From Auanema rhodensis (Eukaryota; Animalia; Nematoda), in assembly GCA_964057225.1 (NCBI GenBank), contig OZ059896.1, positions 434,001-498,000 of the forward strand: a stretch of DNA of 64,000 nucleotides, given 5' to 3'. Numbering within the stretch: the stretch's first letter is position 1; each line of letters begins with the position of its first letter. The notes below the pieces were generated by a model. The model searched no databases. It was not told the DNA's origin and worked only from the letters and a program-made list of their open reading frames with translations. The position numbers were made by a program, and so were the translations under genes. Positions 1 to 64,000 of this stretch are shown here, one piece after another.

Positions 1-3000
1 CTCTTCATCTTTCACGTGAAGCGAGTTACATACCAAGTGCACATCACGTGTACATTTAATTAGCATAAATTAAAGTTCACGTAAATTTCAAAGTCATGGT
101 TACCATGCACAAATATCAATAAAAATTTGTTTTTAGACTAATATGGACATGGGGAATCTAATTTTGAAAACCGCATCTCTTTATCTTTCACGTGAAGCGA
201 GTTACATACCAAGTGCACATCACGTGTACATTTAATTAGCATAAATTAAAGTTCACGTAAATTTCAAAGTCATGGTTACCATGCACCAATATCAATAAAA
301 ATTTGTTTTTAGACTAATATGGACATGGGGAATCTAATTTTGAAAACCGCATCTCTTTATCTTTCACGTGGAGCGAGTTACATACCAAGTGCACATCACG
401 TGTACATTTAATTAGCATAAATTAAAGTTCACGTAAATTTCAAAGTCATGGTTACCATGAAGCAATATCAATAAAAATTTGTTTTTAGACTAATATGGAC
501 ATGGGGAATCTAATTTTGAAAACCGCATCTCTTTATCTTTCACGTGAAGCGAGTTACATACCAAGTGCACATCACGTGTACATTTAATTAGCATAAATTA
601 AAGTTCACGTAAATTTCAAAGTCATGGTTACCATGAAGCAATATCAATAAAAATTTGTTTTTAGACTAATATGGACATGGGGAATCTAATTTTGAAAACC
701 GCATCTCTTTATCTTTCACGTGAAGCGAGTTACATACCAAGTGCACATCACGTGTACATTTAATTAGCATAAATTAAAGTTCACGTAAATTTCAAAGTCA
801 TGGTTACCATGAACCAATATCAATAAAAATTTGTTTTTAGACTAATATGGACATGGGGAATCTAATTTTGAAAACCGCATTTCTTTATTTTTCACGTGAA
901 GCGAGTTACATACCAAGTGCACATCACGTGTACATTTAATTAGCATAAATTAAAGTTCACGTAAAATTCAAAGTCATGGTTACCATGAACCAATATCAAT
1001 AAAAATTTGTTTTTAGACTAATATGGACATGGGGAATCTAATTTTGAAAACCGCATCTCTTTATCTTTCACGTGAAGCGAGTTACATACCAAGTGCACAT
1101 CACGTGTACATTTAATTAGCATAAATTAAAGTTCACGTAAATTTCAAAGTCATGGTTACCATGCACCAATATCAATAAAAATTTGTTTTTAGACTAATAT
1201 GCACATGGGGAATCTAATTTTGAAAACCGCATCTCTTTATCTTTCACGTGAAGCGAGTTACATACCAAGTGCACATCACGTGTACATTTAATTAGCATAA
1301 ATTAAAGTTCACGTAAATTTCAAAGTCATGGTTACCATGAACCAATATCAATAAAAATTTGTTTTTAGACTAATATGGACATGGGGAATCTAATTTTGAA
1401 AACCGCATCTCTTTATCTTTCACGTGAAGCGAGTTACATACCAAGTGCACATCACGTGTACATTTAATTAGCATAAATTAAAGTTCACGTAAATTTCAAA
1501 GTCATGGTTACCATGAACCAATATCAATAAAAATTTGTTTTTAGACTAATATGGACATGGGGAATCTAATTTTGAAAACCGCATCTCTTTATCTTTCACG
1601 TGAAGCGAGTTACATACCAAGTGCACATCACGTGTACATTTAATTAGCATAAATTAAAGTTCACGTAAATTTCAAAGTCATGGTTACCATGAACCAATAT
1701 CAATAAAAATTTGTTTTTAGACTAATATGGACATGAGGAATCTAATTTTGAAAACCGCATCTCTTCATCTTTCACGTGAAGCGAGTTACATACCAAGTGC
1801 ACATCACGTGTACATTTAATTAGCATAAATTAAAGTTCACGTAAATTTCAAAGTCATGGTTACCATTCACCAATATCGATAAAAATTTGTTTTTAGACTA
1901 ATATGGACATGGGGAATCTAATTTTGAAAACCGCATCTCTTTATCTTTCACGTGAAGCGAGTTACATACCAAGTGCACATCACGTGTACATTTAATTAGC
2001 ATAAATTAAAGTTCACGTAAATTTCAAAGTCATGGTTACCATGAACCAATATCAATAAAATTTGTTTTTAGACTAATATGGACATGGGGAATCTAATTTT
2101 GAAAACCGCATCTCTTTATCTTTCACGTGAAGCGAGTTACATACCAAGTGCACATCACGTGTACATTTAATTAGCATAAATTAAAGTTCACGTAAATTTC
2201 AAAGTCATGGTTACCATGAAGCAATACCAATAAAAATTTGTTTTTAGACTAATATGGACATGGGGAATCTAATTTTGAAAACCGCATCTCTTTATCTTTC
2301 ACGTGAAGCGAGTTACATACCAAGTGCACATCACGTGTACATTTAATTAGCATAAATTAAAGTTCACGTAAAATTCAAAGTCATGGTTACCATGAACCAA
2401 TATCAATAAAATTTGTTTTTAGACTAATATGGACATGGGGAATCTAATTTTGAAAACCGCATCTCTTTATCTTTCACGTGAAGCGAGTTACATACCAAGT
2501 GCACATCACGTGTACATTTAATTAGCATTAATTAAAGTTCACGTAAATTTCAAAGTCATGGTTACCATGAACCAATATCAATAAAAATTTGTTTTTAGAC
2601 TAATATGGACATGGGGAATCTAATTTTGAAAACCGCATTTCTTTATCTTTCACGTGAAGCGAGTTACATACCAAGTGCACATCACGTGTACATTTAATTA
2701 GCATAAATTAAAGTTCACGTAAAATTCAAAGTCATGGTTACCATGAACCAATATCAATAAAAATTTGTTTTTAGACTACTATGGACATGGGGAATCTAAT
2801 TTTGAAAACCGCATCTCTTTATCTTTCACGTGAAGCGAGTTACATACCAAGTGCACATCACGTGTACATTTAATTAGCATAAATTAAAGTTCACGTATAT
2901 TTCAAAGTCTTGGTTACCATGAACCAATATCAATAAAAATTTGTTTTTAGACTACTATGGACATGGGGAATCTAATTTTGAAAACCGCATCTCTTTATCT

Positions 3001-6000
3001 TTCACGTGAAGCGAGTTACATACCAAGTGCACATCACGTGTACATTTAATTAGCATAAATTAAAGTTCACGTATATTTCAAAGTCTTGGTTACCATGAAC
3101 TAATATCAATAAAAATTTGTTTTTAGACTAATATGGACATGGGGAATCTAATTTTGAAAACCGCATCTCTTTATCTTTCACGTGAAGCGAGTTACATACC
3201 AAGTGCACATCACGTGTACATTTAATTAGCATTAATTAAAGTTCACGTAAATTTCAAAGTCATGGTTACCATGAACCAATATCAATAAAAATTTGTTTTT
3301 AGACTAATATGGACATGGGGAATCTAATTTTGAAAACCGCATCTCTTTATCTTTCACGTGAAGCGAGTTACATACCAAGTGCACATCACGTGTACATTTA
3401 ATTAGCATAAATTAAAGTTCACGTAAATTTCAAAGTCATGGTTACCATGAACCAATATCAATAAAAATTTGTTTTGAGACTAATATGGACATGGGGAATC
3501 TAATTTTGAAAACCGCATCTCTTTATCTTTCACGTGAAGCAAGTTACATACCAAGTGCACATCACGTGTACATTTAATTAGCATAAATTAAAGTTCACGT
3601 AAATTTCAAAGTCATGGTTACCATGAACCAATATCAATAAAAATTTGTTTTTAGACTAATATGGACATGGGGAATCTAATTTTGAAAACCGCATCTCTTT
3701 ATCTTTCACGTGAAGCGAGTTACATACCAAGTGCACATCACGTGTACATTTAATTAGCATAAATTAAAGTTCACGTAAATTTCAAAGTCATGGTTACCAT
3801 GAACCAATATCAATAAAAATTTGTTTTTAGACTAATATGGACATGGGGAATCTAATTTTGAAAACCGCATCTCTTTATCTTTCACGTGAAGCGAGTTACA
3901 TACCAAGTGCACACCACGTGTACATTTAATTAGCATAAATTAAAGTTCACGTAAATTTCAAAGTCATGGTTACCATGAACCAATATCAATAAAAATTTGT
4001 TTTTAGACTAATATGGACATGGGGAATCTAATTTTGAAAACCGCATCTCTTTATCTTTCACGTGAAGCGAGTTACATACCAAGTGCACATCACGTGTACA
4101 TTTAATTAGCATAAATTAAAGTTCACGTAAATTTCAAAGTCATGGTTACCATGAACCAATATCAATAAAAATTTGTTTTTAGACTAATATGGACATGAGG
4201 AATCTAATTTTGAAAACCGCATCTCTTCATCTTTCACGTGAAGCGAGTTACATACCAAGTGCACATCACGTGTACATTTAATTAGCATAAATTAAAGTTC
4301 ACGTAAATTTCAAAGTCATGGTTACCATGCACCAATATCAATAAAAATTTGTTTTTAGACTAATATAGACATGGGGAATCTAATTTTGAAAACCGCATCT
4401 CTTTATCTTTCACGTGAAGCGAGTTACATACCAAGTGTACATCACGTGTACATTTAATTAGCATAAATTAAAGTTCACGTAAATTTCAAAGTCATGGTTA
4501 CCATGAAGCAATATCAATAAAAATTTGTTTTTAGACTAATATGGACATGGGGAATCTAATTTTGAAAACCGCATCTCTTCATCTTTCACGTGAAGCGAGT
4601 TACATACCAAGTGCACATCACGTGTACATTTAATTAGCATAAATTAAAGTTCACGTAAAATTCAAAGTCATGGTTACCATGAACCAATATCAATAAAAAT
4701 TTGTTTTTAGACTAATATGGACATGGGGAATCTAATTTTGAAAACCGCATCTCTTTATCTTTCACGTGAAGCGAGTTACATACCAAGTGCACATCACGTG
4801 TACATTTAATTAGCATAAATTAAAGTTCACGTAAATTTCAAAGTCATGGTTACCATGAACCAATATCAATAAAAATTTGTTTTTAGACTAATATGGACAT
4901 GAGGAATCTAATTTTGAAAACCGCATCTCTTCATCTTTCACGTGAAGCGAGTTACATACCAAGTGCACATCACGTGTACATTTAATTAGCATAAATTAAA
5001 GTTCACGTAAATTTCAAAGTCATGGTTACCATTCACCAATATCAATAAAAATTTGTTTTTAGACTAATATGGACATGGGGAATCTAATTTTGAAAACCGC
5101 ATCTCTTTATCTTTCACGTGAAGCGAGTTACATACCAAGTACACATCACGTGTACATTTAATTAGCATAAATTAAAGTTCACGTAAATTTCAAAGTCATG
5201 GTTACCATGAACCAATATCAATAAAAATTTGTTTTTAGACTAATATGGACATGGGGAATCTAATTTTGAAAACCGCATCTCTTTATCTTTCACGTGAAGC
5301 GAGTTACATACCAAGTGCACATCACGTGTACATTTAATTAGCATAAATTAAAGTTCACGTAAATTTCAAAGTCATGGTTACCATGAAGCAATATCAATAA
5401 AAATTTGTTTTTAGACTAATATGGACATGGGGAATCTAATTTTGAAAACCGCATCTCTTTATCTTTCACGTGAAGCGAGTTACATACCAAGTGCACATCA
5501 CGTGTACATTTAATTAGCATAAATTAAAGTTCACGTAAATTTCAAAGTCATGGTTACCATGAACCAATATCAATAAAAATTTGTTTTTAGACTAATATGG
5601 ACATGGGGAATCTAATTTTGAAAACCGCATCTCTTTATCTTTCACGTGAAGCGAGTTACATACCAAGTGCACATCACGTGTACATTTAATTAGCATAAAT
5701 TAAAGTTCACGTAAATTTCAAAGTCATGGTTACCATGAACCAATATCAATAAAAATTTGTTTTTAGACTAATATGGACATGGGGAATCTAATTTTGAAAA
5801 CCGCATCTCTTTATCTTTCACGTGAAGCGAGTTACATACCAAGTGCACATCACGTGTACATTTAATTAGCATAAATTAAAGTTCACGTAAATTTCAAAGT
5901 CATGGTTACCATGAACCAATATCAATAAAAATTTGTTTTTAGACTAATATGGACATGGGGAATCTAATTTTGAAAACCGCATCTCTTTATCTTTCACGTG

Positions 6001-9000
6001 AAGCGAGTTACATACCAAGTGCACATCACGTGTACATTTAATTAGCATAAATTAAAGTTCACGTAAATTTCAAAGTCATGGTTACCATGAAGCAATATCA
6101 ATAAAAATTTGTTTTTAGACTAATATGGACATGGGGAATCTAATTTTGAAAACCGCATCTCTTTATCTTTCACGTGAAGCGAGTTACATACCAAGTGCAC
6201 ATCACGTGTACATTTAATTAGCATAAATTAAAGTTCACGTAAATTTCAAAGTCATGGTTACCATGAACCAATATCAATAAAAATTTGTTTTTAGACTAAT
6301 ATGGACATGGGGAATCTAATTTTGAAAACCGCATCTCTTTATCTTTCACGTGAAGCGAGTTACATACCAAGTGCACATCACGTGTACATTTAATTAGCAT
6401 AAATTAAAGTTCACGTAAATTTCAAAGTCATGGTTACCATGAACCAATATCAATAAAAATTTGTTTTTAGACTAATATGGACATGGGGAATCTAATTTTG
6501 AAAACCGCATCTCTTTATCTTTCACGTGAAGCGAGTTACATACCAAGTGCACATCACGTGTACATTTAATTAGCATAAATTAAAGTTCACGTAAATTTCA
6601 AAGTCATGGTTACCATGAACCAATATCAATAAAAATTTGTTTTTAGACTAATATGGACATGGGGAATCTAATTTTGAAAACCGCATCTCTTTATCTTTCA
6701 CGTGAAGCGAGTTACATACCAAGTGCACACCACGTGTACATTTAATTAGCATAAATTAAAGTTCACGTAAATTTCAAAGTCATGGTTACCATGAACCAAT
6801 ATCAATAAAAATTTGTTTTTAGACTAATATGGACATGAGGAATCTAATTTTGAAAACCGCATCTCTTCATCTTTCACGTGAAGCGAGTTACATACCAAGT
6901 GCACATCACGTGTACATTTAATTAGCATAAATTAAAGTTCACGTAAATTTCAAAGTCATGGTTACCATGCACCAATATCAATAAAAATTTGTTTTTAGAC
7001 TAATATAGACATGGGGAATCTAATTTTGAAAACCGCATCTCTTTATCTTTCACGTGAAGCGAGTTACATACCAAGTGCACATCACGTGTACATTTAATTA
7101 GCATAAATTAAAGTTCACGTAAATTTCAAAGTCATGGTTACCATGAAGCAATACCAATAAAAATTTGTTTTTAGACTAATATGGACATGGGGAATCTAAT
7201 TTTGAAAACCGCATCTCTTTATCTTTCACGTGAAGCGAGTTACATACCAAGTGCACAACACGTGTACATTTAATTAGCATAAATTAAAGTTCACGTAAAA
7301 TTCAAAGTCATGGTTACCATGAACCAATATCAATAAAAATTTGTTTTTAGACTAATATGGACATGGGGAATCTAATTTTGAAAACCGCATCTCTTTATCT
7401 TTCACGTGAAGCGAGTTACATACCAAGTGCACATCACGTGTACATTTAATTAGCATAAATTAAAGTTCACGTAAATTTCAAAGTCATGGTTACCATGAAC
7501 CAATATCAATAAAAATTTGTTTTTAGACTACTATGGACATGGGAAATCTAATTTTGAAAACCGCATCTCTTTATCTTTCACGTGAAGCGAGTTACATACC
7601 AAGTGCACATCACGTGTACATTTAATTAGCATAAATTAAAGTTCACGTATATTTCAAAGTCTTGGTTACCATGAACTAATATCAATAAAAATTTGTTTTT
7701 AGACTAATATGGACATGGGGAATCTAATTTTGAAAACCGCATCTCTTTATCTTTCACGTGAAGCGAGTTACATACCAAGTGCACATCACGTGTACATTTA
7801 ATTAGCATAAATTAAAGTTCACGTAAATTTCAAAGTCATGGTTACCATGAAGCAATATCAATAAAAATTTGTTTTTAGACTAATATGGACATGGGGAATC
7901 TAATTTTGAAAACCGCATCTCTTTATCTTTCACGTGAAGCGAGTTACATACCAAGTGCACATCACGTGTACATTTAATTAGCATAAATTAAAGTTCACGT
8001 AAATTTCAAAGTCATGGTTACCATGAACCAATATCAATAAAAATTTGTTTTTAGACTAATATGGACATGGGGAATCTAATTTTGAAAACCGCATCTCTTT
8101 ATCTTTCACGTGAAGCGAGTTACATACCAAGTGCACATCACGTGTACATTTAATTAGCATAAATTAAAGTTCACGTAAATTTCAAAGTCATGGTTACCAT
8201 GAACCAATATCAATAAAAATTTGTTTTTAGACTAATATGGACATGGGGAATCTAATTTTGAAAACCGCATCTCTTTATCTTTCACGTGAAGCGAGTTACA
8301 TACCAAGTGCACATCACGTGTACATTTAATTAGCATAAATTAAAGTTCACGTAAATTTCAAAGTCATGGTTACCATGAACCAATATCAATAAAAATTTGT
8401 TTTTAGACTAATATGGACATGGGGAATCTAATTTTGAAAACCGCATCTCTTTATCTTTCACGTGAAGCGAGTTACATACCAAGTGCACACCACGTGTACA
8501 TTTAATTAGCATAAATTAAAGTTCACGTAAATTTCAAAGTCATGGTTACCATAAACCAATATCAATAAAAATTTGTTTTTAGACTAATATGGACATGGGG
8601 AATCTAATTTTGAAAACCGCATCTCTTTATCTTTCACGTGAAGCGAGTTACATACCAAGTGCACATCACGTGTACATTTAATTAGCATAAATTAAAGTTC
8701 ACGTAAATTTCAAAGTCATGGTTACCATGAACCAATATCAATAAAAATTTGTTTTTAGACTAATATGGACATGAGGAATCTAATTTTGAAAACCGCATCT
8801 CTTCATCTTTCACGTGAAGCGAGTTACATACCAAGTGCACATCACGTGTACATTTAATTAGCATAAATTAAAGTTCACGTAAAATTCAAAGTCATGGTTA
8901 CCATGAACCAATATCAATAAAAATTTGTTTTTAGACTAATATGGACATGGGGAATCTAATTTTGAAAACCGCATCTCTTTATCTTTCACGTGAAGCGAGT

Positions 9001-12000
9001 TACATACCAAGTGCACATCACGTGTACATTTAATTAGCATTAATTAAAGTTCACGTAAATTTCAAAGTCATGGTTACCATGAACCAATATCAATAAAAAT
9101 TTGTTTTTAGACTAATATGGACATGGGGAATCTAATTTTGAAAACCGCATTTCTTTATCTTTCACGTGAAGCGAGTTACATACCAAGTGCACATCACGTG
9201 TACATTTAATTAGCATAAATTAAAGTTCACGTAAAATTCAAAGTCATGGTTACCATGAACCAATATCAATAAAAATTTGTTTTTAGACTACTATGGACAT
9301 GGGGAATCTAATTTTGAAAACCGCATCTCTTTATCTTTCACGTGAAGCGAGTTACATACCAAGTGCACATCACGTGTACATTTAATTAGCATAAATTAAA
9401 GTTCACGTAAATTTCAAAGTCATGGTTACCATGAACCAATATCAATAAAAATTTGTTTTTAGACTAATATGGACATGGGGAATCTAATTTTGAAAACCGC
9501 ATCTCTTTATCTTTCACGTGAAGCGAGTTACATACCAAGTGCACACCACGTGTACATTTAATTAGCATAAATTAAAGTTCACGTAAATTTCAAAGTCATG
9601 GTTACCATGAACCAATATCAATAAAAATTTGTTTTTAGACTAATATGGACATGAGGAATCTAATTTTGAAAACCGCATCTCTTCATCTTTCACGTGAAGC
9701 GAGTTACATACCAAGTGCACATCACGTGTACATTTAATTAGCATAAATTAAAGTTCACGTAAATTTCAAAGTCATGGTTACCATGCACCAATATCAATAA
9801 AAATTTGTTTTTAGACTAATATAGACATGGGGAATCTAATTTTGAAAACCGCATCTCTTTATCTTTCACGTGAAGCGAGTTACATACCAAGTGCACATCA
9901 CGTGTACATTTAATTAGCATAAATTAAAGTTCACGTAAATTTCAAAGTCATGGTTACCATGAAGCAATACCAATAAAAATTTGTTTTTAGACTAATATGG
10001 ACATGGGGAATCTAATTTTGAAAACCGCATCTCTTTATCTTTCACGTGAAGCGAGTTACATACCAAGTGCACAACACGTGTACATTTAATTAGCATAAAT
10101 TAAAGTTCACGTAAAATTCAAAGTCATGGTTACCATGAACCAATATCAATAAAAATTTGTTTTTAGACTAATATGGACATGGGGAATCTAATTTTGAAAA
10201 CCGCATCTCTTTATCTTTCACGTGAAGCGAGTTACATACCAAGTGCACATCACGTGTACATTTAATTAGCATAAATTAAAGTTCACGTAAATTTCAAAGT
10301 CATGGTTACCATGAACCAATATCAATAAAAATTTGTTTTTAGACTACTATGGACATGGGGAATCTAATTTTGAAAACCGCATCTCTTTATCTTTCACGTG
10401 AAGCGAGTTACATACCAAGTGCACATCACGTGTACATTTAATTAGCATAAATTAAAGTTCACGTATATTTCAAAGTCTTGGTTACCATGAACTAATATCA
10501 ATAAAAATTTGTTTTTAGACTAATATGGACATGGGGAATCTAATTTTGAAAACCGCATCTCTTTATCTTTCACGTGAAGCGAGTTACATACCAAGTGCAC
10601 ATCACGTGTACATTTAATTAGCATAAATTAAAGTTCACGTAAATTTCAAAGTCATGGTTACCATGAAGCAATATCAATAAAAATTTGTTTTTAGACTAAT
10701 ATGGACATGGGGAATCTAATTTTGAAAACCGCATCTCTTTATCTTTCACGTGAAGCGAGTTACATACCAAGTGCACATCACGTGTACATTTAATTAGCAT
10801 AAATTAAAGTTCACGTAAATTTCAAAGTCATGGTTACCATGAACCAATATCAATAAAAATTTGTTTTTAGACTAATATGGACATGGGGAATCTAATTTTG
10901 AAAACCGCATCTCTTTATCTTTCACGTGAAGCGAGTTACATACCAAGTGCACATCACGTGTACATTTAATTAGCATAAATTAAAGTTCACGTAAATTTCA
11001 AAGTCATGGTTACCATGAACCAATATCAATAAAAATTTGTTTTTAGACTAATATGGACATGGGGAATCTAATTTTGAAAACCGCATCTCTTTATCTTTCA
11101 CGTGAAGCGAGTTACATACCAAGTGCACATCACGTGTACATTTAATTAGCATAAATTAAAGTTCACGTAAATTTCAAAGTCATGGTTACCATGAACCAAT
11201 ATCAATAAAAATTTGTTTTTAGACTAATATGGACATGGGGAATCTAATTTTGAAAACCGCATCTCTTTATCTTTCACGTGAAGCGAGTTACATACCAAGT
11301 GCACACCACGTGTACATTTAATTAGCATAAATTAAAGTTCACGTAAATTTCAAAGTCATGGTTACCATGAACCAATATCAATAAAAATTTGTTTTTAGAC
11401 TAATATGGACATGGGGAATCTAATTTTGAAAACCGCATCTCTTTATCTTTCACGTGAAGCGAGTTACATACCAAGTGCACATCACGTGTACATTTAATTA
11501 GCATAAATTAAAGTTCACGTAAATTTCAAAGTCATGGTTACCATGAACCAATATCAATAAAAATTTGTTTTTAGACTAATATGGACATGAGGAATCTAAT
11601 TTTGAAAACCGCATCTCTTCATCTTTCACGTGAAGCGAGTTACATACCAAGTGCACATCACGTGTACATTTAATTAGCATAAATTAAAGTTCACGTAAAA
11701 TTCAAAGTCATGGTTACCATGAACCAATATCAATAAAAATTTGTTTTTAGACTAATATGGACATGGGGAATCTAATTTTGAAAACCGCATCTCTTTATCT
11801 TTCACGTGAAGCGAGTTACATACCAAGTGCACATCACGTGTACATTTAATTAGCATTAATTAAAGTTCACGTAAATTTCAAAGTCATGGTTACCATGAAC
11901 CAATATCAATAAAAATTTGTTTTTAGACTAATATGGACATGGGGAATCTAATTTTGAAAACCGCATTTCTTTATCTTTCACGTGAAGCGAGTTACATACC

Positions 12001-14128
12001 AAGTGCACATCACGTGTACATTTAATTAGCATAAATTAAAGTTCACGTAAAATTCAAAGTCATGGTTACCATGAACCAATATCAATAAAAATTTGTTTTT
12101 AGACTACTATGGACATGGGGAATCTAATTTTGAAAACCGCATCTCTTTATCTTTCACGTGAAGCGAGTTACATACCAAGTGCACATCACGTGTACATTTA
12201 ATTAGCATAAATTAAAGTTCACGTATATTTCAAAGTCTTGGTTACCATGAACTAATATCAATAAAAATTTGTTTTTAGACTAATATGGACATGGGGAATC
12301 TAATTTTGAAAACCGCATCTCTTTATCTTTCACGTGAAGCGAGTTACATACCAAGTGCACATCACGTGTACATTTAATTAGCATAAATTAAAGTTCACGT
12401 AAATTTCAAAGTCATGGTTACCATGAACCAATATCAATAAAAATTTGTTTTTAGACTAATATGGACATGGGGAATCTAATTTTGAAAACCGCATCTCTTT
12501 ATCTTTCACGTGAAGCGAGTTACATACCAAGTGCACATCACGTGTACATTTAATTAGTATAAATTAAAGTTCACGTAAATTTCAAAGTCATGGTTACCAT
12601 GAACCAATATCAATAAAAATTTGTTTTTAGACTAATATGGACATGGGGAATCTAATTTTGAAAACCGCATCTCTTTATCTTTCACGTGAAGCGAGTTACA
12701 TACCAAGTGCACATCACTGGTACATTTAATTAGCATAAATTAAAGTTCACGTAAATTTCAAAGTCATGGTTACCATGCACCAATATAAATAAAAAGTTGT
12801 TTTTAGACTAATATGGACATGGGGAATCTAATTTTGAAAACCGCATCTCTTTATCTTTCACGTGAAGCGAGTTACATACCAAGTGCACATCACGTGTACA
12901 TTTAATTAGCATAAATTAAAGTTCACGTAAATTTCAAAGTCATGGTTACCATGAAGCAATACCAATAAAAATTTGTTTTTAGACTAATATGGACATGGGG
13001 AATCTAATTTTGAAAACCGCATCTCTTTATCTTTCACGTGAAGCGAGTTACATACCAAGTGCACAACACGTGTACATTTAATTAGCATAAATTAAAGTTC
13101 ACGTAAAATTCAAAGTCATGGTTACCATGAACCAATATCAATAAAAATTTGTTTTTAGACTAATATGGACATGGGGAATCTAATTTTGAAAACCGCATCT
13201 CTTTATCTTTCACGTGAAGCGAGTTACATACCAAGTGCACATCACGTGTACATTTAATTAGCATAAATTAAAGTTCACGTAAATTTCAAAGTCATGGTTA
13301 CCATGAACCAATATCAATAAAAATTTGTTTTTAGACTACTATGGACATGGGGAATCTAATTTTGAAAACCGCATCTCTTTATCTTTCACGTGAAGCGAGT
13401 TACATACCAAGTGCACATCACGTGTACATTTAATTAGCATAAATTAAAGTTCACGTATATTTCAAAGTCTTGGTTACCATGAACTAATATCAATAAAAAT
13501 TTGTTTTTAGACTAATATGGACATGGGGAATCTAATTTTGAAAACCGCATCTCTTTATCTTTCACGTGAAGCGAGTTACATACCAAGTGCACATCACGTG
13601 TACATTTAATTAGCATAAATTAAAGTTCACGTAAATTTCAAAGTCATGGTTACCATGAACCAATATCAATAAAAATTTGTTTTTAGACTACTATGGACAT
13701 GGGGAATCTAATTTTGAAAACCGCATCTCTTTATCTTTCACGTGAAGCGAGTTACATACCAAGTGCACATCACGTGTACATTTAATTAGCATAAATTAAA
13801 GTTCACGTATATTTCAAAGTCTTGGTTACCATGAACTAATATCAATAAAAATTTGTTTTTAGACTAATATGGACATGGGGAATCTAATTTTGAAAACCGC
13901 ATCTCTTTATCTTTCACGTGAAGCGAGTTACATACCAAGTGCACATCACGTGTACATTTAATTAGCATAAATTAAAGTTCACGTAAATTTCAAAGTCATG
14001 GTTACCATGAAGCAATATCAATAAAAATTTGTTTTTAGACTAATATGGACATGGGGAATCTAATTTTGAAAACCGCATCTCTTTATCTTTCACGTGAAGC
14101 GAGTTACATACCAAGTGCACATCACGTG
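1..14128. repeat. 176-bp satellite DNA array, left arm (~80 monomers)
   Basis: Period of 176 bp read directly (CTCTT at 1, 177, 353...). Consensus CTCTTTATCTTTCACGTGAAGCGAGTTACATACCAAGTGCACATCACGTGTACATTTAATTAGCATAAATTAAAGTTCACGTAAATTTCAAAGTCATGGTTACCATGAACCAATATCAATAAAAATTTGTTTTTAGACTAATATGGACATGGGGAATCTAATTTTGAAAACCGCAT, 56/176 GC. Monomers differ by only a few substitutions. Confidence 0.99.
14124..14128 (+). repeat. Target-site duplication, left copy (ACGTG)
   Basis: The satellite reads ...CACATCACGTG and then breaks off. It resumes at 20077 as ACGTGTACATTT, so ACGTG is present twice. Confidence 0.8.
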
Positions 14129-15502
14129 ACCTCATTCCGCGATTTGACCTTATTCCGCGATTTGACCTTATTCCGCGATTTGACCTTATTCCGCGATTTG
14201 ACCTTATTCCGCGATTTGACCTTATTCCGCGATTTGACCTTATTCCGCGATTTGACCTTATTCCGCGATTTGACCTTATTCCGCGATTTGACCTTATTCC
14301 GCGATTTGACCTCATTCCGCGATTTGACCTCATTCCGCGATTTGACCTCATTCCGCGATTTGACCTTATTCCGCGATTTGACCTTATTCCGCGATTTGAC
14401 CTCATTCCGCGATTTGACCTCATTCCGCGATTTGACCTTATTCCGCGATTTGACCTCATTCCGCGATTTGACCTCATTCCGCGATTTGACCTCATTCCGC
14501 GATTTGACCTCATTCCGCGATTTGACCTCATTCCGCGATTTGACCTCATTCCGCGATTTGACCTCATTCCGCGATTTGACCTCATTCCGCGATTTGACCT
14601 CATTCCGCGATTTGACCTCATTCCGCGATTTGACCTCATTCCGCGATTTGACCTCATTCCGCGATTTGACCTCATTCCGCGATTTGACCTCATTCCGCGA
14701 TTTGACCTCATTCCGCGATTTGACCTCATTCCGCGATTTGACCTCATTCCGCGATTTGACCTCATTCCGCGATTTGACCTCATTCCGCGATTTGACCTCA
14801 TTCCGCGATTTGACCTCATTCCGCGATTTGACCTCATTCCGCGATTTGACCTCATTCCGCGATTTGACCTCATTCCGCGATTTGACCTCATTCCGCGATT
14901 TGACCTCATTCCGCGATTTGACCTCATTCCGCGATTTGACCTCATTCCGCGATTTGACCTCATTCCGCGATTTGACCTCATTCCGCGATTTGACCTCATT
15001 CCGCGATTTGACCTCATTCCGCGATTTGACCTCATTCCGCGATTTGACCTCATTCCGCGATTTGACCTCATTCCGCGATTTGACCTCATTCCGCGATTTG
15101 ACCTCATTCCGCGATTTGACCTCATTCCGCGATTTGACCTCATTCCGCGATTTGACCTCATTCCGCGATTTGACCTCATTCCGCGATTTGACCTCATTCC
15201 GCGATTTGACCTCATTCCGCGATTTGACCTCATTCCGCGATTTGACCTCATTCCGCGATTTGACCTCATTCCGCGATTTGACCTCATTCCGCGATTTGAC
15301 CTCATTCCGCGATTTGACCTCATTCCGCGATTTGACCTCATTCCGCGATTTGACCTCATTCCGCGATTTGACCTCATTCCGCGATTTGACCTCATTCCGC
15401 GATTTGACCTCATTCCGCGATTTGACCTCATTCCGCGATTTGACCTCATTCCGCGATTTGACCTCATTCCGCGATTTGACCTCATTCCGCGATTTGACCT
15501 CA
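14127..15502 (+). repeat. 18-bp minisatellite (TGACCTCATTCCGCGATT) x76 plus 8-bp partial, at the 5' end of the LINE
   Basis: 14127-15494 is 1368 bp, i.e. 76 units, followed by TGACCTCA. The only variant is TGACCTTATT..., in copies 2-10, 14, 15 and 18. Confidence 0.98.
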
Positions 15503-15571
15503 CCTTGGTTGGTCGACTCCTGCTCGTGTCTCTCTGTATCCCATAACGCCGGACTGGTTTTGCAAGGTACG

Positions 15572-15689
15572 CTCTCTTTTTTTTTTTTTTTCTTCTCTTC
15601 TTTTATCTTTCTTCAACTTTCTTCTTCTCTTTTTCTTTTCTTCCTGTTATTTCATATATTTTTTTTTCATTTTCTCTGCTCTTTTACTT
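15572..15689 (+). other. Polypyrimidine (T/C) tract in the 5' UTR immediately upstream of ORF1
   Basis: ~120 nt almost entirely T/C, including a long T run, ending a few bases before the ATG at 15694. Confidence 0.85.
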
Positions 15690-15693
15690 AACT

Positions 15694-16761
15694 ATGTCTC
15701 CCGTAACTAACGAGTTTCTTACTACTGCTCTCGAATCACTTTCTGACTCCCTACATAATTCTTTTGCTGAATTATCAGTACAAATAAAAAATGAGCTCAG
15801 TAGTATTAAAACCGCAGTTGCAAAGCATGACTCCCGTATAACTTTTATAGAAACCGATTTCAAATCTCGTTTCGAAAAGTTAGAGAAAAAGTTAGCTCAA
15901 CTTTCTCTCACCAGTACTAACACACTCTTAAATTCACCCTCTTTGCTCTCTTCCTCCAATGTTGCATGTCAAATTCAAAAAATTAGATCAGAAGAGACAA
16001 AGTATGACTATCGATGTAAGAGAGCACTCTGGTTCCGTGTACCGGTCTCTTCCTCGGATTTACCTTCTGACCCTACTTCTTTACTTAAACTGGTCATTGA
16101 AAAATCCAACGACGCTACTTTGTCTAGTCTGATCAACACTAATCAAATAACTATTGCACGCTGTATCCTCAAATCTAAATCTCCCGGTCCACTCATCATC
16201 ACGTGTCCATCGGTTGAATTGCGGGATAAAATTATGACATCTATCAAAACGAATAAAACTAAATGTTTTGAATCTTTATCTAAAACTTTCATACGTCGCG
16301 ACTATCTTCCTTTTGAAATTCAACTGGAAAAGAATCTTCGTGAGGAAGCTAAAGAAAAAAATAAAAACAACACTAAGTCCGTCTTTTTGGTATGAGATCT
16401 CCGACTCATTGAAGTTTTCCGTAATTCTACCGATTCTCCAAATTCCCAAATAGCTCCTGTCCCTGCTTGTAACCAAACTCCCAAATCTCCAAGCCTTCAC
16501 ACTGCTCCTTTATTAACACCACACTCTCAAACACTTGCGTCTCCAATTCTTTTCTCTAGCCCCCCTTGTAAATCTGGTAGACTAAGCCGATCGAAGGATA
16601 GACAGAATCGCACGTCGAAAGATAAGCGTTCTTCTGTTAGCCCAAGACGACGCAAAAATCCACCACGATCTGCAAAGTTAACCTCAGATCAAATAACCAG
16701 GTCTGTTAGCATGAACCCTGCATTTCAACGTGTCGCGTCTGACAAAATGTCCTTTCGTTAA
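15694..16761 (+). pseudogene. LINE ORF1 (355 codons) interrupted by one in-frame TGA at 16393-16395
   Basis: The ORF track stops at 16395 (233 aa), but the same frame stays open for 121 more codons (DLRLIEVFRNSTDSPNS...SPRRRKNPPRS...DKMSFR) to TAA at 16759-16761, overlapping ORF2. Predicted N-terminal coiled coil (LSVQIKNELSSIK...RFEKLEKKLAQL), a FIRRDYLPFEIQLEKNLREEAKEKN helix-like segment and a basic Ser/Pro-rich tail fit a LINE ORF1. Confidence 0.8.
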
Positions 16762-19585
16762 CAATGTCTCGTCCTCAACCCCTCTTGTCTCTGCTAACCC
16801 TACCAGCTTCTCAGTTCAGTGTTTTAATGCACGATCTATCCTAAACAAACTTCATTCACTATCTCACGTTATTTCCCTATCCTCTCCTGATATAATTGCT
16901 ATATCGGAATCTTGGCTTTTTCCAGAGTTCGATTCCTACCTACTCCCGTGCAAAGATACTTACTCTATTTTTAGAGCCGATAGGTGTCTTTCACGTGGTG
17001 GTGGCGTTGTCCTCTATGTGAAAAGTCATGTCAAAGTCTGTCTCCTTTCCTGCTCTTCCCCTCAATCTTCCATACAATTCATTAACTTACTCATTCCTTC
17101 ACTCAATGCTGTTTTTTCACTTTGTTATCGTCCTCCAACAGCGTCTCATTCAGACTTTATTCTTTTTCTTTCTGATCTTCGTAAACAAATTTCTAGACGA
17201 TCGTTCTTTCTAACAGGCGATCTTAATTTCCCCAAAATCAATTGGGATCTCGGTATTTGCTCACAACCTTGCTCCTCTGGTAAATCTATTCTTCAATTTC
17301 TCAATGACTGCTGTTCCTATCAGTTAGTAAAGTTCCCTACCAGAGGCAAGAACATTCTCGATTATGTTATCACGGATAACATATCTAGTGTAGTCAACAT
17401 AGCTCGTTCTTCTCCCCTCGGTTCTTCGGATCATCATTCTGTCGTCTTCCATATTGTTTCAGACACTTTTCAGCTAGCTACTACAATCAACCCTTCCGAT
17501 ATTTCTTCCCCAGCAACACTTCCTATGTTTTCTGATCGTAATTTTCAAGCTGCCGATTACAACCTCATCAACCATAGACTAGCCAACATTGATTTTGCTA
17601 GTCATCTTTCAGGTCTCACTCCTTTAGACTCTTATTCCAAATTTATTCACATCCTCCACTCGGTCATCGATTGCTGCGTACCCAGGAAACAAGAAAGAAG
17701 AAAAAAGAAGATTGACCGAGATATCTTAAAACTCTCTTCTCACATAAACAAACTTAGTTCCTCTTATCATCATCATGATGAATTCCGCCGTAAAAAACTA
17801 TCTCTTTCTCTTGATAAACTCATCAAGAATAGATTGGCTTCTGAAGAGGAACGTATTGCTAACTATAAAAATTCAAAACTTTTTTACCGTTTCTGCAGAA
17901 CTCGTCTGGGCGGCAACACTTCAGATATCCCTGATCTCAAAATAGATAATAATTCTGTCTCGTCTGATTCTGACAAAGCTTCTATCTTTGCCAGTACCTT
18001 CTCTGTTCACCCTCTTCCTATCTCTTCAGCACATGCTCCTCTTTTCCCTTCTTCTGGTATCATCGATTTTATTGATGTGTCCCCTCTCAACGTCTACAAA
18101 ATTCTCTGTCAGTTACCTCTCCGGGTATCAACCTCTCCTGACGGAATCCCTTATTTTTTCCTAAAAAATTGTGCTTCTACTATTTCTCAGCCTCTAGCCT
18201 TTGTCTTTCACAATCTTCTTATTTCCTCCTCTTGCCCTGCTGACTGGAAAACAGCATGGATTCGTCCTGTTCTCAAATCAGGGCTTTCTTCAAACCCGGT
18301 TAATTATCGTCCTATTTCTCTCACATCCAGTCTGTCTAAAGTTTTTGAACGTCTTCTCCGTTCACCTCTTCTTGATTTTGGTATTTCCTCTGGCTGTATT
18401 TCACCTAATCAGTTTGCTTTTCTTCCAAAACGCAATACTGTATCGGCAATTCTTAGTAGTCATGTACTCTGGAGATCTTCAGTGGACAAGAAAAGACCTG
18501 TTTATGTTGCCTTCATTGACTTCTCCAAGGCTTTCGATCTTATAAATCATTCTGTTCTTTTAACTAAACTAAAATCAATTGGTATCGACGGCTGTATTCA
18601 CTCTTTTCTCAAAAATTTCATTACTGATAGATCCTTCTCGGTATTGGTTAATTATTCTCTATCCGCCAAAAATCGTTTGCCCTGTGGAGTTCCACAAGGG
18701 ACAGTTCTGGGTCCACTTCTTTTCTTATTTTACATAAATGACATCACATCAAACTTACCCGTTGACGTGCATCCAACTCTCTATGCGGATGATCTCAAAC
18801 TAAGCAGCACTAATCCTGTAAGTTTACAATTGGCCTTGGATAATCTGAAAAACTGGTGTCTATTAAACGGTATGAAGGTAAATACTACTAAATCTAAAGT
18901 TATGATTATATCTAGCACTACTACATCAAGATTAAACACAATTTTCAAATTTGGCAACATCTCGTTAGCCACAGTAACAACATACAAAGATCTTGGTGTA
19001 TGTACTGACTATAATCTTTCTTTCAATAGCCATATAAATAGAATCTCTAACATCGCTGCTCACAAATGTCGTGTTATCTTGCGTTGTTTTTACTCTAGAT
19101 CACCAACCTTGATGTTTAAACTGTTTTGCTGCTATATCAGGCCTATTTTAGAATATGCCTCAGTTGTATGGTCTCCTCAAAATAACAAGGATAAAGCACG
19201 CATTGAGTCCGTGCAAAAAAAGTTCTTAAACGCTATTTTCAAGAGAGCCGAAATAGCTTTGGATTACAAAAACCAGCTATTGTTTCTTGGAGCTAAGGAA
19301 CTTTCTTTTAGAAGACTATTAATTGATCTCGTCTTCTATCACAATCAGATAACTAAAAACATTCCAGAAAACAGCCTTAATTTTTTTACTATCAAGCACT
19401 ACGCACATTCACTTCGTAGGCACCTATGGAATGTTGAATATCCTGATCTTTGGAGAAGCGAAACAAGAACTGGAATTGAATACAGAGCTATTCAAATCTG
19501 GAACGCTCTTCCTGAAAACATCATTCAACTGAGAAAAACCTCCAGCTTCAGAAAACACCTATCTGTTATTTTAAATGATTTTTAA
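16730..19585 (+). CDS. LINE ORF2: apurinic-like endonuclease plus reverse transcriptase (CR1-like); true start uncertain
   Basis: APE motifs FNARS, ISESWL, GGGV, YRPP, GDLN, PTR..LDYV, SDH. RT motifs PDGI, NYRPISLTS, DFSKAFD, GVPQGTVLGPLLF, YADD (18782-18793), KDLGV. C-terminal RPILEYASVVWSP..IESVQKKF is typical of CR1-group ORF2. 951 uninterrupted codons. The called start is GTG and the first in-frame ATG is at 17525. Confidence 0.96.
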   Translation: MSRLTKCPFVNNVSSSTPLVSANPTSFSVQCFNARSILNKLHSLSHVISLSSPDIIAISESWLFPEFDSYLLPCKDTYSIFRADRCLSRGGGVVLYVKSHVKVCLLSCSSPQSSIQFINLLIPSLNAVFSLCYRPPTASHSDFILFLSDLRKQISRRSFFLTGDLNFPKINWDLGICSQPCSSGKSILQFLNDCCSYQLVKFPTRGKNILDYVITDNISSVVNIARSSPLGSSDHHSVVFHIVSDTFQLATTINPSDISSPATLPMFSDRNFQAADYNLINHRLANIDFASHLSGLTPLDSYSKFIHILHSVIDCCVPRKQERRKKKIDRDILKLSSHINKLSSSYHHHDEFRRKKLSLSLDKLIKNRLASEEERIANYKNSKLFYRFCRTRLGGNTSDIPDLKIDNNSVSSDSDKASIFASTFSVHPLPISSAHAPLFPSSGIIDFIDVSPLNVYKILCQLPLRVSTSPDGIPYFFLKNCASTISQPLAFVFHNLLISSSCPADWKTAWIRPVLKSGLSSNPVNYRPISLTSSLSKVFERLLRSPLLDFGISSGCISPNQFAFLPKRNTVSAILSSHVLWRSSVDKKRPVYVAFIDFSKAFDLINHSVLLTKLKSIGIDGCIHSFLKNFITDRSFSVLVNYSLSAKNRLPCGVPQGTVLGPLLFLFYINDITSNLPVDVHPTLYADDLKLSSTNPVSLQLALDNLKNWCLLNGMKVNTTKSKVMIISSTTTSRLNTIFKFGNISLATVTTYKDLGVCTDYNLSFNSHINRISNIAAHKCRVILRCFYSRSPTLMFKLFCCYIRPILEYASVVWSPQNNKDKARIESVQKKFLNAIFKRAEIALDYKNQLLFLGAKELSFRRLLIDLVFYHNQITKNIPENSLNFFTIKHYAHSLRRHLWNVEYPDLWRSETRTGIEYRAIQIWNALPENIIQLRKTSSFRKHLSVILNDF
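16750..16761 (+). promoter_or_regulatory. Putative +1 programmed ribosomal frameshift site TCC_TTT_CGT_TAA at the ORF1/ORF2 overlap
   Basis: In the ORF1 frame the last codons are TCC TTT CGT TAA. The +1 frame reads TTC GTT AAC AAT (F-V-N-N), which is ORF2. Matches the UCC_UUU_CGU motif. Confidence 0.6.
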
Positions 19586-20076
19586 CCTGCTCTGATTAAT
19601 GTAACTTGAAATCCTCTCATGTATATTTTTTTTTTCCCTATTACTAGCCTCCTAGCCTCACTGTATGTTATAGTTAGACAGTTTCCTAGTTAACCTCCGA
19701 GACCTGTTACTATGCTCCGAATCCTATAGACATTAGTCATATGGATCAAGCGTTAGTTACCTCTTACTGTCAGAACGGGCTCGACTCATGTCAAGGGTTC
19801 CACCGCACCTGTCAGAATAATACAGAGGTCAGTGATCTACACTGAACAAATTTTCTCTCCTCTACCTAACTAGAACTTCGAAACTTTAACACACCAGTAG
19901 TGCTGTACGCTATCATAATAAAAGGAAATATACACGACTCGTTTCTTTACATATATCAAGCCAATTATTATTATGTATGTTTGTATTGTAAGGTTCTTCT
20001 GTATATCTTTAATTTTCTCTATTTATTAACACTATTTCCGCTCTTAACCTGTGATTCGAACAATAAACCCGTTCAA
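19586..20076 (+). other. LINE 3' UTR (~490 nt)
   Basis: Unique sequence between the ORF2 stop and the resumption of the satellite. Confidence 0.85.
20062..20067 (+). terminator. AATAAA polyadenylation-signal-like hexamer at the element 3' end
   Basis: AATAAA lies 9 nt before the 3' junction and is followed by CCCGTTCAA, with no poly(A) tract. Confidence 0.6.
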
Positions 20077-20081
20077 ACGTG
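20077..20081 (+). repeat. Target-site duplication, right copy (ACGTG)
   Basis: ...GTTCAA|ACGTG|TACATTTAATT matches 14124-14128. Confidence 0.8.
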
Positions 20082-23000
20082 TACATTTAATTAGCATAAA
20101 TTAAAGTTCACGTAAATTTCAAAGTCATGGTTACCATGAACCAATATCAATAAAAATTTGTTTTTAGACTAATATGGACATGGGGAATCTAATTTTGAAA
20201 ACCGCATCTCTTTATCTTTCACGTGAAGCGAGTTACATACCAAGTGCACATCACGTGTACATTTAATTAGCATAAATTAAAGTTCACGTAAATTTCAAAG
20301 TCATGGTTACCATGAACCAATATCAATAAAAATTTGTTTTTAGACTAATATGGACATGGGGAATCTAATTTTGGAAACCGCATCTCTTTATCTTTCACGT
20401 GAAGCGAGTTACATACCAAGTGCACATCACGTGTACATTTAATTAGCATAAATTAAAGTTCACGTAAATTTCAAAGTCATGGTTACCATGAACCAATATC
20501 AATAAAAATTTGTTTTTAGACTAATATGGACATGAGGAATCTAATTTTGAAAACCGCATCTCTTCATCTTTCACGTGAAGCGAGTTACATACCAAGTGCA
20601 CATCACGTGTACATTTAATTAGCATAAATTAAAGTTCACGTAAAATTCAAAGTCATGGTTACCATGAACCAATATCAATAAAAATTTGTTTTTAGACTAA
20701 TATGGACATGGGGAATCTAATTTTGAAAACCGCATCTCTTTATCTTTCACGTGAAGCGAGTTACATACCAAGTGCACATCACGTGTACATTTAATTAGCA
20801 TTAATTAAAGTTCACGTAAATTTCAAAGTCATGGTTACCATGAACCAATATCAATAAAAATTTGTTTTTAGACTAATATGGACATGGGGAATCTAATTTT
20901 GGAAACCGCATTTCTTTATCTTTCACGTGAAGCGAGTTACATACCAAGTGCACATCACGTGTACATTTAATTAGCATAAATTAAAGTTCACGTAAAATTC
21001 AAAGTCATGGTTACCATGAACCAATATCAATAAAAATTTGTTTTTAGACTACTATGGACATGGGGAATCTAATTTTGAAAACCGCATCTCTTTATCTTTC
21101 ACGTGAAGCGAGTTACATACCAAGTGCACATCACGTGTACATTTAATTAGCATAAATTAAAGTTCACGTATATTTCAAAGTCTTGGTTACCATGAACTAA
21201 TATCAATATAAATTTGTTTTTAGACTAATATGGACATGGGGAATCTAATTTTGAAAACCGCATCTCTTTATCTTTCACGTGAAGCGAGTTACATACCAAG
21301 TGCACATCACGTGTACATTTAATTAGCATAAATTAAAGTTCACGTAAATTTCAAAGTCATGGTTACCATGAACCAATATCAATAAAAATTTGTTTTTAGA
21401 CTAATATGGACATGGGGAATCTAATTTTGAAAACCGCATCTCTTTATCTTTCACGTGAAGCGAGTTACATACCAAGTGCACATCACGTGTACATTTAATT
21501 AGTATAAATTAAAGTTCACGTAAATTTCAAAGTCATGGTTACCATGAACCAATATCAATAAAAATTTGTTTTTAGACTAATATGGACATGGGGAATCTAA
21601 TTTTGAAAACCGCATCTCTTTATCTTTCACGTGAAGCGAGTTACATACCAAGTGCACATCACTGGTACATTTAATTAGCATAAATTAAAGTTCACGTAAA
21701 TTTCAAAGTCATGGTTACCATGCACCAATATCAATAAAAAGTTGTTTTTAGACTAATATGGACATGGGGAATCTAATTTTGAAAACCGCATCTCTTTATC
21801 TTTCACGTGAAGCGAGTTATATACCAAGTGCACATCACGTGTACATTTAATTAGCATAAATTAAAGTTCACGTTAAATTCAAAGTCATGGTTACCATGAA
21901 CCAATATCAATAAAAATTTGTTTTTAGACTAATATGGACATGGTGAATCTAATTTTGAGAACCGCATCTCTTTATCTTTCACGTGAAGCGAGTTACATAC
22001 CAAGTGCACATCACGTGTACATTTAATTAGCATAAATTAAAGTTCACGTAAATTTCAAAGTCATGGTTACCATGAACCAATATCAATAACAATTTGTTTT
22101 TAGACTAATATGGACATGGGGAATCTAATTTTGAAAACCGCATCTCTTTATCTTTCACGTGAAGCGAGTTACATACCAAGTGCACATCACGTGTACATTT
22201 AATTAGCATAAATTAAAGTTCACGTAAATTTCAAAGTCATGGTTACCATGAACCAATATCAATAAAAATTTGTTTTTAGACTAATATGGACATGGGGAAT
22301 CTAATTTTGAAAACCGCATCTCTTTATCTTTCACGTGAAGCGAGTTACATACCAAGTGCACACCACGTGTACATTTAATTAGCATAAATTAAAGTTCACG
22401 TAAATTTCAAAGTCATGGTTACCATGAACCAATATCAATAAAAATTTGTTTTTAGACTAATATGGACATGAGGAATCTAATTTTGAAAACCGCATCTCTT
22501 CATCTTTCACGTGAAGCGAGTTACATACCAAGTGCACATCACGTGTACATTTAATTAGCATAAATTAAAGTTCACGTAAATTTCAAAGTCATGGTTACCA
22601 TGCACCAATATCAATAAAAATTTGTTTTTAGACTAATATAGACATGGGGAATCTAATTTTGAAAACCGCATCTCTTTATCTTTCACGTGAAGCGAGTTAC
22701 ATACCAAGTGCACATCACGTGTACATTTAATTAGCATAAATTAAAGTTCACGTAAATTTCAAAGTCATGGTTACCATGAAGCAATACCAATAAAAATTTG
22801 TTTTTAGACTAATATGGACATGGGGAATCTAATTTTGAAAACCGCATCTCTTTATCTTTCACGTGAAGCGAGTTACATACCAAGTGCACAACACGTGTAC
22901 ATTTAATTAGCATAAATTAAAGTTCACGTAAAATTCAAAGTCATGGTTACCATGAACCAATATCAATAAAAATTTGTTTTTAGACTAATATAGACATGGG

Positions 23001-26000
23001 GAATCTAATTTTGAAAACCGCATCTCTTTATCTTTCACGTGAAGCGAGTTACATACCAAGTGCACATCACGTGTACATTTAATTAGCATAAATTAAAGTT
23101 CACGTAAATTTCAAAGTCATGGTTACCATGAACCAATATCAATAAAAATTTGTTTTTAGACTACTATGGACATGGGGAATCTAATTTTGAAAACCGCATC
23201 TCTTTATCTTTCACGTGAAGCGAGTTACATACCAAGTGCACATCACGTGTACATTTAATTAGCATAAATTAAAGTTCACGTATATTTCAAAGTCTTGGTT
23301 ACCATGAACTAATATCAATAAAAATTTGTTTTTAGACTAATATGGACATGGGGAATCTAATTTTGAAAACCGCATCTCTTTATCTTTCACGTGAAGCGAG
23401 TTACATACCAAGTGCACATCACGTGTACATTTAATTAGCATAAATTAAAGTTCACGTAAATTTCAAAGTCATGGTTACCATGAAGCAATATCAATAAAAA
23501 TTTGTTTTTAGACTAATATGGACATGGGGAATCTAATTTTGAAAACCGCATCTCTTTATCTTTCACGTGAAGCGAGTTACATACCAAGTGCACATCACGT
23601 GTACATTTAATTAGCATAAATTAAAGTTCACGTAAATTTCAAAGTCATGGTTACCATGAACCAATATCAATAAAAATTTGTTTTTAGACTAATATGGACA
23701 TGGGGAATCTAATTTTGAAAACCGCATCTCTTTATCTTTCACGTGAAGCGAGTTACATACCAAGTGCACATCACGTGTACATTTAATTAGCATAAATTAA
23801 AGTTCACGTAAATTTCAAAGTCATGGTTACCATGAACCAATATCAATAAAAATTTGTTTTTAGACTAATATGGACATGGGGAATCTAATTTTGAAAACCG
23901 CATCTCTTTATCTTTCACGTGAAGCGAGTTACATACCAAGTGCACATCACGTGTACATTTAATTAGCATAAATTAAAGTTTACGTAAATTTCAAAGTCAT
24001 GGTTACCATGAACCAATATCAATAAAAATTTGTTTTTAGACTAATATGGACATGGGGAATCTAATTTTGAAAACCGCATCTCTTTATCTTTCACGTGAAG
24101 CGAGTTACATACCAAGTGCACACCACGTGTACATTTAATTAGCATAAATTAAAGTTCACGTAAATTTCAAAGTCATGGTTACCATGAACCAATATCAATA
24201 AAAATTTGTTTTTAGACTAATATGGACATGGGGAATCTAATTTTGAAAACCGCATCTCTTTATCTTTCACGTGAAGCGAGTTACATACCAAGTTCACATC
24301 ACGTGTACATTTAATTAGCATAAATTAAAGTTCACGTAAATTTCAAAGTCATGGTTACCATGAACCAATATCAATAAAAATTTGTTTTTAGACTAATATG
24401 GACATGAGGAATCTAATTTTGAAAACCGCATCTCTTCATCTTTCACGTGAAGCGAGTTACATACCAAGTGCACATCACGTGTACATTTAATTAGCATAAA
24501 TTAAAGTTCACGTAAAATTCAAAGTCATGGTTACCATGAACCAATATCAATAAAAATTTGTTTTTAGACTAATATGGACATGGGGAATCTAATTTTGAAA
24601 ACCGCATCTCTTTATCTTTCACGTGAAGCGAGTTACATACCAAGTGCACATCACGTGTACATTTAATTAGCATTAATTAAAGTTCACGTAAATTTCAAAG
24701 TCATGGTTACCATGAACCAATATCAATAAAAATTTGTTTTTAGACTAATATGGACATGGGGAATCTAATTTTGAAAACCGCATCTCTTTATCTTTCACGT
24801 GAAGCGAGTTACATACCAAGTGCACACCACGTGTACATTTAATTAGCATAAATTAAAGTTCACGTAAATTTCAAAGTCATGGTTACCATGAACCAATATC
24901 AATAAAAATTTGTTTTTAGACTAATATGGACATGGGGAATCTAATTTTGAAAACCGCATCTCTTTATCTTTCACGTGAAGCGAGTTACATACCAAGTGCA
25001 CATCACGTGTACATTTAATTAGTATAAATTAAAGTTCACGTAAATTTCAAAGTCATGGTTACCATGAACCAATATCAATAAAAATTTGTTTTTAGACTAA
25101 TATGGACATGGGGAATCTAATTTTGAAAACCGCATCTCTTTATCTTTCACGTGAAGCGAGTTACATACCAAGTGCACATCACGTGTACATTTAATTAGCA
25201 TAAATTAAAGTTCACGTAAATTTCAAAGTCATGGTTACCATGCACCAATATCAATAAAAAGTTGTTTTTAGACTAATATGGACATGGGGAATCTAATTTT
25301 GAAAACCGCATCTCTTTATCTTTCACGTGAAGCGAGTTATATACCAAGTGCACATCACGTGTACATTTAATTAGCATAAATTAAAGTTCACGTTAAATTC
25401 AAAGTCATGGTTACCATGAACCAATATCAATAAAAATTTGTTTTTAGACTAATATGGACATGGGGAATCTAATTTTGAAAACCGCATCTCTTTATCTTTC
25501 ATGTGAAGCGAGTTACATACCAAGTGCACATCACGTGTACATTTAATTAGCATAAATTAAAGTTCACGTAAATTTCAAAGTCATGGTTACCATGAACCAA
25601 TATCAATAAAAATTTGTTTTTAGACTAATATGGACATGGGGAATCTAATTTTGAAAACCGCATCTCTTTATCTTTCACGTGAAGCGAGTTACATACCAAG
25701 TGCACATCACGTGTACATTTAATTAGCATAAATTAAAGTTCACGTAAATTTCAAAGTCATGGTTACCATGAACCAATATCAATAAAAATTTGTTTTTAGA
25801 CTAATATGGACATGGTGAATCTAATTTTGAAAACCGCATCTCTTTATCTTTCACGTGAAGCGAGTTACATACCAAGTGCACATCACGTGTACATTTAATT
25901 AGCATAAATTAAAGTTCACGTAAATTTCAAAGTCATGGTTACCATGCACCAATATCAATAAAAATTTGTTTTTAGACTAATATGGACATGGGGAATCTAA

Positions 26001-29000
26001 TTTTGAAAACCGCATCTCTTTATCTTTCACGTGAAGCGAGTTACATACCAAGTGCACATCACGTGTACATTTAATTAGCATAAATTAAAGTTCACGTAAA
26101 ATTCAAAGTCATGGTTACCATGAACCAATATCAATAAAAATTTGTTTTTAGACTAATATGGACATGGGGAATCTAATTTTAAAAACCGCATCTCTTTATC
26201 TTTCACGTGAAGCGAGTTACATACCAAGTGCACATCACGTGTACATTTAATTAGCATAAATTAAAGTTCACGTAAATTTCAAAGTCATGGTTACCATGAA
26301 CCAATATCAATAAAAATTTGTTTTTAGACTAATATGGACATGGGGAATCTAATTTTGAAAACCGCATCTCTTCATCTTTCACGTGAAGCGAGTTACATAC
26401 CAAGTGCACATCACGTGTACATTTAATTAGCATAAATTAAAGTTCACGTAAATTTCAAAGTCATGGTTACCATGCACCAATATCAATAAAAATTTGTTTT
26501 TAGACTAATATGGACATGGAGAATCTAATTTTGAAAACCGCATCTCTTTATCTTTCACGTGAAGCGAGTTACATACCATGTGCACATCACGTGTACATTT
26601 AATTAGCATAAATTAAAGTTCACGTAAATTTCAAAGTCATGGTTACCATGAACCAATATCAATAAAAATCTGTTTTTAGACTAATATGGACATGGGGAAT
26701 CTAATTTTGAAAACCGCATCTCTTTATCTTTCACGTGAAGCGAGTTACATACCAAGTGCACATCACGTGTACATTTAATTAGCATAAATTAAAGTTCACG
26801 TAAATTTCAAAGTCATGGTTACCATGAACAAATATCAATAAAAATTTGTTTTTAGACTAATATGGACATGGGGAATCTAATTTTGAAAACTGCATCTCTT
26901 TATCTTTCACGTGAAGCGAGTTACATACCAAGTGCACATCACGTGTACATTTAATTAGCATAAATTAAAGTTCACGTAAATTTCAAAGTCATGGTTACCA
27001 TGAACCAATATCAATAAAAATTTGTTTTTAGACTAATATGGACATGGGGAATCTAATTTTGAAAACCGCATCTCTTTATCTTTCACGTGAAGCGAGTTAC
27101 ATACCAAGTGCACATCACGTGTACATTTAATTAGCATAAATTAAAGTTCACGTAAATTTCAAAGTCATGGTTACCATGAACCAATATCAATAAAAATTTG
27201 TTTTTAGACTAATATGGACATGGGGAATCTAATTTTGAAAACCGCATCTCTTTATCTTTCACGTGAAGCGAGTTACATACCAAGTGCACATCACGTGTAC
27301 ATTTAATTAGCATAAATTAAAGTTCACGTAAATTTCAAAGTCATGGTTACCATGCACCAATATCAATAAAAATTTGTTTTTAGACTAATATGGACATGGG
27401 GAATCTAATTTTGAAAACCGCATCTCTTTATCTTTCACGTGAAGCGAGTTACATACCAAGTGCACATCACGTGTACATTTAATTAGCATAAATTAAAGTT
27501 CACGTAAATTTCAAAGTCATGGTTACCATGCACCAATATCAATAAAAATTTGTTTTTAGACTAATATGGACATGGGGAATCTAATTTTGAAAACCGCATC
27601 TCTTTATCTTTCACGTGAAGCGAGTTACATACCAAGTGCACATCACGTGTACATTTAATTAGCATAAATTAAAGTTCACGTAAATTTCAAAGTCATGGTT
27701 ACCATGAACCAATATCAATAAAAATTTGTTTTTAGACTAATATGGACATGGGGAATCTAATTTTGAAAACCGCATCTCTTTATCTTTCACGTGAAGCGAG
27801 TTACATACCAAGTGCACATCACGTGTACATTTAATTAGCATAAATTAAAGTTCACGTAAATTTCAAAGTCATGGTTACCATGAACTAATATCAATAAAAA
27901 TTTGTTTTTAGACTAATATGGACATGGGGAATCTAATTTTGAAAACCGCATCTCTTTATCTTTCACGTGAAGCGAGTTACATACCAAGTGCACATCACGT
28001 GTACATTTAATTAGCATAAATTAAAGTTCACGTAAATTTCAAAGTCATGGTTACCATGAACTAATATCAATAAAAATTTGTGTTTAGACTAATATGGACA
28101 TGGGGAATCTAATTTTGAAAACCGCATATCTTTATCTTTCACGTGAAGCGAGTTACATACCAAGTGCACATCACGTGTACATTTAATTAGCATAAATTAA
28201 AGTTCACGTAAATTTCAAAGTCATGGTTACCATGAAGCAATATCAATAAAAATTTGTTTTTAGACTAATATGGACAGGGGGAATCTAATTTTGAAAACCG
28301 CATCTCTTTATCTTTCACGTGAAGCGAGTTACATACCAAGTGCACATCACGTGTACATTTAATTAGCATAAATTAAAGTTCACGTAAATTTCAAAGTCAT
28401 GGTTACCATGAACCAATATCAATAAAAATTTGTTTTTAGACTAATATGGACATGGGGAATCTAATTTTGAAAACCGCATCTCTTTATCTTTCACGTGAAG
28501 CGAGTTACATACCAAGTGCACATCACGTGTACATTTAATTAGCATAAATTAAAGTTCACGTAAATTTCAAAGTCATGGTTACCATGAACCAATATCAATA
28601 AAAATTTGTTTTTAGACTAATATGGACATGGGGAATCTAATTTTGAAAACCGCATATCTTTATCTTTCACGTGAAGCGAGTTACATACCAAGTGCACATC
28701 ACGTGTACATTTAATTAGCATAAATTAAAGTTCACGTAAATTTCAAAGTCATGGTTACCATGAAGCAATATCAATAAAAATTTGTTTTTAGACTAATATG
28801 GACAGGGGGAATCTAATTTTGAAAACCGCATCTCTTTATCTTTCACGTGAAGCGAGTTACATACCAAGTGCACATCACGTGTACATTTAATTAGCATAAA
28901 TTAAAGTTCACGTAAATTTCAAAGTCATGGTTACCATGAACCAATATCAATAAAAATTTGTTTTTAGACTAATATGGACATGGGGAATCTAATTTTGAAA

Positions 29001-32000
29001 ACCGCATCTCTTTATCTTTCACGTGAAGCGAGTTACATACCAAGTGCACATCACGTGTACATTTAATTAGCATAAATTAAAGTTCACGTAAATTTCAAAG
29101 TCATGGTTACCATGCACCAATATCAATGAAAATTTGTTTTTAGACTAATATGGACATGAGGAATCTAATTTTGAAAACCGCATCTCTTTATCTTTCACGT
29201 GAAGCGAGTTACATACCAAGTGCACATCACGTGTACATTTAATTAGCATAAATTAAAGTTCACGTAAATTTCAAAGTCATGGTTACCATGAACCAATATC
29301 AATAAAAATTTGTTTTTAGACTAATATGGACATGGGGAATCTAATTTTGAAAACCGCATCTCTTTATCTTTCACGTGAAGCGAGTTACATACCAAGTGCA
29401 CATCACGTGTACATTTAATTAGCATAAATTAAAGTTCACGTAAATTTCAAAGTCATGGTTACCATGCACCAATATCAATGAAAATTTGTTTTTAGACTAA
29501 TATGGACATGAGGAATCTAATTTTGAAAACCGCATCTCTTTATCTTTCACGTGAAGCGAGTTACATACCAAGTGCACATCACGTGTACATTTAATTAGCA
29601 TAAATTAAAGTTCACGTAAATTTCAAAGTCATGGTTACCATGAAGCAATATCAATAAAAATTTGTTTTTAGACTAATATGGACATGGGGAATCTAATTTT
29701 GAAAACCGCATCTCTTTATCTTTCACGTGAAGCGAGTTACATACCAAGTGCACATCACGTGTACATTCAATTAGCATAAATTAAAGTTCACGTAAATTTC
29801 AAAGTCATGGTTACCATGAACTAATATCAATAAAAATTTGTGTTTAGACTAATATGGACATGGGGAATCTAATTTTGAAAACCGCATATCTTTATCTTTC
29901 ACGTGAAGCGAGTTACATACCAAGTGCACATCACGTGTACATTTAATTAGCATAAATTAAAGTTCACGTAAATTTCAAAGTCATGGTTACCATGAACCAA
30001 TATCAATAAAAATTTGTTTTTAGACTAATATGGACATGGGGAATCTAATTTTGAAAACCGCATCTCTTTATCTTTCACGTGAAGCGAGTTACATACCAAG
30101 TGCACATCACGTGTACATTTAATTAGCATAAATTAAAGTTCACGTAAATTTCAAAGTCATGGTTACCATGAACCAATATCAATAAAAATTTGTTTTTAGA
30201 CTAATATGGACATGGGGAATCTAATTTTGAAAACCGCATATCTTTATCTTTCACGTGAAGCGAGTTACATACCAAGTGCACATCACGTGTACATTTAATT
30301 AGCATAAATTAAAGTTCACGTAAATTTCAAAGTCATGGTTACCATGAAGCAATATCAATAAAAATTTGTTTTTAGACTAATATGGACAGGGGGAATCTAA
30401 TTTTGAAAACCGCATCTCTTTATCTTTCACGTGAAGCGAGTTACATACCAAGTGCACATCACGTGTACATTTAATTAGCATAAATTAAAGTTCACGTAAA
30501 TTTCAAAGTCATGGTTACCATGAACCAATATCAATAAAAATTTGTTTTTAGACTAATATGGACATGGGGAATCTAATTTTGAAAACCGCATCTCTTTATC
30601 TTTCACGTGAAGCGAGTTACATACCAAGTGCACATCACGTGTACATTTAATTAGCATAAATTAAAGTTCACGTAAATTTCAAAGTCATGGTTACCATGCA
30701 CCAATATCAATGAAAATTTGTTTTTAGACTAATATGGACATGAGGAATCTAATTTTGAAAACCGCATCTCTTTATCTTTCACGTGAAGCGAGTTACATAC
30801 CAAGTGCACATCACGTGTACATTTAATTAGCATAAATTAAAGTTCACGTAAATTTCAAAGTCATGGTTACCATGAACCAATATCAATAAAAATTTGTTTT
30901 TAGACTAATATGGACATGGGGAATCTAATTTTGAAAACCGCATCTCTTTATCTTTCACGTGAAGCGAGTTACATACCAAGTGCACATCACGTGTACATTT
31001 AATTAGCATAAATTAAAGTTCACGTAAATTTCAAAGTCATGGTTACCATGCACCAATATCAATGAAAATTTGTTTTTAGACTAATATGGACATGAGGAAT
31101 CTAATTTTGAAAACCGCATCTCTTTATCTTTCACGTGAAGCGAGTTACATACCAAGTGCACATCACGTGTACATTTAATTAGCATAAATTAAAGTTCACG
31201 TAAAATTCAAAGTCATGGTTACCATGCACCAATATTAATAAAAATTTGTTTTTAGACTAATATGGACATGGGGAATCTAATTTTGAAAACCGCATCTCTT
31301 TATCTTTCACGTGAAGCGAGTTACATACCAAGTGCACATCACGTGTACATTTAATTAGCATAAATTAAAGTTCACGTAAATTTCAAAGTCATGGTTACCA
31401 TGAAGCAATATCAATAAAAATTTGTTTTTAGACTAATATGGACATGGGGAATCTAATTTTGAAAACCGCATCTCTTTATCTTTCACGTGAAGCGAGTTAC
31501 ATACCAAGTGCACATCACGTGTACATTTAATTAGCATAAATTAAAGTTCACGTAAATTTCAAAGTCATGGTTACCATGAACCAATATCAATAAAAATTTG
31601 TTTTTAGACTAATATGGACATGGGGAATCTAATTTTGAAAACCGCATCTCTTTATCTTTCACGTGAAGCGAGTTACATACCAAGTGCACATCACGTGTAC
31701 ATTTAATTAGCATAAATTAAAGTTCACGTAAATTTCAAAGTCATGGTTACCATGCACCAATATCAATGAAAATTTGTTTTCAGACTAATATGGACATGAG
31801 GAATCTAATTTTGAAAACCGCATCTCTTTATCTTTCACGTGAAGCGAGTTACATACCAAGTGCACATCACGTGTACATTTAATTAGCATAAATTAAAGTT
31901 CACGTAAATTTCAAAGTCATGGTTACCATGCACCAATATCAATAAAAATTTGTTTTTAGACTAATATGGACATGGGGAATCTAATTTTGAAAACCGCATC

Positions 32001-35000
32001 TCTTTATCTTTCACGTGAAGCGAGTTACATACCAAGTGCACATCACGTGTACATTTAATTAGCATAAATTAAAGTTCACGTAAATTTCAAAGTCATGGTT
32101 ACCATGCACCAATATCAATAAAAATTTGTTTTTAGACTAATATGGACATGGGGAATCTAATTTTGAAAACTGCATCTCTTTATCTTTCACGTGAAGCGAG
32201 TTACATACCAAGTGCACATCACGTGTACATTTAATTAGCATAAATTAAAGTTCACGTAAATTTCAAAGTCATGGTTACCATGAACCAATATCAATAAAAA
32301 TTTGTTTTTAGACTAATATGGACATGGGGAATCTAATTTTGAAAACCGCATCTCTTTATCTTTCACGTGAAGCGAGTTACATACCAAGTGCACATCACGT
32401 GTACATTTAATTAGCATAAATTAAAGTTCACGTAAATTTCAAAGTCATGGTTACCATGAACCAATATCAATAAAAATTTGTTTTTAGACTAATATGGACA
32501 TGGGGAATCTAATTTTGAAAACCGCATCTCTTTATCTTTCACGTGAAGCGAGTTACATACCAAGTGCACATCACGTGTACATTTAATTAGCATAAATTAA
32601 AGTTCACGTAAAATTCAAAGTCATGGTTACCATGCACCAATATCAATAAAAATTTGTTTTTAGACTAATATGGACATGGGGAATCTAATTTTGAAAACCG
32701 CATCTCTTTATCTTTCACGTGAAGCGAGTTACATACCAAGTGCACATCACGTGTACATTTAATTAGCATAAATTAAAGTTCACGTAAATTTCAAAGTCAT
32801 GGTTACCATGAAGCAATATCAATAAAAATTTGTTTTTAGACTAATATGGACATGGGGAATCTAATTTTGAAAACCGCATCTCTTTATCTTTCACGTGAAG
32901 CGAGTTACATACCAAGTGCACATCACGTGTACATTTAATTAGCATAAATTAAAGTTCACGTAAATTTCAAAGTCATGGTTACCATGAACCAATATCAATA
33001 AAAATTTGTTTTTAGACTAATATGGACATGGGGAATCTAATTTTGAAAACCGCATCTCTTTATCTTTCACGTGAAGCGAGTTACATACCAAGTGCACATC
33101 ACGTGTACATTTAATTAGCATAAATTAAAGTTCACGTAAATTTCAAAGTCATGGTTACCATGAAGCAATATCAATAAAAATTTGTTTTTAGACTAATATG
33201 GACATGGGGAATCTAATTTTGAAAACCGCATCTCTTTATCTTTCACGTGAAGCGAGTTACATACCAAGTGCACATCACGTGTACATTTAATTAGCATAAA
33301 TTAAAGTTCACGTAAATTTCAAAGTCATGGTTACCATGAACCAATATCAATAAAAATTTGTTTTTAGACTAATATGGACATGGGGAATCTAATTTTGAAA
33401 ACCGCATCTCTTTATCTTTCACGTGAAGCGAGTTACATACCAAGTGCACATCACGTGTACATTTAATTAGCATAAATTAAAGTTCACGTAAATTTCAAAG
33501 TCATGGTTACCATGAAGCAATATCAATAAAAATTTGTTTTTAGACTAATATGGACATGGGGAATCTAATTTTGAAAACCGCATCTCTTTATCTTTCACGT
33601 GAAGCGAGTTACATACCAAGTGCACATCACGTGTACATTTAATTAGCATAAATTAAAGTTCACGTAAATTTCAAAGTCATGGTTAACATGAAGCAATATC
33701 AATAAAAATTTGTTTTTAGACTAATATGGACATGGGGAATCTAAATTTGAAAACCGCATCTCTTTATCATTCACGTGAAGCAAGTTACATACCAAGTGCA
33801 CATCACGTGTACATTTAATTAGCATGAATTAAAGTTCACGTAAATTTCAAAGTCATGGTTACCATGCACCAATATCAATAAAAATTTGTTTTTAGACTAA
33901 TATGGACATGGGGAATCTAATTTTGAAAACCGCATCTCTTTATCTTTCACGTGAAGCGAGTTACATACCAAGTGCACATCACGTGTACATTTAATTAGCA
34001 TAAATTAAAGTTCACGTAAATTTCAAAGTCATGGTTACCATGAACCAATATCAATAAAAATTTGTTTTTAGACTAATATGGACATGGGGAATCTAATTTT
34101 GAAAACCGCATCTCTTTATCTTTCACGTGAAGCGAGTTACATACCAAGTGCACATCACGTGTACATTTAATTAGCATGAATTAAAGTTCACGTAAATTTC
34201 AAAGTCATGGTTACCATGCACCAATATCAATAAAAATTTGTTTTTAGACTAATATGGACATGGGGAATCTAATTTTGAAAACCGCATCTCTTTATCTTTC
34301 ACGTGAAGCGAGTTACATACCAAGTGCACATCACGTGTACATTTAATTAGCATAAATTAAAGTTCACGTAAATTTCAAAGTCATGGTTACCATGCACCAA
34401 TATCAATAAAAATTTGTTTTTAGACTAATATGGACATGGGGAATCTAATTTTGAAAACCGCATCTCTTTATCTTTCACGTGAAGCGAGTTACATACCAAG
34501 TGCACATCACGTGTACATTTAATTAGCATAAATTAAAGTTCACGTAAATTTCAAAGTCATGGTTACCATGAAGCAATATCAATAAAAATTTGTTTTTAGA
34601 CTAATATGGACATGGGGAATCTAAATTTGAAAACCGCATCTCTTTATCATTCACGTGAAGCAAGTTACATACCAAGTGCACATCACGTGTACATTTAATT
34701 AGCATGAATTAAAGTTCACGTAAATTTCAAAGTCATGGTTACCATGCACCAATATCAATAAAAATTTGTTTTTAGACTAATATGGACATGGGGAATCTAA
34801 TTTTGAAAACCGCATCTCTTTATCTTTCACGTGAAGCGAGTTACATACCAAGTGCACATCACGTGTACATTTAATTAGCATAAATTAAAGTTCACGTAAA
34901 TTTCAAAGTCATGGTTACCATGAACCAATATCAATAAAAATTTGTTTTTAGACTAATATGGACATGGGGAATCTAATTTTGAAAACCGCATCTCTTTATC

Positions 35001-38000
35001 TTTCACGTGAAGCGAGTTACATACCAAGTGCACATCACGTGTACATTTAATTAGCATAAATTAAAGTTCACGTAAATTTCAAAGTCATGGTTACCATGAA
35101 CCAATATCAATAAAAATTTGTTTTTAGACTAATATGGACATGGGGAATCTAATTTTGAAAACCGCATCTCTTTATCTTTCACGTGAAGCGAGTTACATAC
35201 CAAGTGCACATCACGTGTACATTTAATTAGCATAAATTAAAGTTCACGTAAATTTCAAAGTCATGGTTACCATGAAGCAATATCAATAAAAATTTGTTTT
35301 TAGACTAATATGGACATGGGGAATCTAATTTTGAAAACCGCATCTCTTTATCTTTCACGTGAAGCGAGTTACATACCAAGTGCACATCACGTGTACATTT
35401 AATTAGCATAAATTAAAGTTCACGTAAATTTCAAAGTCATGGTTACCATGAAGCAATATCAATAAAAATTTGTTTTTAGACTAATATGGACATGGGGAAT
35501 CTAAATTTGAAAACCGCATCTCTTTATCATTCACGTGAAGCAAGTTACATACCAAGTGCACATCACGTGTACATTTAATTAGCATGAATTAAAGTTCACG
35601 TAAATTTCAAAGTCATGGTTACCATGCACCAATATCAATAAAAATTTGTTTTTAGACTAATATGGACATGGGGAATCTAATTTTGAAAACCGCATCTCTT
35701 TATCTTTCACGTGAAGCGAGTTACATACCAAGTGCACATCACGTGTACATTTAATTAGCATAAATTAAAGTTCACGTAAATTTCAAAGTCATGGTTACCA
35801 TGCACCAATATCAATAAAAATTTGTTTTTAGACTAATATGGACATGGGGAATCTAATTTTGAAAACCGCATCTCTTTATCGTTCACGTGAAGCGAGTTAC
35901 ATACCAAGTGCACATCACGTGTACATTTAATTAGCATAAATTAAAGTTCACGTAAATTTCAAAGTCATGGTTACCATGAACCAATATCAATAAAAATTTG
36001 TTTTTAGACTAATATGGACATGGGGAATCTAATTTTGGAAACCGCATCTCTTTATCTTTCACGTGAAGCGAGTTACATACCAAGTGCACATCACGTGTAC
36101 ATTTAATTAGCATAAATTAAAGTTCACGTAAATTTCAAAGTCATGGTTACCATGAACCAATATCAATAAAAATTTGTTTTTAGACTAATATGGACATGGG
36201 GAATCTAATTTTGGAAACCGCATCTCTTTATCTTTCACGTGAAGCGAGTTACATACCAAGTGCACATCACGTGTACATTTAATTAGCATAAATTAAAGTT
36301 CACGTAAATTTCAAAGTCATGGTTACCATGAAGCAATATCAATAAAAATTTGTTTTTAGACTAATATGGACATGGGGAATCTAATTTTGTAAACCGCATC
36401 TCTTTATCTTTCACGTGAAGCGAGTTACATACCAAGTGCACATCACGTGTACATTTAATTAGCATAAATTAAAGTTCACGTAAATTTCAAAGTCATGGTT
36501 ACCATGAACCAATATCAATAAAAATTTGTTTTTAGACTAATATGGACATGGGGAATCTAATTTTGAAAACCGCATCTCTTTATCTTTCACGTGAAGCGAG
36601 TTACATACCAAGTGCACATCACGTGTACATTTAATTAGCATAAATTAAAGTTCACGTAAATTTCAAAGTCATGGTTACCATGAAGCAATATCAAAAAAAA
36701 TTTGTTTTTAGACTAATATGGACATGGGGAATCTAATTTTGAAAACCGCATCTCTTTATCTTTCACGTGAAGCGAGTTACATACCAAGTGCACATCACGT
36801 GTACATTTAATTAGCATAAATTAAAGTTCACGTAAATTTCAAAGTCATGGTTACCATGCACCAATATCAATAAAAATTTGTTTTTAGACTAATATGGACA
36901 TGGGGAATCTAATTTTGTAAACCGCATCTCTTTATCTTTCACGTGAAGCGAGTTACATACCAAGTGCACATCACGTGTACATTTAATTAGCATAAATTAA
37001 AGTTCACGTAAATTTCAAAGTCATGGTTACCATGCACCAATATCAATAAAAATTTGTTTTTAGACTAATATGGACATGGGGAATCTAATTTTGAAAACCG
37101 CATCTCTTTATCTTTCACGTGAAGCGAGTTACATACCAAGTGCACATCACGTGTACATTTAATTAGCATAAATTAAAGTTCACGTAAATTTCAAAGTCAT
37201 GGTTACCATGAACCAATATCAATAAAAATTTGTTTTTAGACTAATATGGACATGGGGAATCTAATTTTGGAAACCGCATCTCTTTATCTTTCACGTGAAG
37301 CGAGTTACATACCAAGTGCACATCACGTGTACATTTAATTAGCATAAATTAAAGTTCACGTAAATTTCAAAGTCATGGTTACCATGAACCAATATCAATA
37401 AAAATTTGTTTTTAGACTAATATGGACATGGGGAATCTAATTTTGGAAACCGCATCTCTTTATCTTTCACGTGAAGCGAGTTACATACCAAGTGCACATC
37501 ACGTGTACATTTAATTAGCATAAATTAAAGTTCACGTAAATTTCAAAGTCATGGTTACCATGAAGCAATATCAATAAAAATTTGTTTTTAGACTAATATG
37601 GACATGGGGAATCTAATTTTGAAAACCGCATCTCTTCATCTTTCACGTGAAGCGAGTTACATACCAAGTGCACATCACGTGTACATTTAATTAGCATAAA
37701 TTAAAGTTCACGTAAATTTCAAAGTCATGGTTACCATGAACCAATATCAATAAAAATTTGTTTTTAGACTAATATGGACATGGGGAATCTAATTTTGAAA
37801 ACCGCATCTCTTTATCTTTCACGTGAAGCGAGTTACATACCAAGTGCACATCACGTGTACATTTAATTAGCATAAATTAAAGTTCACGTAAATTTCAAAG
37901 TCATGGTTACCATGAAGCAATATCAATAAAAATTTGTTTTTAGACTAATATGGACATGGGGAATCTAATTTTGAAAACCGCATCTCTTTATCTTTCACGT

Positions 38001-41000
38001 GAAGCGAGTTACATACCAAGTGCACATCACGTGTACATTTAATTAGCATAAATTAAAGTTCACGTAAATTTCAAAGTCATGGTTACCATGCACCAATATC
38101 AATAAAAATTTGTTTTTAGTCTAATATGGACATGGGGGATCTAATTTTGAAAACCGCATCTCTTTATCTTTCACGTGAAGCGAGTTACATACCAAGTGCA
38201 CATCACGTGTACATTTAATTAGCATAAATTAAAGTTCACGTAAATTTCAAAGTCATGGTTACCATGAACCAATATCAATAAAAATTTGTTTTTAGACTAA
38301 TATGGACATGGGTAATCTAATTTTGAAAACCGCATCTCTTTATCTTTCACGTGAAGCGAGTTACATACCAAGTGCACATCACGTGTACATTTAATTAGCA
38401 TAAATTAAAGTTCACGTAAATTTCAAAGTCATGGTTACCATGCACCAATATCAATAAAAATTTGTCTTTAGACTAATATGGACATGGGGGATCTAATTTT
38501 GAAAACCGCATCTCTTTATCTTTCACGTGAAGCGAGTTACATACCAAGTGCACATCACGTGTACATTTAATTAGCATAAATTAAAGTTCACGTAAATTTC
38601 AAAGTCATGGTTACCATGAACCAATATCAATAAAAATTTGTTTTTAGACTAATATGGACATGGGGAATCTAATTTTGAAAACCGCATCTCTTTATCTTTC
38701 ACGTGAAGCGAGTTACATACCAAGTGCACATCACGTGTACATTTAATTAGCATAAATTAAAGTTCACGTAAATTTCAAAGTCATGGTTACCATGAAGCAA
38801 TATCAATAAAAATTTGTTTTTAGACTAATATGGACATGGGGAATCTAATTTTGAAAACCGCATCTCTTTATCTTTCACGTGAAGCGAGTTACATACCAAG
38901 TGCACATCACGTGTACATTTAATTAGCATAAATTAAAGTTCACGTAAATTTCAAAGTCATGGTTACCATGCACCAATATCAATAAAAATTTGTTTTTAGT
39001 CTAATATGGACATGGGGGATCTAATTTTGAAAACCGCATCTCTTTATCTTTCACGTGAAGCGAGTTACATACCAAGTGCACATCACGTGTACATTTAATT
39101 AGCATAAATTAAAGTTCACGTAAATTTCAAAGTCATGGTTACCATGAACCAATATCAATAAAAATTTGTTTTTAGACTAATATGGACATGGGTAATCTAA
39201 TTTTGAAAACCGCATCTCTTTATCTTTCACGTGAAGCGAGTTACATACCAAGTGCACATCACGTGTACATTTAATTAGCATAAATTAAAGTTCACGTAAA
39301 TTTCAAAGTCATGGTTACCATGCACCAATATCAATAAAAATTTGTCTTTAGACTAATATGGACATGGGGGATCTAATTTTGAAAACCGCATCTCTTTATC
39401 TTTCACGTGAAGCGAGTTACATACCAAGTGCACATCACGTGTACATTTAATTAGCATAAATTAAAGTTCACGTAAATTTCAAAGTCATGGTTACCATGAA
39501 CCAATATCAATAAAAATTTGTTTTTAGACTAATATGGACATGGGGAATCTAATTTTGAAAACCGCATCTCTTTATCTTTCACGTGAAGCGAGTTACATAC
39601 CAAGTGCACATCACGTGTACATTTAATTAGCATAAATTAAAGTTCACGTAAATTTCAAAGTCATGGTTACCATGAAGCAATATCAATAAAAATTTGTTTT
39701 TAGACTAATATGGACATGGGGAATCTAATTTTGAAAACCGCATCTCTTTATCTTTCACGTGAAGCGAGTTACATACCAAGTGCACATCACGTGTACATTT
39801 AATAAGCATAAATTAAAGTTCACGTAAATTTCAAAGTCATGGTTACCATGCACCAATATCAATAAAAATTTGTTTTTAGACTAATATGGACATGGGGAAT
39901 CTAATTTTGGAAACCGCATCTCTTTATCTTTCACGTGAAGCGAGTTACATACCAAGTGCACATCACGTGTACATTTAATTAGCATAAATTAAAGTTCACG
40001 TAAATTTCAAAGTCATGGTTACCATGAACCAATATCAATAAAAATTTGTTTTTAGACTAATATGGACATGGGTAATCTAATTTTGAAAACCGCATCTCTT
40101 TATCTTTCACGTGAAGCGAGTTACATACCAAGTGCACATCACGTGTACATTTATTTAGCATAAATTAAAGTTCACGTAAATTTCAAAGTCATGGTTACCA
40201 TGCACCAATATCAATAAAAATTTGTTTTTAGACTAATATGGACATGGGGGATCTAATTTTGAAAACCGCATCTCTTTATCTTTCACGTGAAGCGAGTTAC
40301 ATACCAAGTGCACATCACGTGTACATTTAATTAGCATAAATTAAAGTTCACGTAAATTTCAAAGTCATGGTTACCATGAACCAATATCAATAAAAATTTG
40401 TTTTTAGACTAATATGGACATGGGTAATCTAATTTTGAAAACCGCATCTCTTTATCTTTCACGTGAAGCGAGTTACATACCAAGTGCACATCACGTGTAC
40501 ATTTAATTAGCATAAATTAAAGTTCACGTAAATTTCAAAGTCATGGTTACCATGCACCAATATCAATAAAAATTTGTTTTTAGACTAATATGGACATGGG
40601 GAATCTAATTTTGAAAACCGCATCTCTTTATCTTTCACGTGAAGCGAGTTACATACCAAGTGCACATCACGTGTACATTTAATTAGCATAAATTAAAGTT
40701 CACGTAAATTTCAAAGTCATGGTTACCATGAACCAATATCAATAAAAATTTGTTTTTAGACTAATATGGACATGGGGAATCTAATTTTGGAAACCGCATC
40801 TCTTTATCTTTCACGTGAAGCGAGTTACATACCAAGTGCACATCACGTGTACATTTAATTAGCATAAATTAAAGTTCACGTAAATTTCAAAGTCATGGTT
40901 ACCATGAACCAATATCAATAAAAATTTGTTTTTAGACTAATATGGACATGGGGAATCTAATTTTGAAAACCGCATCTCTTTATCTTTCACGTGAAGCGAG

Positions 41001-44000
41001 TTACATACCAAGTGCACATCACGTGTACATTTAATTAGCATAAATTAAAGTTCACGTAAATTTCAAAGTCATGGTTACCATGAACCAATATCAATAAAAA
41101 TTTGTTTTTAGACTAATATGGACATGGGGAATCTAATTTTGAAAACCGCATCTCTTTATCTTTCACGTGAAGCGAGTTACATACCAAGAGCACATCACGT
41201 GTACATTTAATTAGCATAAATTAAAGTTCACGTAAATTTCAAAGTCATGGTTACCATGAAGCAATATCAATAAAAATTTGTTTTTAGACTAATATGGACA
41301 TGGGGAATCTAATTTTGAAAACCGCATCTCTTTATCTTTCACGTGAAGCGAGTTACATACCAAGTGCACATCACGTGTACATTTAATTAGCATAAATTAA
41401 AGTTCACGTAAATTTCAAAGTCATGGTTACCATGCACCAAAATCAATAAAAATTTGTTTTTAGTCTAATATGGACATGGGGGATCTAATTTTGAAAACCG
41501 CATCTCTTTATCTTTCACGTGAAGCGAGTTACATACCAAGTGCACATCACGTGTACATTTAATTAGCATAAATTAAAGTTCACGTAAATTTCAAAGTCAT
41601 GGTTACCATGAACCAATATCAATAAAAATTTGTTTTTAGACTAATATGGACATGGGTAATCTAATTTTGAAAACCGCATCTCTTTATCTTTCACGTGAAG
41701 CGAGTTACATACCAAGTGCACATCACGTGTACATTTAATTAGCATAAATTAAAGTTCACGTAAATTTCAAAGTCATGGTTACCATGCACCAATATCAATA
41801 AAAATTTGTTTTTAGACTAATATGGACATGGGGGATCTAATTTTGAAAACCGCATCTCTTTATCTTTCACGTGAAGCGAGTTACATACCAAGTGCACATC
41901 ACGTGTACATTTAATTAGCATAAATTAAAGTTCACGTAAATTTCAAAGTCATGGTTACCATGAACCAATATCAATAAAAATTTGTTTTTAGACTAATATG
42001 GACATGGGGAATCTAATTTTGAAAACCGCATCTCTTTATCTTTCACGTGAAGCGAGTTACATACCAAGTGCACATCACGTGTACATTTAATTAGCATAAA
42101 TTAAAGTTCACGTAAATTTCAAAGTCATGCTTACCATGAAGCAATATCAATAAAAATTTGTTTTTAGACTAATATGGACATGGGGAATCTAATTTTGAAA
42201 ACCGCATCTCTTTATCGTTCACGTGAAGCGAGTTACATACCAAGTGCACATCACGTGTACATTTAATTAGCATAAATTAAAGTTCACGTAAATTTCAAAG
42301 TCATGCTTACCATGAAGCAATATCAATAAAAATTTGTTTTTAGACTAATATGGACATGGGGAATCTAATTTTGTAAACCGCATCTCTTTATCTTTCACGT
42401 GAAGCGAGTTACATACCAAGTGCACATCACGTGTACATTTAATTAGCATAAATTAAAGTTCACGTAAATTTCAAAGTCATGCTTACCATGAAGCAATATC
42501 AATAAAAATTTGTTTTTAGACTAATATGGACATGGGGAATCTAATTTTGAAAACCGCATCTCTTTATCTTTCACGTGAAGCGAGTTACATACCAAGTGCA
42601 CATCACGTGTACATTTAATTAGCATAAATTAAAGTTCACGTAAATTTCAAAGTCATGGTTACCATGAACCAATATCAATAAAAATTTGTTTTTAGACTAA
42701 TATGGACATGGGTAATCTAATTTTGAAAACCGCATCTCTTTATCTTTCACGTGAAGCGAGTTACATACCAAGTGCACATCACGTGTACATTTATTTAGCA
42801 TAAATTAAAGTTCACGTAAATTTCAAAGTCATGGTTACCATGCACCAATATCAATAAAAATTTGTTTTTAGACTAATATGGACATGAGGAATCTAATTTT
42901 GAAAACCGCATCTCTTTATCTTTCACGTGAAGCGAGTTACATACCAAGTGCACATCACGTGTACATTTAATTAGCATAAATTAAAGTTCACGTAAATTTC
43001 AAAGTCATGGTTACCATGCACCAATATCAATAAAAATTTGTTTTTAGACTAATATGGACATGAGGAATCTAATTTTGAAAACCGCATCTCTTTATCTTTC
43101 ACGTGAAGCGAGTTACATACCAAGTGCACATCACGTGTACATTTAATTAGCATAAATTAAAGTTCACGTAAATTTCAAAGTCATGGTTACCATGCACCAA
43201 TATCAATAAAAATTAGTTTTTAGACTAATATGGACATGGGGGATCTAATTTTGAAAACCGCATCTCTTTATCTTTCACGTGAAGCGAGTTACATACCAAG
43301 TGCACATCACGTGTACATTTAATTAGCATAAATTAAAGTTCACGTAAATTTCAAAGTCATGGTTACCATGAACCAATATCAATAAAAATTTGTTTTTAGA
43401 CTAATATGGACATGGGTAATCTAATTATGAAAACCGCATCTCTTTAACTTTCACGTGAAGCGAGTTACATACCAAGTGCACATCACGTGTACATTTAATT
43501 AGCATAAATTAAAGTTCACGTAAATTTCAAAGTCATGGTTACCATGCACCAATATCAATAAAAATTTGTTTTTAGACTAATATGGACATGGGGAATCTAA
43601 TTTTGAAAACCGCATCTCTTTATCTTTCACGTGAAGCGAGTTACATACCAAGTGCACATCACGTGTACATTTAATTAGCATAAATTAAAGTTCACGTAAA
43701 TTTCAAAGTCGTGGTTACCATGCACCAATATCAATAAAAATTTGTTTTTAGACTAATATGGACATGGGGAATCTAATTTTGAAAACCGCATCTCTTTATC
43801 TTTCACGTGAAGCGAGTTACATACCAAGTGCACATCACGTGTACATTTAATTAGCATAAATTAAAGTTCACGTAAATTTCAAAGTCATGGTTACCATGAA
43901 CCAATATCAATAAAAATTTGTTTTTAGACTAATATGGACATGGGGAATCTAATTTTGAAAACCGCATCTCTTTATCTTTCACGTGAAGCGAGTTACATAC

Positions 44001-47000
44001 CAAGTGCACATCACGTGTACATTTAATTAGCATAAATTAAAGTTCACGTAAATTTCAAAGTCATGGTTACCATGCACCAATATCAATAAAAATTTGTTTT
44101 TAGTCTAATATGGACATGGGGGATCTAATTTTGAAAACCGCATCTCTTTATCTTTCACGTGAAGCGAGTTACATACCAAGTGCACATCACGTGTACATTT
44201 AATTAGCATAAATTAAAGTTCACGTAAATTTCAAAGTCATGGTTACCATGAACCAATATCAATAAAAATTTGTTTTTAGACTAATATGGACATGGGTAAT
44301 CTAATTTTGAAAACCGCATCTCTTTATCTTTCACGTGAAGCGAGTTACATACCAAGTGCACATCACGTGTACATTTAATTAGCATAAATTAAAGTTCACG
44401 TAAATTTCAAAGTCATGGTTACCATGCACCAATATCAATAAAAATTTGTTTTTAGACTAATATGGACATGGGGGATCTAATTTTGAAAACCGCATCTCTT
44501 TATCTTTCACGTGAAGCGAGTTACATACCAAGTGCACATCACGTGTACATTTAATTAGCATAAATTAAAGTTCACGTAAATTTCAAAGTCATGGTTACCA
44601 TGAACCAATATCAATAAAAATTTGTTTTTAGACTAATATGGACATGGGGAATCTAATTTTGAAAACCGCATCTCTTTATCTTTCACGTGAAGCGAGTTAC
44701 ATACCAAGTGCACATCACGTGTACATTTAATTAGCATAAATTAAAGTTCACGTAAATTTCAAAGTCATGCTTACCATGAAGCAATATCAATAAAAATTTG
44801 TTTTTAGACTAATATGGACATGGGGAATCTAATTTTGAAAACCGCATCTCTTTATCTTTCACGTGAAGCGAGTTACATACCAAGTGCACATCACGTGTAC
44901 ATTTAATAAGCATAAATTAAAGTTCACGTAAATTTCAAAGTCATGGTTACCATGCACCAATATCAATAAAAATTTGTTTTTAGTCTAATATGGACATGGG
45001 GGATCTAATTTTGAAAACCGCATCTCTTTATCTTTCACGTGAAGCGAGTTACATACCAAGTGCACATCACGTGTACATTTAATTAGCATAAATTAAAGTT
45101 CACGTAAATTTCAAAGTCATGGTTACCATGAACCAATATCAATAAAAATTTGTTTTTAGACTAATATGGACATGGGGAATCTAATTTTGAAAACCGCATC
45201 TCTTTATCTTTCACGTGAAGCGAGTTACATACCAAGTGCACATCACGTGTACATTTAATTAGCATAAATTAAAGTTCACGTAAATTTCAAAGTCATGGTT
45301 ACCATGAAGCAATATCAATAAAAATTTGTTTTTAGACTAATATGGACATGGGGAATCTAATTTTGAAAACCGCATCTCTTTATCTTTCACGTGAAGCGAG
45401 TTACATACCAAGTGCACATCACGTGTACATTTAATTAGCATAAATTAAAGTTCACGTAAATTTCAAAGTCATGGTTACCATGCACCAATATCAATAAAAA
45501 TTTGTTTTTAGTCTAATATGGACATGGGGGATCTAATTTTGAAAACCGCATCTCTTTATCTTTCACGTGAAGCGAGTTACATACCAAGTGCACATCACGT
45601 GTACATTTAATTAGCATAAATTAAAGTTCACGTAAATTTCAAAGTCATGGTTACCATGAACCAATATCAATAAAAATTTGTTTTTAGACTAATATGGACA
45701 TGGGTAATCTAATTTTGAAAACCGCATCTCTTTATCTTTCACGTGAAGCGAGTTACATACCAAGTGCACATCACGTGTACATTTAATTAGCATAAATTAA
45801 AGTTCACGTAAATTTCAAAGTCATGGTTACCATGCACCAATATCAATAAAAATTTGTTTTTAGACTAATATGGACATGGGGGATCTAATTTTGAAAACCG
45901 CATCTCTTTATCTTTCACGTGAAGCGAGTTACATACCAAGTGCACATCACGTGTACATTTAATTAGCATAAATTAAAGTTCACGTAAATTTCAAAGTCAT
46001 GGTTACCATGAACCAATATCAATAAAAATTTGTTTTTAGACTAATATGGACATGGGGAATCTAATTTTGAAAACCGCATCTCTTTATCTTTCACGTGAAG
46101 CGAGTTACATACCAAGTGCACATCACGTGTACATTTAATTAGCATAAATTAAAGTTCACGTAAATTTCAAAGTCATGCTTACCATGAAGCAATATCAATA
46201 AAAATTTGTTTTTAGACTAATATGGACATGGGGAATCTAATTTTGAAAACCGCATCTCTTTATCTTTCACGTGAAGCGAGTTACATACCAAGTGCACATC
46301 ACGTGTACATTTAATAAGCATAAATTAAAGTTCACGTAAATTTCAAAGTCATGGTTACCATGCACCAATATCAATAAAAATTTGTTTTTAGTCTAATATG
46401 GACATGGGGGATCTAATTTTGAAAACCGCATCTCTTTATCTTTCACGTGAAGCGAGTTACATACCAAGTGCACATCACGTGTACATTTAATTAGCATAAA
46501 TTAAAGTTCACGTAAATTTCAAAGTCATGGTTACCATGAACCAATATCAATAAAAATTTGTTTTTAGACTAATATGGACATGGGTAATCTAATTTTGAAA
46601 ACCGCATCTCTTTATCTTTCACGTGAAGCGAGTTACATACCAAGTGCACATCACGTGTACATTTATTTAGCATAAATTAAAGTTCACGTAAATTTCAAAG
46701 TCATGGTTACCATGCACCAATATCAATAAAAATTTGTTTTTAGACTAATATGGACATGAGGAATCTAATTTTGAAAACCGCATCTCTTTATCTTTCACGT
46801 GAAGCGAGTTACATACCAAGTGCACATCACGTGTACATTTAATTAGCATAAATTAAAGTTCACGTAAATTTCAAAGTCATGGTTACCATGCACCAATATC
46901 AATAAAAATTTGTTTTTAGACTAATATGGACATGAGGAATCTAATTTTGAAAACCGCATCTCTTTATCTTTCACGTGAAGCGAGTTACATACCAAGTGCA

Positions 47001-50000
47001 CATCACGTGTACATTTAATTAGCATAAATTAAAGTTCACGTAAATTTCAAAGTCATGGTTACCATGCACCAATATCAATAAAAATTAGTTTTTAGACTAA
47101 TATGGACATGGGGGATCTAATTTTGAAAACCGCATCTCTTTATCTTTCACGTGAAGCGAGTTACATACCAAGTGCACATCACGTGTTCATTTAATTAGCA
47201 TAAATTAAAGTTCACGTAAATTTCAAAGTCATGGTTACCATGAACCAATATCAATAAAAATTTGTTTTTAGACTAATATGGACATGGGTAATCTAATTAT
47301 GAAAACCGCATCTCTTTAACTTTCACGTGAAGCGAGTTACATACCAAGTGCACATCACGTGTACATTTAATTAGCATAAATTAAAGTTCACGTAAATTTC
47401 AAAGTCATGGTTACCATGCACCAATATCAATAAAAATTTGTTTTTAGACTAATATGGACATGGGGAATCTAATTTTGAAAACCGCATCTCTTTATCTTTC
47501 ACGTGAAGCGAGTTACATACCAAGTGCACATCACGTGTACATTTAATTAGCATAAATTAAAGTTCACGTAAATTTCAAAGTCGTGGTTACCATGCACCAA
47601 TATCAATAAAAATTTGTTTTTAGACTAATATGGACATGGGGAATCTAATTTTGAAAACCGCATCTCTTTATCTTTCACGTGAAGCGAGTTACATACCAAG
47701 TGCACATCACGTGTACATTTAATTAGCATAAATTAAAGTTCACGTAAATTTCAAAGTCGTGGTTACCATGCACCAATATCAATAAAAATTTGTTTTTAGA
47801 CTAATATGGACATGGGGAATCTAATTTTGAAAACCGTATCTCTTTATCTTTCACGTGAAGCTAGTTACATACCAAGTGCACATCACGTGTACATTTAATT
47901 AGCATAAATTAAAGTTCACGTAAATTTCAAAGTCATGGTTACCATGCACCAATATCAATAAAAATTTGTTTTTAGACTAATATGGACATGGGGAATCTAA
48001 TTTTGAAAACCGCATCTCTTTATCTTTCACGTGAAGCGAGTTACATACCAAGTGCACATCACGTGTACATTTAATTAGCATAAATTAAAGTTCACGTAAA
48101 ATTCAAAGTCATGGTTACCATGCACCAATATCAATAAAAATTTGTTTTTAGACTAATATGGACATGGGGAATCTAATTTTGAAAACCGCATCTCTTTATC
48201 TTTCACGTGAAGCGAGTTACATACCAAGTGCACATCACGTGTACATTTAATTAGCATAAATTAAAGTTCACGTAAATTTCAAAGTCATGGTTACCATGCA
48301 CCAATATCAATAAAAATTTGTTTTTAGACTAATATGGACATGGGGAATCTAATTGTGAAAACCGCATCTCTTTATCTTTCACGTGAAGCGAGTTACATAC
48401 CAAGTGCACATCACGTGTACATTTAATTAGCATAAATTAAAGTTCACGTAAATTTCAAAGTCGTGGTTACCATGCACCAATATCAATAAAAATTTGTTTT
48501 TAGACTAATATGGACATGGGGAATCTAATTTTGGAAACCGCATCTCTTTATCTTTCACGTGAAGCGAGTTACATACCAAGTGCACATCACGTGTACATTT
48601 AATTAGCATAAATTAAAGTTCACGTAAATTTCAAAGTCATGGTTACCATGCACCAATATCAATAAAAATTTGTTTTTAGACTAATATGGACATGGGGAAT
48701 CTAATTTTGAAAACCGTATCTCTTTATCTTTCACGTGAAGCGAGTTACATACCAAGTGCACATCACGTGTACATTTAATTAGCATAAATTAAAGTTCACG
48801 TAAATTTCAAAGTCATGGTTACCATGAACCAATATCAATAAAAATTTGTTTTTAGACTAATATGGACATGGGGAATCTAATTTTGAAAACCGCATCTCTT
48901 TATCTTTCACGTGAAGCGAGTTACATACCAAGTGCACATCACGTGTACATTTAATTAGCATAAATTAAAGTTCACGTAAATTTCAAAGTCATGGTTACCA
49001 TGAACCAATATCAATAATAAATTTGTTTTTAGACTAATATGGACATGGGGAATCTAATTTTGAAAACCGCATCTCTTTATCTTTCACGTGAAGCGAGTTA
49101 CATACCAAGTGCACATCACGTGTACATTTAATTAGCATAAATTAAAGTTCACGTAAATTTCAAAGTCATGGTTACCATGCACCAATATCAATAAAAATTT
49201 GTTTTTAGACTAATATGGACATGAGGAATCTAATTTTGAAAACCGCATCTCTTTATCTTTCACGTGAAGCGAGTTACATACCAAGTGCACATCACGTGTA
49301 CATTTAATTAGCATAAATTAAAGTTCACGTAAATTTCAAAGTCATGGTTACCATGCACCAATATCAATAAAAATTAGTTTTTAGACTAATATGGACATGG
49401 GGGATCTAATTTTGAAAACCGCATCTCTTTATCTTTCACGTGAAGCGAGTTACATAACAAGTGCACATCACGTGTACATTTAATTAGCATAAATTAAAGT
49501 TCACGTAAATTTCAAAGTCATGGTTACCATGAACCAATATCAATAAAAATTTGTTTTTAGACTAATATGGACATGGGTAATCTAATTATGAAAACCGCAT
49601 CTCTTTAACTTTCACGTGAAGCGAGTTACATACCAAGTGCACATCACGTGTACATTCAATTAGCATAAATTAAAGTTCACGTAAATTTCAAAGTCATGGT
49701 TACCATGCACCAATATCAATAAAAATTTGTTTTTAGACTAATATGGACATGGGGAATCTAATTTTGAAAACCGCATCTCTTTATCTTTCACGTGAAGCGA
49801 GTTACATACCAAGTGCACATCACGTGTACATTTAATTAGCATAAATTAAAGTTCACGTAAATTTCAAAGTCGTGGTTACCATGCACCAATATCAATAAAA
49901 ATTTGTTTTTAGACTAATATGGACATGGGGAATCTAATTTTGAAAACCGCATCTCTTTATCTTTCACGTGAAGCGAGTTACATACCAAGTGCACATCACG

Positions 50001-53000
50001 TGTACATTTAATTAGCATAAATTAAAGTTCACGTAAATTTCAAAGTCGTGGTTACCATGCACCAATATCAATAAAAATTTGTTTTTAGACTAATATGGAC
50101 ATGGGGAATCTAATTTTGAAAACCGTATCTCTTTATCTTTCACGTGAAGCTAGTTACATACCAAGTGCACATCACGTGTACATTTAATTAGCATAAATTA
50201 AAGTTCACGTAAATTTCAAAGTCATGGTTACCATGCACCAATATCAATAAAAATTTGTTTTTAGACTAATATGGACATGGGGAATCTAATTTTGAAAACC
50301 GCATCTCTTTATCTTTCACGTGAAGCGAGTTACATACCAAGTGCACATCACGTGTACATTTAATTAGCATAAATTAAAGTTCACGTAAAATTCAAAGTCA
50401 TGGTTACCATGCACCAATATCAATAAAAATTTGTTTTTAGACTAATATGGACATGGGTAATCTAATTTTGAAAACCGCATCTCTTTATCTTTCACGTGAA
50501 GCGAGTTACATACCAAGTGCACATCACGTGTACATTTAATTAGCATAAATTAAAGTTCACGTAAAATTCAAAGTCATGGTTACCATGCACCAATATCAAT
50601 AAAAATTTGTTTTTAGACTAATATGGACATGGGGAATCTAATTTTGAAAACCGCATCTCTTTATCTTTCACGTGAAGCGAGTTACATACCAAGTGCACAT
50701 CACGTGTACATTTAATTAGCATAAATTAAAGTTCACGTAAATTTCAAAGTCATGGTTACCATGCACCAATATCAATAAAAATTTGTTTTTAGACTAATAT
50801 GGACATGGGGAATCTAATTGTGAAAACCGCATCTCTTTATCTTTCACGTGAAGCGAGTTACATACCAAGTGCACATCACGTGTACATTTAATTAGCATAA
50901 ATTAAAGTTCACGTAAATTTCAAAGTCGTGGTTACCATGCACCAATATCAATAAAAATTTGTTTTTAGACTAATATGGACATGGGGAATCTAATTTTGAA
51001 AACCGCATCTCTTTATCTTTCACGTGAAGCGAGTTACATACCAAGTGCACATCACGTGTACATTTAATTAGCATAAATTAAAGTTCACGTAAATTTCAAA
51101 GTCATGGTTACCATGCACCAATATCAATAAAAATTAGTTTTTAGACTAATATGGACATGGGGGATCTAATTTTGAAAACCGCATCTCTTTATCTTTCACG
51201 TGAAGCGAGTTACATAACAAGTGCACATCACGTGTACATTTAATTAGCATAAATTAAAGTTCACGTAAATTTCAAAGTCATGGTTACCATGAACCAATAT
51301 CAATAAAAATTTGTTTTTAGACTAATATGGACATGGGTAATCTAATTATGAAAACCGCATCTCTTTAACTTTCACGTGAAGCGAGTTACATACCAAGTGC
51401 ACATCACGTGTACATTCAATTAGCATAAATTAAAGTTCACGTAAATTTCAAAGTCATGGTTACCATGCACCAATATCAATAAAAATTTGTTTTTAGACTA
51501 ATATGGACATGGGGAATCTAATTTTGAAAACCGCATCTCTTTATCTTTCACGTGAAGCGAGTTACATACCAAGTGCACATCACGTGTACATTTAATTAGC
51601 ATAAATTAAAGTTCACGTAAATTTCAAAGTCGTGGTTACCATGCACCAATATCAATAAAAATTTGTTTTTAGACTAATATGGACATGGGGAATCTAATTT
51701 TGAAAACCGCATCTCTTTATCTTTCACGTGAAGCGAGTTACATACCAAGTGCACATCACGTGTACATTTAATTAGCATAAATTAAAGTTCACGTAAATTT
51801 CAAAGTCGTGGTTACCATGCACCAATATCAATAAAAATTTGTTTTTAGACTAATATGGACATGGGGAATCTAATTTTGAAAACCGTATCTCTTTATCTTT
51901 CACGTGAAGCTAGTTACATACCAAGTGCACATCACGTGTACATTTAATTAGCATAAATTAAAGTTCACGTAAATTTCAAAGTCATGGTTACCATGCACCA
52001 ATATCAATAAAAATTTGTTTTTAGACTAATATGGACATGGGGAATCTAATTTTGAAAACCGCATCTCTTTATCTTTCACGTGAAGCGAGTTACATACCAA
52101 GTGCACATCACGTGTACATTTAATTAGCATAAATTAAAGTTCACGTAAAATTCAAAGTCATGGTTACCATGCACCAATATCAATAAAAATTTGTTTTTAG
52201 ACTAATATGGACATGGGTAATCTAATTTTGAAAACCGCATCTCTTTATCTTTCACGTGAAGCGAGTTACATACCAAGTGCACATCACGTGTACATTTAAT
52301 TAGCATAAATTAAAGTTCACGTAAAATTCAAAGTCATGGTTACCATGCACCAATATCAATAAAAATTTGTTTTTAGACTAATATGGACATGGGGAATCTA
52401 ATTTTGAAAACCGCATCTCTTTATCTTTCACGTGAAGCGAGTTACATACCAAGTGCACATCACGTGTACATTTAATTAGCATAAATTAAAGTTCACGTAA
52501 ATTTCAAAGTCATGGTTACCATGCACCAATATCAATAAAAATTTGTTTTTAGACTAATATGGACATGGGGAATCTAATTGTGAAAACCGCATCTCTTTAT
52601 CTTTCACGTGAAGCGAGTTACATACCAAGTGCACATCACGTGTACATTTAATTAGCATAAATTAAAGTTCACGTAAATTTCAAAGTCGTGGTTACCATGC
52701 ACCAATATCAATAAAAATTTGTTTTTAGACTAATATGGACATGGGGAATCTAATTTTGGAAACCGCATCTCTTTATCTTTCACGTGAAGCGAGTTACATA
52801 CCAAGTGCACATCACGTGTACATTTAATTAGCATAAATTAAAGTTCACGTAAATTTCAAAGTCATGGTTACCATGCACCAATATCAATAAAAATTTGTTT
52901 TTAGACTAATATGGACATGGGGAATCTAATTTTGAAAACCGTATCTCTTTATCTTTCACGTGAAGCGAGTTACATACCAAGTGCACATCACGTGTACATT

Positions 53001-56000
53001 TAATTAGCATAAATTAAAGTTCACGTAAATTTCAAAGTCATGGTTACCATGAACCAATATCAATAAAAATTTGTTTTTAGACTAATATGGACATGGGGAA
53101 TCTAATTTTGAAAACCGCATCTCTTTATCTTTCACGTGAAGCGAGTTACATACCAAGTGCACATCACGTGTACATTTAATTAGCATAAATTAAAGTTCAC
53201 GTAAATTTCAAAGTCATGGTTACCATGAACCAATATCAATAATAAATTTGTTTTTAGACTAATATGGACATGGGGAATCTAATTTTGAAAACCGCATCTC
53301 TTTATCTTTCACGTGAAGCGAGTTACATACCAAGTGCACATCACGTGTACATTTAATTAGCATAAATTAAAGTTCACGTAAATTTCAAAGTCATGGTTAC
53401 CATGCACCAATATCAATAAAAATTTGTTTTTAGACTAATATGGACATGAGGAATCTAATTTTGAAAACCGCATCTCTTTATCTTTCACGTGAAGCGAGTT
53501 ACATACCAAGTGCACATCACGTGTACATTTAATTAGCATAAATTAAAGTTCACGTAAATTTCAAAGTCATGGTTACCATGCACCAATATCAATAAAAATT
53601 AGTTTTTAGACTAATATGGACATGGGGGATCTAATTTTGAAAACCGCATCTCTTTATCTTTCACGTGAAGCGAGTTACATAACAAGTGCACATCACGTGT
53701 ACATTTAATTAGCATAAATTAAAGTTCACGTAAATTTCAAAGTCATGGTTACCATGAACCAATATCAATAAAAATTTGTTTTTAGACTAATATGGACATG
53801 GGTAATCTAATTATGAAAACCGCATCTCTTTAACTTTCACGTGAAGCGAGTTACATACCAAGTGCACATCACGTGTACATTTAATTAGCATAAATTAAAG
53901 TTCACGTAAATTTCAAAGTCATGGTTACCATGCACCAATATCAATAAAAATTTGTTTTTAGACTAATATGGACATGGGGAATCTAATTTTGAAAACCGCA
54001 TCTCTTTATCTTTCACGTGAAGCGAGTTACATACCAAGTGCACATCACGTGTACATTTAATTAGCATAAATTAAAGTTCACGTAAATTTCAAAGTCGTGG
54101 TTACCATGCACCAATATCAATAAAAATTTGTTTTTAGACTAATATGGACATGGGGAATCTAATTTTGAAAACCGCATCTCTTTATCTTTCACGTGAAGCG
54201 AGTTACATACCAAGTGCACATCACGTGTACATTTAATTAGCATAAATTAAAGTTCACGTAAATTTCAAAGTCGTGGTTACCATGCACCAATATCAATAAA
54301 AATTTGTTTTTAGACTAATATGGACATGGGGAATCTAATTTTGAAAACCGTATCTCTTTATCTTTCACGTGAAGCTAGTTACATACCAAGTGCACATCAC
54401 GTGTACATTTAATTAGCATAAATTAAAGTTCACGTAAATTTCAAAGTCATGGTTACCATGCACCAATATCAATAAAAATTTGTTTTTAGACTAATATGGA
54501 CATGGGGAATCTAATTTTGAAAACCGCATCTCTTTATCTTTCACGTGAAGCGAGTTACATACCAAGTGCACATCACGTGTACATTTAATTAGCATAAATT
54601 AAAGTTCACGTAAAATTCAAAGTCATGGTTACCATGCACCAATATCAATAAAAATTTGTTTTTAGACTAATATGGACATGGGTAATCTAATTTTGAAAAC
54701 CGCATCTCTTTATCTTTCACGTGAAGCGAGTTACATACCAAGTGCACATCACGTGTACATTTAATTAGCATAAATTAAAGTTCACGTAAATTTCAAAGTC
54801 ATGGTTACCATGCACCAATATCAATAAAAATTTGTTTTTAGACTAATATGGACATGGGGAATCTAATTTTGAAAACCGCATCTCTTTATCTTTCACGTGA
54901 AGCGAGTTACATACCAAGTGCACATCACGTGTACATTTAATTAGCATAAATTAAAGTTCACGTAAATTTCAAAGTCATGGTTACCATGAACCAATATCAA
55001 TAAAAATTTGTTTTTAGACTAATATGGACATGGGGAATCTAATTTTGAAAACCGCATCTCTTTATCTTTCACGTGAAGCGAGTTACATACCAAGTGCACA
55101 TCACGTGTACATTTAATTAGCATAAATTAAAGTTCACGTAAAATTCAAAGTCATGGTTACCATGCACCAATATCAATAAAAATTTGTTTTTAGACTAATA
55201 TGGACATGGGGAATCTAATTTTGAAAACCGCATCTCTTTATCTTTCACGTGAAGCGAGTTACATACCAAGTGCACATCACGTGTACATTTAATTAGCATA
55301 AATTAAAGTTCACGTAAATTTCAAAGTCATGGTTACCATGCACCAATATCAATAAAAATTTGTTTTTAGACTAATATGGACATGGGGAATCTAATTTTGA
55401 AAACCGCATCTCTTTATCTTTCACGTGAAGCGAGTTACATACCAAGTGCACATCACGTGTACATTTAATTAGCATAAATTAAAGTTCACGTAAATTTCAA
55501 AGTCGTGGTTACCATGCACCAATATCAATAAAAATTTGTTTTTAGACTAATATGGACATGGGGAATCTAATTTTGGAAACCGCATCTCTTTATCTTTCAC
55601 GTGAAGCGAGTTACATACCAAGTGCACATCACGTGTACATTTAATTAGCATAAATTAAAGTTCACGTAATCTTCAAAGTCATGGTTACCATGCACCAATA
55701 TCAATAAAAATTTGTTTTTAGACTAATATGGACATGGGGAATCTAATTTTGAAAACCGTATCTCTTTATCTTTCACGTGAAGCTAGTTACATACCAAGTG
55801 CACATCACGTGTACATTTAATTAGCATAAATTAAAGTTCACGTAAATTTCAAAGTCATGGTTACCATGCACCAATATCAATAAAAATTTGTTTTTAGACT
55901 AATATGGACATGGGGAATCTAATTTTGAAAACCGCATCTCTTTATCTTTCACGTGAAGCGAGTTACATACCAAGTGCACATCACGTGTACATTTAATTAG

Positions 56001-59000
56001 CATAAATTAAAGTTCACGTAAAATTCAAAGTCATGGTTACCATGCACCAATATCAATAAAAATTTGTTTTTAGACTAATATGGACATGGGTAATCTAATT
56101 TTGAAAACCGCATCTCTTTATCTTTCACGTGAAGCGAGTTACATACCAAGTGCACATCACGTGTACATTTAATTAGCATAAATTAAAGTTCACGTAAATT
56201 TCAAAGTCATGGTTACCATGCACCAATATCAATAAAAATTTGTTTTTAGACTAATATGGACATGGGGAATCTAATTTTGAAAACCGCATCTCTTTATCTT
56301 TCACGTGAAGCGAGTTACATACCAAGTGCACATCACGTGTACATTTAATTAGCATAAATTAAAGTTCACGTAAATTTCAAAGTCATGGTTACCATGAACC
56401 AATATCAATAAAAATTTGTTTTTAGACTAATATGGACATGGGGAATCTAATTTTGAAAACCGCATCTCTTTATCTTTCACGTGAAGCGAGTTACATACCA
56501 AGTGCACATCACGTGTACATTTAATTAGCATAAATTAAAGTTCACGTAAAATTCAAAGTCATGGTTACCATGCACCAATATCAATAAAAATTTGTTTTTA
56601 GACTAATATGGACATGGGGAATCTAATTTTGAAAACCGCATCTCTTTATCTTTCACGTGAAGCGAGTTACATACCAAGTGCACATCACGTGTACATTTAA
56701 TTAGCATAAATTAAAGTTCACGTAAATTTCAAAGTCATGGTTACCATGCACCAATATCAATAAAAATTTGTTTTTAGACTAATATGGACATGGGGAATCT
56801 AATTTTGAAAACCGCATCTCTTTATCTTTCACGTGAAGCGAGTTACATACCAAGTGCACATCACGTGTACATTTAATTAGCATAAATTAAAGTTCACGTA
56901 AATTTCAAAGTCGTGGTTACCATGCACCAATATCAATAAAAATTTGTTTTTAGACTAATATGGACATGGGGAATCTAATTTTGGAAACCGCATCTCTTTA
57001 TCTTTCACGTGAAGCGAGTTACATACCAAGTGCACATCACGTGTACATTTAATTAGCATAAATTAAAGTTCACGTAAATTTCAAAGTCATGGTTACCATG
57101 CACCAATATCAATAAAAATTTGTTTTTAGACTAATATGGACATGGGGAATCTAATTTTGAAAACCGTATCTCTTTATCTTTCACGTGAAGCGAGTTACAT
57201 ACCAAGTGCACATCACGTGTACATTTAATTAGCATAAATTAAAGTTCACGTAAATTTCAAAGTCATGGTTACCATGAACCAATATCAATAAAAATTTGTT
57301 TTTAGACTAATATGGACATGGGGAATCTAATTTTGAAAACCGCATCTCTTTATCTTTCACGTGAAGCGAGTTACATACCAAGTGCACATCACGTGTACAT
57401 TTAATTAGCATAAATTAAAGTTCACGTAAATTTCAAAGTCGTGGTTACCATGCACCAATATCAATAAAAATTTGTTTTTAGACTAATATGGACATGGGGA
57501 ATCTAATTTTGGAAACCGCATCTCTTTATCTTTCACGTGAAGCGAGTTACATACCAAGTGCACATCACGTGTACATTTAATTAGCATAAATTAAAGTTCA
57601 CGTAAATTTCAAAGTCATGGTTACCATGCACCAATATCAATAAAAATTTGTTTTTAGACTAATATGGACATGGGGAATCTAATTTTGAAAACCGTATCTC
57701 TTTATCTTTCACGTGAAGCTAGTTACATACCAAGTGCACATCACGTGTACATTTAATTAGCATAAATTAAAGTTCACGTAAATTTCAAAGTCATGGTTAC
57801 CATGCACCAATATCAATAAAAATTTGTTTTTAGACTAATATGGACATGGGGAATCTAATTTTGAAAACCGCATCTCTTTATCTTTCACGTGAAGCGAGTT
57901 ACATACCAAGTGCACATCACGTGTACATTTAATTAGCATAAATTAAAGTTCACGTAAAATTCAAAGTCATGGTTACCATGCACCAATATCAATAAAAATT
58001 TGTTTTTAGACTAATATGGACATGGGTAATCTAATTTTGAAAACCGCATCTCTTTATCTTTCACGTGAAGCGAGTTACATACCAAGTGCACATCACGTGT
58101 ACATTTAATTAGCATAAATTAAAGTTCACGTAAATTTCAAAGTCATGGTTACCATGCACCAATATCAATAAAAATTTGTTTTTAGACTAATATGGACATG
58201 GGGAATCTAATTTTGAAAACCGCATCTCTTTATCTTTCACGTGAAGCGAGTTACATACCAAGTGCACATCACGTGTACATTTAATTAGCATAAATTAAAG
58301 TTCACGTAAATTTCAAAGTCATGGTTACCATGAACCAATATCAATAAAAATTTGTTTTTAGACTAATATGGACATGGGGAATCTAATTTTGAAAACCGCA
58401 TCTCTTTATCTTTCACGTGAAGCGAGTTACATACCAAGTGCACATCACGTGTACATTTAATTAGCATAAATTAAAGTTCACGTAAAATTCAAAGTCATGG
58501 TTACCATGCACCAATATCAATAAAAATTTGTTTTTAGACTAATATGGACATGGGGAATCTAATTTTGAAAACCGCATCTCTTTATCTTTCACGTGAAGCG
58601 AGTTACATACCAAGTGCACATCACGTGTACATTTAATTAGCATAAATTAAAGTTCACGTAAATTTCAAAGTCATGGTTACCATGCACCAATATCAATAAA
58701 AATTTGTTTTTAGACTAATATGGACATGGGGAATCTAATTTTGAAAACCGCATCTCTTTATCTTTCACGTGAAGCGAGTTACATACCAAGTGCACATCAC
58801 GTGTACATTTAATTAGCATAAATTAAAGTTCACGTAAATTTCAAAGTCGTGGTTACCATGCACCAATATCAATAAAAATTTGTTTTTAGACTAATATGGA
58901 CATGGGGAATCTAATTTTGGAAACCGCATCTCTTTATCTTTCACGTGAAGCGAGTTACATACCAAGTGCACATCACGTGTACATTTAATTAGCATAAATT

Positions 59001-62000
59001 AAAGTTCACGTAAATTTCAAAGTCATGGTTACCATGCACCAATATCAATAAAAATTTGTTTTTAGACTAATATGGACATGGGGAATCTAATTTTGAAAAC
59101 CGTATCTCTTTATCTTTCACGTGAAGCGAGTTACATACCAAGTGCACATCACGTGTACATTTAATTAGCATAAATTAAAGTTCACGTAAATTTCAAAGTC
59201 ATGGTTACCATGAACCAATATCAATAAAAATTTGTTTTTAGACTAATATGGACATGGGGAATCTAATTTTGAAAACCGCATCTCTTTATCTTTCACGTGA
59301 AGCGAGTTACATACCAAGTGCACATCACGTGTACATTTAATTAGCATAAATTAAAGTTCACGTAAATTTCAAAGTCATGGTTACCATGCACCAATATCAA
59401 TAAAAATTTGTTTTTAGACTAATATGGACATGGGGGATCTAATTTTGAAAACCGCATCTCTTTATCTTTCACGTGAAGCGAGTTACATACCAAGTGCACA
59501 TCACGTGTACATTTAATTAGCATAAATTAAAGTTCACGTAAATTTCAAAGTCATGGTTACCATGAACCAATATCAATAAAAATTTGTTTTTAGACTAATA
59601 TGGACATGGGTAATCTAATTTTGAAAACCGCATCTCTTTATCTTTCACGTGAAGCGAGTTACATACCAAGTGCACATCACGTGTACATTTAATTAGCATA
59701 AATTAAAGTTCACGTAAATTTCAAAGTCATGGTTACCATGCACCAATATCAATAAAAATTTGTTTTTAGACTAATATGGACATGAGGAATCTAATTTTGA
59801 AAACCGCATCTCTTTATCTTTCACGTGAAGCGAGTTACATAGCAAGTGCACATCACGTGTACATTTAATTAGCATAAATTAAAGTTCACGTAAATTTCAA
59901 AGTCATGGTTACCATGCACCAATATCAATAAAAATTTGTTTTTAGACTAATATGGACATGAGGAATCTAATTTTGAAAACCGCATCTCTTTATCTTTCAC
60001 GTGAAGCGAGTTACATACCAAGTGCACATCACGTGTACATTTAATTAGCATAAATTAAAGTTCACGTAAATTTCAAAGTCATGGTTACCATGCACCAATA
60101 TCAATAAAAATTAGTTTTTAGACTAATATGGACATGGGTAATCTAATTATGAAAACCGCATCTCTTTAACTTTCACGTGAAGCGAGTTACATACCAAGTG
60201 CACATCACGTGTACATTTAATTAGCATAAATTAAAGTTCACGTAAATTTCAAAGTCATGGTTACCATGCACCAATATCAATAAAAATTTGTTTTTAGACT
60301 AATATGGACATGGGGAATCTAATTTTGAAAACCGCATCTCTTTATCTTTCACGTGAAGCGAGTTACATACCAAGTGCACATCACGTGTACATTTAATTAG
60401 CATAAATTAAAGTTCACGTAAATTTCAAAGTCATGGTTACCATGCACCAATATCAATAAAAATTTGTTTTTAGACTAATATGGACATGGGGAATCTAATT
60501 TTGAAAACCGTATCTCTTTATCTTTCACGTGAAGCGAGTTACATACCAAGTGCACATCACGTGTACATTTAATTAGCATAAATTAAAGTTCACGTAAATT
60601 TCAAAGTCATGGTTACCATACACCAATATCAATAAAAATTTGTTTTTAGACTAATATGGACATGGGGAATCTAATTTTGAAAACCGCATCTCTTTATCTT
60701 TCACGTGAAGCGAGTTACATACCAAGTGCACATCACGTGTACATTTAATTAGCATAAATTAAAGTTCACGTAAAATTCAAAGTCATGGTTACCATGCACC
60801 AATATCAATAAAAATTTGTTTTTAGACTAATATGGACATGGGTAATCTAATTTTGAAAACCGCATCTCTTTATCTTTCACGTGAAGCGAGTTACATACCA
60901 AGTGCACATCACGTGTACATTTAATTAGCATAAATTAAAGTTCACGTAAATTTCAAAGTCATGGTTACCATGAACCAATATCAATAAAAATTTGTTTTTA
61001 GACTAATATGGACATGGGGAATCTAATTTTGAAAACCGCATCTCTTTATCTTTCACGTGAAGCGAGTTACATACCAAGTGCACATCACGTGTACATTTAA
61101 TTAGCATAAATTAAAGTTCACGTAAATTTCAAAGTCATGGTTACCATGCACCAATATCAATAAAAATTTGTTTTTAGACTAATATGGACATGGGGAATCT
61201 AATTTTGAAAACCGCATCTCTTTATCTTTCACGTGAAGCGAGTTACATACCAAGTGCACATCACGTGTACATTTAATTAGCATAAATTAAAGTTCACGTA
61301 AAATTCAAAGTCATGGTTACCATGCACCAATATCAATAAAAATTTGTTTTTAGACTAATATGGACATGGGGAATCTAATTTTGAAAACCGCATCTCTTTA
61401 TCTTTCACGTGAAGCGAGTTACATACCAAGTGCACATCACGTGTACATTTAATTAGCATAAATTAAAGTTCACGTAAATTTCAAAGTCATGGTTACCATG
61501 CACCAATATCAATAAAAATTTGTTTTTAGACTAATATGGACATGGGGAATCTAATTTTGAAAACCGCATCTCTTTATCTTTCACGTGAAGCGAGTTACAT
61601 ACCAAGTGCACATCACGTGTACATTTAATTAGCATAAATTAAAGTTCACGTAAATTTCAAAGTCGTGGTTACCATGCACCAATATCAATAAAAATTTGTT
61701 TTTAGACTAATATGGACATGGGGAATCTAATTTTGGAAACCGCATCTCTTTATCTTTCACGTGAAGCGAGTTACATACCAAGTGCACATCACGTGTACAT
61801 TTAATTAGCATAAATTAAAGTTCACGTAAATTTCAAAGTCATGGTTACCATGCACCAATATCAATAAAAATTTGTTTTTAGACTAATATGGACATGGGGA
61901 ATCTAATTTTGAAAACCGTATCTCTTTATCTTTCACGTGAAGCGAGTTACATACCAAGTGCACATCACGTGTACATTTAATTAGCATAAATTAAAGTTCA

Positions 62001-64000
62001 CGTAAATTTCAAAGTCATGGTTACCATGAACCAATATCAATAAAAATTTGTTTTTAGACTAATATGGACATGGGGAATCTAATTTTGAAAACCGCATCTC
62101 TTTATCTTTCACGTGAAGCGAGTTACATACCAAGTGCACATCACGTGTACATTTAATTAGCATAAATTAAAGTTCACGTAAATTTCAAAGTCATGGTTAC
62201 CATGCACCAATATCAATAAAAATTTGTTTTTAGACTAATATGGACATGGGGGATCTAATTTTGAAAACCGCATCTCTTTATCTTTCACGTGAAGCGAGTT
62301 ACATACCAAGTGCACATCACGTGTACATTTAATTAGCATAAATTAAAGTTCACGTAAATTTCAAAGTCATGGTTACCATGAACCAATATCAATAAAAATT
62401 TGTTTTTAGACTAATATGGACATGGGTAATCTAATTTTGAAAACCGCATCTCTTTATCTTTCACGTGAAGCGAGTTACATACCAAGTGCACATCACGTGT
62501 ACATTTAATTAGCATAAATTAAAGTTCACGTAAATTTCAAAGTCATGGTTACCATGCACCAATATCAATAAAAATTTGTTTTTAGACTAATATGGACATG
62601 AGGAATCTAATTTTGAAAACCGCATCTCTTTATCTTTCACGTGAAGCGAGTTACATAGCAAGTGCACATCACGTGTACATTTAATTAGCATAAATTAAAG
62701 TTCACGTAAATTTCAAAGTCATGGTTACCATGCACCAATATCAATAAAAATTTGTTTTTAGACTAATATGGACATGAGGAATCTAATTTTGAAAACCGCA
62801 TCTCTTTATCTTTCACGTGAAGCGAGTTACATACCAAGTGCACATCACGTGTACATTTAATTAGCATAAATTAAAGTTCACGTAAATTTCAAAGTCATGG
62901 TTACCATGCACCAATATCAATAAAAATTAGTTTTTAGACTAATATGGACATGGGTAATCTAATTATGAAAACCGCATCTCTTTAACTTTCACGTGAAGCG
63001 AGTTACATACCAAGTGCACATCACGTGTACATTTAATTAGCATAAATTAAAGTTCACGTAAATTTCAAAGTCATGGTTACCATGCACCAATATCAATAAA
63101 AATTTGTTTTTAGACTAATATGGACATGGGGAATCTAATTTTGAAAACCGCATCTCTTTATCTTTCACGTGAAGCGAGTTACATACCAAGTGCACATCAC
63201 GTGTACATTTAATTAGCATAAATTAAAGTTCACGTAAATTTCAAAGTCATGGTTACCATGCACCAATATCAATAAAAATTTGTTTTTAGACTAATATGGA
63301 CATGGGGAATCTAATTTTGAAAACCGTATCTCTTTATCTTTCACGTGAAGCGAGTTACATACCAAGTGCACATCACGTGTACATTTAATTAGCATAAATT
63401 AAAGTTCACGTAAATTTCAAAGTCATGGTTACCATACACCAATATCAATAAAAATTTGTTTTTAGACTAATATGGACATGGGGAATCTAATTTTGAAAAC
63501 CGCATCTCTTTATCTTTCACGTGAAGCGAGTTACATACCAAGTGCACATCACGTGTACATTTAATTAGCATAAATTAAAGTTCACGTAAAATTCAAAGTC
63601 ATGGTTACCATGCACCAATATCAATAAAAATTTGTTTTTAGACTAATATGGACATGGGTAATCTAATTTTGAAAACCGCATCTCTTTATCTTTCACGTGA
63701 AGCGAGTTACATACCAAGTGCACATCACGTGTACATTTAATTAGCATAAATTAAAGTTCACGTAAATTTCAAAGTCATGGTTACCATGAACCAATATCAA
63801 TAAAAATTTGTTTTTAGACTAATATGGACATGGGGAATCTAATTTTGAAAACCGCATCTCTTTATCTTTCACGTGAAGCGAGTTACATACCAAGTGCACA
63901 TCACGTGTACATTTAATTAGCATAAATTAAAGTTCCGTAAATTTCAAAGTCATGGTTACCATGAACCAATATCAATAAAAATTTGTTTTTAGACTAATAT
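20077..64000. repeat. 176-bp satellite DNA array, right arm (~250 monomers), same orientation as the left arm
   Basis: Same monomer continuous to the window end. Indels noticed: +1 near 49018 and 53243, -1 near 63936. Confidence 0.99.

Follow-up and report, generated by a model that had tools for sequence, protein, structure and literature searches.

How the second open reading frame (ORF2) of a LINE comes to be translated is a long-standing open question, for which the relevant passages of the reviews give only reinitiation or unknown initiation (PMC5009743; PMC10275272; PMC2881922). The question is raised again by a retrotransposon of the nematode Auanema rhodensis, found in the 64,000-nucleotide stretch of DNA that was analysed as a whole and is referred to below as the window. 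By which route do ribosomes reach the frame encoding its endonuclease and reverse transcriptase (RT)?

Organization of the insertion

According to the k-mer coverage by the satellite unit, the window contains only one non-satellite island, a CR1-like LINE insertion bordered at both ends by the target-site duplication ACGTG. The features are as follows.

1..14128, no strand: 176-bp satellite array left of the insertion
14124..14128, +: target-site duplication, left copy, 5 bp, ACGTG
14129..20076, +: entire CR1-like LINE insertion, 5948 bp, delimited by k-mer coverage by the satellite unit
14127..15502, +: 76 tandem copies of an 18-bp unit at the element's 5' end, inside the duplication
15503..15693, +: 5' leader containing an extended pyrimidine tract
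15694..16761, +: ORF1 frame, 355 codons, interrupted in the window copy
16393..16395, +: in-frame TGA in ORF1 (codon 234), private to the window copy
16712..16714, +: TGA opening the ORF2 frame
16715..16761, +: ORF1/ORF2 overlap, 47 nt, ORF2 in +1
16718..16720, +: near-cognate CTG in the ORF2 frame, candidate start for non-AUG initiation
16750..16758, +: TCC TTT CGT, predicted +1 shift cassette, with the slip tetranucleotide TTT-C at 16753-16756
16757..19585, +: ORF2 portion of the predicted fusion, 942 codons and stop, starting with a linker
16759..16761, +: ORF1 stop TAA
16764..16766, +: third-frame ATG, not an ORF2 start
about 16823-17443, +: APE endonuclease in ORF2 (Pfam)
17525..17527, +: first in-frame ATG of ORF2, codon 271, 3' of the endonuclease
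about 18296-18907, +: reverse transcriptase in ORF2, YADD (Pfam)
19586..20076, +: 3' untranslated part, with AATAAA at 20062-20067
20077..20081, +: target-site duplication, right copy, ACGTG
20077..64000, no strand: 176-bp satellite array right of the insertion

ORF2 matches the Pfam families Exo_endo_phos, Exo_endo_phos_2 and RVT_1 and gives no Pfam match to RNase H, which is the combination of APE endonuclease and RT without RNase H by which the CR1 clade is recognized; no protease domain was found in it by Pfam. The element is presumed to be CR1-like from its resemblance to CR1 elements. In an RT tree computed without named CR1 references, where it occupies a long branch, it groups with unnamed elements (SH-aLRT 95), several of which have PHD-finger ORF1s. 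The 3' ends of CR1-clade elements carry short tandem repeats or poly(A); neither kind of tail was seen here by eye, AATAAA being followed by 9 nt and then by the target-site duplication. As regards ORF1, the types described for CR1 and L2 elements in the source passages are coiled coil with RRM and CTD, PHD or esterase (PMC4120745). The present ORF1 product is a likely candidate for the coiled-coil/RRM type. It has no significant Pfam match, a search of proteins 128-408 aa long gave no homologue with E<=0.001, its hhalign comparison with the ORF1s of relatives yields E=0.15 and a probability of 0.4%, and its nearest Atlas neighbours are unnamed eukaryotic clusters at 0.91-0.92. Scans of viral contigs found no relative, and the single Rfam match is at chance level (E 0.52).

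The ORF1-ORF2 junction

The endonuclease-RT frame comprises 956 codons (16715-19585). Its opening by TGA 16712-16714 and its 47-nt overlap with ORF1 in the +1 frame, both reported in the first-pass annotation of this DNA, were confirmed, as was the ORF1 3' end ATG TCC TTT CGT TAA at 16747-16761. The window copy has no in-frame ORF2 ATG upstream of 17525, a position beyond the endonuclease match (ORF2-frame residues 37-243), also as annotated, except that, counted in the open frame, this ATG is codon 271 and not codon 266. The description of ORF1 as full-length was wrong for the window copy, in which the TGA at 16393-16395 interrupts it. Base 16393 is a C in all covering contigs of 5/5 runs, and this stop is private to the window copy or its assembly. 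The window copy is consequently unable to make an ORF1-ORF2 fusion and, the stop being private, the frameshift claim applies to the family.

The cassette TCC TTT CGT is the same 9-mer as the +1 frameshift site of influenza A PA-X, UCC_UUU_CGU (PMC3498833), and likewise lies within a +1 overlap and is read in the zero frame, with UCC as E-site codon and a CGN codon in the A site; TCCTTTCGT occurs only once within 15503-19800. Comparable sites are UUU_CGN of the amalgaviruses, proposed to fuse ORF1 to the polymerase (PMC5052127), and UCC_UUU_CGG of human PLEKHM2 (10.1101/2024.08.30.610563). The site in the window differs from these in belonging to a non-LTR retrotransposon, in lying near the ORF1 stop and in being known from sequence alone. 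The source passages report no 3' structure as needed at PA-X-type sites (PMC5009743; 10.1101/2024.08.30.610563), where the measured +1 efficiency is about 0.7-1.3%. No 3' stimulatory structure was detected in the window (downstream z of +1.9 and +0.2), and z fell below -2 in 0/26 cases when 25 relatives were included.

It is quite likely, on the strength of these and the following comparisons, that the LINE family produces an ORF1-ORF2 fusion by low-level +1 frameshifting. By analogy with PA-X we infer that a small share of ribosomes would slip one base forward on UUU-C, one or two codons before the ORF1 stop, the P-site tRNA-Phe exchanging its pairing with UUU for one with UUC while UCC occupies the E site and CGU the A site. 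Such a slip would need no 3' RNA structure and would operate at roughly 1%, as PA-X does, yielding much free ORF1p and a little fusion in a Gag/Gag-Pol-like ratio. The length predicted for the fusion in the first-pass annotation, 354+942 = 1296 aa, is arithmetically correct, and the fusion would likely stay uncut since no protease domain was detected in ORF2. As regards chance, given the codon usage of the element, TCC TTT CGT is expected in any of the 14 overlap positions with a post-hoc probability of about 2e-4, and TTT CGN with one of about 1.5e-2. The comparative data are much stronger than these post-hoc figures.

Conservation within the host family

Other copies of the element were seen as collapsed contigs; for the stretch, run X10 contributed just two, both of low depth. 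In contigs resembling the window copy, the interval from ATG 16764 to the endonuclease is free of gaps. A subfamily about 89% identical to the window, referred to as B, differs in length there by no more than a net 3-nt gap and reads CTG in place of ATG 16764, and in a more diverged family, D, the third frame of this ATG closes early. An indel restoring ATG 16764 to the ORF2 frame was looked for as a refutation of the frameshift reading, and no member of the family has one. Among the 26 substitutions listed for subfamily B in 16543-16833, none falls in 16736-16763. Of a 561-nt stretch, the family D contig (run X7) can be matched solely at 16282-16331 and 16748-16767, and the second piece, for which no difference is listed, appears to form a 20-nt island amid unalignable flanks; in the 30 letters after it, the +1 frame alone is open when read by eye. 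No junction piece was found among the contigs of another diverged family. A requirement for ATG 16747 as a start was rejected, as the family D match begins at 16748 and relatives are generally without Met there.

Survey of distant CR1-like families

The survey covered 63 families whose endonucleases share less than 70% identity among themselves and at most 36% with the window, divided by ORF2 frame into 34 +1-overlap, 18 -1 and 11 in-frame families. An in-frame TTT-C is present in the last 15 ORF1 codons of 24/34 +1 families, 1/18 -1 families and 0/11 in-frame families, that is 24/34 against 1/29 (Fisher p=1.7e-8; background 0.38% per codon) among TTT-C families that are related to one another; an independent-pair test counts 3-4 concordant pairs and no discordant one (p=0.125). 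The sites lie inside the overlap in 24/24 cases. Over the whole overlap, TTT-C is observed in 25/34 families where 4.2 are expected, the maximum reached in 200,000 simulations being 14, and within the last 47 nt TTTC occupies the ORF1 frame in 24 families and another frame in 1. The layout of the sequence, the lack of an ORF2 start ATG in the family and the frame-specific conservation of the signal are matters of observation. TTT-C is absent from 9/34 +1 families, several of which look decayed by eye, and is found in 11/12 of the +1 families without any ORF2 ATG. Five families (L012, L015, L021, L067 and L083) have neither ATG nor near-cognate codon from the opening of the frame to the site.

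The motif had been proposed in the strict form UCC-UUU-CGU. It is indeed conserved in frame among relatives, as a core (Y)CY-TTT-C followed by any CNN codon: compared with PA-X-type sites the A site is relaxed (CGN in 10/25) and the E site is CCT, CCC or TCT (YCY), preceded by G in 18/25. In-frame relatives have TGA-C, a readthrough context, in 11/11 cases, and slippery heptamers are present in many -1 relatives; these families appear to reach an ORF1-ORF2 fusion through UGA-C readthrough or -1 slippage. P0133 (an NCBI gene model from Ostertagia) and P0142, in which ORF1-like sequence is in frame with the endonuclease, were not counted, since gene models or decayed copies can give such joins.

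Alternative routes to ORF2

The distribution of substitutions in subfamily B bears on an alternative in which a separate ORF2p is made by unconventional initiation, or by reinitiation after ORF1 termination, at a near-cognate codon, the best being CTG 16718. ORF1 third positions account for 11/13 substitutions upstream of 16715 and for 0/5 in the overlap (Fisher p=0.0025), where 4/5 occupy third positions of the ORF2 frame, all four of them upstream of the site (p=0.045 compared with a uniform distribution). This comparison suggests ORF2-frame constraint upstream of the site, with a frame switch about 35 nt upstream of it. Constraint of this kind upstream of 16753 is not predicted by a shift at 16753. 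In nine pairs, counts of 13 vs 12 upstream and 10 vs 13 downstream gave no sign of constraint crossing from ORF1 to ORF2 at the site (p=0.58). The preference for the ORF2 frame from 16715 on speaks for initiation at 16718, and this codon is near-cognate in both subfamilies, CTG in the window and ATA in B, from each of which an ancestral ATG would be one change away; the cited passages moreover present reinitiation as the accepted model for L1 and SART1 (PMC2881922; PMC10275272; PMC5009743). However, the pattern is based on 5 substitutions, GTG 16730 is lost in subfamily B, family D retains 16748-16767 alone, without the 16718 region, and the frame-specific TTT-C and the synonymous C/T bias of 24-25 distant families are left unexplained. 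Separate initiation is accordingly considered unlikely. AUG reinitiation of the SART1 type was rejected, an in-frame ORF2 AUG near the ORF1 stop being absent and ATG 16764 out of frame.

Codon-level data allow the frameshift reading to be weighed against a second alternative, in which the Phe is kept for a PAM2-like protein motif (LNPxAxPFxP) at the ORF1 C-terminus, or by chance, the route to ORF2 being otherwise unspecified. A PAM2-like pattern occurs in 11/67 ORF1s and Pfam PAM2 is weakly matched by 3/12 tested ORF1 tails (E 0.015-0.066, below the curated cut-off), but not by the tail of the window ORF1. In-frame families encode the PAM2-like peptide with TTC, TAC or TTT plus non-C at 6/7 sites and with purine-ending Pro/Ser codons at 5/5, whereas +1 families use TTT-C at 4/4. 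Phe codons near the ORF1 end are followed by C as TTT-C in 24/28 cases in the +1 class vs 1/11 elsewhere (p=1.5e-5), and the Pro/Ser codon preceding TTT-C ends in C or T in 19/19 (background 486/983; p=1.5e-6). Together with the 20-nt island of family D, these figures indicate that conservation of the shift site exceeds the amino-acid need, and the protein-motif or chance explanation, now very improbable, is largely refuted by the codon-level tests. Least probable of all, by a slight degree, is splicing of ORF1 to ORF2, for instance by removal of a 58-nt intron at 16757-16814 that would take out the stop and restore the ORF2 frame: 11 GT-AG pairs of at least 38 nt give the right frame, one beginning exactly at 16757, but no contig joint in 5 runs fits any of them, GT directly follows TTT-C in only 5/25 related families, and splicing would be expected to leave intron-less retrocopies.

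Comparison with known systems and implications

Like L1 and SART1, the element has a bicistronic ORF1-ORF2 arrangement, and, as in those elements, its ORF2 output would be low and dependent on ORF1 translation. The source passages ascribe ORF2 of L1 and SART1 to termination-reinitiation or unconventional initiation (PMC2881922; PMC10275272; PMC3708506; PMC5009743), giving a separate ORF2p, with an overlapping UAAUG in SART1, whereas the present element, which lacks an ORF2 AUG, is predicted to make a fusion. Fusion through a +1 slip is known from viruses and apparently not yet shown for LINEs. The first-pass annotation knew of no such motif in a non-LTR element; no report of a UUU-C +1 motif in LINEs was found in the literature searched, but +1 frameshifting or reinitiation (Groups 1 and 2) and readthrough (Group 3) have already been suggested by the authors for ORF2 of Paramecium non-LTR elements, a separate ciliate clade for which the passages concerned name and test no shift motif (PMC5405496).

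The predicted arrangement resembles Gag-Pol recoding in that the ratio of structural protein to polymerase would be set by recoding and that sister lineages differ in the signal. In LTR retrotransposons and retroviruses, such recoding also proceeds by -1 shifting and readthrough. Recoding of the +1 type is described for Ty1 and Ty3 (PMC3498833), the motif of Ty1 (CUU_AGG_C) being a different one; a further difference is that no protease domain was found in the present ORF2. It seems, on balance, rather probable that much of the CR1-like LINE group obtains its ORF2 product fused to that of ORF1, through programmed recoding and not through separate initiation, with sister families exchanging a PA-X-type +1 slip (G-YCY-UUU-C, often within the codons of a PAM2-like peptide), UGA-C readthrough and -1 slippage.

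The signal is defined and can be mutated synonymously, and is therefore open to direct testing across the whole clade. If the proposal is true, the UUU-C +1 shift, which is poorly understood, would gain many natural examples outside viruses from the CR1-like families, together with a natural readout of its E- and A-site preferences. CR1-like ORF2 annotations made from the first Met would often have an incorrect N-terminus, and neither 'stops' nor 'frameshifts' at the junction between ORF1 and ORF2 would be a sign of decay. In that case the Gag-Pol logic of retroviruses would extend to LINEs, and the ORF1p tether could itself bring the enzyme to its own RNA.

Window layout and family copies

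The features of the window are listed below.

Features of the window (window coordinates, forward strand)
1-14128 and 20077-64000: 176-bp satellite array, highly homogeneous (98% matches), possibly centromeric or heterochromatic
14129-20076: single 5948-bp island in the satellite, with the 5-bp duplication ACGTG on both sides
14127-15502: array of an 18-bp unit in 76 copies at the 5' end of the element, inside the target-site duplication; the units may be promoter monomers or may have multiplied once the element was in place
Inside the island, with the 18-bp array and both ORF frames: pyrimidine-rich leader
From ATG 15694: ORF1 frame
16715-19585: ORF2 frame, 956 codons, APE endonuclease and reverse transcriptase

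The island is a young LINE insertion at an ACGTG of the satellite, and is presumably CR1-like, a label given by resemblance. The first-pass annotation had described a TCC TTT CGT motif joining a full-length ORF1 to an ATG-less ORF2, and this observation stands except for the ORF1 of the window copy. The motif is located at 16750-16758 in the ORF1 frame, adjoins the TAA stop and lies within the 47-nt +1 overlap, and the first ATG of ORF2 is codon 271, 3' of the endonuclease. The window ORF1 carries an in-frame TGA at 16393. Since this base is C in every covering contig (sequencing runs X1, X2, X4, X7 and X10), the ORF1 of the family is open and the nonsense change is private to this copy, as are at least three further letters (16724, 17233 and 17279, among the 40 of 282 differences listed).

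Family copies were obtained as contigs from 5 of 14 listed runs and compared with the window. Window-like contigs cross the junction gap-free (e.g. X1 record 6, 16609-16905, 1 difference). The contigs of subfamily B display 85-89 differences per 767-811 nt, and their three 1-nt gaps at 16793-16798 amount to a net 3 nt, so that the frame relation of ORF1 and ORF2 is the same. Between 16543 and 16833, none of the 26 listed substitutions falls within 16736-16763, which by itself carries little weight (estimated chance probability about 7%); ATG 16764 is replaced by CTG and GTG 16730 is lost. Of the 561-nt stretch compared, only 16282-16331 and 16748-16767 fit the contig of the far family D (X7, depth 28.5), the latter span being backed by the depth profile with zero differences listed. 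In its next 30 letters, read by eye, the +1 frame is open and the frame of ATG 16764 ends after 10 codons. The contig comparison placed pieces of another diverged family on either side of the junction and none at the junction itself. A diverged family with unalignable flanks also matches 27-30 nt of the ORF1 tail (16553-16582), possibly as a conserved peptide or RNA element.

Survey of distant relatives

A search with an endonuclease alignment gave 457 metagenome matches, of which the best 80 were used, along with 32 loci on genome contigs; the choice followed the endonuclease score without consideration of the junction. Eighteen of these 112 loci were left out as their endonuclease start was missing, and 28 more were dropped for want of an upstream ORF, for a gap or for an upstream ORF below 85 codons. 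The 66 loci kept form 63 families at <70% endonuclease identity, with ORF2 in +1 in 34, in -1 in 18 and in frame behind one stop in 11. The contigs may originate from few hosts. Loci L081-L112 include about 30 eukaryote-type LINE fragments whose contigs belong to prokaryote genome records, for the most part MAGs; contamination by eukaryotic hosts is the likely source.

An in-frame TTT-C occurs within the last 15 ORF1 codons in 24/34 +1, 1/18 -1 and 0/11 in-frame families (p=1.7e-8), for a background expectation of 5.5%. In family L083 it lies 40 codons earlier, 5 codons past the opening of the ORF2 frame; counting this family gives 25/34 against 4.2 expected. The signal is frame-specific (24 versus 1) and, judged from the codons, exceeds the amino-acid need: phenylalanine is coded as TTT-C in 24/28 versus 1/11 cases, and the preceding Pro/Ser codon is pyrimidine-ending in 19/19. 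The window site agrees with the relatives' consensus G-YCY-TTT-CNN, found at a median of 3 codons before the stop. The site is present in 11 of the 12 +1 families devoid of any ORF2 ATG. An ORF2-frame stop lies at most 6 codons upstream of the slip site in 9 families, so that an earlier start of ORF2 cannot be the general rule.

The tree was built from 46 long ORF2s and 7 proteins. One clade holds every +1/TTT-C row and 6/8 TGA-C rows, intermixed (e.g. L032 with L057, L001 with L009, L053 with L024), and another is made up of 12/13 -1 rows. The window element falls in the former on a long branch (SH-aLRT 95, mixture model, 26 rows). On the tree, the junction class must have changed 10 times or more; independent pairs are 3-4 concordant and 0 discordant (p=0.125), too few for significance, and the case therefore rests on the kept synonymous letters rather than on counted origins. 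Families keeping these letters are mostly at 30-60% protein identity.

The +1 frameshift interpretation is supported and, in our judgment, quite probable, and the sequences support its extension beyond the window family to a clade-wide pattern.

Alternative explanations

ORF2 may instead be translated from a non-AUG start, the candidate being codon 16718, near-cognate in both subfamilies (CTG or ATA). Substitutions of subfamily B occupy ORF1 third positions in 11/13 cases before 16715 and in 0/5 in the overlap. Four of these 5 (16715-16736) change the third base of an ORF2-frame codon 5' of the slip site (p=0.045). This sequence pattern is the gravest contrary result and is left unexplained by the frameshift model, although a relaxed ORF1 tail could produce it by chance. 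The test for an ORF1-to-ORF2 frame crossover at the site was null in 9 pairs.

A PAM2-like peptide at the ORF1 end (11/67 tails by pattern; weak Pfam hits in 3/12 tested) could account for the phenylalanine, though not for its codon. In the in-frame class it is coded without TTT-C at 6/7 sites, and hence cannot explain the codon choice. The proposed shift site of those +1 families that carry it is formed by the Pro-Phe codons of the peptide. Contact of the peptide with poly(A)-binding protein is possible. Splicing as the ORF1-ORF2 link is formally possible, but no contig joint matched the candidate introns in 5 runs.

Other junction classes

Groups of distant loci and families
PAM2-like ORF1 C-termini: L011, L028, L030, L049, L053, L057, L060, L072, L078, L082, L088
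In-frame, TGA-C at ORF1 stop: L001, L028, L030, L032, L049, L053, L072, L082, L088, L093, L098
-1, slippery heptamer: L038, L045, L048, L052, L061, L062, L065, L085; L004, L020; L027, L039, L054

UGA-C is a readthrough context. The ORF1 stop is TGA-C in 11/11 in-frame families versus 4/52 others (p=2e-9), an upstream ORF2 ATG is absent in 10/11, and programmed readthrough is likely in this class. An X_XXY_YYZ heptamer lies in the overlap of 13/18 -1 families (a raw count without background rate), as A_AAA_AAC in 8 and T_TTA_AAC in 2. In L038, L048, L052 and L065, A_AAA_AAC stands about 6 codons or fewer from the opening of the ORF2 frame, with overlaps of 320-460 nt. In L018, L033, L038, L045, L048 and L054, ORF1 terminates with CGC/CAC/AGC and a stop codon, and this end shares sequence with the first endonuclease strand, which is read in the -1 frame; a slippery heptamer is absent from L018 and L033. 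The upstream ORFs of L022 and L076, on different branches, share the final peptide SSPAATAAGRHR-stop 5' of the endonuclease, and a PF-type peptide sits in their ORF2 frame itself; the two may have exchanged their ORF1, or they may represent a junction type of a fourth kind.

Proposed mechanism and significance

By analogy with influenza A PA-X, the P-site tRNA-Phe would re-pair from UUU to UUC, and translation would run through a Ser/Thr-rich linker of about 17 residues into the endonuclease. A low fusion ratio, a fusion that stays uncut and a part played in cis-preference are conjecture. The available text of PMC3498833 reports the PA-X site and direction as established by mass spectrometry, with an efficiency of 0.74-1.3%. 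A UUU_CGN site of this type is proposed for amalgaviruses (PMC5052127). No 3' RNA structure was predicted downstream of the slip site, and PA-X and the human gene PLEKHM2 likewise lack one in the portions available of PMC5009743 and 10.1101/2024.08.30.610563.

Overlapping ORFs were noted in older CR1/T1 element papers. Among the full-text papers listed by the literature searches, none reported the motif or a recoding survey in CR1-like LINEs; earlier informal mentions in Repbase Reports or in older subscription papers on CR1/T1 elements are possible. In the excerpts available, LINE ORF2 translation is put down to unknown initiation (PMC5009743), reinitiation or 2A peptides (PMC2881922, PMC10275272, PMC3708506), and a +1 shift, reinitiation or readthrough is proposed for Paramecium elements (PMC5405496). 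The accessible part of PMC4120745 mentions neither frameshift, readthrough nor overlap, and that of PMC1947958 holds nothing bearing on LINE recoding. The UUU-C +1 signal would represent an already known type of recoding in a new class of elements, open to direct test.
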